Shown: piece by piece, positions 1 through 64,000 of the stretch
How the letters are laid out: the number at the start of each line of letters is the position of its first letter
Position numbering within the stretch: position 1 is the stretch's first letter
From: Heptranchias perlo
Lineage: Eukaryota
Assembly (NCBI RefSeq): GCF_035084215.1
Contig: NC_090344.1
Coordinates: 43,276,001-43,340,000, forward strand
DNA: 64,000 nucleotides
Direction: 5' to 3'
Made by a program: the position numbers and the translations under genes
Notes under the pieces: model-generated
Told to the model about the DNA's origin: nothing
Database searches by the model: none
The model's input: the letters and a program-made list of their open reading frames with translations, nothing else

Positions 1-444
1 AGCCATCATCTTGTCTGTTACACATCTTCTGAACCCTCTGGTAAATCATCTGTCACAGCCTTGACTGGAAGTGAGACCACACACTTTTAAACCAGCTGTC
101 AGGTGGACTCCCACCAAAGCTATGTTGATGGCTATTTTGTTTCTTCCCAAATCACTTTATCTGGGGCAGTAGATGACTCATCTCTATTTTCAACTAACTT
201 GGAGGCTGTCTCTCTCTCGAGCACTGCCCTCTTTGCTATCCTACCTCCTTCATATCAATGATCTTCTCTCATCAAACCTGTTTCACTCTCGGTGATTCCA
301 CTCCAGATTCATCCAACTTGTTTCAATTTGTACACCCTCAGTGCATACAATCTCCAGTCATAACAGTGCTATGGCTGAATTGACTTTATCTCATCCACGC
401 CTTTCAAAGAGGCAACAAAAATCTTGGTTATCTTCAAAAACAAT

Positions 445-685
445 TTACCCAGAGAGTGGTAAGAATGTGGAACCCGCTACCACAAGGAGTAGTTGAGGCG
501 ACTAGCATAGATGCATTTATGGAGAAGCTGGATAAGCACACGAGGGAGAAAGGAATAGAAGGATATGCTGATAGGGTTAGATGAAGTAGGGAGGGAGGAG
601 GCTCGTGTGGAGTATAAACACCAGCATAGACCAGTTGGGCTGAATGGCCTTTTTCTGTCCTGTAGCCTCGACGTAACTATGTAAT
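445..685 (+). mobile_element. CR1 3' end fragment
   Basis: agagtggtaagaatgtggaa...gggctgaatggcct tail motif. Confidence 0.75.
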
Positions 686-1924
686 TACTTCAAGTCTCAT
701 AAGTCTAACCAACATAGAGAACCTCGTGCCTTTGGCTCTGCCCGTAATCCTTTATCTGTTGACTTCTTGGCCTCACCACTGCTGCTGACTTCAATTGCTA
801 AGACCTTTAGAATAAATTGCTTGCGTATCCAGTTTGGATTTGCTACAGGCATTCAAAAGGGAGCTGGATGAGTTCCTGAGAGAAGCTAACATATCTACAG
901 ATAGAAGATTGGTGAGTCACTGAGGGTTATGTTACCCAGTCAATGGAGTTTGCCTGATCGCCTTCAGGGGTCGGAGAGGAACTTCCCAGAGTTTTTTCCT
1001 CAATTGGGCTATAGTTTTTCTTTGTTTTTTTAATTTATCAGAAAATTGCTTAGTTGTGCGGCGCACTACGCATGCGTTTGGGAAATAGGGGGGTAAGGGG
1101 GGGGGAAGATGGTGAATAGAAGTTACACCATGCCAGAATGGACCAGCTGGTCTTTACTTGTCCTTTTCCATATGCCTGCCTTGATGAAGCCCTATTTTCC
1201 TCTTTTGTACCTAACGCTTTTTCGCCTCAACAACTCTTACCCCTCTATAAAACCCAAGTTTGTCCCAAGACTTGACCATCACCTCAAATGCAGGTAGCTC
1301 ATCCAATGCTTTGCTTGTACTTCTGAACAGAATACAAGAAAAAGCTTGTCTATGATGTTGTGAATCCTCTTGCCTGTAACATGTCTTTCTGTCACAAACT
1401 TTCTAGATTCTCTTATTGTATCAATACTATGATCCATGCTCGTATGAACTCACCTGTTTTGTCCCTTCTAAGCTCCAAATACACTCTCCTAGGTATTCTT
1501 CTTCCTCTTTGTACTTACGGTGTTAAAAATCAAGTGTTATCACAAAGTCTCCCACACTAATATGTTCTTTCCAGAATCTCAAAACGATGGAGCTCCTTAC
1601 CTCCCACCATTCTTTTCTCATACACTTCTTCAAAACCCCAAGACTGGTGTGTTCGAAACACAATGAATCAGGACACTGCCTTAATTTATTCCTCTCATCT
1701 TGGAGGTTTCCTGTATTATATGTTTTGGTCCCTCAATCTTAAAAAATGCACTGGATTTAAATTGCAATCATCCTGGATTCTGGCAGCAAACTATACAAAT
1801 ACTCTAGGAACAACAATAGCTGTCAGGTAGTCTGTAAGAATCTGTGGCCTGGATAGTATCAGGATCATTTAATATTGCTAAACAGGTGTGTGATGAAATC
1901 AACAGAATGTCTTGTAAAATAAAG

Positions 1925-2278
1925 AAAGAACTTGCATTTTTATGCCTTTCATGACCTCAACACATCATGCTATTACAATGTCAGGAAAGATGGCAAGGTC
2001 CCACAAACAGCAATTATAAAAATGACCAGATAATCTGTTTTAGTGATGTTGGTTCAGGGATAAATATTGGCTAAGACACTGGGAGAACATGGAATTTTTT
2101 TTGAAGTCCACCGGAGAAAGCAGATGGGGCCTCAGTTTAATGTCTCATCCGAAAGACAGTAACAATGCCTCAGTACTGCACTGGTGTCAGCCTACATTAT
2201 GTGGGAGGAGTGGGATTTGAACCCACAACCTTCTGACTCAGAGGTGAGAATGCTACCACTAAGCCAAGGCCGACACCT
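1925..2278 (-). mobile_element. DeuSINE copy, decayed
   Basis: Same family as 51702-52145. Confidence 0.72.
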
Positions 2279-3189
2279 TCTGCTAAAGCTGCCATATTTT
2301 GCCAAATGCAGAACTGGACAGGGGCTTCAATCATGGTTTGAATTTTAATGTTTGTTTTACTGTTGATAAAAATCCATTGAAAACTTTACCCTCAATAATG
2401 AATATCTCCACAACACAAGACATATACTCCAGCAGATCAAATGTGAGCACACTTAGTATCCCAATTAAATCTTACTGTTCCAGAGAGTAGACTCAAAAAC
2501 TGAACGATCAGGTTAAAATTTAGGCAGGTAGCAACCCCATGTAACAGCAGCAGCTTGCATTAAGTGCCTTTAATGTAAAAAAATCATCCCCACCGTGCTT
2601 TACAAATGCAAAAAGACATTACAAACAATTTATAGTAATAAACCAAGGAAACAATTTCTTCTGATTGTACCTGAAGCCAGTTGGATTTTGATTTTTTTTT
2701 CAAAATTCTCTCCCCAGCCTGCTTCCCTCGCTGAGGCTGTCCCAGCCTACATTTACATTCAGCCCAATATAGCAAAGTAACATGTTGAAAGATCTGGCCA
2801 TGAGAAATTTTTACTCCAAAATCCCAGAGTATTTTCATACAGGTACAAGCTATGCCTTCCTTACACTCCTTCTCCAGAGTTGGCTGACAAAAGCAAATGT
2901 CCCTTTCTATCTCCCTCTAATGTACATTTTTAATAAGATTTTCTCAAACTGACCATTCTTCTTTGTGGTCTGACTGCTACCACCTTCAGTTTCCCTCCTT
3001 CGGGTTTTTGCTTTCCTTCAAATTTCTAATCTTCTTTCGACTCATATTTTGGGTTTTCTGATATACTTGTGTATTGTTTTTAATTTATCTATTCAAATTG
3101 TTTCTACCCCTAGTGAGAGCTCTGTAACTAGCAGTATTCCTCCCTAGTGTCATACGCTATCCAGGTAGCAGCAGTTCGAACAATTGTGA

Positions 3190-3342
3190 GCCATAGAAAA
3201 GATACAGCACAGAAGGGGGCCATTCGGCCCATCGTGTCCGCGCCGGCTCGAAGAACAACCAGGTGCCCATTCTAATCCCACCTTCCAGCACCAGGTCCGT
3301 AGCCCTGCAGTTTACAGCACTTTAGGTGCAGGTCCAGGTACC
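3190..3342 (-). mobile_element. Short 3'-end copy of the same CR1 subfamily as 29300-31880
   Basis: Nearly identical to 29307-29457. Confidence 0.85.
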
Positions 3343-3579
3343 TGGCAACTCCATTTCATTTTGCATGTTTATTTCCCATTCATGTTTGTCCTGTTTCTAT
3401 TTTAGGGGCCTGGAAGTTTGGAAAGTATTGTTCTTAGCGCTGTTGCATTATTGATGCTGAAATCCTAAATTGAAACAGGAAGACCTATTTAGGATCTGCA
3501 GCTCACTAAACGCGTCCTTTAACTTTATATGTGGTCCGAGAGACTCCAAGTGGTTCAAGAAGATAAATAAAAGGTTTGG

Positions 3580-4100
3580 CCATTCCCGCAGGCTGCCTGT
3601 CCCGCTCTGGGTGCGCGGTGCATTCCAGCGCGGAATGACTGCGCGCGGCCCGCGGGTCACCGCGCGCTCACACCAACTTATCGGCTTACTGTCAACACAC
3701 AATTTCCGGCCGTTACTCAGTATCAGTGCCCGCAATTTTCCGCCGGTGCACACCCGCTAGTTTCAAATAAGAAACGACGGGAGAGAGAGAGAGGCCTAGT
3801 TCTCTTCACCCGCCCAAATCTGAAACTACACGCCCAGATCGAACGGGTCCTATCACTAACCTGGGGCCTGGAATGGCGGTTAGCCGATGCCACTAGTTCA
3901 TTAATTCCACAGGCCCTTCCTCCCCGGACTCGCAGATCGCTCCGGTCCCGATTTCTTCGGTTTTTATCGCTTTGCGACGTCCGTTATTTTCATCGAAATT
4001 CAAAATTTCCCGCGGCTCGACTGTACGCATGCGTGGCTAACCGAGGGCGCGCGCACGCGCAATGCTTAAAGGGCCACATTTGGAGCGGACAGCCGTCGGT
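3580..4100 (-). promoter_or_regulatory. CpG-island promoter and probable first exon (~3990 to 3861) of a minus-strand gene running off the left edge; cell-cycle type
   Basis: High CpG density. The minus strand reads GCGGGAAA-T-TTTGAA (E2F/CDE-like site 4013-4006, CHR 4004-3999). NRF1-like ACGCATGCGT at 4025-4034 and GCGCGCACGCGCA at 4049-4061. Donor CAG|GTTAGT at 3861/3860. Confidence 0.65.
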
Positions 4101-4284
4101 TGGATTGTGGAAATGTGTGAAATAATGAAGAACTGTTTTTCACACCCAAGTGTGTTTTCACAAAAGTCAGCAGGAGTCTGTCACGCATAGAAACTCATCA
4201 CTGAGTCTGCAAGGTAACTATGAACGAGGAAGGTCATTCAGCCCATCTTAATTAATCCATCTAGAAAGATCGCACAGCCCACAC

Positions 4285-5550
4285 ATAGAATCATAGAAAG
4301 GTTACAGCACGGAAGGAGGCTATTTGGCCCATCGAGTCTGCGCCAGCTCTATGCACGAGCAATCCAGTTCGTCCCACTCCCCTACCCTATCCCCGCAGCC
4401 CTACACATTTTTTGGTTTAAGTACTTATCCAGTTTCCTTTTGAAGGCCATGATTGAATCTGCCTCCACCACCCCACCCCACCCCTGGCAGTGCATTCCAG
4501 ATCCCAACCACTCGTTGTGTTTAAAAAAAAGTTTTTCCTCATGTCACATTTGGTTCTTTTGCCAGTCACCTTAAGTCTATGCCCTCTGGTTCTTGACCCT
4601 TCTGCCAATGATAATAGTTTCTCTCTATCTACTCTGTCAGACCCTTCATGATTCTAAATACCTCTATCAAATCTCCTCGCAACCTTCTCTGTCCAAAGGA
4701 GAACAACCCCAGCTTCTCCAGTCTATCCATGCAACTGAAGTCCCTCATCCCAGGAATCATTCCAGCAAATCTCCTCTGCATTCTCTCTGAGGCCTTCACA
4801 TCCTTCCTAAAGTGCAGTGCCCAGAACTGTTGTGGTCGAACCAGTGTTTTATAAGGGTTCATCGTGACTTCCTTGCTTTTGTACTCTGTGCCTCTATTTC
4901 TAAAGCCCAGGACCCCGTATGCTTTTTTAATGGCTTTCTCAACCTGCCCTGCCACCTTCAATGATCTGTTCACATATACCCCAGATCCCTCTGTTCCTCT
5001 ACCCCTTTTAGAATTGTGCCCTCTAGTTTATATTGCCTCTTCTCATTTTTCCTACCAAAATGCATCACCTCGCATTTTTCTGCGTTAAACTTCATCTGCC
5101 ACGTGCCTGCCCATGCCACCAGCATGTCTATATCCTCTTGAAGTCAATCACTATCCTTCTCACTGTTCACTACCCTTCCAAGTTTTGTGTCGTCTGTAAA
5201 TTTTGAAATTGTGCCCTGTATTCCCAAGTCCAAGTCATTAATGTATATTAAGAAAAGCAGTGGTCCCAGCACCAACCCCTGGGGAACGCCACTGCACACC
5301 TCCCTCCAGTCTGAAAAACAACCGCTCACCACTATTCTCTGTTTCCTGTCATTTAGCCATTTAGTCCATGTTACTATTGCCCCCTTTATTCCATGGGGCC
5401 CACAATCTTAATAGCAAGCCTACCATATGGCACTTTATCAAATGCTTTTTGAAAATCTATATACACCACATCAACTGCATTGCTATCATCTACCCTATCT
5501 GTTACCTCATCAAAAAAACTCTAGTTGGTTAAACACGATTTGCCTTTAAC
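4285..5550 (-). mobile_element. CR1 LINE 3' portion
   Basis: [39 protein letters not shown]; 3' tail at ~4285. Confidence 0.9.
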
Positions 5551-5811
5551 ATTACAGCATCCAATTGTTTATTAAATGATTCCAGGGTTTTCACCTCCAC
5601 TGGTCAGTCTGTGAATCCACTCCATGTGATGATAACTGTGTGTGTGAAGAAGAATGTCCTGACATCAGTCCTAAATTTCCTTACACTAATTTGAAAGTGT
5701 CCCATAGTTCTACCCCCACAATTGAATCTATGGTAATATACCAGATTTAGCTTTTTTCATTCCATTTATTTTTTTTACCTCTCAGATGCCTTCTTTTAAA
5801 GCTGAAAAGCC

Positions 5812-6940
5812 CACTTATAAGATAGACAAGGGTGTGTCTATGGATGCTGTCTATATGGACTTCCAGAAGGTTCACACGATATTATTAGCAAAATTGAGAG
5901 TGCACATAATTGGAGGTAGCCTTTTAATGTGGGTTGGACATTGGATGATAGGTAGGAGACAAAGAGTGGGGAAAAAGGGCCTGATTGGTGGGATGTGACA
6001 AGTGGTGTTCCCCCAAGGATCTGTTCTGGGGCCTCAAATTTTCAACCTTATTTATGAATGACTTGGATGAAGGAATAGAGTTGTATATCAAGTTTTGCAG
6101 ATGACACTAAGTTAGGAGGGACAGGAAGTCGTGCAGCAGGGAGCAGAGACTTGCAAAGGGACATAGATTGAGTGGGCAAAACTATGGCAAATTGAGTTCA
6201 ATGTGACCAAGTGTGAGGTCATCCATTTTGGATCACAGAAAGTCAAATCGGAATATTTTCTAAATAGAGGCTGTAGAGGAGCAAAGATTTGGGAGTCCAT
6301 GTACACAAATCATTAAAAGCCAATAGACAGGTACAAAAAAGGGTAATGGAATGTTGGTCTTTATCTCTGGAGGGCTAGAATACAAAAGGGAGGAAGTTAT
6401 GCTTCAGCTGTACAGAGCCTTGGTCAGTTCCCATCTGGAGTACTGCAGGACGGATATATTGGCCTTGGAGGAGGTGCAGTAAAGATTCACCAGAATTATA
6501 CGAGTGGTTAGAAGGTTAAATTATGAGGATAGGTTGGATAAACTTAGCTTGTATTCTCTTGAGTATAGCAGATTGAGGGATGATCTGATTGAGGTGTTTA
6601 AAATGTTAATAGAATTTGATCGGGTAGATACGGAAAAACTATTTCCTCTGATGGGGGAAATCAAGAACAAGGGGACATAATCTTAAAATTAGAGCTAGAC
6701 CATTCAGGAGCAAAATCAGGAAACACTTTTTCACAAAAAGGATAGTAGAAATTTGGAACTCTTCCCCAAAAGGCTGTGGATGCTGGGACAATTGGAACTA
6801 TCAAGACTGAGAACGAGATATTTTTGTATCAAGGGATATGGAGCAATGGTGGGAAAGTGGAGTTTAGGTACAGATCAGCTATAATCTAATTGAATGGTGG
6901 AGCAGGCCCAGGGGACTGAATGGCTTACTAATGTTCCTAA
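5812..6940 (+). mobile_element. CR1 LINE 3' portion, decayed
   Basis: VYMDFQK, GVPQG-like and FADDTK remnants, CR1 3' UTR. Confidence 0.85.
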
Positions 6941-8989
6941 GTTTTTCCGGTCTTTCCTTATAAATCGGACCCTTGACACTATTAATCAGTCAGCGGCTCT
7001 TCTCCGCACTGACTCCAGTGCCTGAGTGTTTCCCTTGTTTCTCAGTGACCAGAATTGGACATAGTACTGAAAGTGCAGTCTGACAACAGCACTTTATCGT
7101 TTGATCATAACTTCTTCAAGTAATGTCATGGCATCTTTAACATCCATCTTAATTACCAGAACAGGCAAACAGGACCTTAGTTAACGTTGCATCCTAATGG
7201 TGCCTCAGTATTTTAATGCAATATCAGTCTAGATTCACTCGCATCCACAAACTGCACTACATCAATGCCACTCTGAAATTTCTACAAGAATTCATATAAA
7301 TCCTTTATCTTTTTTCTTTCTTGTGCAGTAAGTTTGAATTGAAGACATGATCTCTCTTGGTATCATTTCAACTGTAGCTAGTTTGGCAAGTGAAATGAAA
7401 ACTAGAAATGAAAATGTACGTAACTCCACAATAGCAAGTCCCGTTGCTTATTCCTTTTAGTGAACTTCTGTAGTTATTACCCAGGGATGTTAGTGCTGGA
7501 AATGGATCGATTTCTACTTTGGTTACCTTTTATCAGCAATAGGCTTAGGCTTAGGTACAGCATAAGTTGGATGCAAGCTGAAACTTCATCTAGACTGGTC
7601 CTGTAAGACCAAGCCCAAACTCAGAGAAGTACCCTACTCCAGTGGTGTAACTTTGTCCATTTTCCACAATTGATAGCCCAAAGGAGTGAGATTGCTGGAT
7701 TTAGTGCAGACTGGTACTGTTTTATGCTGTGAACTTACAATCACTGGGAATAGTGCTGAGACTGCAGAGAGACTTTCATTCCATCAGTCTGAGCTCAAAC
7801 TGAGTTCCCAGAGGACAGGGCATTATGCTAACCCACTGAGCCATCAACACTCCCATTTCATTTAATTAAAAAAATAAAATTAAAAACGATGTAAAATTCC
7901 ATGGAGAGTGCACACCCTTGGATTTACTGTGGAATCTCATCTGTCCTGTAAAATAAATGCATGGAGCTACAAGTTAGCAACATGCCTTTGATACTGAAGT
8001 GTGCTGAGTGCTGCAGTGCACAAGATGCTAATGTGACCACCATCCAGAGGTGATGGGTGCACAGTTTACTTACCCACACTGCAGTATTTGAATTATACCT
8101 GCACCCATTGGTGGTGAATTGTGCCATTTGGTACACAGGCTCTCCATGTGATACAGAACTTGGCATTGTTCACTGGGACCTCTGCATACAGGGAGTAGCA
8201 CCATAGGAACTGGAGTCTGTGGACACCGGTAACAATATTATCATTTAAGTTTATAAGTTTTCTTTGTATTTATGGTTAAGTTCTTTATTAGTTGCACCCC
8301 TTTAAAAGGGGGACACTTTTTTTTGGATTTTGGTTGATGACACTGGGGCGACCCAGTGTCTCCTTCATGGTTATTTTAAAAAAGGCATACAGGGAGTGTC
8401 ACATAAAAAGTATGTGTGTATCAGAGCAGAAACTGTCAGAGGGTGAACGGACACAGAATGAGTGGTTGCTGTGTGAGGAGCGGAAAGGTGTTGACAGGGT
8501 GGCTGTTTGGCCTGTTGTTTTCTGTTGGCATTAGAGAGAAAATCAAGTGCTGCCTGCAGTAGCAAAGGAAGAGACAAAATGCAGCTGCATACGGAGCTGT
8601 GAATGTGACATCATAATCCCATGTAGCGAGGGGGTGGGGGGGGGGGAGCAAGGAAGGATGTGAAGGTTCCATTTGTGGCAAACATCTTGGGGACAGGTTG
8701 CGTCTAAAGAATTCTGCTCCTGAAACTTGTTCATTTATGCAAACACTGAAGGAGATATGATAACTGGTTTGTAAAATATTTACTTTTTTTAATATATATG
8801 TATATATGTGTGTGTGTGTAGGTTGAAACAATTGTAGCTAAATATAACATATCTTAGATTTTTTTTTGTTAGGTAACATTGCATGAGCTGGTCAGCTGCA
8901 AGAAATTTGCCTTTAATTTGTGTGACACTGCCAAAGTGTGCCATGATGGACCGGAATTGCATATGTACCATTTATATATACATACTAGT

Positions 8990-10696
8990 AGATCTCTCAA
9001 AGCATTAAAAAGGAAATTAGGAAAGCAAAGAGAGGGCATGAAAAAATACTGGCAAGCAAAATTAAGGAAAGTCCCAAAATGTTTTATAAATACATAAAAA
9101 GCAAGATGATAACTAAGGAAAGAGTAGGTCCTATTAGAGACCAAAAAGGTAACCTCTGTGCAAAGGTGGAAGATGTGGGTATAGTTCTTAATGAATACTT
9201 TGTGTGTCTGTCTTCGCAAAAGAGGGGAACGATGCAGAGTCTGTAGTTAAGGAGGAGGAATGTGAAATATTGGATGGGATAAACATAGTAAGAGAGGTAT
9301 TAAGGGGTTTAGCATCTTTGAAAGTAGATAAATCACCAGGCCTGGATGAAATGTATCCCAGGCTATCAAGAGAAGCAAGGGAGGACACGGTGGAGGCTCT
9401 GACCATCATTTTTTGATCCTCCCTGGCTGCAGGTATGGTGCCGGAGGATTAGAAGACTGCTAACGTTGTACCATTGTTTAAAAAGAGAGAAAGAGATAGA
9501 CCGAGTAATTACAGGCCGATTGGTCTAACCTCGGTGGTGGGCAAATTATTGGAATCAATTCTGAGACCGAGCATAAATCGTCATTTAGAAAGGCACGGGT
9601 TAATCAAGGACAATCAGTATGGATTTGTCAAGGGAAGGTCGTGTCTGACCACCTTGATTGAATTTTTTGAGGAGGTAACAAGGAGGGCCGATGAGGGTAA
9701 TGCGTTTGATGTAGTGTACATGGATCTTAGCAAGACTTTTGACAAAAAAGTCTGACTGTCATGGGATCCAAGGGAAAATGGCAAGTTGGATCCAAAATTG
9801 TCTCAGTGGCAGGAAGCAAGGGTAATGGTTGACAGGTGTTCTTGTGACTGGAAGGCTGTTTCGAGTGGGGTTCCGTAAGGCTCAGCACTAAGTCCCTTGC
9901 TTTTTGTGGTATATATTAATGATTTGGACTTGAATGTGGGGGGCTTGATCGAGAAGTTTGCAGATGATACAAAAATTGGCCGTGTGGTTGACAGTGAGGA
10001 GGAAAGCTGTAGACTGCAGGAAGATATCAATGGACTGGTCAGGTGGGCAGAAAAGTGGCAAATGGAATTCAATCCAGAGAAGTGTGAGGTGATGCATTTG
10101 GGGAAGGCAAACAAGGTAAGGGAATACACAATAAATGGGAGGATACTGAGAGGTGTAGAGGAACAAAGGGACCTTCGCATGCATGTCCACAGACACCTGA
10201 AGGTAGCAGGACAGGTAGATAAGGTGATTAAAAAGGCATACAGGATACTTTCCTTTATTTGCTGAGGCATAGAATATAAGAGCAGGGAGGTTATGCCAAA
10301 GCTGTATAAAACATTGGTTATGCCACAGCTTGAGTACTGCATACAGTGATTGCACTAGAGAGGGTAGAGGAGATTTACGAGGATGTTGCCGGGGCTGGAG
10401 AATTTTAGCTATGAGAAAAGATTGGATAGGCTGGGGTTGTTTTCTTCAGAACAAAGGAGGCAGAGGGGAGATTTAATTGAGGTATATAAAATTATGACGG
10501 GATGAGATAGAATGGATAGGGAGGACCTATTTCCCTTAGCAGAGGGGGCAGTGACCAGATTTAAAGTAATTGGTAGAAGGATTAGAGGGGAGCTGAGGAG
10601 AAATTTTTTCACCCAGAGGGTGGGGGTCTGGAACTCTCTGCCTGAAAGGATGGTAGAGGCAGAAACCCTCAACTCATTTTAAAAAGTGCTTGGATG
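8990..10696 (+). mobile_element. CR1 LINE, 5'-truncated and decayed; its 3' tail resumes at 12382-12518 after a nested insertion
   Basis: ORF2 fragments [36 protein letters not shown]; tail split at ttggat|gtgcacttgaag. Confidence 0.9.
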
Positions 10697-10794
10697 CCCC
10701 TATTCAAGAAGTGGAGATGCCGGTGATGGACTGGGGTTGACAATTGTAAACAATTTTACAACACCAAGTTATAGTCCAGCAATTTTATTTTAAA

Positions 10795-10833
10795 TTCACA
10801 AGCTTTCGGAGGCTTCCCCCTTCGTCAGGTGAA
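10795..10833 (-). ncRNA. Minimal type-I hammerhead ribozyme motif (mirror copy)
   Basis: Exact reverse complement of 10860-10898 in the other arm of the palindrome. Confidence 0.7.
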
Positions 10834-10859
10834 CGATGTGAAATGATCATTTCACATCG

Positions 10860-10898
10860 TTCACCTGACGAAGGGGGAAGCCTCCGAAAGCTTGTGAA
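10860..10898 (+). ncRNA. Minimal type-I hammerhead ribozyme motif
   Basis: Stem I ttcac/gtgaa; core CTGACGA; extra A; stem II ggggg-aag-cctcc; GAAA; palindromic AGCT in place of stem III; predicted cleavage after CUU (10893). Confidence 0.72.
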
Positions 10899-13800
10899 TT
10901 TAAAATAAAATTGCTGGACTATAACTTGGTTTTGTAAAATTGTTACCTATTCAAGAAGGGAGTGAGACAGAAAGCAGGTAACTGTAGACCAGTTAGCCTA
11001 ACACCTGTCATTGGGAAAATGCTAGAATCCATTGTTAAGGAAGTAGTAGCAGGACATTTGGAGACTCATAATACAATCAAGGAGAGTCAACATGGTTTTA
11101 TGAAGGGGAAATCGTGTCTGTCAAATTCATTAGAGTTCTTTGAGGAAGTAACGGGCAGGGTGGATAAAGGGGAACCAATGGATGCAGTATATTTGGATTT
11201 CCAAAAGGCATTCGATAAGGTGCCACATAAAAGATTACTGCACAAGAGCTCATGGTGTTGGGGGTAATATACTGGCATGGATAGAGGATTGGCTAACTAA
11301 CAGAAAACAAAGAGTCGGGATAAAAGGGTCATTTTCAAAATGGCAATCTGTAACTAGTGGGGTGCCGCAGGGATCAGTGCTGGGGCCTCAACTATTTACA
11401 ATATATATCAGTGACTTGGATGAAGGAACAGAGTGTCTTGTGGCCAAATTTGCTGTTGATACAAAGATCGGTGGAAAAGCAAGTTGCGATGAGGACACAA
11501 AGTGTCTGCAAAGGGATATTGACAGGTTATGCGAATGGGCAAAAATTTGGCAGATGGAATATAATGTGGGAAAATGTGAAGTCATCCACTTTGGGAGGAA
11601 AAATAAAAAAGCAAAATATTATTTGAATGGAGAAATACTATAAAATGCTGCGGTACAGAGGGATCTGGGTGTCCTCGTACATGAAACACAAAAAGTCAAC
11701 ATACAGGTGCAGCAGGTAATCCGAAAGGCAAACGGAATATTGGCCTTTATTTCTAGGGGAATGGAGTATAAAAGCAGGGAAGTCATGCTACAACTGTACA
11801 GGGTGCTGGTGAGACCACACCTGGAGTACTGCGTACAGTTCTGGTGCCCTTATTTAAGGAAGGACATACTTGCATTGGAGGCAGTTCAGAGAAGGTTCAC
11901 TAGGTTGATTCCGGGTATGGAAGGGTTGTCTTATGAGGAAAGATTGAACAGGTTGGGTCTATACTCATTGGAGTTTGGAGGAATGAGAGGAGATCTTATT
12001 GAAACATACAAGATTCTGAGGGGACTCGATAGGGTCGATGCTGAGAGGATGTTACCCCTCATGGGGGAATCTAAAACTAGGGGGCATAGTCTCAGAATAA
12101 GGGGTCGCCCGTTTAAGACGGAAATGAGGAGGAATTTCTTCTCCCAGAGGGTCGTGAATCTTTGGAATTCTTTACTCCAAAAAGCTGTGGAGGCTGAGTC
12201 ATTGAATACATTCAAGGCTGAGTTAAACAAATTTTTGATCAGCAAGGGAATCAAAGGATATGGGGAAAAGGTGGGAAAGTGGAGTTGAGGTAAAAATCAG
12301 ATCAGCCATGATCTCATTGAATGGCGGAGCAGGCTCGAGGGGCCGAATGGCCTACTCCTGCTCCTAGCTCTTAGGGCTTACGTGCACTTGAAGTGCCATA
12401 ACCTACAGGGCTACGGACCAAGTGCTGGAAAGTAGGATTAAGCGGGATAGCTCTTTTTCGGCCAGCACGGACACGATGGGCCGAATGGCCTCCTTCTGTG
12501 TTGTAACTTTCTATGATTAGTCACAGTACGTGGGATGATATGGTGTTTTATAAGGACGGAAACTTTATAAATAACACATTTATTTAGTGCTTTATTACAT
12601 CCTCAGCACATCGCATCCAATTAATTACTTTTGAAATTGCTGTTATCTGGGTACATGTGACAGCTAATGTGTGCACAGCAAGATCCCACAAATGGCAAAA
12701 AAGTTGAATGAACAGTTAATTTGCTTTTGGTTCGTATTGGTTATGCCAAGCAATTCACAACGTATTCTCTTCTGCTCAGGTGAGACTGTATCCCTTTAAG
12801 GTCACAATGTCTAATTGCTGTTCTGTAAACACTGAATGAGTTCATTTAGTTTAATTGCGACTCAAGTTGCAGGTCAGAACACTGGTTGTGTTTTGTCTTT
12901 TTGACAGAAATTAGAGTGTGACACTTGAAATATGTGCACGGTGCACCTTTTTTAATACATTACTAGTGAATGTCCTGTGGTGCTGCTCACAGTAAAGCGG
13001 AGAATGTGTCATTTTATAAGGACAGGGACGTTATACCATGTAAAACACAATGTATTAATCATCCGCTAACGTAACATTTGTCCCTTTTAGACGACACAGT
13101 TGGTAACTAAAGATTCTGGGAGTTCCCATTGGATACATGTTATGATCTTAACAAACAGTCAAGACATTTAAAACCACTGCCAAGAACATTTGTCTGCAGT
13201 CTGGGTAAGTGCACAATCATCTGGGGACCAGAACTATGTAATACAATAAAGGTATGTCAACACTATGCATGTGAACAGGAATGTATATGTTACCCACCCA
13301 GCAGTACAGAGCGAGGCTGCTCCCTTCTATTTTGAGGTGGCTCAAGGAGCAGGTTAGGGAAACAAATTCACACAAAAAGGGTTTTAGAATATGGAAGTCA
13401 ATTACATTCAAGAAGGAATTGGATGTACAGGAAAAGATTGGAGCAGATAGCTCTGATGTGATGCTAGCCCTGGCAGGGACACAGTGGAATAAATGGCCCC
13501 CTCTGCTGAAACCTGTATGATTCTACAAATTATTAATGTTGCATATCAAACACAACTGACCACACACTTTCCACATGCCAAGCATAACTGCAGTTGGGCC
13601 TCCTTAAAGAGCACCGAGGAATGATTATTATTTGAAGTCTACATCATTGTCCCAAAAATGCACTGCTTCTGCCCTACTGTTAATGTACAGTGGAGGATGT
13701 GAGAACTGACATATTCCAAACCATGTGCTAAGAAGAATTAGTTTGTGAACTCTTAGAAAATATAAAAATGTTTATTCATTGAAAAAACAAAGTGTATAAT

Positions 13801-15411
13801 AGAATAGACATCACCCTATTATATACATTACACAGGAACTTTTAAAAAATGACCATGGATGAACATCCAAGGTCTATAGTACAAAATACCACTACGGTTG
13901 AAAAGAGTATCAAAGATGATGAATTAATCAGGAAGTCATTATTTTAAAAGTTGCTAAATTGTAAGAGATTGAGAAAGGTCATGAGTACCACAAATCTGAG
14001 GCCCTTGGAAAGAGTAGCAGATTGGGGTAATTTTTCATTTCAGTGCAGTGAGGAAGCAAGGAGTAGGGTGTTGTAGTTAGAACTTAGAAGGAACAAAGGA
14101 AAGTTCACAAGCAGCAATGACTGTAATCATATAATCAAAACGAAGACAAGAAAGGGGGCAATGGGCTGAAGGAGAGAGGGATCACCTATCAAAATGAAAC
14201 TTTCTTGCACCTTGTCCAGGAGTATGAGAGGTTTAGAAGAGCCTGCCCAAATATGGAGAAGGGTTCAAGCCTTGGATGGACATAGGCTTCATGTTTAAAG
14301 CAGCCCACCTCCATTCCTGCAAGTGTGTAGTAGAGCAGCTCCAAGGCCTTTGGCTCATCACCATCCCACGGGGCACACATCCACTAAACCGTCAAGCTTG
14401 TCCTCACTGATTTAAGGAGGGGAAAACATTTGGTTGTAAACCAACCCCTCTCTCATCTTAAAATCCTCATGAAGCTCTTGCACAAATGTCATTTTCCTTA
14501 TAGAATACATCCCCCTATTCGCCCATGAACAAATAAAAAGCAGGATGAAGAAATGTGTAAATTTAATCAGAAAAACTACTATTGAGTTCTGCAGATACCA
14601 GCAGCTTCCTCTACATTCCCTATGGTGGAATCTGAAGTGTAAATTCTAGTTTAAATCTTTGCAGTGAAGTTTCACATTTCATAAGTTGTGTTGAGGGTTA
14701 TGAGGATGACAGCCCAGCACCAAATGAAGGACTTGACCTACAGTAATAGTCTGAGCATCAGCCTTTTGAGAACAGGACATTCCCTGATAAACTCCTTGTT
14801 ACTGGATCAGGATTTATACATGGCAATGAGCAAGAATTAGAATTTTGGATTTTTTTTTTGCTCAGTGATAAAATTCTTGTGACTCACTCAGCTGTTGGTT
14901 TGGTTTAAATTCACAGATATCTACCCTCGCACCAAAACATGGCAACAAAACACACTGGGACTGACTCATCGCTCTATTTACCGCTTTGCAAATCCATTTG
15001 GAATGACTAGGCCGCTCACTGCCAGCTCATCCCATTTGGAATGATGAGGCCAGCTCACGTGTCCACTCCATCACGTTTTGAATGGGGCAGCCAACTCACA
15101 AGCGGTTACTTTCAACACCTTTACAACTTCAAGATGTCCAAATGTGTGTTGTGAATGTTCTGTGAGGGCAGGAAGTGAAAGCGGAAAGGCTCGATGCACC
15201 TGCCACCAAAAAAAACAAACACCCATGTCGTCTTGGGGAGAATCTGTGACAATAAAATGGCATCAGAACTGTTTGGCCATATATTACCCAACAGAAATAA
15301 GTGGGATGTAAATATGACATCTATTAGATTGTACTGTTAGTGGGACTATAAATATTACATATCTGTTAAATGATTCTGCTCCCAACCCAGGAGCAAAGGT
15401 TGTGTTTTCAG

Positions 15412-17025
15412 TCAGCTGATTGTATCTTTAATGCATTCCATCATTAACGGACCCATGTCCCTCAATATTTTCTGATATTCCATAAGTGCCTGACTGTAAG
15501 AGTCACGCTGTGTTACAAAGGACCGGAAGAGGTTTATAGGCTCTGCATACAGAAGCATTTCTGGAATTCCAATTTGCTTAGGAAAGGTCTGATTTCCGAT
15601 CATAAATCGGTGGAGCCGTTTCTCATCCAAGCATTTTCCAAGATACTTCAAAATGTCTTTTAGCCTATGTTCCAGGTGACACTCGTGCCAGTTTGAATAT
15701 GGCTGACTTAACAACAGATGCATAAGGACAGTCTTAAAAAGGTAGGACCCAAGAACGTTCCGCTGGTCTGGAGAGCTACGCAGCTTTTCAGTTAGAAAGA
15801 TCAATATTTGAAGGCACTTGAGGTGACAGCTGTTTTTGGGTACACTTTTTGCCATGATTTTCAGAAACCTATACTCGCAGACAGCACAGGATATATGCCA
15901 GTAGGTCGTGGACAGCACAGTATTCTTCGTGTAATCAGAAAAGCTGGATACGAGATAGACGTCTGAATCCTTCAGCCTCACAGCAGGGAAGACTTTAATG
16001 TAGATGTTTCGTCCCGACTGATACTGGACTTTTAAGCCACAGCAACCAGTAATATTGTGGAAGGAAAGTTCAAAATCATACTTATGACACACTTTGTTCC
16101 AGGATTTTGCCAGTGTAATCCTGAACCATTTCAGTACTTTCTTGTAGTCCAAATACCACTCAGAGCACACGATGGAAGCTAGGGAATTGGTACTAACATC
16201 AGCTTCAAACCTTTTGCTGTGAATAAGGCAAAGAACATCTCCTTCAAGTTCAGTGTTTTTACATAGGCAGCCCAAGTCAGCACTGCCTGGCGTTACCATA
16301 ACAATCCGGCCATAACTTTGTTTATCAGTTGGGATGTCACAGCAACAGATCTCTGGTTTAAAGCAATATCCATCCTGAAGAAAAATTGGAACCAAAATAT
16401 CATACACCGAAGGCATCTTACAGCCCCATTTCTCAAACTGACTCCCAATGCCCACACAGTCTTCAAGGATCAGCTCAGAATCCCATTGGCAAAGATTCCT
16501 ACAGGCTTCCAAGAGGTCATCGACAAAGCTTTCTACAAATTCACACGTCTGCATCGGCTCTTGACTCACATTCTGAATACACGTATTGTAAAACTGATCC
16601 AGCACACATTTTTCAGGAATATTCAAAATGTTGCTGTAAATTCTCTGAGGAAATTCATTTTCCTTTTCTCCATCCTCCTCTTCCTCGCTGTTATAGTCAT
16701 GTGGTGTCTGTGGCCGCGTGTCCTGTCTCCACAATTCCAAGAACAGAATTGTGACCATTAGGAGAATATTCCAGGTGTTCCAATCCATCTGCGTTGAGTT
16801 TTCTGCTTTTGCAAATGTATTGTCTTTCATTTCATACTCAGGATTATTTTTCTCATCCACTTCTTTCTGGAGCCGCTCCATTTCCACCTTGTACTGGTCC
16901 TCCTGCTCCTTCATCCTTGACTGGACCTCTTCGCTCTCAACTTCATCACTCAGCAGGCGGGGATGGTACAAACTCCCCGTGATCACCAGGAGGCACACGC
17001 TGAAAAGCCCTAATAGTGCTGGCAT
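15412..17025 (-). CDS. ITPRIPL1: Inositol 1,4,5-trisphosphate receptor-interacting protein-like 1 (ITPRIP/DANGER family, Mab-21/cGAS-like fold), single coding exon, 537 aa
   Basis: Intact 537-aa ORF: N-terminal hydrophobic signal, coiled coil, TM segment (WNILLMVTILFLELWRQ), then TCEFVESFVDDLLEACR, LEDCVGIGSQFEKWG, YDILVPI, GDVLCL, HKYDF, CHLKCLQI, FKTVLMHLLL, AEPINLF. As recalled, these motifs are closer to ITPRIPL1 than to ITPRIP. A splice acceptor (ttgttgttcatag|G ATG) lies immediately before the start codon. Confidence 0.88.
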   Translation of the reverse strand: MPALLGLFSVCLLVITGSLYHPRLLSDEVESEEVQSRMKEQEDQYKVEMERLQKEVDEKNNPEYEMKDNTFAKAENSTQMDWNTWNILLMVTILFLELWRQDTRPQTPHDYNSEEEEDGEKENEFPQRIYSNILNIPEKCVLDQFYNTCIQNVSQEPMQTCEFVESFVDDLLEACRNLCQWDSELILEDCVGIGSQFEKWGCKMPSVYDILVPIFLQDGYCFKPEICCCDIPTDKQSYGRIVMVTPGSADLGCLCKNTELEGDVLCLIHSKRFEADVSTNSLASIVCSEWYLDYKKVLKWFRITLAKSWNKVCHKYDFELSFHNITGCCGLKVQYQSGRNIYIKVFPAVRLKDSDVYLVSSFSDYTKNTVLSTTYWHISCAVCEYRFLKIMAKSVPKNSCHLKCLQILIFLTEKLRSSPDQRNVLGSYLFKTVLMHLLLSQPYSNWHECHLEHRLKDILKYLGKCLDEKRLHRFMIGNQTFPKQIGIPEMLLYAEPINLFRSFVTQRDSYSQALMEYQKILRDMGPLMMECIKDTIS

Positions 17026-18029
17026 CCTATGAACAACAAGCAGAGAACAGATGTTCAGAAGGTGTGTCTATAATTCAGTGGGAACTGCATTAGTACATCT
17101 ATCAGAGGCTGTGCCCCCAATGAGAGACCTTGCAAGTCTTTGAATAATTCATCCTCCTTCACTGTTGTGTAATATATACAGCTTTCTTTCCTGTCCTAAA
17201 ATTGCCCCATGCTGTCTCATAGGTGTTGATGGCAGCAATAAATGAACACTGGGCACTGAGGGGGACATTTTGACTTTGCACAACCAATGCAGAGCATCAC
17301 CCATCGACCATACCTAGTCAGAAATCGTGGGCACTCTGCCACCCATTAAAATTAATGGCCAGAAAATCATGGATGGTACGCCCACTTTCCTGATCTGCAC
17401 TAGTAGCACAAACGCAGGAAAATCGGCCCTAAAATATCAGGGGCTGTAAAAATATAAATATGCCACAACACCCAGTGTGCAAATACTCTCTCTTCTAGGA
17501 AGCATGAGAAGATTCAGAATCCGGTTTGTACAATGAGCATATGCCACAGAATCTGGAGCAATGTGGTTCATATTTGGTTTACATTACAACAATGTATCCC
17601 AGCCAGTTGTACTCTACACCATAGGTTTTCAATTTATTATTGAAGAATCTAATTGAAACACCAAAACTCACAGCGCAGGGCATCAAGGTTGAAAAGAGTC
17701 GGAAAGAAGGTGAGTCGTGATTAGGTGATGCCAAGCTTGAGCTTTAAAAGCCTACGTGAGGAAGGAAAGACTGGGGAGTGGTAAGGAGTTCCACAATTGT
17801 GAATTCTTGGGAAAGAATGAGGTAGGGTAGGAATACTACATGAATCTTGATTTCAAAACCATGAGGATTTAGGGAGGAGCAAGATAGTACGAGGCAGGAT
17901 ATCTCAGAATAAGAGAGGAAATGGAAGAGACCAGACCAGAGAAGGATCAATAAAAGAGTCAAGAAAGGTTGCAAGAGAGAAAGGGAAGGGGGGTGGGGAG
18001 GCAGGAGAAGGATCACCAGTCAGACGACA

Positions 18030-19900
18030 GACGTACGAACAATGACAGACCAGAAAAGATCCTCTGGTCCATCCAGCCTGTCCTAAACAATTGCGATGCT
18101 TAGTGCATCACAATATATACACTCCCCATCCCACCCGAAAGCCCTGGAGGGGGGTGAAAAATCAGATTAAAAGTCAGGCCAATTTGGTGGGGGGGGAAAT
18201 CTGGAAAATTCCTCTGCCCCCTTCGGCGATCAAAACTCAGGAGTCCACTCTGGCCCAGATTAATGTTACACGGTACCTACCTTTTGTACGAGCTGATCTC
18301 CACCCCAGCCAGAACCAGGTCGAGCTGTCCCTTGAAGGACCACTATTTGCTGGGAAAAGAACATCTAACCTAGATCTGGCCTTACGTAACTTGAAATTGT
18401 GACCCCGTGGTCCTTCCTAACCTACTTAGTTGAAACAAGCTGTCTACATGAACACAATCTATTCCCTTCATCATCTTATAAACCTCGATCAAATCAGCCC
18501 GAAGTCTACGCTTCTCGAAAGTGCACAGTCCCAGTTCTTTTAGCCTCTTGATAACTAAGAGACTTCAAACTGGGAATTAGTCCAGCTGCCCTCCTCTGCA
18601 CCCTTTCCAAAGCCTCAATACAACCCACCATGTGAGACGACCAAAATTGGACACAGTATTCAAACTGAGGCTTCACCAAGGTCTTGTGCACTGACAAAAT
18701 AGTATGCTGTGTTTTATAATCATATGTCCTATAAATACTTACTCGCACCCTATTCTCTCTAGCTATTGCTTCACGAATCTTTGGAGATCTATGCATTAGA
18801 ACATCTAGATCTTTCTTTCTGCACCAACTTTAGTACTTTGCCCTGAAGGGTATATGCATGTTCAGCATTCGCCCTACCCACATGCATAACACTACTTTTC
18901 TAAGTTAAACATGATTTGCCAGTCACGAGCCCAATCCATCTACACCCACTTTCTGCTTACGGGCTTTCAGCCTGTTTTCAATCCAGTGCAGTAGATTGTC
19001 ACTAATACCCGAGGCTTTTATCTTGTAGAGAAGCCCCTGACGTGGTACCTTGTCAACAGCTTTTTGGAAGTCTAAGCAGACAATATCTACCAGATTTCCC
19101 TCATCCATTACCTTGGTGATTTGTTCAAAAAATACAATCAAATTAGTAAGGTCGGACCTCCTTTTGAAGCCATGTTGGATGTCCCTAATATGTCCAAATC
19201 TGTCTAAGTAATCATTGCATCCCTAATGATTCCCTCAAGCATCTTCCCTATTACTGACTAATGGGCCTATACTTACCCAGATCTGCCTTATCTCCTTTGG
19301 AACTACATTAGCCTCCTTCCAGTCCAAGGGAACAGTCCCAGAATCCAGCAAGCTATTAAAGATGTGGGCAAGGGGTCCCATCTCCCTGAGAACCCTTTGA
19401 TGGATATCATCCCGACTGGCTGCCCTATCTATTTTCAGGTTCCTAATTCTATCCAAAACAATATGTTTATCTATGTTAATATTAAGTTTCATTATTAATA
19501 ACATCATTGAATTCTGACAGTTGAGCATCATCTTAAAGAGTGAAGACCGATGCAAAGTACTCATTTAGTATGTCTGCCATACCCAGTGAGTCTTTAGTAA
19601 CCTGTCAAGTATCCTTCAATGTAGTCTTTGACAGTTCTCTAATTCCACATAACTGAAAAAGTTTTTCCCATTACTTCTGCAGTAGTCTACCATCCTCTTT
19701 TCTGTTATCCTTTTAGCTGATCTAATAGTGGCCGTAGTTTTCTTTAGCTGTTCCCGGTACCTTTCTTTGTTTTGTTGAGTATTAATTATATGACTTTAAT
19801 TTGTAGAAACATTTTAGTTTACATCATTTGTCTTTGTACATGACCACCTTGGCTTTTTCTTACCGCACTCTCTTCCTTTGACTTTGTCTTCCACATCTTT
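18030..19900 (-). mobile_element. CR1-like LINE, decayed
   Basis: [31 protein letters not shown]. Confidence 0.82.
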
Positions 19901-20711
19901 TACTTTGTTCTTAAAAACTTACCATTTATATTCTACATCAGTTTCATCACCACACAGACTTCTTCTTATGTCTTGTCCAGGAGAGCAAGAGAGGTGGTAC
20001 AGGAGTTTAGGTATTCCCAAATATGGGAGCAGCATTCAAAGGCACTTTATACTTTCATGACAACATCTCTGATCAGCAGTATCCCTGCATTCACTTGGAC
20101 GTGAATCCTATTACAAGAGTTGGAATCATTCTATTGTCACAAAAAGACACTGTAAAAGGTAGAATAAGCTCTGATAAAAGTTAGTATTGTATCCTAAAAA
20201 GAATGGACACTGACGAAATAATTTCTTTTTAAAAAAATGTTGGAGGATTAGCCATTGAACAAGGGAGACCTACTTTACCTATTCTTGAAAATAAGTATAA
20301 AAAGTTGGAAAGTAGCATGGCACGAGGAGCAAGAAACTCAATGCTTGAAACTGGTGAAAAACAAATTAGTGAAGAGACTGGGCTTTAAAGGATGCGAGAG
20401 TATGGGAAATTCTGCCAATATCATAACTTTTATGTTCCTTGATCATATTCTCACCAGAACGGAAGAAAAAAGAGCATAGTCCTCCAAGGTAAGGAGCCGA
20501 CACTAGTGTTATCTGATAGAAATTGCTGACTAGCCACAAGTGTGGCTACAGCAACACCATTTTAGCCACATGCACTAATTTTAGTAGAAAACCCCTTAAA
20601 AGCAATCACGGTACAGGTAAATGCATTTCACGTGTATATTTACTTCAACATCTATCACCATTCAGTCATCAAGGAAGAAAAGCACTCAATCAAAAAACAC
20701 TCGCACCCTGC

Positions 20712-20934
20712 TTTTTTTTTCTTCCTTTTTTTCAAAAAAATCCCAAAAAACCAAAACAAGTTCAAATCAAAATTTTATTATTGTGGTCCAGGATGCACTC
20801 CAGCCCCTGCGGTGCCCACGAAAAGCCTCAAGCGTTCCGGCAGACACCGCATGCTCTATCTCCAGGGCCACCCGGGCACGGAGAATTCCGCGGAAGAGAG
20901 GCAGACAGTCCGAGTGACCGCCCCCAAGGGCCCA
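20712..20934 (-). mobile_element. Tx1/L1-type non-LTR retrotransposon 3' end
   Basis: The minus strand encodes an ORF2 C-terminal remnant (RVALEIEHAVSAGTLEAF) followed by an A-rich tail. 13-bp direct repeat caccctgcttttt at 20704-20716 and 20935-20947. Confidence 0.7.
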
Positions 20935-21419
20935 CACCCTGCTTTTTGTCGTACCATTTTACCAACAAACACACACAAAGGATAAAGTACACGTGCATAT
21001 GCTGTGCGAATGAGAATTGAGATTACATGTCCAAGGACAGTGTCTATCACTCATTTCTTAAAAATGTATTAATCAGAAATGCAATTATCCACATGTGGAT
21101 TCCCAATTTCCACATGTGGCGAATGGACAACACTGGAATGCACAATGCAGATTAAAATTGCTGCTTCAACTCTAGGTCATTAAATCCCAGCCTATTAACT
21201 ATGGTGGGAGAGGGATTGACAGGTGAACCTCAGCGCAAATTACCTTTGGTACAATGTTTGCTTTGGGGGAGGAAAGAGCAGGAGTTGCTCAATGGTTCCT
21301 GGGTCGGAGGGTGGTGAGTGATGTAAATGCACTAGAGGTGGTTCTAATTAAGAAAGTAACAGGAACAAAGTTTCTGGCTTCTCCAGAGGGATAAACGCTA
21401 ACTGGGGTTGGTTTGGGGG

Positions 21420-21990
21420 GGAATCGCCAGCCTGGCCTGGCCTGGGCCTTTAAGGTAGCCGCCTGATGCAGCGGGTCAGGCCGGTGGTCTTATCCCGCCG
21501 CGCTCCTGGTGGAAGCCACCCGGGCTCTTCCCCCGCCTCTTACCTGGTCACTTGTGGCCCCTACCCCGCTTCACACGGTGCTGGGGCCTCGCTGCACGGG
21601 CGGCGCTGCTTGGTTTACGCTGCCATGTCTGGGAAAGCGCCGCCTCTCCCTATGCTCGCGCCGCTGAGGCGGGACAATACCTCCCCCTGTGACGCCACTA
21701 CCCGGCCCAGGCCGGCAAGCAGCTGGGGTCCCATCCGCTGTACAGCCCGGCGATCCGGCTCAACCCCAGCACTTGCACCCTTGGTGGGTACTGGAGCAGC
21801 CCCGGCCGGTTGCTCGGTTCATGATCGCGGGGAGTCGGCAGGTTAATGTGTGAGCGGCGCTTCAGAGTTGCAAATCCCTCAGAGCCCAGTTGGCATATTA
21901 TGGCTCCCGCTGCGCCGTTGCTTCTCTTGCTCCACTTCCTCGGCTGCAGCTCTTTGCCCGGGCTCCAAGCGGTGAAAATCAACCAGAGAC
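21420..21990. promoter_or_regulatory. CpG island, probable bidirectional promoter of ITPRIPL1 (-) and GGH-like (+)
   Basis: GC/CpG-rich stretch. A minus-strand donor CAG|GTAAGA at 21544/21543 fits a non-coding exon 1 of ITPRIPL1. The GGH ATG is at 21900. Confidence 0.7.
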
Positions 21991-21999
21991 CTGTTATTG
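21900..21999 (+). CDS. GGH: GGH-like exon 1 (signal peptide, [10 protein letters not shown]...RPVI)
   Basis: ATG at 21900; donor G|gtaaga. Confidence 0.88.
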
Positions 22000-24900
22000 G
22001 TAAGAAGCGGCTTACATGCCCTGTGCTTTTTATTTGGTTCCAGGGGGATGCCCTGCCTGGGTCTCATCCTTCGACTCTTAGTTCCTTTGGGCGCTCACTT
22101 CCTCATTCTCTAATAGTTGCTGTGCAGATCTCCTCCACATCTAATTGTAAATAAAGGTGCCTTGGAAGAGGCATTATCGCACTTCTCCTTGAAACACTTC
22201 GACATCCTGAGCAGAGTGGGATGGATTATTTCAACTGAACCAAAAAGGGTGACACAGGGTAGTCCAGTGTCACTAAGACAAGAATCAGCTCGATAAGTGC
22301 CCCCTCCAGGGCACCACAAATGGTCCAATGAAACTAAAAGATTTTTGAAACAAAATGCCCCTAAATTACTATTCTGTTTGTAATATCTATGATACAGTTA
22401 ACATCATGCTGTGCCCATCTGTCAAGTGTACCGGTGACTCATTGGGCTCGAAGAATGTAGAGGGATAGGACTCACTCAACAGATAGCCTTCCCAAATGGT
22501 TAAAGACACTGCCCACCATGCAACTAACCATACAGCTTTCACGTCCCTGATTACTGGGATATGCTGATCTTAGACAGGGCAGCAATTGAGGTGCTACAGT
22601 TGCCTTTAGCACCCCTGTGTTCTTCCTCCTCCTCCTCCTCCAATGCCTTTTCTCCATTGGGACTGCCCTTGCTTGGTTCCATTCTTACATAAGTAATTCT
22701 CACCAGAGTATCTCAAACAATGGCTTCTCTTCCCACCCTAAACTCTCAGCTCTGGAATTCTCTAAGGATGCATCCTTGGCCCCCTCCTCTTCCTCATTGA
22801 CATGCTGCCCCTTGGTGACATCATGCGCAGACAGAGGGTCAGCTTTCACACATACGCAAATGACACCCAGCTGTACCTCTCTGCCACTTCTCTCATCCCC
22901 TCCATTGTTGCTGTAGTGTCAGACTGCTTGTCCAACTTCTAGTTTTGGGTGTGTTTGAACTTCCTCCACCGAAACACTTGGAAGATTGAAGCCATCGTCT
23001 TCAACCTCCATTTGTTGTTGGATTTGTTAAAGACAAGTTATGTTCGACACATTTAATAGATTTTTTTGAAGGATATGACCAATTATAGATATAGGGAGTG
23101 CAGTAGATGTAGTGTACGTGGATTTCCAGACAGTGTTCAGTTAGGTGGTTCACAAGGGGGCTTGTTACAAAAATTCAGACTGGGGCCACATTTTTATATA
23201 TATGTGAATTTAACATAAACATGAATTTAACATAAATATTGAAATTTGCTGATGACACAAAAGTTTGGCAGACAGTGAGGTGGACATTGGATAGTGCAAT
23301 GGGCATATACATGGTTGATGTGTATCTTAAATTGAGGAATATGAGGTAATGCATTTTGGTAGGAAAAATAATTACTGGAACTATAAACTCAACAGAAAGA
23401 CTCAGAAGGGTGTGGAGAACAAGAGAAACCTGCAGGTCAAATACATAATTCTTTGAAGGTGCTGTACACACCGAGGTCCCTCTACTCCATTTAAAATCTT
23501 ATCATTTAAGATGTATTTCCTTTCCCTATTCTTAGTTCAAAAACGTTAGTTAACAGTTCTGAACGTTGAACTGCATCTGCCACCTATCTGCCCCTCCTGC
23601 AGTCTTTCACAATTTGCCTAATCCCCAAATTTGGTGCCATTAGCAAATTTCAAATTGTTCCCTCGGATCAGTTTTATACATCGTAAATAGGAATACCTCC
23701 AAGACCAACCACTGTTGACATTCATCTTTGCAGTCTGAGGCATTCCTTTTACTTTTGAGTAAGGTGTTGCCTCCACATGAAGCACTGAAACCTTCTGGTA
23801 AGGAGGGAAAATTTGAAGAGTAAAAGTAACAACCCTGCACTCCTATGCTTAAGTTCCCTTGTGCTGAGTTTATTCTCCCTTAAATGTGATCTATATTTTT
23901 GCACCCTCCCCCACAGGGATATTGGCACAGGAAACACATGATGCTGATCTTCTTCCATATGGGAAGACTTATGTTGCTGCGTCCTATGTGAAGTATCTGG
24001 AGTCGGCTGGCTGCAGAGTGGTACCAATCAGGTACTCCTCCATACTCTTTCCAGGCTCCAGCACCGGTTGCACTGAGCAAACAGGATAGAATTGGGGAAA
24101 AATCAGTCAGAGTTCCTTACATTACAACAGTGACTACACTTCAAGATGTACTTCTTTGGTTGTGAAGTATTTTGGGAAATCCTGAGATGGTAAAAGGCAC
24201 TGTGTAAGTTCAATTTCTTTCTTTCACGTGGGAAACAGCCACTTGGGCAAGGTACTGGAGACCACCCAGCACATGTGGAACCATACTTTAGCAAGAGCCA
24301 GTGCCTTCAGGAGAAGAGGGAGAAAGTTGGTGGGGAAAAAAGCAAAATAACCCAGTTTAATAATGAGTAAAATATTTAGAGATTTACACTGCAGGAAGCC
24401 AAACTCATGGACTGCTGTTACTGTATTGAATGGAAAATATGTGAGTAACATCAGATACCTTTGCTATTCCAGCTCTTAAAATATTGGAACTGAAACACAT
24501 ATTGTTTTATTTTGGACACAGGCTGAACCTGACATATGAAGAATATGAAAGGATTTTCCATTCAATCAATGGGTAAGTGAATAATAATTTAACCTTTTTC
24601 TAACTTGGTGAGGCTGTCAAACTCTGGCACTTGAACCCACACTCTCCTGACTCCGAGGCGAGAGTGCTACCAACTGAGCCATGGCTGACACTTGAATAAA
24701 TTAATAAATCTGTGAACATCTACAATTTAATTGCAGACAGAGCCTATGGCTGTGTGAGTTGGGTCATGACTGAGTCTTCACTTGCACCTTTCTGTAATCT
24801 CAGCCCACGACCTGATATTAACTATTCCTGCTGCATTTTGGTGCAATAAACCTGCTAATGCCTTGTAGTCCATTAAATTCCTGAATCTATTTCCTGTGTT

Positions 24901-27900
24901 TCCCTGTTGAAAACTCGTACACCAACAGTCCCACTTCCACGATCCTCCCCTCTTTTCCCCTCCCCTCTTTTCCCCCCCCCCCCAAAAAAAAACGACGTGG
25001 GAAAATCACTGCCTGAACAAACAGTGCAGAAATTTTGATTCCCGGTTTCTGCTGAGTTAGGTGCCCTCAGCATTAAGGTGCTTCATACAGCATCAGTGGT
25101 TAGAGGAAGAAAACTCAGACAGCGTTCCTATTCTTGATTGCTATCTGGACCTATGAGGGCAGGATCCAGCTCCGACTGACAGATATCGTCATGATAGTCA
25201 AGAAAGGCATGAATAATGATCATTTGGGTTAGGTATCAGAGTTTGTTGACCATCTGTAAGAAACTGTTAATCTTTAATATTAACTTTTGGCTTGTGCCTG
25301 TTGTGAGTCTCTGTTAGCAATGGTCAGTTTGGACAGTAAACCTAATTAAAAGACATTCCTGTAATTAGTTGATAACATGTTCTACAGGAGGATACATCTG
25401 CGAATACATTATCCTTTTCAAAAGCTGGAGATTGGTATGGGAAAAGAACTCATTAAAACTAAAGTTATTGCACAGACACGGAACAGGCAGAAAAGTTCCC
25501 TTTGTTAGGAAGGCCTTAAGAATCACCTGCCTGAGAAAGACCATACATCTGGAAAGTCAGAGAGTATGATCTATGGCTGCAAGGACAGGACAGGCAAATC
25601 TGTTCTGAATGATAACTGTGTGTTAGGTTATGCTGTGGAAGATGTGAACTGTCACGTACCAGTTGTGAAAAAGGGTAGAAAAAGTGGGTGTTGGGACAAG
25701 TACTTTGGAATTCGAAGATCTGGCCCACCAAGTACACTGAGCTCGGAACTGTAACGTGTTTTGAATTTCCTGGCTAAAACTCACAAGCTTTTGTCATAAG
25801 TGTTGCTGTTAAGTTTATGTTGAATTATTTTCAAAAATAGTTATTGCTGTATGCTTAAAGAAAGATAAAGAAAGACTTGCATTTATACAGCGCCTTTCAA
25901 AACCTCAGGATGTTCCAACACATTCAAAGTCAGTGAAGTACTATTGAAGTGTAGTCACCGTTGTTGTAGGAAAAGTGGCAGCGAATTTGCACACGAGGTC
26001 CCACAAACAGCAATGAGATCATTACCAGATAATCTGTTTTCGTGCTTTTGGTTGAGCGATTGAATATTGGCTAGTACACCAGGGAGAACTCCTCTGCTTC
26101 TCTTTGAAATAGTGTCATAGGATCTTTTACGTCCACCTGAGAGGGCAGACAGTGCCTCGGTTTAACATCTCATCCAAAAGACTATACCTCTGACAGTGCA
26201 GCACTCCCTCAGTACTGCACTGGAGTGTCAGCCTATATTTTGTGCTCAAGTCTCTGGAGTGGAGCTTGAACCCACGACCTTCTGACTCCGAGGCGAGAGT
26301 GCTACCAACTGAGCCACAGCTGACACCTGAATAAATGAATAAACCTGTGAACGTCTGCAGTCAATGCTATGAGCCCTATTACTTTGAGGAGCAACTTATA
26401 AGTGAGAACATCCATCCTCTTAACATACCTATGGAATTGTACCTCCGCAAGCAAGTAAAAATCTTATGGGGAGGAGGGGAGAAAAGAAAATTTACACTGT
26501 GCTGCACAATACATTTCATCAGTCATCTCCCTTTCCTCTTCCCAGCATTCTCTTCCCTGGTGGAGCAGTTGATTTGAAGACATCTGCTTTTGCCAAAGCT
26601 GCAAAACATTTTTACGAGTTTGCATCAAAGGTAGGTCAGAACATCATGTCCATGTACTGAGTTTAAGCCTCCCCCGAATGGGGCAGGATTTGTCTGCTAT
26701 TCCAACCCTTCTGCATGTTAATTTGTACCATGTCTCTCCCCTCTTGCCCCAAACTCTTCCTCTGGATGTTGGTGATATCGTCGATCATGGGGAGCTTGTG
26801 TGCTTTGTCACAAGCATTGTTATATTTGATGTGGCAAGATGCTGCAATTTATCTGGTAATTCTCTCTACTGGAATAGGGATTATTGCTTGTAGCCCCGCG
26901 CTCTCATTATGTTTTATTCTCCCTTGTTTCATGCTGTTTCGTGTTATTACTGCAGGCGTTTGATGCTGACGATTATTTTCCAATATGGGGAACCTGCCTG
27001 GGACTGCAGTTGCTGACCACGCTGACTGCCGGGAAGGTGTTACTAACACACACTGACACAGAGAACATTGCTCTCCCACTTAATCTGACCAATGGTAAGA
27101 GCATGTAGTGACAGAGTATTATGACTTAGGGATTGCTGTGTAAAGAGGATTTGGTGGCACTGTGTTGTATTACAGATTTAAACAGGTTTATATTAGGTGC
27201 ACAACACTGGTGCAGCACGGTTTTATGTCTTGTGTGCATGTGCGTGGTGGAAATGAGTTTATATGAGCTTGGCTGAGTTGGTAACAGTCTCGGTATAGGT
27301 CAGAAGATTATGATTCGAGCCTACTTCAGGATTTGAGCATATAATCTAGGCTGACGTGCTCATGCAATGCAGAGAAAGTGCTACATTGTTAGAGGTGCTA
27401 TCCTTCAGATGAGAGCTGATGTGAGTGAGTCCTGTCCTCCTGTTTAGGAAGTTAAAGATACTATTTGAAGAAAAGCAACATTCCTTCCATAACTCACATC
27501 ACCTAACAAAGCATGTGAACTGGCAATTTCTGTCATTGCTGATTGTGGGATATTGCTGATGCAGAGTGGCGGCATTTGGCTTTATAACAGCCAGTGCACT
27601 CCAAAATAATTCACTGTGTGAAGTGCTTTGAGGCATTTCTACATAATAAGACACCATAAAAATGCAAGTATTATTACAGTGATACTGAGTACAGAAAAGT
27701 GGGAGAAATATAAGTTCACTCTGAACTAAGTTGCTCATGTGAGTCCAGCCAAGGAGTTCCCTCTGCAGGGGTGATGGATGGTACCTAGTACCTTCTGATG
27801 TGAGCTGCAGGGAGCATTAATGCCAGACTTGGGAGTAAGCCACATGTGCATCTTCTCAGCAACAAGGCATGAATCCCAAAGAAAACTTCCATAGAAAAAT

Positions 27901-30900
27901 GATGGGAAAAAAGCAAAAAAAAAGAAATAAAATGACCTTTACATTCCTGGACTTCCCCTTCTGCTTTCCTGAGAAGCCATCAGTATAAGTCTTTGCATGA
28001 ACATCATGGGATCCTTCCCACAGACAACTCTTGCCTGAGATCAGCAAATTTGTCTCTTTGGACAATCTGGGCACCTGGTCAAAGGACCGAGGATTAGTAC
28101 GAGAACTCAGTGTTGAAAATGTGATTGTTAAAGGACTATTACTCTAACCACGCAAATAATTTCTTTTTATAAAAGCATTCTCTCTGATTAGCAGTGGATT
28201 ACTGACCATTTGTACTCAGCCATGCAGGAAACTTTCTTTTAAAATTTTAACTCCATTTCTCTCTCCCCAGCTGCTGCATCTAGTAAACTGTTCCAGAAAT
28301 TTCCTCTGGATGTGTACAAGGCTTTATCTGATGAGCCGCTGACTGGGAACTTCCATCACTTTTCTGTTAATGTGCAGGTAAGATATTGCATGTTGTTCAT
28401 TGTATGCAGCACAGTCAGCAAAGAAGTGCACTGGAAGTGAGGCAGGACCTGCAAATATACCAGCTCCAGTTCCAGGATGTGCCACTGGATCTGTTTGTTA
28501 GTGCAACTCATTCCACTACATCCAGTGCAGTTAAACTCGGTAGAACAACAGCATTGTTCCTGAACCTTGGCATAATTCAGTGTTTTCAGGAGAGGAGGGG
28601 AAAATTGTGTGGGTGGAAGAGCAGAAGAAGCAATAACATCTTGCACCAGTCAGGTTTTTTTCCTACAAGATAGTTACGGATGAGGATGAGCATTCAGCCC
28701 ATCTAAATTTATCCATCCAGAAAGATCCTAAAGCCTCCCCATCACGGCAAATGTTTATTCCCCTTATCTGTATTGTAATTTTTTTTTCTACAGGCTTTTC
28801 TGGGAGATGAGAAACTAAGTAAATTCTATTCAATCCTGTCCACTAATAATGACAGAAAGGGTGTGGAGTTTGTGTCTACTATGGAGGGTAAGTTGGACAG
28901 TGTAACTGCTATTGTAGAATTAATGTCACTCTAGCAGAAGCATTAATGGCATTGCTGTAGCATGTACAAAAGAGCATTGTACGTCTTCCTCCTTTATTTA
29001 ACCTCCATTTTCAGATAAATAGGCCATCATCCAAACATGGGATCCACGAGGACACTGTCCAGCTAGTTGTGACAGTCGTGTGCTTTCCATTAAGCATGCC
29101 TCAGTTCTTTTACACCTGCTGTCAGCATTGTACATAAAGTTTCTAGTCACTTTCTTTAATCAATCTTTTCACATTAATTCACATCATCTTTGTAGTCTTT
29201 CACAAAGCTTCACCAAAGTGTAAACATCAAAGATTTGTTTTTATCCAGTTCTTTCAATTTTAGGAAAATCATTGTTCTCAGCCTCTGATTGTGGAACATT
29301 TAGAACCATAGAAAAGATACAGCACAGAAGGGGGCCATTCGGCCCATCGTGTTCGCACCCCGGCTCGAAGAACAACCAGGTTCCCATTCTAATCCCACCT
29401 TCCAGCACCCGGTCCGTAGCCCTGCAGCTTACAGCACTTTAGGTGCAGGTCCAGGTACTTTTTAGAAGAGTTGAGGTCCCTGCCTCTACCACCAATTCGG
29501 GCAGCAAATTCCATATACCCACCACCCTCTGGGTAAAAAAGTTTTTCCTTGTGTCCCCTCTAATCCTTCTGCCAATCAGCTTAAATCTATATCCTCTAGT
29601 TCTTGAACTCTCTGCTCAGGGAAACAGGTACTTCCTGTCTACTCTATCTGGGCCCCTCCATAATTTTGTACACCTCAATCAAATCACCCCTCAGCCTCCT
29701 CCGCTCCAAGGAAAACAACCTCAACCTATCCAATCTCTCCTTGTAGCTGCAATTTTCAAGCCCTGGCAACATTCTTAATCTTCTCTGCATTCTCTCCAGA
29801 GCAATTACGTCCTTACTGCAATGTGGTGACCAGAACTGCACACAATACTCCAGCAGTGGCCTTACCAGCGTTTTATACAGTTCCATCATTACATCCCTGC
29901 TTTTGCATTCTATACCTCGGCTAATAACGGAGAGCATTCCATACACCTTCTTCACAACCTTATCTACCTGTACTGCCACCTTCAGGGACCTGTGCGCATG
30001 CACTCCAAGGTCTCTCACTTTCTCTACCCCTCTCAATATATTCCTGTTTACTGCGTATTCCCTTTTACTGTTTGCCCTCCCCAAGTGCATTACCTCACAC
30101 TTCTCTGGGTGAACTCCATTTGCCACTTTTCCGCCCACTCCACCAACCCATTGATATCTTCTTGGAGTCTACAGCTATCCTCTTCACTATCAACTACACG
30201 GTCAATTTTTGTGTCGTCTGCAAATTTGCCAATCATGCCCCCTACATTCAAGTCCAAATCATTGATATATACCACAAACAGCAAGGGACCCAACACTGAG
30301 CCCTGTGGCACACCACTGGAAACAGATTTCCATTCGCAAAGACATCCATCGACTTTTATCCTTTGTTTCCTGTTACTGAGCCAATTTTAGATCCAATTCG
30401 CCACATTTCCCTGTATCCCATGGGCTTTTACCTTTCTGACCAGTCTGCCATATGGGACCTTGTCAAATGCCTTACAAATTCCATGTAGACAACATCCACT
30501 GCACTACCCTCATCAATCCTCCTTGTCACTTCCTCAAAGAATTCAATCAGATTTGTAAGGCATGACCTACCCTGAACAAATCCATGCTGACTACCCCTGA
30601 TTAAACCATTCCTTTCCAAATTACAGTTTATCCTATCTCTCAGTATTGATTCTAATAGTTTGCCCACCGACCTATAATTGTTCGGCCTTTCCCTCATACC
30701 CCTTTTAAACAATGGTATTACGTTTGCAGTCTTTCAGTCCTCTGGTACCTCCCCTATATCTAGTGAGAATTGGAAAATGATCCTCAGAGCATCTGTTATT
30801 TCCTCCCTGGCTTCCTTCAATAGCCTAGGAAACAATCCATCCGGCCCTGGTGACTTATCAACTTTCAAGGATTCCAGTCCCTCTAGTATTTCCTCTCTTG

Positions 30901-33900
30901 TTATGTTTATCTTATCCAATATTTCATACCTCTCCTCTTTAACTACTACGTCCGGATCATCCCTATCTTTTGTGAATACGGAGACAAAATATTCATTTAA
31001 AACCCTACCCACATCCTCTGCTTCTACACACAAGTTACCCTTATCATCCCTAATAGGTCCCACCTTTTCCTTAGCTATCCTCTTGTTCTTAATGTACTGA
31101 TAAAACATCTTTGGGTTTTCTTTAATCTTCCTCGCTAATATTTTTTCATGCCCTCTCTTTGCTCTCCTTATTTCCTTTTTTATGTCATCCCTATACTTTC
31201 TATACTCCTCTAGGCTTTCTGCAGTATTTAGTTTTCTGTGGCAGTCATAAGCTTTCTTTTTCAGCTTTATCTTGCCCCGTATACTTCTAGACAACCAGGG
31301 GCTCTTGATTTGGCAGTGCCACCCTTTTTCTTTGAGGGGACATGTATGCATTGTACCTGTGGAATTTCACTTTTTAGTGCCTCCCACTGGCTTACCACTG
31401 ATTTCTCCTCAAGTAGTTGTGTCCAGTCCACTTCTGCCAAATCACCTCTTAGTTCTGTAAAATTTGCCTTCCCCCAATTTAAAACGTTTACTCCTGATTT
31501 AGCTCTGTCCTTTTCCATAATAATGCAAAAACTAACTGAATTGTGGTCACTATCCCCAATATGGTCACCCACTGTCACTTCACCCACTTGCCCATCTTCA
31601 TTTCCCAGGACTAAATTTAGAATTGCATCCCCTCTTGTTGGGCTTGTCACGTACTGGCTAAAAAAGTTCTCCTGGACACTGATCAAGAATTTTGTGCCCT
31701 CTGTGCCCCTCGCACTGTTTGAATCCCAGTTGATGTTAGGGTAGTTGAAATCCCCAACTATAATTGCCCTCTTATTTTTGCACTCAGAAATTTGCCGACA
31801 TATTTGTTCTTCTATCTCCCTTTCGCTATTCGGGGGTCTATAGTACAGTCCTAGTAGTGTGACTGCCCTTTTTTTATTTCGTAAAATTTGTGTCTTGTTT
31901 TTGTGTTCTTTGTTCAATGTTTAAAAATTCTGTCACTTTGTTCAGTGACATCCTTGATTTGGGTCAACGATAACATCAGGTTTCAAGTTCCACATTTTGT
32001 CACAGATCCTCCCCAGTGACCAACAACTGTGATACTTGCTTATGTTGCTAACTGCATTCTCCCCCCCCCCCCCCCCTCGCCTCCTCCGCTTTCCAGAAAT
32101 GCATGCCTTTACGAAGTTCAGCAGTCGGGCTGATCATGGGTATTGAATTCACCACAAACAAATCCTCCAAATCTATGTGAGCTCATTGATACTTGGCACA
32201 AAGAAGCAAGTTGCAGCTCATTTTAAAAAATACAACTCCATCTCGGCTATGCATTAGAGAATTTGGGGGGGTTCCCAGATGTGGTGAAGCCCTGTTCTGC
32301 ATTGACTATAAAGGTTGGCATGAATGTTGGTCTTCACTGGTTTGCATAATCTCCCCAAGCTCGACCCATAAGACTCATGGTTCCATAGTTCTGATGCCAA
32401 TCAACAGCAGAGCAAATTAAGGTGACTTATGCATGGTTGATTCCACCTCCCTCAGCAGGAGACTTGACTAACATCCAACCTTTTTTTTGGTGACTATATT
32501 GGAGTCCTCTTCATCCTAGCAATTGCGGATTGCTCTGTGGTGTTCTGCATAGAAACAAGACACCGAAAATCATGAGTACAGAACAGAGCACCATTACTGC
32601 CAGAATAAAAATGCTGAAGTGGGGTATTCTAGGGAAAGCGCACAGAACTGTATCCAACCATACCCATTGGATCAAGTTTAACCATGAGTTACTCCAGCTG
32701 CAGAGACATCGTGAACAGTTTTGTTGGTGTAAAACTATTAAAACAATCATTAACCCTAAGGTGCAGTACATTTGGATCCCAAGGAATTTGGCTTCACAGG
32801 TCTGCCTGGCTGAGAATTTCAAGCTTCTCCTTGGGTCCACAGGTCAAAAAACCAAAGGTTTCCTTGTCAGGGTGGAACAAGTTGAAACCACAGTGAAATA
32901 AGGAAACAGTAACAACTGGAAATTCCTCCAAGGAGGAAGATTTCTTATTTCTATATAAAGAGGTTTACAGTTTTATTATACACGGCACACAGAGATAATA
33001 TTTCCACATGTTGTTACATGTAACCCATGGCAAAGTCATGTAGCCACAAGGATGAATTCAACACTTGGAGGAATTTCTAGCCACAGGAATCAATGGCAGC
33101 CCCTCGATTGAATTCGAGCAAGAGGTCAGCCCATTCTATCAGTGTGGTCCCAGAGATAGAAGCCCCTTTGCTCTCACTGTCTCAATGATGAGCTCAGCCT
33201 CTAGCTCAGTATGTATTGGCCTTGCTACTAAACGATTCCACTAGTGGTGTTACCAAGTGAAGGGGAAGGAAACTCTTGAGGGAGAGGACTGTACCATATC
33301 TACATGGGAACACGAGTAGGCCATTCAGCCTGTTCCGCCATTCAGTTAGATCATGGCTGATGTGTATCTTAACTCCATCTACCCGCCTTGATTCCGTAAT
33401 CCTTAATACCCTTGCCTAACAAAAATCTATCTCTACTGCTAAATAAAAAGCTGATATATTTAATTTATTTTCAACCAATGGAGACTGATATTTCACATCT
33501 CCACTTGCATCCTCAGCCCCTCTGGTAACAATGTGAGGATTGCCCATGTACACCGCAGAATAGTTTAATTCACTAATAGGAGGTAGCACTTCAGAGTAGG
33601 CTAGGGAGACATTATTGTTGAAGTTAATAGGACAATATGGGTCATGTGTGATATCTCTGTACAGGACATCCTTGCAATATATATATAACTGAATCAGCTG
33701 AGGAGGGATACAGCAGGGCTTTGTGAGGCAACAATATTTCAGACTGGGTAATGTGCATTTTTCTTAGCTACTACTGGCACATCTCTCATGGTTTTGCTCA
33801 CATTAAGTCTTAGGAAATGCTCTTTTATGAGGGTCAGGAACATTATATCATATAACTATTGGTACGGTACAGCTGTGTGTTATCAAGCTGAACCTTTAAA

Positions 33901-36423
33901 GCCACAAGGTCTAATTGTACATCCTCCACATAAGAGGCCAACTCCTCTTAAGCCCTTCCTGAAGTCAATCCGAGAGTGATTCTTCCCTGAAGATTGGCAA
34001 CTAGTTGTGAATTCCTGGCTCCTCCCTCGGATCAGCAAATCCAGCAGGAAATGACTGTCTTTTTCCTTACTTTATTTAAAGATTATTTTGTGTCTGTAAC
34101 ATCTGAAGTACAGCAGAGTCCAAACTAAAGTACATTTAATAGAAAGTAGACCACTACTAGGCTTTCTTTGTTCTTTTATTACTGTATTATCAGAATAATC
34201 TTGATGGCTGCAAACAGGACAGGCCTATCACCAATACTTAACAACCTATAATAAAGACAAATGGAAAGGGAGAAATGAATGATAGCTTGTACCGGTTATA
34301 TATGTATATTTGGTATACATTCCTAATGAGGATCTTTCACTTATTCCTCACTGCAGGCATCCGGTATCCTTTCTATGGGGTCCAGTGGCATCCAGAAGTT
34401 AATCAGTTTCAGTGGCAGCAATATATGGCTTTCCCACACGCTCCAAATGCCATTCGAGTTTCCTATCTCCTGGCCGATTTCTTTGTAAATGAAGGTACTT
34501 GTTTATGGTTGTGATGTTGTGGAAAGGAGGGAGAGAGGGGTGGGAGAGAGAAAGAGAGAGATGTAGAGTCACAATGTTAGAAAAATAGAATTTGCCCTTT
34601 TGTGTACTGACTAATAATTTTGAGATAGATGTCAAATGAATTAATACTTTGATACTGCCCCTCAGTCTGGGCAGAGAACCCTCCCTCCTACTTCGAGTGT
34701 ACCAGATGGGGAGTCCGCCTTGCATCACATTCTGTAATCTTTTCGTTGAGAATTCGTGTAATTAAACCCACTGAGTGGCAGCTAAAATGTTGGATTTTGT
34801 CAATGTCTCCGATAGCTCAGTTGGCTTCGGGAGTGAGTAGGTGTACCATACAGACCAGGAAAGTCCCAGGTTTAATGCTTCATTCACGCTGAGTAAGCTG
34901 ATCTTAATCAGGTTAGTTGCAGATGTTGGATAATTCCTTCCTTATCCTTTTTAATAACAGATTCAAAAAGCTAGAGGCAGTATTATGTCTGACAATTCAT
35001 TTTATTTATTATTGTTTCAAAACATTCATCTTAAGACTTCATATAGAGCAGTACACGCCAGCCCTACATCTAAAACCTACATGTAAAGAATTTAGTGGGA
35101 ATTGTGACCGTTGCTTATCCAAGCCTGTTCACACGACCTCGCCTTGAAGGTAGTTAAAGTTCTCAAGGAGCTTTGCTTCCTATCTGTCTTACAGTTCTTG
35201 CTGGGTTCAACTTTATTAGGTGTTTTATGACCTTTTAGATCATTGAACAGATTGCGGGACAATGATGGGGGGGCTTTATGTCCTGATACATTGTACCTTT
35301 GCTTCCTATCTTTGCTCTTCCTGAATTATATCCTTTGTTGTGCAAGCCTTTGACACCTTCTCTCTTGAAATCTCTATAGTAAAAAGAACCTATTCCCTTA
35401 TTTATCCTGCAGTAATTTCCTTCTTTTACACTTCCCCCTGCTTAAAAAGCCTGTCTTTTAAAAGCCAATGTGTTTTAACCTAACAACCCTTTTAGCTCCA
35501 TATTATATCATTAATGCCAACAACCTTATTTATTTAACAATCTATATATGCCCATCCTTACAGAGTACAATGTTTTCGGCTCTGAAATTCACCATCTCCA
35601 ATGTTATCAGCGTCATTGTAATCAAAAGATAGAATTGGCGAGCACACAGTTAAAACCGATTCTGTCTACATTAGCTATTCTGTCTTTGTTCTGTATCAGA
35701 ATAATGTAAAAACACATCTATGTTCTTACAGTAAGGATGATGCAGTTTGGGGGCAACAATCCTTTGTTAAGGAGGGTAAATCAGCCAGGGTTTTGCTCCT
35801 GATCACTATTTAGTGACCTTGCTGGGAAGTGTGTGGGTGTAGACATTGGATGAAGATAGAATCAGACTCGACTGATGGCCATATGGTCAAATAGCCTTCT
35901 GGCACTCCCTTTCTAGTCTCAGACACGAAGATCAGCCATTTGGTTGAGGTGCTGGAGTGCAATTGTGAAACTATACATCACCCTAGTCACCTCCTCCGAT
36001 TTCCACAGAATTTCCCGAGTAACTTCCTTTCCTCAGCCACTGCCTTCGCTGGTTTAAAAGTAAACCAGAGTTCGTAGAGGGAGACGGTGCCTACTGCATA
36101 TTTCATGTTGATGGATCGCAGGGTGACATGATGACCAGCTGCCAGTCCCTGCATCGGGAGTGGTAATCCTGCTGCCAGCCATTTGCACAAAGTGCCGCGG
36201 CTCCCGTTTTTCGATGTGAACCAGGACCCAGGATGGAAGGCCATTGTTTTGACACACTGCACCCTCGGCCTCCTTGCCACTGATTATTTTTATATGTCTG
36301 TTCGCAGCCCGGAAGAACTTCCATCATTTCCCAAGCTCAGAGGAAGAGGAAGCAGCTCTTATCTATAACTACAGCCCACGCTATGTGCCCACTTCCAGCT
36401 ACATCCAGGTGTATTTTTTCTAA
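21900..36423 (+). CDS. GGH: Gamma-glutamyl hydrolase (GGH-like, peptidase C26), 9 coding exons, 314 aa
   Basis: Exons 21900-21999, 23917-24031, 24522-24572, 26546-26630, 26956-27094, 28271-28377, 28794-28887, 34357-34494, 36308-36423. All introns are GT-AG with consistent phases; total 945 nt. Motifs: signal peptide, [30 protein letters not shown], catalytic WGTCLG, GVQWHPE, FFVNEARKN, LIYNY. Orthologue versus paralogue status is not determined. Confidence 0.93.
22630..23760. mobile_element. Cluster of decayed L2 (+, ~22630-23010), CR1 (+, ~23020-23460) and CR1 (-, ~23470-23760) fragments
   Basis: L2-type GTALAWF and DTQLY remnants; CR1 DFQ and FADDTK remnants. Confidence 0.65.
23917..24031 (+). 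CDS. GGH: GGH-like exon 2
   Basis: cacag|GG; ILAQETH...[20 protein letters not shown]; AG|gtact. Confidence 0.93.
24522..24572 (+). CDS. GGH: GGH-like exon 3
   Basis: cacag|G; [16 protein letters not shown]; GG|gtaagt. Confidence 0.9.
25872..26328 (-). mobile_element. DeuSINE copy
   Basis: Reverse complement of the 51702-52145 family. Confidence 0.8.
26546..26630 (+). CDS. GGH: GGH-like exon 4
   Basis: cccag|C; [11 protein letters not shown]...FASK; AAG|gtaggt. Confidence 0.92.
26956..27094 (+). CDS. GGH: GGH-like exon 5 (catalytic Cys)
   Basis: tgcag|GCG; [15 protein letters not shown]; G|gtaaga. Confidence 0.94.
28271..28377 (+). CDS. GGH: GGH-like exon 6
   Basis: cccag|CT; SKLFQKFP...[11 protein letters not shown]; CAG|gtaaga. 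Confidence 0.92.
28794..28887 (+). CDS. GGH: GGH-like exon 7
   Basis: tacag|GCT; [11 protein letters not shown]...EFVSTME; G|gtaagt. Confidence 0.92.
29300..31880 (-). mobile_element. CR1 LINE with APE endonuclease and RT remnants (GGH intron 7)
   Basis: [41 protein letters not shown]; frameshifted. The same 3' tail occurs as a short copy at 3190-3340. Confidence 0.93.
34357..34494 (+). CDS. GGH: GGH-like exon 8 (catalytic His)
   Basis: tgcag|GC; [11 protein letters not shown]...FFVNE; G|gtact. Confidence 0.94.
34919..35730 (-). repeat. Unclassified ~800-bp interspersed repeat, copy 1 (possible solo LTR)
   Basis: Colinear with 58764-59553. The minus strand starts TGTAAG and has AATAAA near its far end, before ...CCAACA. 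Confidence 0.75.
36308..36423 (+). CDS. GGH: GGH-like exon 9 (terminal coding exon)
   Basis: cgcag|CC; [23 protein letters not shown]...QVYFF*; TAA at 36421-36423. Confidence 0.92.
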
Positions 36424-37779
36424 AGAACTGCAGAGGGGGAATTATTTGTTGCAGTAATTTTGTAAGAGATCACAAAGTAAATTCTAGCAGCAAATACAGC
36501 ATTTTCATCTCCCAGCCTCACTGATCTGCTTGGAGTGAAGGAAGGAATGTGACCATCAGCCAGGACTGGAGTCCAAGTTTGAACTTAAGACTTCTGGGTT
36601 ACACTTTCCTAGTTCTGGGAAAGAAAGGGAGTTTCAGAATCAAATAAGCAACCAATTTGTCAACTAATTAATATTACTTGCATAATTTGAAGATTTACCA
36701 TACTCTGGGTTAGGGACTCTGCTATTTCCCCAATTTATTGTTACATTATAACTATCATTTCTACAACATCTGACAAAATTGCTTCAATAAATATTCCTTC
36801 CACAAGTTGGGATCCTCTGACTTTTAATGCACTGGTTTTGAAACCCCAGAAATCTTGCATGCAATCACAGGAAATAGTTCAATGTGATATTGGTTAGTAT
36901 TTGGTAACATGCTGACATGATGAAGGACTGTAAGCAAACTGAAGCAGAAAAGTTTTCCTTTGCATGTAGATTCCAAAATTCCAATTCTACCAAACCAACA
37001 CAGACACAGAGAGCAAAAACAACCAGAGTCAGGTGGAGAGAGGGGAGAACACAATGAAAAGAAATACCAGAGACCGACAATCAAACCTGAGGGAAAACAC
37101 ATAACAGAGTAAAGAGAGGCAGGAAGGAAGGCCTGGTCAAATTTTGTCTCCCATAGGTAGTGCTGCTTTGAGTCTGCCCATGACTGTGAAGTGCTGGCTT
37201 CTGATAGTCCCAACTGAATGAGGAAGTGTCGTAGCTGGGAAGAGAATGGGAAACTTTCAACACTCAGTAAGTATAAATATTAAGATATTTTCATCCAAGG
37301 TTATAGTTTTGCAGGCCCATAGTTTTTTCCCCAAGTATTGGTATGTTCTAACTTGTGAGGACATGGAAATCTGTACTGCTTAACAACTGCGTGACTTTCA
37401 GGCGCCCGTATAAAGTGTCATCAGCGGGCAAGCTCTCAACGGAGAGCTGAGTTGGATAGCAGTGTGAGGGTCCTCTTGAGTGAGCAACTTCTGCAACTCG
37501 TTAAAGATGAGAGATCTGATCGTGGACACTAATGAATGGGTACCTCAGTGCAGATTCTGGTAGAAAATGCAGTGTTTTCACCTCCCAGTCACATTGATCT
37601 GTTTGGAACAAAGGCGGCAGTGTGACCATCAGCCAGGACCAGAGCCAGGGATTGAACTTGAGACCTCTCGGTTGGACTTTCCTGGCACTGGGAAAGCAAG
37701 GGAGTTTTAGCATCTGACAAGCAACTCATTCGTCAACTAATTCATGTTCTGTTTTTGTTGGTGCAGATAAGATTAAATG

Positions 37780-38430
37780 CAAGCGATTTAGGACAGAAAG
37801 CAGGAGAAACATTTTACACCAAGGGTTGTTGGGCTGAGAAATGCACTACCAGAGTTAGTGATTGAAGCAGAAACCGTGTCAACATTTAAGAATATTGAAA
37901 CATACAAGATTCTGAGGGGGCTTGACAGGGTAGATGCTGGGAGGTTGTTTCCCCGGCTGGAGAGTCTAGAACTAAGGGGCGTAGACTCGAGAAGGGGTTG
38001 GCCATTTAAGACAATGGGGAGGAATTTCTTCACTCAGAGGGTTGTGAATCTTTGGAATTCTCTACGCCAGAGGGCTGTGGATGCTCAGTCGTTGAATATG
38101 TTCAAGGCTGAGATAGATAGATTTTTGGACTCTGGGGGAATCAAGGGTTATGGGGATCGGGCGGGAAAATGGAGTTGAGGTCGAAGATCAGCCATGATCT
38201 TAATGAATGGCGGAGCAGTTCGAGGGGTCGTGTGGCCTACTCCTCCTCCTCCTATTTCTTATGTTCTTTTGTAGAATAGGTTAAATAGGTGGGTGAAGGA
38301 AAGGGGAATAAAGGGATAAGGAAAGAAAGTCGGCACATTGATTTGGACTACTGCTGGTGTATAGGATAAACATCAACACGGACTGGTTGGGCTGATCAGC
38401 CTGTTTCTGTTTTGTAATTTCCATGTAATT
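37780..38430 (+). mobile_element. Nested CR1 3' fragments
   Basis: IETYKILRGLDRVDA...RVVNLWNSL inserted into an older CR1 tail; agaata repeated at both junctions. Confidence 0.82.
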
Positions 38431-41400
38431 CCATAATTTGTTGCCATTGTCCAGCATTGGACCTTGAAAGGTTTGATTTGAAATCTGGATTGGGATGGGG
38501 ATGGAAGCTTGTGTTCGCAATGTGTTTAACGCATAGTACTTAAGTGCATCTTTCTGGATGTGGTGTTGGCCAACATCTGTGTCTTGTCTCAGAGATCATT
38601 CCATCATGGCATTTCATCAATAAAGATTAATATCCCCAGGATTGATTAGTTGGTGTGCAGCGAGGTAACTGGTTAAACCTCTAATTGGCAGACCCACCAT
38701 TTTATGTGGTATGGCATGTACCCTTGATGGGATCAGAAGCATGATGACAATGTACTCAGATCTCCCTGCTGCTCAGGAACCCCTGGTACATGCTGTGTAC
38801 CGGACAAGGACTCACACCCACTTATGACTGCCTTCTTGGAGGCAGGGTTGGAGTAAGCGGGATCTCTTTGGACTCGGGTTGGCTCCGAGATGACACACTC
38901 GATGATGGGAGATTGGAAATGAGCGTACTGTTTTCCTCTGACCAACTCGGTACTGCAATATCTGAGTCAGGTAGGTCCACAGGACTTGGGCACATTGTTG
39001 TTAGTTGACCAGCTGGCAGGGCATATTGGTTGGACCCGGGGAAGGGTAGACCTGTTACTGGGGGCGAGGATTCTTCCCATTTGATTCCAGATAACTCTAC
39101 TAGCCAATGGTCTTGGCTGGACATTCAGCTGGGAGCTTACCAGTGCTTGGTGTGGTATGTTGCATGGTTTTAGTTGGTTAGATTCCGGCAATTCCAACGG
39201 GCACACTTTAGGATCCCTAACCGTTGGCTCGAGCCCCATCCAAGAATAAATTGTCTGGGATTAAGCATGTGAGGTGTCTCCCGACAGGAAGAGAGTGAGC
39301 ACTCTATTATCAGGCAAATGGAAACTCCAATTACATGGATTTCTCAGCAGTTGGATATGGAGACTGAAACATGGTCATAGGTTTCCATCCTTATCACCTG
39401 GCAGACCTAAAGAAAAACTCTCAGTATTACCTTCGCTGGTAGCACAGGACTACAAAAGGACAGCAGCACGGTTGCACTCAGGAATCCTGTAATTGCTTAT
39501 CTCTAATCAAAGTACTCAAGGCAAAAGTTAACTGATATTCTTCAAAGTAAATTGCTAATTTTTTTCTTCCTCTCTCAAAGGCACTGGTTGTTGTTTTGGG
39601 TGCATCTTTGGTACCTCACCCAAGTTCGTGATCTTGGCCAATGATGCTATTTGACCATGGAAGGCATCCCAGCAGATCCTGATCCTATCTGATCCTATTC
39701 TCAGCCAATTGTCTGTAGCAGGGGCCATTAGTTAACGATCAGAAGCAGGAACCCTGGAAGGTTTTCCCCTCCTTAACCCAAGGTCCCCGAGACCAATTGT
39801 AGTGCCACCCTGGCTGGAATCAGTTAACTGGGCACAGACCGGGGATGGAAGCTGGGACCGTCTAGTCTGTATGGGCCAGTAACATAATCTTCAACTATCT
39901 GGGGAGCTCCATAACCATGTTTTAATCGGGACTGTTAGGAGAAATATGAATAGATGTTTCATCACATCGTGACAAGTTGCAGCATTGCCTCTGATGAAAG
40001 TAGAATTATGGAGCTATTACAGCTGTTGTACACATATACTGTCCATGCTACACAAATGTGTGGCACTCGTGAATACATACAGAACACAACGCGTACCTAT
40101 AGAAATATAAATATACAGAGTAAATGTCCTACACAGACCTCGCATGTCCTTACTGCCTTGAGCTGTCATGATGCCATAAACATTTGGCAAGCATTTGGCT
40201 GCCTCTGGACACACAGATGTTACAAGATAGATATGGATGAGAAAGGCTGTTCTGTTCACTCCAGCTCATCTATCTAGAAAGTACCTGCAGCCCTTTGTCA
40301 CAGCATACAACCCACTTCTTTGCTTGCAGTCCTTGACCTGCATGTCTGTTCCACATGTGGAACATTCCATCACTCTTTGTGTGAAGAAAACTGATATGAA
40401 GGGTGGCCCTCACAACACAGGGTGTTTTACCATATAACTGCTGACTATAGTACTGTGTATACGAACAGGAAATGATTGCAGTATAGAGCACTGTGTATAC
40501 TGAGGTTATAACAGTGTATACTTATTGGATATAGCACTGTGTATAGTGACAGGATACAACACTGTATACTGACAGAATATAAAGCAAGTCTATTCAAGAG
40601 AGCTAAAAGAGTAACCATTCCCTGAAATTCTATTCCAGGCCTGCACTGCCTGAGGAGTTCAACTGGTTTATGAAGCCATTCAAAACCCAGGATTTTCTTT
40701 ATTCTTGGAGCAGACTCTCGGATGCTGTTTTATTTAATCGGGCCGGTTGCCTGATTGCACGCCCCTGACATTGAGCCTCACCTGCCAAGGGTGCCTATCG
40801 GGAAATCACAGACTTTCCCAATTTTCTGGCCAGAATGGATAGAAAACCATAGGAAGCAATTTCCAGCTATATGCACCCAGTGGGTGCTGCTCCCTGTTTG
40901 GAATGTGCATTCAGAAAACCGGGCCTGATATGTCAAAAAAAGAACATGGAGATACACAACCATTATCTCACTCTCTCCTCTGCCTATTCCTGCAGCTCTC
41001 TGTCTTTTACCAATCTTCCCATTCACAGCCTCGCCATCTCGGCTTTAGCTTTTCACGTCTTTCCCAGCTGGGACTCTTTCCAACACTGTGGATGAGTATC
41101 AATCTTCATCTGCATGGCCCTCGGGGCCCTGACCTTCACAGCCTCCTTGTAACACACTCCATGACTGCACACACACAACCCCTCATTAGTTTCGTCTTAG
41201 TTCCTGTCCTGTGGAATTACAGTCCATTTGATTGAGATAGTCCCAAGGTTGAAACAGAATGTTTTGGTGGACTGTCTGTTCTGGAAACATCTAGGTGCCT
41301 TTTTCCCTTTACTGACTGTGTTCAGGGATACACATCTGGACAAATAAATCCTGAAATGATGTCACAAGGACTGGGAAGTGGTAGTGTGCTCCAGGATTAC

Positions 41401-41689
41401 AACTTTCTGTCTGTGTGTGTGTGTGTATGTATATATGTAGAGATGCATACCTATGGATGAGTTACAGGCAGCACTGCAACCAACAGAGTGGGGCTAAGTT
41501 TCTACTTGTCCTGTGTATCGTTGCAATAAACTGGCCAAAAGGAGCACACCCACACAGGGGCTTTCTCTCACACTGTGGCGGTGTAAATCTGTATTCATCT
41601 GGCCATTCTGCTCGTGTGCTGCTCCCTCTTGACCTGTTTCCAAGTGCGTTGACTATTCGAAACCCCCTCTCCAGGCGTTGTTTTCTGTC

Positions 41690-42091
41690 TCTGACTGTCA
41701 GCCGGGGGCGTGAGGCGAGCACAAGCAGCTTCACTGGGTCATTCTCTGCGGCGCGCACACACACGCACACTCAGCCTCGACTGAAAAGGAAGAGGCAGAA
41801 TATTGACTCCTTGAACATTTATTTAAAGCAGCATTCGGGGGGTCTGGCACAGACAACGGTGTGTGGGTGGGTGGGTGGAATTGTTCAGGAGCTGCCTCCA
41901 ATCAACGGGCCTTCGACTGTGTTCAGCAGCGGAACTCCCTGGGGTTTAACCCCCTGTCAGTTTCCACGGTACAACGCAGAGAATTGACGCTGTTCCAAGG
42001 GAGGGGGCACAGAGACAGACAGCAACCGCCGCCAGCGCTTCAGTATTTCCCATCTCCAATTCTGTCTTGAGACCAGTGCCCGGGATTATTG
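41690..42091 (+). promoter_or_regulatory. RNF122 promoter and 5'UTR region
   Basis: GGGGCGTG (Sp/KLF-type site) near 41704, TATA-like TATTTAAA near 41820, raised CpG content upstream of ATG 42092. Confidence 0.5.
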
Positions 42092-42116
42092 ATGCACCCT
42101 TTCCAGTGGTGTAACG
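42092..42116 (+). CDS. RNF122: RNF122 exon 1 coding part (MHPFQWCN)
   Basis: ATG at 42092; donor G|gtaagg. Confidence 0.9.
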
Positions 42117-45100
42117 GTAAGGAGCCTCTTTTTTTTAATTTTTCTCTCTCCAGTTGTCTCTGCTCTTAGGGTTTTTTTTTGCTGGCTTAAATTAGGGGTG
42201 TTGTAGGTTTTGTTTTGTGATCCGATGGTGAGCCTGAGCTCCTGAGAACAATGAGAAGGACGATTCCCCCCCGCCACCCCCCCGCCGCACGGCAGCGGTC
42301 TGCCATCGCCAGGCTTTTGTCTCCGGTCGCACCGCAGGCAAGAGCCCCCTGCCCTGTGAAGGAGTCAGAGCCACTGAGCAACCGCGTAATGGGGTTCGGA
42401 GTAAGAGGAATGCATAGTACCCGAGTTCGGGACAGGAAGGTTATTGGGGGTTCGGAGTATGGAATAGACAAATCTGGGCTTCATGATAAGAGGAAGGAAA
42501 AGTGCTGGGCTTCAGAGTAAAAATAATGCAGAGTAGCAGGGTTCAACGTATGAGGAATAGAGTAGTGGGTTCAGTGTATGAGGAATGCAGAGTCGTGGGG
42601 TTCAGGGTGAGTGGAATGCAGAGTAGTGGGGTTCAGGGTGAGTGGAATGCAGAGTAGTGGGGTTCAGGGTGAGAGGAATGCAGAGTCATGGGGTTCAAGG
42701 TATGAGGAATGCAGAGCCGTGGGGTTCAGTGTATGAGGAATGCAGAGTCGTGGGGTTCAGGGTGAGAGGAATGCAGAGTAGTGGGGTTCAGGGTGAGAGG
42801 AATGCAGAGTTATGGGGTTCAAGGTATGAGGAATGCAGAGCAGAGTCGTTGGGTTCAAGGTATGAGGAATGCAGAGCCGTGGGGTTCAGTGTATGAGGAA
42901 TGCAGAGTCGTGGGGTTCAGGGTGAGAGGAATGCAGAGTCGTGGGGTTCAGGGTGAGAGGAATGCAGAGTAGTGGGGTTCAGGGTGAGAGGAATGCAGAG
43001 TCATGGGGTTCAAGGTATGAGGAATGCAGAGCAGAGTCGTTGGGTTCAAGGTATGAGGAATGCAGAGTCGTGGGGTTCAGTGTATGAGGAATGCAGAGTC
43101 GTGGGGTTCAGGGTGAGAGGAATGCAGAGTCGTGGGGTTCAGGGTGAGAGGAATGCAGAGTCGTGGGGTTCAGGGTGAGAGGAATACAGAGCCGTGGGGT
43201 TCAGGGTGAGAGGAATGCAGAGTCGTGGGGTTCAGGGTGAGAGGAATGCAGAGCCGTGGGGTTCAGGGTGAGTGGAATGCAGAGCCGTGGGGTTCAGGGT
43301 GAGTGGAATGCAGAGCCGTGGGGTTCAGGGTGAGTGGAATGCAGAGCCGTGGGGTTCAGGGTGAGAGGAATGCAGAGCCGTGGGGTTCAGGGTGCGAGGA
43401 ATGCAGAGTCATGGGGTTCAGGGTGAGAGGAATGCAGAGTCGTGGGGTTCAGGGTGAGAGGAATGCAGAGCTGTGGGGTTCAGGGTGAGAGGAATGCAGA
43501 GCTGTGGGGTTCAGGGTGAGAGGAATGCAGTGTCGTGGGGTTCAGGGTGAGGAATGCAGAGCAGTGGGGTTCAGGGTGAGAGGAATGCAGAGCCGTGGGG
43601 TTCAGGGTGAGAGGAATGCAGAGTCATGGGGTTCAAGGTATGAGGAATGCAGAGCAGAGTCGTTGGGTTCAAGGTATGAGGAATGCAGAGTCGTTGGGTT
43701 CAAGGTATGAGGAATGCAGAGTCGTGGGGTTCAGGGTGAGAGGAATGCAGAGCAGTGGGGTTCAGGGTGAGAGGAATGCAGAGTCATGGGGTTCAGGGTG
43801 AGAGGAATGCAGAGCCGTGGGGTTCAAGGTGAGAGGAATGCAGAGCTGTGGGGTTCAGGGTGAGAGGAATTCAGAGTCATGGGGTTCAGGGTGAGAGGAA
43901 TGCAGAGCTGTGGGGTTCAAGGTGAGAGGAATGCAGAGCCGTGGGGTTCAAGGTGAGAGGAATGCAGAGCTGTGGGGTTCAAGGTGAGAGGAATGCAGAG
44001 CCGTGGGGTTCAAGGTGAGAGGAATGCAGAGCCGTGGGGTTCAGGGTGAGAGGAATGCAGAGCCGTGGGGTTCAGGGTGAGAGGAATGCAGAGCCGTGGG
44101 GTTCAGGGTGAGAGGAATGCAGAGTCCTGGGGTTCAGGGTGGGAGGAATGCAGAGCCGTGGGGTTCAGGGTGAGAGGAATGCAGAGCCGTGGGGTTCAGG
44201 GTGAGAGGAATGCAGAGTCGTGGGGTTCAAGGTGAGAGGAATGCAGAGCCGTGGGGTTCAAGGTGAGAGGAATGCAGAGCCGTGGGGTTCAAGGTGAGAG
44301 GAATGCAGAGCCGTGGGGTTCAGGGTGAGAGGAATGCAGAGCCGTGGGGTTCAGGGTGAGAGGAATGCAGAGCCGTGGGGTTCAGGGTGAGAGGAATGCA
44401 GAGCCGTGGGGTTCAGGGTGAGAGGAATGCAGAGCCGTGGGGTTCAGGGTGAGAGGAATGCAGAGCCGTGGGGTTCAGGGTGAGAGGAATGCAGAGCCGT
44501 GGGGTTCAGGGTGAGAGGAATGCAGAGTCGTGGGGTTCAGGGTGAGAGGAATGCAGAGTCGTGGGGTTCAGGGTGAGAGGAATGCAGAGCCGTGGGGTTC
44601 AGGGTGAGAGGATTGAGGAGTCGTGGGGTTCAAGGTATGGGGAATGCAGAGTCGTGGGGTTCACGGTGAGAGGAATGCAGAGCCGTGGGGTTCAGGGTGA
44701 GAGGAATGCAGAGCCGTGGGGTTCAGGGTGAGAGGAATGCAGAGCCGTGGGGTTCAGGGTGAGAGGAATGCAGAGTCGTGGGGTTCAAGGTGAGAGGAAT
44801 GCAGAGTCGTGGGGTTCAGGGTGAGAGGAATGCAGAGTCGTGGGGTTCAAGGTATGAGGAATGCAGAGTCGTGGGGTTCAAGGTGAGAGGAATGCAGAGC
44901 CGTGGGGTTCAAGGTGAGAGGAATGCAGAGTCGTGGGGTTCAGGGTGAGAGGAATGCAGAGTCGTGGGGTTCAAGGTATGAGGAATGCAGAGTCGTGGGG
45001 TTCAGGGTGAGAGGAATGCAGAGCCGTGGGGTTCAGGGTGAGAGGAATGCAGAGCCGTGGGGTTCAGGGTGAGAGGAATGCAGAGCCGTGGGGTTCAAGG

Positions 45101-48100
45101 TGAGAGGAATGCAGAGTCGTGGGGTTCAGGGTGAGAGGAATGCAGAGTCGTGGGGTTCAAGGTATGAGGAATGCAGAGTCGTGGGGTTCAGGGTGAGAGG
45201 AATGCAGAGCCGTGGGGTTCAGGGTGAGAGGAATGCAGAGCCGTGGGGTTCAAGATGAGAGGAATGCAGAGTCGTGGGGTTCAGGGTGAGAGGAATGCAG
45301 AGCCGTGGGGTTCAGGGTGAGAGGAATGCAGAGTCGTGGGGTTCAAGGTATGAGGAATGCAGAGTCGTGGGGTTCAGGGTGAGAGGAATGCAGAGCCGTG
45401 GGGTTCAGGGTGAGAGGAATGCAGAGCCGTGGGGTTCAGGGTGAGAGGAATGCAGAGCCGTGGGGTTCAGGGTGAGAGGAATGCAGAGCCGTGGGGTTCA
45501 GGGTGAGAGGAATGCAGAGCCGTGGGGTTCAGGGTGAGAGGAATGCAGAGCCGTGGGGTTCAGGGTGAGTGGAATGCAGAGCCGTGGGGTTCAGGGTGAG
45601 AGGAATGCAGAGCCGTGGGGTTCAAGGTGAGAGGAATGCAGAGCCGTGGGGTTCAAGGTGAGAGGAATGCAGAGCCGTGGGGTTCAAGGTGAGAGGAATG
45701 CAGAGCCGTGGGGTTCAGGGTGAGAGGAATGCAGAGCCGTGGGGTTCAGGGTGAGAGGAATGCAGAGCCGTGGGGTTCAGGGTGAGAGGAATGCAGAGTC
45801 ATGGGGTTCAGGGTGAGAGGAATGCAGAGCCGTGGGGTTCAGGGTGAGAGGAATGCAGAGCCGTGGGGTTCAGGGTGAGAGGAATGCAGAGTCGTGGGTT
45901 TCAAGGTGAGTGGAATGCAGAGCTGTGGGGTTCAGGGTGAGAGGAATGCAGAGTCGTGGGGTTCAGGGTGAGAGGAATGCAGAGTCGTGGGGTTCAGGGT
46001 GAGAGGAATGCAGAGTCGTGGGTTTCAAGGTGTGAGGAATTCAGAGTCATGGGGTTCAGGGTGAGAGGAATGCAGAGCCGTGGGGTTCAGGGTGAGAGGA
46101 ATGCAGAGTCGTGGGGTTGAGGGTGAGAGGAATGCAGAGTCGTGGGGTTCAAGGTGTGAGGAATTCAGAGTCATGGGGTTCAGGGTGAGAGGAATGCAGA
46201 GCCGTGGGGTTCAGGGTGAGAGGAATGCAGAGCCGTGGGGTTCAAGGTGAGAGGAATGCAGAGCCGTGGGGTTCAGGGTGAGAGGAATGCAGAGCCGTGG
46301 GGTTCAGGGTGAGAGGAATGCAGAGCCGTGGGGTTCAAGGTGAGAGGAATGCAGAGCCGTGGGGTTCAAGGTGAGAGGAATGCAGAGCTGTGGGGTTCAA
46401 GGTGAGAGGAATGCAGAGCCGTGGGGTTCAGGGTGAGAGGAATGCAGAGCCGTGGGGTTCAAGGTGAGAGGAATGCAGAGTCGTGGGGTTCAGGGTGAGA
46501 GGATTGCAGAGTCGTGGGGTTCAAGGTATGAGGAATGCAGTGTCGTGGGGTTCAGGGTGAGAGGAATGCAGAGCCGTGGGGTTCAGGGTGAGAGGAATGC
46601 AGAGCCGTGGGGTTCAGGGTGAGAGGAATGCAGAGCCGTGGGGTTCAGGGTGAGTGGAATGCAGAGCCGTGGGGTTCAGGGTGAGTGGAATGCAGAGCCG
46701 TGGGGTTCAGGGTGAGAGGAATGCAGAGGCGTGGGGTTCAGGGTGAGAGGAATGCAGAGCCGTGGGGTTCAGGGTGAGAGGAATGCAGAGCCGTGGGGTT
46801 CAGGGTGAGTGGAATGCAGAGCCGTGGGGTTCAGGGTGAGTGGAATGCAGAGCCGTGGGGTTCAGGGTGAGAGGAATGCAGAGTCGTGGGGTTCAGGGTG
46901 AGAGGAATGCAGAGTCGTGGGGTTCAAGGTATGAGGAATGCAGAGCCGTGGGGTTCAGGGTGAGAGGAATGCAGAGTCGTGGGGTTCAGGGTGAGACGGA
47001 TGGAGAGTTGTGGGGTTCAGTGGATGAAGAATGGAGAATATAGGAGTTCAGTAAGGCTGATGTGTTTGCAAAAAAGCCTGACAAGAAAATGGGATTTATG
47101 GGCCCTATGCATAGAAAGATTGTCTGTGTGTGAGTATAGGTATTTCTGCTCTGTGTGTGTGAGTGTAGATGTGTGTGCCCCGCATGCATGGGTGTAGATG
47201 AGTGGGCCCCGCGGGCGAGGGTGTAGATGAGTGGGCCCCGCGGGCGAGGGTGTCGATGTGTGGGTTCCCCCCCCGTGCGTGAGGGTGTCGATGTGTGTAT
47301 TGGAGAGAGATGTTCTGTGCAGCCCTATCAGCAGCAAAGCTACATGTTGAATATTGTCACCTGGACCACTTGCCTGCTATGCAGCCCAGGAGTGATATGA
47401 GAGAGAGAAACATTGACTCGGTGTCAGCTCCTGTACATGTACAGCACGCAGCGAGTAAAAGGGTACGATTCACTGCCGTCTGGTACTGTACGGTCCGTGT
47501 GTATCTTAGTGTCAGCTCACACAGAATGTACAGACAGAAAAAGAGAATGAGAGAAAGTGGCAGAGAGGAAGAATGAATGAAAGAAAGATAGAGAGAGAGT
47601 CCAAGTGAGACTGAAAAAGAAAGAGCAAATGAGACAGAGAAACAGACAGAGTGAAGTATGGGACAGAGAGGGACAGATAATGGCAGAGGGTGAGAGAGAG
47701 GGAAAGGGAGAAAAAGCAGACAAGGAGTCAGAGTTGGGGAAAAGAGAAAGAAAGTCAGAGGGAGAGAGAAACAAAGAGAAGGAAACAATGAGAAACAGAG
47801 CAGGACTGAATGAGACAGAGGGTGTGAGAGAGAGACTGAAACAGAAACAGAGAAATGGACTTGCACAAACTCAGATCGGCAGATTGGTCGGGTCTGGCAT
47901 GCAGATTGGAGGATGTGGAATGCAGTTTTGAGAAACCTTTATTCAATATTATGAAATAAAACACCAGTTTTTAAACATAACGACGAGATCTGCACCTGTA
48001 TTTTACTTGGACAGTTTCTGATCTGGCAGATGCAATTTGATGCGGATAAATGTGAAGTGATGCACTTTGGGAGGAGCAACATGGAGAGGCAGTATAATCT

Positions 48101-51100
48101 AAATGGTGGTATTTTGAGGGGGGGTGGAAGAGCAGAGGGACCTGGGGGTGTATATTCACAAATCTTTGAAGGTAGCAGAGCAAGTTGATTCGGCGGTAAA
48201 GAAAGCATATGGGATACTTGGCTTTGTAAATCAAAGGCATTGAATACAAAAACAATGAAGTCATGCTAAACCTTTACAAATCACTGGTTAGGCCTCAGCT
48301 GGAGTATTGTGTACAGTTCTGAGCACTACACTTTAGGGAGGATGTCAAGGCCTTGGAGAAAGTACAGTGAAGGTTTACCAGGATGAATCCAGGAATGAGT
48401 GACTTCAGTTATGTGGAGAGATTGGAAAAGCTGGGATTGTTCTCCTTCGAGCAGAGAAGTTTAAGGGGAGACCTAGTAGAGGTATTCAAAATTATGAGGG
48501 AGAAACTATTTCCTCTGGCAAGTGGGTCGGTAACCAGAGGTCATAGATTTAAGATAATTAACAAAAGAACTAGTATGGAAATGAGGAGAAATGTTTTCGC
48601 ACAGAGGGGTGTTAAGATCTGGAACGCACTACCTGAAAGGGTGGTGGAAGCAGATGCCATAGGAACATTCAAAAGACAACTGGACATGTACTTGAAGAGG
48701 ACTAATTTGCAGGGTTATGGGGAAAAAGCTGGGGTGTGGGACTAAATGGGACAGCTCTTTCAAAGAGTTGGCACAGGCACGATGGGCTGAATAGCCTCCT
48801 TCTGTGCTGTAAGAGTCTATGAGAGCCAGCACCAGTGTAACCCTGCTACAGTGAGAGTATCACTCAGGGAAATGTATAAAGTTATGGACCTTCAACCCAC
48901 ATAGAATCTAAAGCACAGAAACAGGCCATTTGGCCCAAATGGTCGATGCCAGTGATTATACTCCACATGGGCCTCCTCCCATTCCTTCCCACCTGGCACC
49001 CATATCCCTCAATTCCCTTCTCCCTCATTTTTGCATCAAGCCTCCCCTTAAATACATCAATGCTCTCTGCTTGAACCATTCCGCATGGCAGTGAGTTCCA
49101 CATTCTAACCACTCTCTGTGTAAAGAAATTCCTCCTAAAATTTTTATTTGATCTGTTAGTTTTATTTCTGCCCCCTTGTTCTGCACTGATCCACAAGTGG
49201 AAACAGTTTCTCTACATTCACCATATCAAACCCCATCATAATTCTCAAGAGCTGTATCAGGTATTCTCTTTTCCAGAGAAAAGAGCCCAAGCCTGGTCAA
49301 CCTTTCCTGACAGTTGCATTCTCTCAATTCTTGTAACATCCTTGGAAATCTTTTCTGCACTTTCTCCTGTGCTTCAATATTCTTTTTGTAGAATGGAGAC
49401 CAGAACTTCGCACAGCGCTCTAAGTGTGGTCTAACCAAGGTCCAATGTAAAGTTAACATTACCTCCCTGCTTTTGTATTCTTTTCCTCCAGAAATGAATC
49501 ACTGTGCTTTCTTTGCTCCTCTACCCCATTTTGTTTCTTACCATCCAAGGAATAAATGGCTTCCTTCTTCTACCAAAAGGAGCCACTTCACACTTTATGT
49601 TGAATTTCATTTTCCATTTATCCACCCACTCCACAAGCCTGTTTATGTCTGCCTGTATTTTACTGCACTGCTCCACATTATTAGCTGTACCCATCAATTT
49701 GGTATCATCTGTGCAATAAGCATTGAGAACTGGTAATAATAAGGAAGGCTGGACTTCTGTGCAGATTTGGATTATCACATAATGATGAGTTGTATCGCAC
49801 ATCAGGATTATTGTGGGATATTAACGTGCAGTAGTCACAGGTGGCGGATTATCTTTGATTGCCTGAGGTGGAACCAGAGCCGCTTCTCATAGACACAGGA
49901 TGTCTCAGAGGCCTGAGGTGGTTATCAGCTTCCTCCCTCCTACGGTCTACAGGCTATTTAAAACCCAAGCTTTACGTCACCACTTCTTGATTTACCTCAT
50001 CTTCTCTTCTACTCTTTTCAACCTTGTTGTTGGTGTCCTGCGCCATGGGCCTTGGCCCTTCACTTCTGTATCTCAGTAAAAATGAAGTCACACACTGTGT
50101 TGGGTTGACTGGTCTCTGCCCGAGTGGGAGTCGAGTGGTCACAATTATCCCTCAGTGCCCTTTGCTTAAGGAAGGGAAAATCAGCCAGAATTCCTGCTTC
50201 TGATCACAGTGCAGTGACTCCTGATGGAAACCGAATATGTGTTGACGTGATTCCTCCTGTGGTGGAATAGCCTATCAACACTCACGCTTGAATAATGGTA
50301 ACAGGATAGGTGCGAGTGGCAGCGAGTGGCAGCGCCTTCAGGAGAATTTTGAGAAAATTTGCATGGGGGAGAAAAAAAAATTACATTAGGTATACGGTCT
50401 GCCAACATCAGTAAGAAGATGGCGAAAGGAATCGCAAGCCTTCCTCCAAAGGTGTTGTGTTGTGCATTAATGTCTCACCTTTATTTTCTCTCACTTTTGC
50501 AGGATGTTTCTGTGGTTTGGGGTTGATTTACTCGAATAAATCGTGCACGATGCCTCCAATAACCTTCCAGGATCTTCCGTTAAACATCTACATGGTGATA
50601 TTTGGCACCGGAATCTTTGTCTTTGTCCTGAGTCTGATATTCTGCTGTTATTTTATCAGGTAACTGCCACCAGCTGTCTGTGGTGTATGGCCAGTCTTTT
50701 TTTTTAACATTAATTTCTGTGCTTATCAAGGTGAGGTGTGTTAGTGCTGGGGCACAGTAGTGCTAGCATCAAGCTTCACTACATTCACCAATATGCCTTA
50801 ACCCAACCTCAGAAGAACATCCCTTACTGCACTAATGCCATTTTTCCAATTCCCACACCAGCCATCCCATGGCCTTTAGGAGTGAGATTCCCAATTTTAG
50901 TGCCAGATTAGGAATAGTGTCATGCTGGGAGCGCTTATATGCCCATTGCCCAAAGTGATTTCATGTAGGTGCCTTATAGCTGGCAGAGAGGAGGTTTTCA
51001 TCTCTTCAGTCTTGGCTGGTTTTGAACTCAGAGGTGAGAGGCCAGTGTCCTGCCTCCTGAACTGCTGCCAAACTATGATCCATATTACTTCCCCTGCAGT

Positions 51101-54100
51101 TCTTTCCTGTGCTCACTCCCTGTGAGTTGGTGTTGATCATTATCTGTGAACACTCTTGCTGGCTGAGGTACTCAGTGACTGACAGCTTCTGAAAGTTGTA
51201 CTCTAACCCCATGAGGTTAGATCACAATGTAACTCCCCCGAGGCAAACAGTATTTATATTCTGAAGGCAGGCTAAGCACGAAATACTCAGCAATTAGATG
51301 GGCAGGAAACAACCATTGTGTTTATAAGAAAAGGCTGTGCGGGCAGCTGCTGTTAACTCTCTGAGTACTGTACCGAACCTGCAGGAGGCGGTGTGCATCT
51401 GGGAGGGGCAGGGGCAGGGGCAGGAGGGAGGTCACTCCTCCACCACGAAATATTGCTCTTCTAAATTTGCTTAGTGACCTGTAAACCCACGTGTACAGTA
51501 CCCACACTGGGATAGAACTAGCACTGGGACTCCCATAGGTAGATGTCAACAGACTGACTAGTGTCTTTCCATCCCTTGCTCAGTGGGGAGGGCAAGTTGA
51601 TAAAGCTGTAAAATAACAAATTGTGTGGCATTCTAGCTTTTATAAATAGGGGCATAGACTCCAAAAGCGAAGAGGTAATGCTAACCCTATATAAATTATA
51701 AGGTGTCAGCGGGACTCAATTGGTAGCACTCTCGCCTGAGTCAGAAAGTTGTGGATTCAATTCCCGCTCCAGAGACTTGAGCACATAATCTAGGCCGACA
51801 CTCCAATGCAGTACTGAGGGAGTGCCGCACTGTCAGAGGTGCCGTCCTTTGGATGAGATAGTAAACTAAGGCCCTGTCTGCCCTCGAAGGTGGACGTAAA
51901 AGATCCCATGGCATTATTTTGAAGAAGAGCAGGGGAGTTCTCCCCAGTGTTCTGGCCAATATTTATCCTTCAACCAACATCACTAAAACTGATTATCTAG
52001 TCATTTATCTCATTGCTGTTTGTGGGAGCTTGCTGTGTACAAATTGTCGGCCGTGTTTCTGACATTGCAACAGTGACGACACTTCAAAAAGTACTTAATT
52101 GATTGGAAAGCACTTGGGACGTCCTGAAAGGTGCTATATAAATACAATCTTTAAGCCACAATTACAATTTTATGGGGTGAATTTTCCTTGGAAAATGGAT
52201 GGACAGAAAATCGTACGCTGGGGCACATGATGTCTTGATATGCCAAGAAAGAAAATCCCCCCTTTGTGTTCCGTTTTGGACTCTTTACTTTCGGTAAGAT
52301 GTCAAAGACGTTGAGTGGGTACCAAAGGAATAAGGTGATACCAGGGATAGGAGGCTTTAATTATGAGGAGAGACTAGAAAAACTGGGATTAAGAGAGGGT
52401 ACAGTAGCATAGTGGTTATGTTATTGGGCTAGTAATCCAGAGGCCTGGACTAATAATCTGGAGTCATGAGTTCAAATCTCACCATGGTTGCTGGGGAATT
52501 AAAATTCAATTAATTAAATAAAATCTGGAATTAAAATACCAGTATCAGTAATGGTGGCCATGAAACTACCGGATTGTCGTAAAAACCGATCTGGTTCACT
52601 AATGTCCTTTAGGGAAGGAAACCTGCCATTCTTATCCAGTCTGGCCTATATGTGACTCCAGACCCACAGCAATGTGGTTGATTTTTAATTGCTCTCTGAA
52701 ATGGCCTAGCAAGCCACTCAGTTGTACAATCTCACTTAAAAAAAAAAGTCATAAGAAGAATAAAACCGGATGGACCAACCGGCGCCGGACACGACAAAGG
52801 CAAACCAAGCCCATTCGACCCTGCAAAGTCCTCCTCACGAACATCTGGGGACTTGTGCCAAAATTGGGAGAGCTGTCCTACAGACTAGTCAAGCAACAGC
52901 CTGACATAGCCATACTCACAGAATCATATCTTTCAGTCAACGTCCCAGACTCTTCCATCACCATCCCTGGGTATGTTCTATCCCACCGGCAGGACAGACC
53001 CACCAGAGGTGGCGGTACAGTGATATACAGTCAAGAGGGAGTGGCCCTGGGAGTCATCAACATTGAGTCTGGACCCCATGAAATCTCATGGCATCAGGTC
53101 AAACATGGGCAAGGAAACCTCCTGCTGATTACCACCTACCGTCCTCCCTCAGCTGATGAATCAGTCCTCCTCCATGTTGAACACCACTTAGCGGAAGCAC
53201 TGAGGGTGGCAAGGGCACAGAATGTACTCTGGGTGGGGGACTTCAATGTCCATCACCAAGAGTGGCTCGGCAGCATCACTGCTGGCCGAGTCCTGAGGAC
53301 ATTAGCTGCCAGACTGGGCCTGCGGCAGGTGGTGAGCGAACCAACACGAGGGAAAAACTTACTTGACCTCGTCCTCACCAATCTACCTGTCGCAAATGCA
53401 TCTGTCCATGACAGTATTGGTGGGAGTGACCACCGCACAGTCCTCGTGGAGACGAAGTCCCGTCTTCGCACTGAGCGCACCATCCAACGTGTTGTGTGGC
53501 ACTACCACCGTGCTAAATGGGATAGATTCAGAACAGCTCAAAACTGGGCATCCATGAGGCACTGTAGGCCATCAGCAGCATCAGAATTGTATTCGAGCAC
53601 AATCTGTAACCTCATGGCCCGGCATATTCCTCACTCTACCATTACCAATAAGCCAGGGCACAAGAGCAGCAGGCACATGGGAGCAACACCACCTGCACGT
53701 TCCCCTCTAAGTCACACACCATCCCGACTTGGAAATATATTGCTGTTCCTTCATCGTCGTTGGGTCAAAATCCTGGAACTCCCTAACAGCACTGTGGGAG
53801 AACCTTCACTACACGGACTGCAGCGGTTCAAGAAGGCGGCTCACCACCACCTTCTCAAGGGCAATTAGGGATGGGCAATAAATGCTGGCTTCGCCAGCGA
53901 CGCCCACATCCCATGAACGAATAAAAAAAGAGGAGATCTGATCGAGGTGTTCAAAATTATGAGGGGTTTTCATCAGTAAACTATTTCCACTGGTCATTGA
54001 GTTGGTATCCAGAGGCCATAAATTCAATCATCGCTAAAAGAAGGAAGGGAAAGGTTGTGATAAAAGGGCAGGGAAATGGGACTAAGTGGAGAGCTGTTTC

Positions 54101-57100
54101 AGAGAGTCGGCACAGGCACAATGAGCCGAATGGCCTCCTCCTGTGCTGTAAAATTCCAAAATTCACTCTGTGCACTCATGTCTCTCAATCCTAGTATCTA
54201 CACCAAGCCAGTTAGGCCTTGGTGCATACAAGATAGGCATGGAACAGGCTCAAGCGAGGCACTGGGATTAGCACCTGGCACTTGCAAGTTAACAGTTGCC
54301 TCTGAATCCGATTTTTTTTTCTCTTCTTGGATTATTATGCTTCCTGTGTCTAGCCTGGGAACGTGATGTACAGGCCTGTCAAGGTGCCGGAAACTTGAAC
54401 ACATCCTGCAAATTAAAGTCAACTTCCTGAGACACAACAATCGGGCTAAAGGCAGTGAGCTGCTACCAAAGTTTCTGGGCTATTTTAGGCTCTCTTGGCA
54501 GTAGGTACGGCTGTTAGGAAAGGATTTACCTCACACTTAACCCCCATCACACAGCCTCAGCATTTGAAGCTGGGTCGTCACCTCAGACAACATAAGCTTC
54601 ATGTCGGAAAACATAAAACAGCATAAGATCTCTCCCCATGTGTTGTGTGTATAACTATATCTGTGAGTGTGTGTATATATGTATAAAAGTGTGTGAGTTA
54701 ATAACTGTGTCCGTGTGGGAGGAGGGGGTGCCTAGATTTCCACTTAATTGAAGTTCCCCAAGTGGAATAATGGCAGCGTGCTGTTCGTGCCCTCAGAATT
54801 AAGGTGGGCCGATTGTGCAACAGTTTCCAGGGTTGGCCTCATTTTAATCGTACCGGTGATTTCCCTAGGGTAGTACCATCGCTGATTGAGGCGGAAACTT
54901 GCTTGCTGCTGCAGGATTTAAAGGCCTGCAGCAGCTTCAGGGATCAACAAAGCAAAAATGCATGACTCAAACTGTTCACATCAAAGAATAACAGTGAATG
55001 CTGCAGGAGAACAGATACCACCCACACCTGGTTCAGCAAGGAAGGAGTGGAAGTGTCCCAATCAGAGGTGTTTCCAGTGGCTGGAGCACACCTGGATATG
55101 GAAATGATGCTGACTCCAGAAACCACAATCAGGCCCATGGGTTATGCTGCTGCAGAGGTGGCAGGATTCTGGGTGTCGGATTTTTTCACACAGCCCCAGT
55201 GCTAGTGCTGTCTCTCTCTAACTCCGTGTGGCTAATACACGCATGTTATTACTTTGCTTAAATCTTGTGCACACAAAAATGCCTCAACACAAATTGTATT
55301 AAACTGGAGTACTGAATAACAAAATTTGTCGTGATATAGACATAGAATTTAGCTACGTATGTGTCACTCTGTACAGGTGTGTGTCAGTCCATGGCTGTAA
55401 CTCTGTCACATGTTCTGTATAAAAATGTGGTGAGTGTTGGAACTCCTCCAATATTTGGTACAGACTCTCCAACAGGCAGCAGTTTAGTTTGCAGCCAGTG
55501 TTGTGCTTTGATCTCTCTGCCATCGTTCCCTTCCGGAGAGATGAAGGATTGCTGAGGTGCAAGTTAGGCACGCTGTTGGAGAAATAATGATTTTAGCTTC
55601 CCACGATCTGAATGACTAACCATCTGTCTATTTCCTTTTCAGTAAACTCCGACACCAAGCACAGAACGAGAGATACGGATACAAAGAGGTAAAAAGAATG
55701 GGAATTTGCAGAGAACTAGCCTTAGGGTGCAGGCTCCAAACTGTAACTAGATTCACTGATCATACTGCAGCGCCACTGATCCAGCTCGGACTGTCCATCC
55801 GTGAGGAGAGTTTTCCTCCATATTACTGCCTGAAAGCAGGTAATCCCTGGGTGGAGAATCAAGGAAAATATAGGGGGAGAGGCCTATCGCTAAATCCATG
55901 CCCCTAAAATTGCCCCCTCTATTTCCAATAAAGACTTGCATTTATATAGCTCCTTTCACGACTTTGGGACGTGCCAAAGGGCTTTACAGCCAACAAAGTA
56001 CTTTTGAAGTGTAACCGCTGTTGGAAATGTGGCAGCCAATTTGCGCCCAGCAAGGTCCCACAAACAACGATGAGATAATGACCAGATGATCTGTTTTTGT
56101 GATTTTGGTTGAGGGATAAATATTGGCCAGGACACCAGGGAAAAGGTCCCTTGCTCCTCTTCGAAATAGTGCCATGGGATCTTTTACGTCCACCTGAGAG
56201 GGCAGATGGGGCCTTGGTTTAACGTCTCATCCAAAAGACAGCACCTCCGACAGTGCAGCACTCCCTCAGTACAGAACTGAGATTGTCAGTCTGGTTTATG
56301 AGCTGAAGCCTCTGGAGTGGGACTTGAACCCACAATCTTCTGATTCAGAGGCAAGAGTGCTACCACTGAGCCACAACGCACATAAATGATGACTCAGGAC
56401 TCCCTTGTTTTTCTGCACTGCTGATGGAAGGGAAGGCCAGAAAGTAAGAGTTGGTAGGGAGACTGTGCTGTTGGGATCCTGGCAGCATTAATGGTGAGGC
56501 CAGTATTTCCTCTATTTATATCACTTTGGCTCTCCTCGTAAAGATTCTTTAAGCCGGGCCTCAAATTACTTCAGTTCCCCTGGACTTGGAGCCCTTTTGT
56601 TGACCATTCAGTTGGCCAGTCCCTTTAAATTGCTGCAGCAGCAGAGCATTTCCCTCCCCCACACTGCACACTTAATTGACCACAACCCAAGACAATGGGA
56701 TAGGGTCACGCCCAGGCTGATCTAACAGGGGGAAGTCCCTCTCTGACCCACTTGTGGCAGCAATGAGGAAACCCTTCCCACCCCATCACCTCATCCATGT
56801 CGGCTCCAGCGTGGATAAGCCTGGCGTCTTTATTTTCAAGTTTTATTTTTTTAAACCAGCCATTTCTCAGGTTTTAATATTGAAAAGGGAAGTCAAAATC
56901 AGGGAACTGGCTGAAGGAGGAACTCTGTATTAGAAAAGTAATCCAAATTGTTTATTCACCTTCCCCCCCTTTTATTGCTCATACTTTTCGATTTCATTTT
57001 TCTATTCAGACAGTTGAATGGGTTCCCAATTAAATTTCAGATGAGAATCATATACAAAAATCTGGATAATAAAACGGAAAAGTAACGACCAGCCCTACAA

Positions 57101-60100
57101 CCCTCTGCGTTCCTCCAATTCCGGCCTCTTGTGGATCCTCGATTTCCTTTGCCCCTCCATTGGCAGCCATGCCTTCAGCTCTCTAGGTCCTAAGCTCTGG
57201 AATGCCATCCCTAAACCTTTCTACCTCGCTCTGCTCCTTTAAGACACTCCTGAAAACCTACCTCTTCGACTAACCTTTTGGTCACTTGTCCTAATATCTC
57301 CTTATACGACTCGATGTCAGATTTCTGTCCGATAACCCTCCTTTGAAGCGCCTTGGGATGTTTTACTATGATAAAGGCACTATATAAATGCAAGTTGTTG
57401 TTAATATCCACATGTTGGATGTATTTAAACAGACATCTAATATCTGGGATAGTCAGATGATTCATGTCTAATACAGAACTCACATTTATATAGTGCCTTT
57501 CGTGACCTCCGGACATCCCAAATGCTTCACAGCCAATGATGTACCTTTTGAAGAGAACACTCCTACTCTTCTTCAATAATGCCATGGGATCTTCTAACAT
57601 TTCATCTGAAAGACGGCACCTCCAGCAGTGCAGCACTCCCTCAGTACTGCACTGAGGAGTCAGCCTAGAGGTTGTGTGCAAGTCTCTGGAATGGGGCTTG
57701 AACCCGCAACCTTCTGACTCAGAGGCAAAAGTGCTACCCCTGAGCCAAGGCTGATGCCCATAGCTCATATCTGTGGATATCTGATACCTGGGATATCCGG
57801 ATATCTGGGCCTGGATTTTCTGCTGCAGCTACACCGACTCCCTGGCATAACTCCAGTCGATCGGAGAGGAAATTCTCCAGGACCTGCTCCACTGGCTCCC
57901 TGCTCACCCTACCACTTCCGGGATTTTCCACCAGTAGTGACATTGGGTGTATGACTCCTCAGCCCGTAAGTCAGATTGTGATGGCCTGTAAATAGGGTCG
58001 CCAACTCTGGTTGGACGTGTTCTGGGAGGTTCCATCACATGAGCTCCTGCTTCCAACCACTCTGCCCTCACGCTCCCACCATTGGTTACCCGACATGCTC
58101 ACTGCTGTTAGTAAAGTGAGGCCAATTGGAAAGTGAACAGACTCCTCGTTTCCCGATTGGATAATTCTTGCCCGTCAGTCAAACAACATTTTATTCCCCC
58201 CCACCCCCTCATCTCTAATATTTTTATAACTAATAAACAAAATTGTTCAAAGAAAATGAAAAAAGCCCTCAATTTAAAAAAAAATTACCCTCCAGTTTTT
58301 CTCCCAGTTTGTTCACAGCAGTTCCTGGGAGATTAATCTTTCATTCCTGGAGACTCTAGGATAAATCGGGAGGGTTGACAATCCTACATGTAAACTATGG
58401 GAATATGAGCAATGCTGGGCGCTAGGAACGCCTTAGCATTCCCGGCGTTCAAGGTTGCTATTGCGGAGGAGGGATTTAAAAATTCACGTCCCCTTTAGCC
58501 TGCACAATCAATTTCAAGGCTGTCAAATGCACAAGTTAAGTTGTGTTTTTTGAAAGATTATTAAACCATTTGGACCAGCACAGAGTCCAGCACACTGGGC
58601 GCCTGCCGAAAGAAGTGCAAGGTTTAAACAGAAATGAAAAAGCACCAGCGTTGATAAAGCACAAATGACAATAAAAATGTTATATTTCCATCATCTGTGT
58701 GTCGTTACTTGGGCAGTCGTATTCCAGGCCCAAATTCACTTCCCACCGAAAATTCTGGAAGTAGCAGATGTTGGATAATTCCTTCCTTATCCTTATTAAT
58801 AACAGATTCAAAAAGCTAGAGGCAGTATTATGTCTGACTATTAACTTCATTTACTATTGTTTCAAAACATTCATCTTAAGACTTCACACAGAGCAATACA
58901 CGCCCTACGCCTAAAACTTACACGTAAAGAACTTCGCGGGAATCGTGACCGTTGCTTATCCAAGCCTGTTCACACTACCTCGCCTTGAAGGTAGTTAAAG
59001 TTCTCAAGGAGCTTTGCTTCGTATCTGTCCGTTCTTGCTGGGTTCAATTTTATTGGGTGTTTTATGACCTTGAGATCATTGAACAGATTGCTGGACAATG
59101 ATGGGGGGGGCTTTATGTCCTGATATATTGTACCTTTGCTTCCTATCTTTGCTCTTCCCGAATTATATCCTTTGTTGTACAAGCCTTTGACGTCTTGTCT
59201 CTTGAAATCTCTATAGTAAAAAGAACCAATTCCCTTATTTATCCTGCAGTAATTTCCTTCTTTTACATTTCCCCCTGCTGTGATAAAAAGCCTGTCTTTT
59301 AAAAGCCAATGTGTTTTAACCTAACAACCCTTTTAGCTCCATATTATATCATTAATGCCAACAACTTATTTATTTAACAATCTATTTATGCCCATCCTTA
59401 CAGAAGCTCTGAAATTCACCATCTCCAATGTTATCAGCGTCATTGTAATCAAAAGATGGGATTTGCACACAGTTTAAACCAATTCTGCCTACATTAGCTA
59501 TTCTGTCTTTGTTCTGTATCAGAATAATGTAAAAACATATCTATATTCTTATAGCAGGGGCAAGTGGGGAGCCAGTAGAGTGGGTCCAAAGAGGTTTCTG
59601 CAGATATCTGTATCCTGATACCTGGGATGTGTGGATATCTGTATCCTGATATCTGGGGTGTGTGAATATCTGTATCCTGATATCTGGGCTGTGCGGATAT
59701 CTGTACCCTGATACATGGGCTGTGCAGATATCTGCATCATGATATCTGGGATGTGCGCATTTCTGTACCCTGATGCCTGGGATGTGCGCATATCTGTACC
59801 CTGATGCCTGGGATGTGCGCATATCTGTACCCTGATGCCTGGGATGTGTGCATATCTGTACCTTGATGCCTGGGATGTGTGCATATCTGTACCCTGATGC
59901 CTGGGGTGTGTGGATATCTGTACCCTGATGCCTGGGGTGTGTGGATATCTATACCCTGATGCCTGGGATGTGCGCATATATGTATCCTGATGCCTGGGGT
60001 GTGTGGATATCTGTACCCTGATGCCTGGGATGTGTGCATATCTGTAGCCTGATATCTGAGATGCGTGGATATCTGTACCCTGATATCTGAGGCGTGTGCT

Positions 60101-62045
60101 GATGCTTCTCACTGACCTGTGAATATGTTTCTTTCGCTGTCTCTTCAGGTTATAACAAGGGGCGATGCTAAAAAGCTGAATTTACATGGGGTAAGTTATG
60201 ACTTTACTGATTTTATTGTCAGGCAGTGAAACCTGTAGCAGTTTGCTGCACCAAAATAAAAATGTTGCGCGACTGGAATTTTTATCTAAGAGTCCCCTGA
60301 ATTCGGTCATGCTTGGTTGATGACTGGATGACACCTCATTGAAGGCGACTATTTTAATCCATTTTGCACAAGATAAACTGAAAGCCTCCGTTTCTTTCTT
60401 TCTGCAGCAGACATGTGCCGTTTGCTTAGAAGATTTCAAGATTAAAGAGGAGCTGGGAGTGTTACCATGTCAACATGCCTTCCACAGGAAGTGAGTAGCC
60501 TTTGAGTCAAGCAGTTGTTGCATTTTGCCCCAGTGCAATGTTGTGGTTAGCTCTGTGCAGTACATAGGTCACAGTGACTGCACAGAGCGGGAACCAATGG
60601 AAATAACAATTCACTGCAGACGAGCGAGCAATGATGTGGAAATGTCGCAGCATGTTCTTCCGACACTGAACCAGACCGTTCGCAACCGTGGCGTCCTATT
60701 TGACCCTGAGATGAGGTTGCTCCCCCATATCTGCTCCATCACCAAGACCGCCTACTTCCACCTCCATAACATCGCCCGTCTCCATCCCTGCCTCAGCTCA
60801 TCTGCTGCTGAAACCCTCATCCATGCCTTAGTTATCTCTAGGCTTGACCATTCCAATGCTCTCCTGGCCGGCCTCCCACCTTGCACCCTCTGTAAACTTG
60901 AGCTCATCCAAAACTCTGCTGCCTGTATCCTAACTCCCACCAAGTCCTGTTCTTCCATCACCCCTGTGCTCACTGACCTATATTGGCTTCCGGTCCGGCA
61001 ATGGCTCGATTTTAAAATCGTCTTCCTTGTTTTCAAATCCCTCCATGGCCTCGCCTCTCCCTATCTCTGGAACCACCTCCAGCCCTACAACTCTCCGAGA
61101 TCTCTGCGCTCCTCCAATTCTGGCCTCTTGCGCATCCCCGATTTTAATCGCTCCACCATTGGTGGCTGTGCCTTCAGCTGCCTAGGCGCTAAGCACTGGA
61201 ATTCCCTCCCTAAACCTCTCCACCTTTCTACCTCTCTCTCCTCCTTTAAAACGCTCCTTAAAACCTACCTCTTTGATAAAGCTTTTGGTCATCTGTCCTA
61301 ATATCTCCTTATGTGGCTCGGTGTCAAATTATGTTTGTTTACGCTCCTGAGAAGCATCTTGGGACATTTTACTACATTAAAGGCCCTATATAAATGCAAG
61401 TTGTTGTTGATCAGTGCAGTAAATTTTAGTCAAGAGCAGATGTTTGTACTGACAACTGAATTGCTGCTTATGGAAACCCACTAAAGTGCCTCGCTCTGTA
61501 CAGTGTTGCAGTGCCTGCACTCTGTTTCCCTCTGTACATTGTTGCACTGCCTGTACCCAGTGTTTCACTGTATAGTGTCTTGCTCTGTACATTGTCACAA
61601 TGCTTGTAATGTGTCTTGCCCTGTAGTGTTGCACTGCCTGCACTGTTTCACTTTGTACCGTGTCACACTGTCTGTACTCAGTGCTTCCTCCTGTAGTGTC
61701 TCACTTCCTGTATTCAATGTTTCACCTTGTAGTGCCGCATTTCCTGTACAGTGTCTTGCTGTGTATAATGTTACACTGCCTGTACCCAGTATTTCACTCT
61801 GCACAGTGTTGCAGTGCCTGTACTTTGTATTTCCCTCTGTACTGTATAGCACTGTCAGTACAGCATGTTTCACGCTGTTCAATGTCACACTGCTGTACTT
61901 GGTTTCTGATTCTTCTCTGTTCTTTTGCAGGTGTTTGGTGAAGTGGCTGGAAATCCGCTGTGTCTGTCCGATGTGCAACAAACCTATCGCTGGAGCCCCA
62001 GAGCAGCAGCAAGCGATTGGCACGCTCCTGGATGAGCTTGTTTGA
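42092..62045 (+). CDS. RNF122: RING finger protein 122 (transmembrane RING-H2 E3 ligase), 6 coding exons, 155 aa
   Basis: Exons 42092-42116, 50503-50659, 55643-55688, 60149-60190, 60408-60490, 61931-62045; total 468 nt, GT-AG introns. Translation: [16 protein letters not shown]...[14 protein letters not shown](TM)...CAVCLEDF...[27 protein letters not shown]...GTLLDELV. Confidence 0.95.
42380..47040 (+). repeat. 31-bp minisatellite (GTGGGGTTCAGGGTGAGAGGAATGCAGAGCC)n, roughly 140-150 units, in RNF122 intron 1
   Basis: Directly visible tandem array; regular from ~42560 to 46995 with degenerate flanks. Confidence 0.97.
47535..47855 (+). repeat. GA-rich low-complexity tract
   Basis: Purine-rich gagaga/gaaa runs. 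Confidence 0.8.
48020..48825 (+). mobile_element. CR1 3' portion
   Basis: [25 protein letters not shown]; CR1 tail. Confidence 0.88.
48900..49720 (-). mobile_element. CR1 3' portion
   Basis: [28 protein letters not shown]. Confidence 0.85.
50503..50659 (+). CDS. RNF122: RNF122 exon 2 (TM segment)
   Basis: tgcag|GA; CFCGLGLIY...CCYFI; AG|gtaact. Confidence 0.94.
51702..52145 (+). mobile_element. tRNA-derived DeuSINE (SacSINE1/AmnSINE-type)
   Basis: tRNA-like head plus Deu-domain-like core gaggtgccgtcctttggatgaga...aaagatcccatggca...gtgttctggccaa. Confidence 0.78.
52396..53929 (+). mobile_element. tRNA-headed SINE-like 5' module fused to an APE-endonuclease ORF and LINE 3' tail; RT region absent
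   Basis: A box TAGCATAGTGG at 52405-52415, B box GTTCAAATC at 52470-52478. ORF 52672-53868 has NIWGL, ILTESYL, RGGG, YRPP, GDFNVH, LDLVLTN, SDH. A-rich end. Inserted in a CR1 remnant with aagag repeated on both sides. Confidence 0.82.
55643..55688 (+). CDS. RNF122: RNF122 exon 3
   Basis: ttcag|T; [15 protein letters not shown]; GAG|gtaaaa. Confidence 0.92.
55932..56375 (-). mobile_element. DeuSINE copy
   Basis: Same family as 51702-52145. Confidence 0.8.
57090..57400 (+). mobile_element. L2 LINE 3' fragment
   Basis: Same 3' sequence as 61080-61410. Confidence 0.82.
57478..57755 (-). mobile_element. DeuSINE copy, internally deleted
   Basis: Same family as 51702-52145. Confidence 0.72.
58764..59553 (-). 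repeat. Unclassified ~800-bp interspersed repeat, copy 2
   Basis: Highly similar to 34919-35730 along its full length. Confidence 0.75.
59600..60095 (+). repeat. 31-bp minisatellite (ATATCTGTACCCTGATGCCTGGGATGTGCGC)n, ~16 units
   Basis: Directly visible tandem array ending ~55 bp before RNF122 exon 4. Confidence 0.93.
60149..60190 (+). CDS. RNF122: RNF122 exon 4
   Basis: ttcag|GTT; [14 protein letters not shown]; GGG|gtaagt. Confidence 0.92.
60408..60490 (+). CDS. RNF122: RNF122 exon 5 (RING, N-terminal half)
   Basis: tgcag|CAG (NAGNAG acceptor); [27 protein letters not shown]; AA|gtgagt. Confidence 0.93.
60660..61410 (+). mobile_element. L2-clade LINE 3' end (RNF122 intron 5)
   Basis: [45 protein letters not shown]; tail ending tatataaatgcaagttgttgttg. 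Confidence 0.88.
61495..61900 (+). repeat. Degenerate tandem/low-complexity repeat built from ctgtac, cagtgttgca and ctgcctg motifs
   Basis: Recurring motifs upstream of RNF122 exon 6. Confidence 0.65.
61931..62045 (+). CDS. RNF122: RNF122 exon 6 (RING, C-terminal half and stop)
   Basis: tgcag|G; [18 protein letters not shown]...LDELV*. Confidence 0.94.
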
Positions 62046-62364
62046 TACATGTTAGAATTGGGACGGACACCAGAAGCTCGGAATAGCCAAGAATCAAGAG
62101 TTTTCTATTTTTTTTCCCCATTGTGATTTGACTTTTGATTGGAACCACAGAGTGTGTGAGAGGATCTGAGTTGCACCAGACGCTGAAATCCCGTGACTGG
62201 AGTAAGGCCTGGCAATGAGAAGTCATTGGGAAATTTCCTCTCTGAAAGACCTTGCAACACACCTGCTGAAGAATAGAACACTTCCAGCCTTACAGTTTCT
62301 GACTGAGCTCCTTAATTCTGAACAGCAGCACTCCTGATGGGGGTCAGCACATTGCTGAACCACA

Positions 62365-62640
62365 CAAACCAGAAGTTCCCAGGTCTGACTCCCGGTCTGT
62401 GCTGAGTTGGTTGATCACAACTGGTGCAATAGTTGGGGCGCTGCGATTAGACAGTGCCCTGGGTTAGGGAGGGTTCCCATTCTGATCACGACTCAGTCAC
62501 CCCTAGAGAAATGTGTGTGTGGACAGTGGGTGAGGACAGGATTAGGCTCAGCTGTGATGCTCTCCATGGCGAAATATCCTGCCAAGACTGACTAGGCTTA
62601 CGCATGAAGATTGGCCGTCTGGGTGATGCAGCAGTGGACA
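62365..62640 (+). mobile_element. Unclassified old SINE-like family; related copies near 25100-25250, 35760-35960, 39560-39880 (-), 50085-50300 and 63720-63930
   Basis: Shared core gttcc(c/t)...ctgatcac...cagtgacc...gtgaggacagga...ctgtgatgc recurs at these positions. Confidence 0.55.
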
Positions 62641-64000
62641 CGCAGCAGCCACGGAATTAAACCCCATTGAGAACTGGGGCCTTTGGGAGGGGAGGTGGAG
62701 GTGGGGGTGGGGGAGAAAAATGGTGAGAAACAGAAGTGCTGAACGGTACTTAAAACAACAGAAATCAACGTGGTGCTTCACACACACAGCACAAGGATAA
62801 CATGGCACTTTGTACACCCTGCCATATACACAGTGCAGGGACCAGACAGTGCTTCCTGCACCCTGCCGTATACATGGCAGGGCGACTTTTGGTGATTCCT
62901 ACACCCCACCATACACAGGGCGCAGGGATCACACCATACTTCCTACACCTGGCATACACCCAGTGTAGAGTGCAGACTCTAACAAGACCCAGCAGTAGCC
63001 TGTGCTGCTCCGATGATAATATCCAGTATTACCGTCAGAGCATCCCAGGTCCCCCATATCTGTGTCTGCTACCACTCACTCGACGTGATTAGCTGGCGGG
63101 GTTGGGGGGAGGTGGGGAGATTATTGCAGAATCGTGTGTATAATCATTACTGAAAAATAAACCATCACTAACTACACCATTCAGATAAATATATATCTCC
63201 CTGCTGTTACTGCCAGCTTTAAATAAAGTGAAATAGCTCCCTCAGGCACAAAGTGACACTGAATTCATTAAAGGTCTCAGTCAGAGAGACTGTGAGGATA
63301 GCTGTGTGGGGGAATGGAAATGTCACACTGGTGTGGCTGAAAGTGCTCCTCTGAGCTCAGGATTAGAGCATGTTGTTAGAATAGAAGAGAGAGAGCTTCA
63401 CCCTGCAGTTAGCTGCAATGCTGAGCTCCACATGGGCTCTCTGATCGTGCTGTATATCGCACGTCTTTTGTTATTTACTGGGCACGACTGTTTTTGTATA
63501 TATTTTAAATAAACGCTTTGAATCTGTTCCTTTTATGAAGGATTTTCTTTCACTGTAAAATACTTTTAATAAATATATGGCTCCAGTGTATTTTTATGCT
63601 CTTACCTTGTGTGTTGTATGGGAGCTGGGATATGGATGAGCAGTGAGTCAGTGCATTCTGACCCCATCCAAAATGGATTTCAGGATTACTCACTGGCCGG
63701 TGTAGTGCCAGTCGAGACTAAGAAAGTCTGTGCTCAGTAGCAATATGCTGGGCAGGGTTCCCACTCCTGCTGACGAACCTGCTGGAAAGTTCCTGTGTGC
63801 ATCTCAGGTGAGGACAGAATTGTGCTCAGCTGTGATTCCCTCCACGGTTGAATATACCGACTACAGTTACTGTCACTCGCTAAAGTATGACTACTTGGAT
63901 GAGATATCAGAGGGTAGGTGGCACTGATCCCAGTAAGATATCAGCAGCTTAAGAAGGTGAGAATAGTGGGAAAGAACACATTAGAAGAATCCTATTGAGC

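What the first reader, a model, noticed from the sequence alone, without database searches (positions are those of the whole stretch)
10699..10958. 196-bp spacerless palindrome with a hammerhead ribozyme motif on each strand
Seen: 10749-10944 is an inverted repeat of two 98-bp arms with one mismatch, centred on GA|TC (10846/10847). The insert is bounded by a 13-bp direct repeat (cctattcaagaag). Each arm holds a hammerhead core: stem I ttcac/gtgaa, CTGACGA, stem II ggggg/cctcc, GAAA, AGCT, and a CUU cleavage triplet. Established: Penelope-like elements carry minimal type-I hammerheads with a palindromic stem III thought to act as dimers, and they often insert with an inverted pLTR. Inference: this is a recent non-autonomous Penelope insertion. 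Transcription from either strand would give a long hairpin that sequesters the ribozyme and could be a Dicer/ADAR substrate, and the DNA could extrude a cruciform.
Basis: partly seen in the sequence, partly recalled or inferred. Interest (0 to 1): 0.7.

Follow-up and report, generated by a model that had tools for sequence, protein, structure and literature searches.

The report
Twin-primed Penelope leader palindrome
This 234-base mirror-image insertion is one of thousands of stubs of a Penelope-type jumping gene in this genome, each likely built afresh when both cut ends of the target DNA copy the first ~100-140 bases of the element's RNA and run off its predicted start, so it is ordinary alone but the set is a usable record of how these elements insert.

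Summary
In detail: 98-bp arms with one mismatch, a 13-bp duplication and a minimal hammerhead motif on each strand.

Both arms are the 5' leader (pLTR) of a young Penelope-like element: 3,081-bp tandem unit, 902-aa RT ORF, at least 48,298 leader copies. Exact patterns find at least 2,882 short head-to-head palindromes, and this centre is unique, so the stub is not a self-copying family.

Of 111 sampled pairs, 104 join one long and one short end inside a 10-16-bp duplication. Arm 5' ends pile up 30-31 nt after a TATA box in two subfamilies with different leaders. They do not pile up at the hammerhead cut site.

Best model: both nicked strands prime at the two internal start sites, the cDNAs run off the RNA 5' end, and they are joined by microhomology. 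At least 57 palindromes have arms of different variants, so some may use two RNAs.

The architecture is published (PMC3846280, PMC8557442, PMC11167929). The run-off twin-priming reading was not found in my six paper searches, but this scan noted it before on other DNA. Cleavage, transcription and Dicer/ADAR effects are untested.

The parts
10699..10711 (+). Left copy of the 13-bp target-site duplication
   Evidence: sibling duplications are 10-16 bp, 12-14 bp in 91 of 104
10712..10748 (-). 37-nt 'tail' (leader positions 99-135): extension from the short to the long end site; the parent's ATG follows at position 140
   Evidence: tail equals the stretch between two RT start sites in PMC11167929 (sections read)
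10749..10846 (-). Left arm: leader positions 1-98 of the Penelope pLTR, subfamily A
   Evidence: 135/135 identical with tail to L031 from position 6764
10795..10833 (-). Minimal type-I hammerhead motif, minus strand; predicted cut between 10800 and 10799
   Evidence: sequence; stems 97.7% paired over 13 variants; cleavage untested
10840..10853 (.). Head-to-head junction. Both arms begin 28 nt after the first T of the parent's TATA box, at an initiator-like heptamer; the predicted RNA start (+30) is the A at 10844 (minus) and 10849 (plus)
   Evidence: initiator consensus recalled; transcription start inferred
10847..10945 (+). Right arm: leader positions 1-98 plus one base, ending at the short end site; one substitution at 10931
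10860..10898 (+). Minimal type-I hammerhead motif, plus strand; predicted cut between 10893 and 10894
   Evidence: cleavage untested
10946..10958 (+). Right copy of the 13-bp target-site duplication
9000..10698 (+). Left flank: decayed LINE-like repeat (host of the insertion, not part of it)
   Evidence: 73% identical over 1.77 kb to window 29440-31184
10959..12365 (+). Right flank: decayed LINE fragment with a reverse transcriptase remnant
   Evidence: RVT_1 E=2e-11 in the frame 11152-11640; repeats elsewhere in the window

Best explanation
The palindrome is two copies of the 5' leader of a Penelope-like retrotransposon joined head to head inside one 13-bp target-site duplication, likely made in a single insertion event in which both nicked target strands primed reverse transcription and each cDNA ran off the predicted 5' end of the element's RNA. 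Shown: identity to the parent, the duplication, the one-long-one-short rule, unique centres, and the pile-up of arm starts at TATA+30/31. Inferred steps: (1) the GIY-YIG domain cuts AT-rich DNA with a 12-13-nt stagger; (2) each 3' end pairs by 1-3 nt with one of two internal start sites (leader positions about 103-105 and 138-141); (3) when the protein sits on the 5' copy of the leader, only about 100 and 140 nt lie ahead of it, so both cDNAs stop at the transcription start; (4) the two cDNA ends are joined by short microhomology, often with small templated or A/T insertions. Priming on a downstream copy of the leader would give the kilobase-long arms also seen. The stub is probably a dead end: it lacks the TATA box and the ORF-side sequence that the Anolis protein needed. 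The hammerheads are passengers from the parent leader. Whether one RNA is copied twice or two RNAs are used is open: most pairs match, and about 1 in 20 differ at one diagnostic site.
For: Parent: RVT_1 hits, GIY-YIG-like C-terminus, 3,081-bp tandem unit with a 902-aa ORF. Ends: 104 of 111 distinct head-to-head pairs are long+short, 5 short+short, 2 truncated, 0 long+long. All 104 have a 10-16-bp duplication, 29% GC, overlapping the element end by 1-3 nt in 67 of 104 (long) and 77 of 104 (short). Starts: in 93 arms chosen by a 3' anchor, 37 of 68 at risk stop in TATA+11..35, 18 of 86 in +36..60, 7 of 93 in +61..85, and only 5 of 28 over the 400 nt from -40 to -439. The mode is +30 in subfamily A (8 of 48) and +31 in B (6 of 45), although the hammerhead core starts at +46-48 in A and +40-41 in B. 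In 64 pattern-selected A palindromes 76 of 128 arms start at +30/31. Palindromes centred at the 6-nt self-complementary hammerhead stem III number only 107, against 1,266 A and 991 B at the leader start. Different variants on the two arms: 57 genome-wide at one site against 484 matched C/C; 8 of 30 fetched carry further linked diagnostic differences; background C/G differences are 2 in 3,782 site pairs. In vitro, the Anolis PLE protein cuts and extends both strands, starts at two internal sites and is predicted to be a dimer (PMC11167929).
Against: No RNA 5'-end data: only contigs were available, which cannot show a start. The window's own arms start at +28, not +30, with a blunt symmetric centre, which a fold-back could also give; 12 of 64 sampled centres are perfectly symmetric. 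A minority of arms run past +30 to self-complementary sites at about +15 to +26, which pure run-off does not explain. No A-by-B hybrid palindrome was found with one pattern (0) and the first 50 B/B palindromes listed match at a stem-I variant, so free mixing of two RNAs is not the rule. Gene conversion could make both the discordant arms and the shared private changes (3 of 110 pairs). The 93-arm sample comes from the first 5.5 Mb of one contig. The D. virilis Penelope promoter was reported as internal and TATA-less (PMC2377424, passages), so a TATA-set start is not general for the class.
Confidence: 0.65

Rival explanations
1. Fold-back or self-priming: one strand is made and the second arm is copied from it, either by cDNA snap-back or by self-priming on an antisense template as proposed for rotifer Penelope elements.
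For: Proposed in PMC3846280 from palindromes at inverted junctions (passages). The window's centre is blunt and symmetric; 12 of 64 centres are symmetric; about 95% of arms match at a diagnostic site; 4 private changes are shared by both arms in 3 of 110 pairs; 0 A-by-B hybrids.
Against: 52 of 64 centres are asymmetric, many with losses or insertions. 57 palindromes carry different variants on the two arms, with no bias for long or short arm (15 versus 13 of 30). Both outer ends show 1-3-nt overlap with the target and fall on two fixed sites, as expected if each was primed separately.
Confidence: 0.15
2. Twin priming is right, but the stop near TATA+30 is not the RNA start: it is an RT stall at leader structure, or longer inverted insertions collapsed afterwards at microhomologies.
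For: Several centres sit on self-complementary 4-10-mers upstream of +30 in both subfamilies. Many asymmetric centres use 3-nt microhomology. Inverted insertions range up to 2.6-kb arms.
Against: The mode stays at +30/31 while the leader sequence and the distance to the hammerhead change by 6-7 nt. The better 6-nt self-complementary site is used far less (107). Single, non-palindromic arms also start at +29 to +33 (L067, L072, L079, L088).
Confidence: 0.15
3. The palindrome is a self-propagating non-autonomous element (MITE-like or retrozyme-like) that is copied as a unit.
For: Thousands of similar-sized units exist. Simple centres recur (one 5 times, one 3 times among 64). Retrozymes are reported to derive from pLTRs (bioRxiv 10.64898/2026.07.22.740005, abstract and passages).
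Against: This centre is unique in 3.25 Gb. There are 56 distinct centres in 64 siblings. End positions vary independently from copy to copy. The arrangement is head-to-head, not tandem. The stub has no TATA box and no ORF-side sequence.
Confidence: 0.04
4. The palindrome is a fold-back artefact of assembly or library preparation.
For: It is a spacerless inverted repeat. No listed contig piece spans the junction in the read lay.
Against: It has a target-site duplication, an asymmetric tail, one mismatch between the arms and different unique flanks, and the same anatomy holds in 104 of 111 siblings. Contigs of two DNA runs cover the bin just past the centre at depth 16 and 23; this is weak support, since the sample may be the assembly's own.
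Confidence: 0.01

Closest known systems
EN+ Penelope-like element insertions with an inverted 5'-truncated pLTR, one-sided 30-40-bp tail and TSD (Adineta Pen2a_Av, PMC3846280; Fig. 2 legend of PMC8557442; D. virilis form in PMC2377424)
   Same: Head-to-head inverted pLTR with a palindromic junction, tail on one end only, short TSD, TATA plus initiator-like motif in the pLTR (as in Pen2a_Av), hammerhead in the pLTR.
   Different: Here the whole insert is just the two leaders, with no ORF, and this minimal form is very common (41 of 93 sampled arms). The tail is nearly obligatory on exactly one side (104 of 111) rather than optional. The data favour twin priming on sense RNA over the antisense self-priming proposed in PMC3846280.
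Poseidon from Anolis carolinensis (PAc), PMC11167929
   Same: RT plus C-terminal GIY-YIG-type ORF, two internal start sites bracketing the tail, AT-rich targets, both strands cut and extended, no sign that hammerhead cleavage is needed.
   Different: In PAc the ORF starts in hammerhead stem II and priming occurs 111-118 nt into the ORF; here the ATG lies at the long end site, about 90 nt after the hammerhead. That paper does not treat the inverted arm or run-off at the RNA start in the sections I read (main text and part of the methods; supplements not read).
Minimal hammerheads of metazoan PLEs (PMC4209133)
   Same: Type I, extra base between 9 and 10.1, G10.1-C11.1, 5-bp stem I, palindromic 15.2-16.2 with no stem III. 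That paper also notes pairs 100-700 bp apart on opposite strands.
   Different: Position 17 is U (CUU triplet; recalled as the weakest cleaving NUH class) and position 7 is C or G. Activity of this variant is untested.
L1 twin priming (recalled; Ostertag and Kazazian 2001, not read)
   Same: Both target strands prime, the cDNAs meet at microhomology, and an inversion lies inside one TSD.
   Different: In L1 the second primer lands at a variable internal site and the two parts are different sequence. Here both starts are fixed, about 35 nt apart, so the same sequence is copied twice and a palindrome results.
Animal non-LTR retrozymes (bioRxiv 10.64898/2026.07.22.740005, abstract and passages)
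   Same: Non-coding, hammerhead-bearing, pLTR-related.
   Different: Retrozymes are tandem arrays that amplify as families; this is a single head-to-head pair with a unique centre.

Membership tests
EN+ Penelope-like element (parent family) | Single ORF with a reverse transcriptase | tested here: met
   902-aa ORF in tandem copies L084, L100, L102; RVT_1 E=2.5e-10; YIDD motif visible
EN+ Penelope-like element (parent family) | C-terminal GIY-YIG endonuclease | tested here: inconclusive
   Pfam gave no GIY-YIG hit. A CxxC plus VYLI..YIG motif is visible. ESM Atlas score 0.96-0.97, with 11 of 30 hits in a set carrying PF01541 (31% of the shown cluster's members). Likely present; not folded.
EN+ Penelope-like element (parent family) | Partial-tandem organisation forming pLTRs | tested here: met
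   Anchors 3,081 bp apart in L102; also L084, L089, L100
EN+ Penelope-like element (this insertion) | Inverted 5'-truncated copy, one-sided 30-40-bp tail, TSD | tested here: met
   37-nt tail and 13-bp TSD here; 104 of 111 siblings
EN+ Penelope-like element (parent family) | Hammerhead motif inside the pLTR | tested here: met
Penelope/Poseidon clade (versus Neptune, Nematis) | RT phylogeny | not tested
   No tree was built; domain order alone does not separate these clades
EN+ Penelope-like element (parent family) | Retained spliceosomal intron (present in some PLEs) | tested here: inconclusive
   A candidate GT..AG at leader 48-116 resembles the D. virilis layout (75-bp intron 46 bp after the start), but no spliced genomic copy and no such joint in four guessed-RNA contig sets
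Minimal type-I hammerhead ribozyme | Conserved core (CUGANGA, GAAA, NUH), stems I and II, palindromic 15.2-16.2 | tested here: met
   In 13 selected variants the core is invariant except position 7; 97.7% of stem cells paired, one pair with a change on both sides in 4 variants, slid controls 26-55%. The variants are close relatives, so covariation is thin.
Minimal type-I hammerhead ribozyme | Match to a curated Rfam hammerhead model | tested here: not met
   E<=10
Minimal type-I hammerhead ribozyme | Self-cleavage as dimer or with protein help | not testable with these tools
   No genomic footprint: 0 of 93 unbiased arms start at the cut; 5 of the first 50 listed have an arm starting there. 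The dimer fold (-18.9) is no better than two monomers (-9.9 each).
Non-LTR retrozyme | Tandem head-to-tail arrays of a hammerhead monomer | tested here: not met
   Single head-to-head pair; no tandem array at this place
Self-propagating non-autonomous family (MITE-like) | Many dispersed copies sharing the same internal structure | tested here: not met
   Centre unique; 56 distinct centres in 64

The most novel reading that the evidence does not exclude
Penelope elements insert by obligate twin priming from a dimeric complex. One subunit starts at each of the two tail sites on each cut strand, both copy to the capped 5' end, and in a measurable minority of events each subunit carries its own RNA. 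The thousands of leader palindromes would then be the retrotransposon equivalent of strong-stop DNA, mapping the transcription start and settling how the inverted pLTR forms, against antisense self-priming.
Probability: 0.4. Interest if true: 0.68.

Novelty: new member of a known kind. Interest (0 to 1): 0.42.

Why it matters
How Penelope-like elements build their inverted ends is described as still undefined (PMC8557442, passages), and the published proposal is self-priming on an antisense template (PMC3846280). This family gives thousands of young, independent events with a strict long+short rule, a stop anchored to the TATA box in two different leaders, and some arms of different variants. 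Together these turn the question into direct tests: 5' RACE, and a two-barcode RNA mixing assay with the intact 902-aa protein. The locus itself is an ordinary dead-end stub with no shown effect on the host. A rough extrapolation of about 10,000 such hairpin-forming stubs could matter for double-stranded RNA load and palindrome stability, but that is untested.

Tried and rejected
Rfam search: no hammerhead family hit.

Hammerhead cleavage leaving a footprint in arm starts: not seen as a pile-up. 0 of 93 unbiased arms start at the cut. In the first 100 of 518 asymmetric junctions most second arms start at GAA microhomologies near leader 22-27 and about ten fall in 46-52, several ambiguous (read by eye). 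107 palindromes centre near the cut, mostly on the self-complementary stem III.

A-by-B hybrid palindromes: none with one pattern.

Spliced leader: no genomic copy and no joint in contigs.

Cap-derived extra G: 13 G, 6 A, 5 T among 24 informative arms. This is confounded by templated insertions that also put a G there, and subfamily B arms showed no such G by eye; not counted as support.

Shared A-to-G changes as a sign of one edited RNA: only one of 110 pairs (L101, two changes); too few to decide.

Expression: no RNA holder is listed on record; four runs guessed to be RNA hold the leader, as contigs only; no conclusion drawn.

PDB sequence search with the ORF: 0 hits. Pfam GIY-YIG: no hit.

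The first walk-based 5'-end caller misplaced arms with indels and was replaced by alignment. Seven of 100 arms were dropped as identical duplicates before counting. Loci L004, L005, L019, L024 and L066 duplicate others and were skipped or collapsed.

Paper searches found no paper describing twin priming or run-off leader palindromes for PLEs. Subscription papers and the supplements of PMC11167929 and PMC4209133 were not seen and may bear on this.

Full report
Observation. The sequence is as described. Arms 10749-10846 and 10847-10944 are complementary over 98 bp with one mismatch, and a 13-bp direct repeat lies at 10699-10711 and 10946-10958. The insert between the repeats is 234 bp: a 135-nt unit on the minus strand followed by the first 98 nt of the same unit plus one base on the plus strand. 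The flanks are decayed LINE fragments. Rfam gave no hammerhead hit, but the motif is plain by eye and matches the minimal type-I hammerhead of metazoan Penelope-like elements (PMC4209133, results and discussion read). In 13 selected variants from this genome the core is constant except position 7, and 97.7% of stem cells pair, with one pair changed on both sides. The variants are closely related, so this is modest support.

Parent element. The arm has 1,018 first-look candidates in the 3.25-Gb genome; the 40 scored gave 51 matches at 98-100% identity. An exact 23-mer from the arm occurs 48,298 times. Long copies carry an RT ORF next to the arm. Full tandem units are 3,081 bp with a 902-aa ORF whose ATG is at leader position 140. 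The C-terminus shows CxxC and a GIY-YIG-like motif; Pfam does not call it, and the ESM Atlas leads to GIY-YIG-bearing clusters. Two subfamilies, A and B, have 98% identical proteins but different sequence between the TATA box and the hammerhead. The window's long arm is 135/135 identical to an A copy, L031. The intact 902-aa frames I saw were B copies; the full-length A copy in my sample (L032) is broken into shorter frames. Clade was not tested by a tree. Earlier scan notes call the host a shark; I did not test that.

The palindrome is a common product of this family, built anew each time. Exact two-motif patterns count 1,014 plus 252 A/A palindromes, 991 B/B, 518 with one arm cut shorter and 107 centred near stem III. 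That is at least 2,882, with 0 in every reversed control. Of 93 arms picked by a 3' anchor, 41 have an inverted partner within 260 nt, which would extrapolate roughly to 10,000; the sample is the first 5.5 Mb of one contig. The window's centre occurs once, and 64 sampled siblings have 56 different centres.

Outer ends. Every arm ends at one of two sites. Of 111 distinct pairs, 104 are one long plus one short, 5 short plus short, 2 truncated and none long plus long. All 104 have a 10-16-bp duplication (12-14 bp in 91) of 29% GC, overlapping the element by 1-3 nt at most ends (an earlier count on 73 gave 69). This fits the Anolis PLE protein, which cuts and extends both strands at AT-rich DNA, starts at two internal sites that bracket the tail and is predicted to be a dimer (PMC11167929, main text and part of the methods read). 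I infer that each cut end primes at one of the two sites.

Inner ends. In the 93-arm sample (100 matches less 7 identical duplicates), 7 of 93 stop in TATA+61..85, 18 of 86 in +36..60, 37 of 68 in +11..35, 3 in the next 50 nt, and only 5 of 28 over the following 400 nt. The mode is +30 in A, on the A of an initiator-like heptamer (consensus recalled), and +31 in B. The hammerhead core lies 16-18 nt further on in A and 9-10 nt in B, so the stop follows the TATA box and not the ribozyme. In 64 pattern-selected A palindromes 76 of 128 arms start at +30 or +31. A better self-complementary site, the 6-nt stem III that both cDNAs must pass first, is used only 107 times. The simplest reading is run-off at the transcription start. 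Against it: there is no RNA-end evidence (only contigs), this copy starts at +28, a minority run on to self-complementary sites at about +15 to +26, and the D. virilis promoter was reported as TATA-less (PMC2377424, passages). A TATA plus initiator was noted in the rotifer pLTR (PMC3846280, passages).

One RNA or two. At hammerhead position 7, 57 A palindromes genome-wide carry G on one arm and C on the other, against 484 C/C out of about 1,266, so about 4.5%. Random pairing would give close to half (inferred from these counts). My 64-locus sample overstated the rate (10 of 64). Of 30 discordant loci fetched, 8 have further linked diagnostic differences, neither allele prefers the long arm (15 versus 13), and background C/G differences are 2 in 3,782 site pairs. 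No A-by-B hybrid was found, the first 50 B/B palindromes listed are concordant, and 3 of 110 pairs share private changes. So most events use one RNA or RNAs of one source, and a minority use two templates or were converted later. These data do not separate those two.

Hammerhead function. None of the 93 unbiased arms starts at the predicted cut, and there is no pile-up, though 5 of the first 50 listed have an arm starting there. The Anolis paper likewise found cleavage unnecessary for insertion and no reads ending at the cut. In the stub the full hairpin is predicted at -178.5 kcal/mol and would bury both motifs. Transcription of this locus, Dicer or ADAR action and cruciform extrusion were not tested.

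Artefact check. The duplication, tail, mismatch and sibling anatomy make an artefact very unlikely. Contigs of two DNA runs cover the bin past the centre at depth 16 and 23, but no spanning piece is listed and the sample may be the assembly's own.

Comparison and verdict. The architecture (inverted pLTR, palindromic junction, one-sided tail, TSD) is published, with antisense self-priming as the proposed cause (PMC3846280; PMC8557442; PMC8969392, passages). Opposite-strand hammerhead pairs are mentioned in PMC4209133. My six searches found no paper with the twin-priming run-off reading; unseen supplements and subscription papers may hold it. This scan's earlier, mostly unreviewed notes reach the same reading on other DNA, in this genome and others. 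My reading was noted before I saw them, and they are not support. Two of them report stops at the ribozyme cut in other genomes, which I do not see here. The locus is an ordinary new member of a known kind. The value lies in the population, which makes an open mechanistic question testable. Interest 0.42.

Noticed in passing
window 15412-17067 (-): Uninterrupted 551-aa frame with a hydrophobic N-terminus, a coiled-coil-like stretch and Mab-21_C (E=2.6e-8); resembles an ITPRIP-family host gene (name recalled, not tested). The palindrome lies about 4.5 kb beyond its stop codon; whether a transcript reaches it is unknown.
   Followed up: partly
window 42567-47020: 4.45-kb G-rich tandem array of a 31-bp unit, 143 copies, 93% matches; it explains the strong GC skew at 44-48 kb. 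A second 31-bp array lies at 59603-60084.
   Followed up: no
leader positions 48-116 (window 10731-10799, minus strand): Candidate 69-nt GT..AG intron starting exactly at the predicted hammerhead cut, 45 nt after the predicted start, like the 75-bp intron 46 bp after the start in D. virilis Penelope. It would contain the short priming site. No spliced form was found.
   Followed up: partly
L031:1520-6901 (G000:C2): 5.4-kb insertion with 2.6-kb arms 99.7% identical, long plus short ends and a 13-bp duplication: the same anatomy at the large end of the size range.
   Followed up: yes
L114 centre (G000:C1, about 5,168,700): The centre holds about 20 nt that resemble the antisense of the element's own ORF end, about 230 nt upstream of the leader, suggesting a longer cDNA was present at the same site (by eye).
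   Followed up: no
L094 and L075 centres: Centres contain 50-60 nt of non-element DNA; in L094 it resembles the neighbouring host repeat (by eye), as expected from repair-type synthesis.
   Followed up: no
L101:5660-5770: Both arms share two private A-to-G changes 2 nt apart, as one edited RNA copied twice would give; the only such case in 110 pairs.
   Followed up: partly
subfamily B leader, e.g. L102, L084: The B leader has a self-complementary stretch about 17-26 nt after the TATA box on which a number of perfect palindromes are centred; A has a 4-nt equivalent.
   Followed up: partly
L088:5320-5358, L164:493-531: A further related hammerhead variant (different stem II loop and stem I ends) sits next to two arms, pointing to another Penelope family inserted at the same spots.
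   Followed up: no
L036, L093: Single leader arms duplicated as part of a host tandem satellite, that is passive amplification.
   Followed up: no
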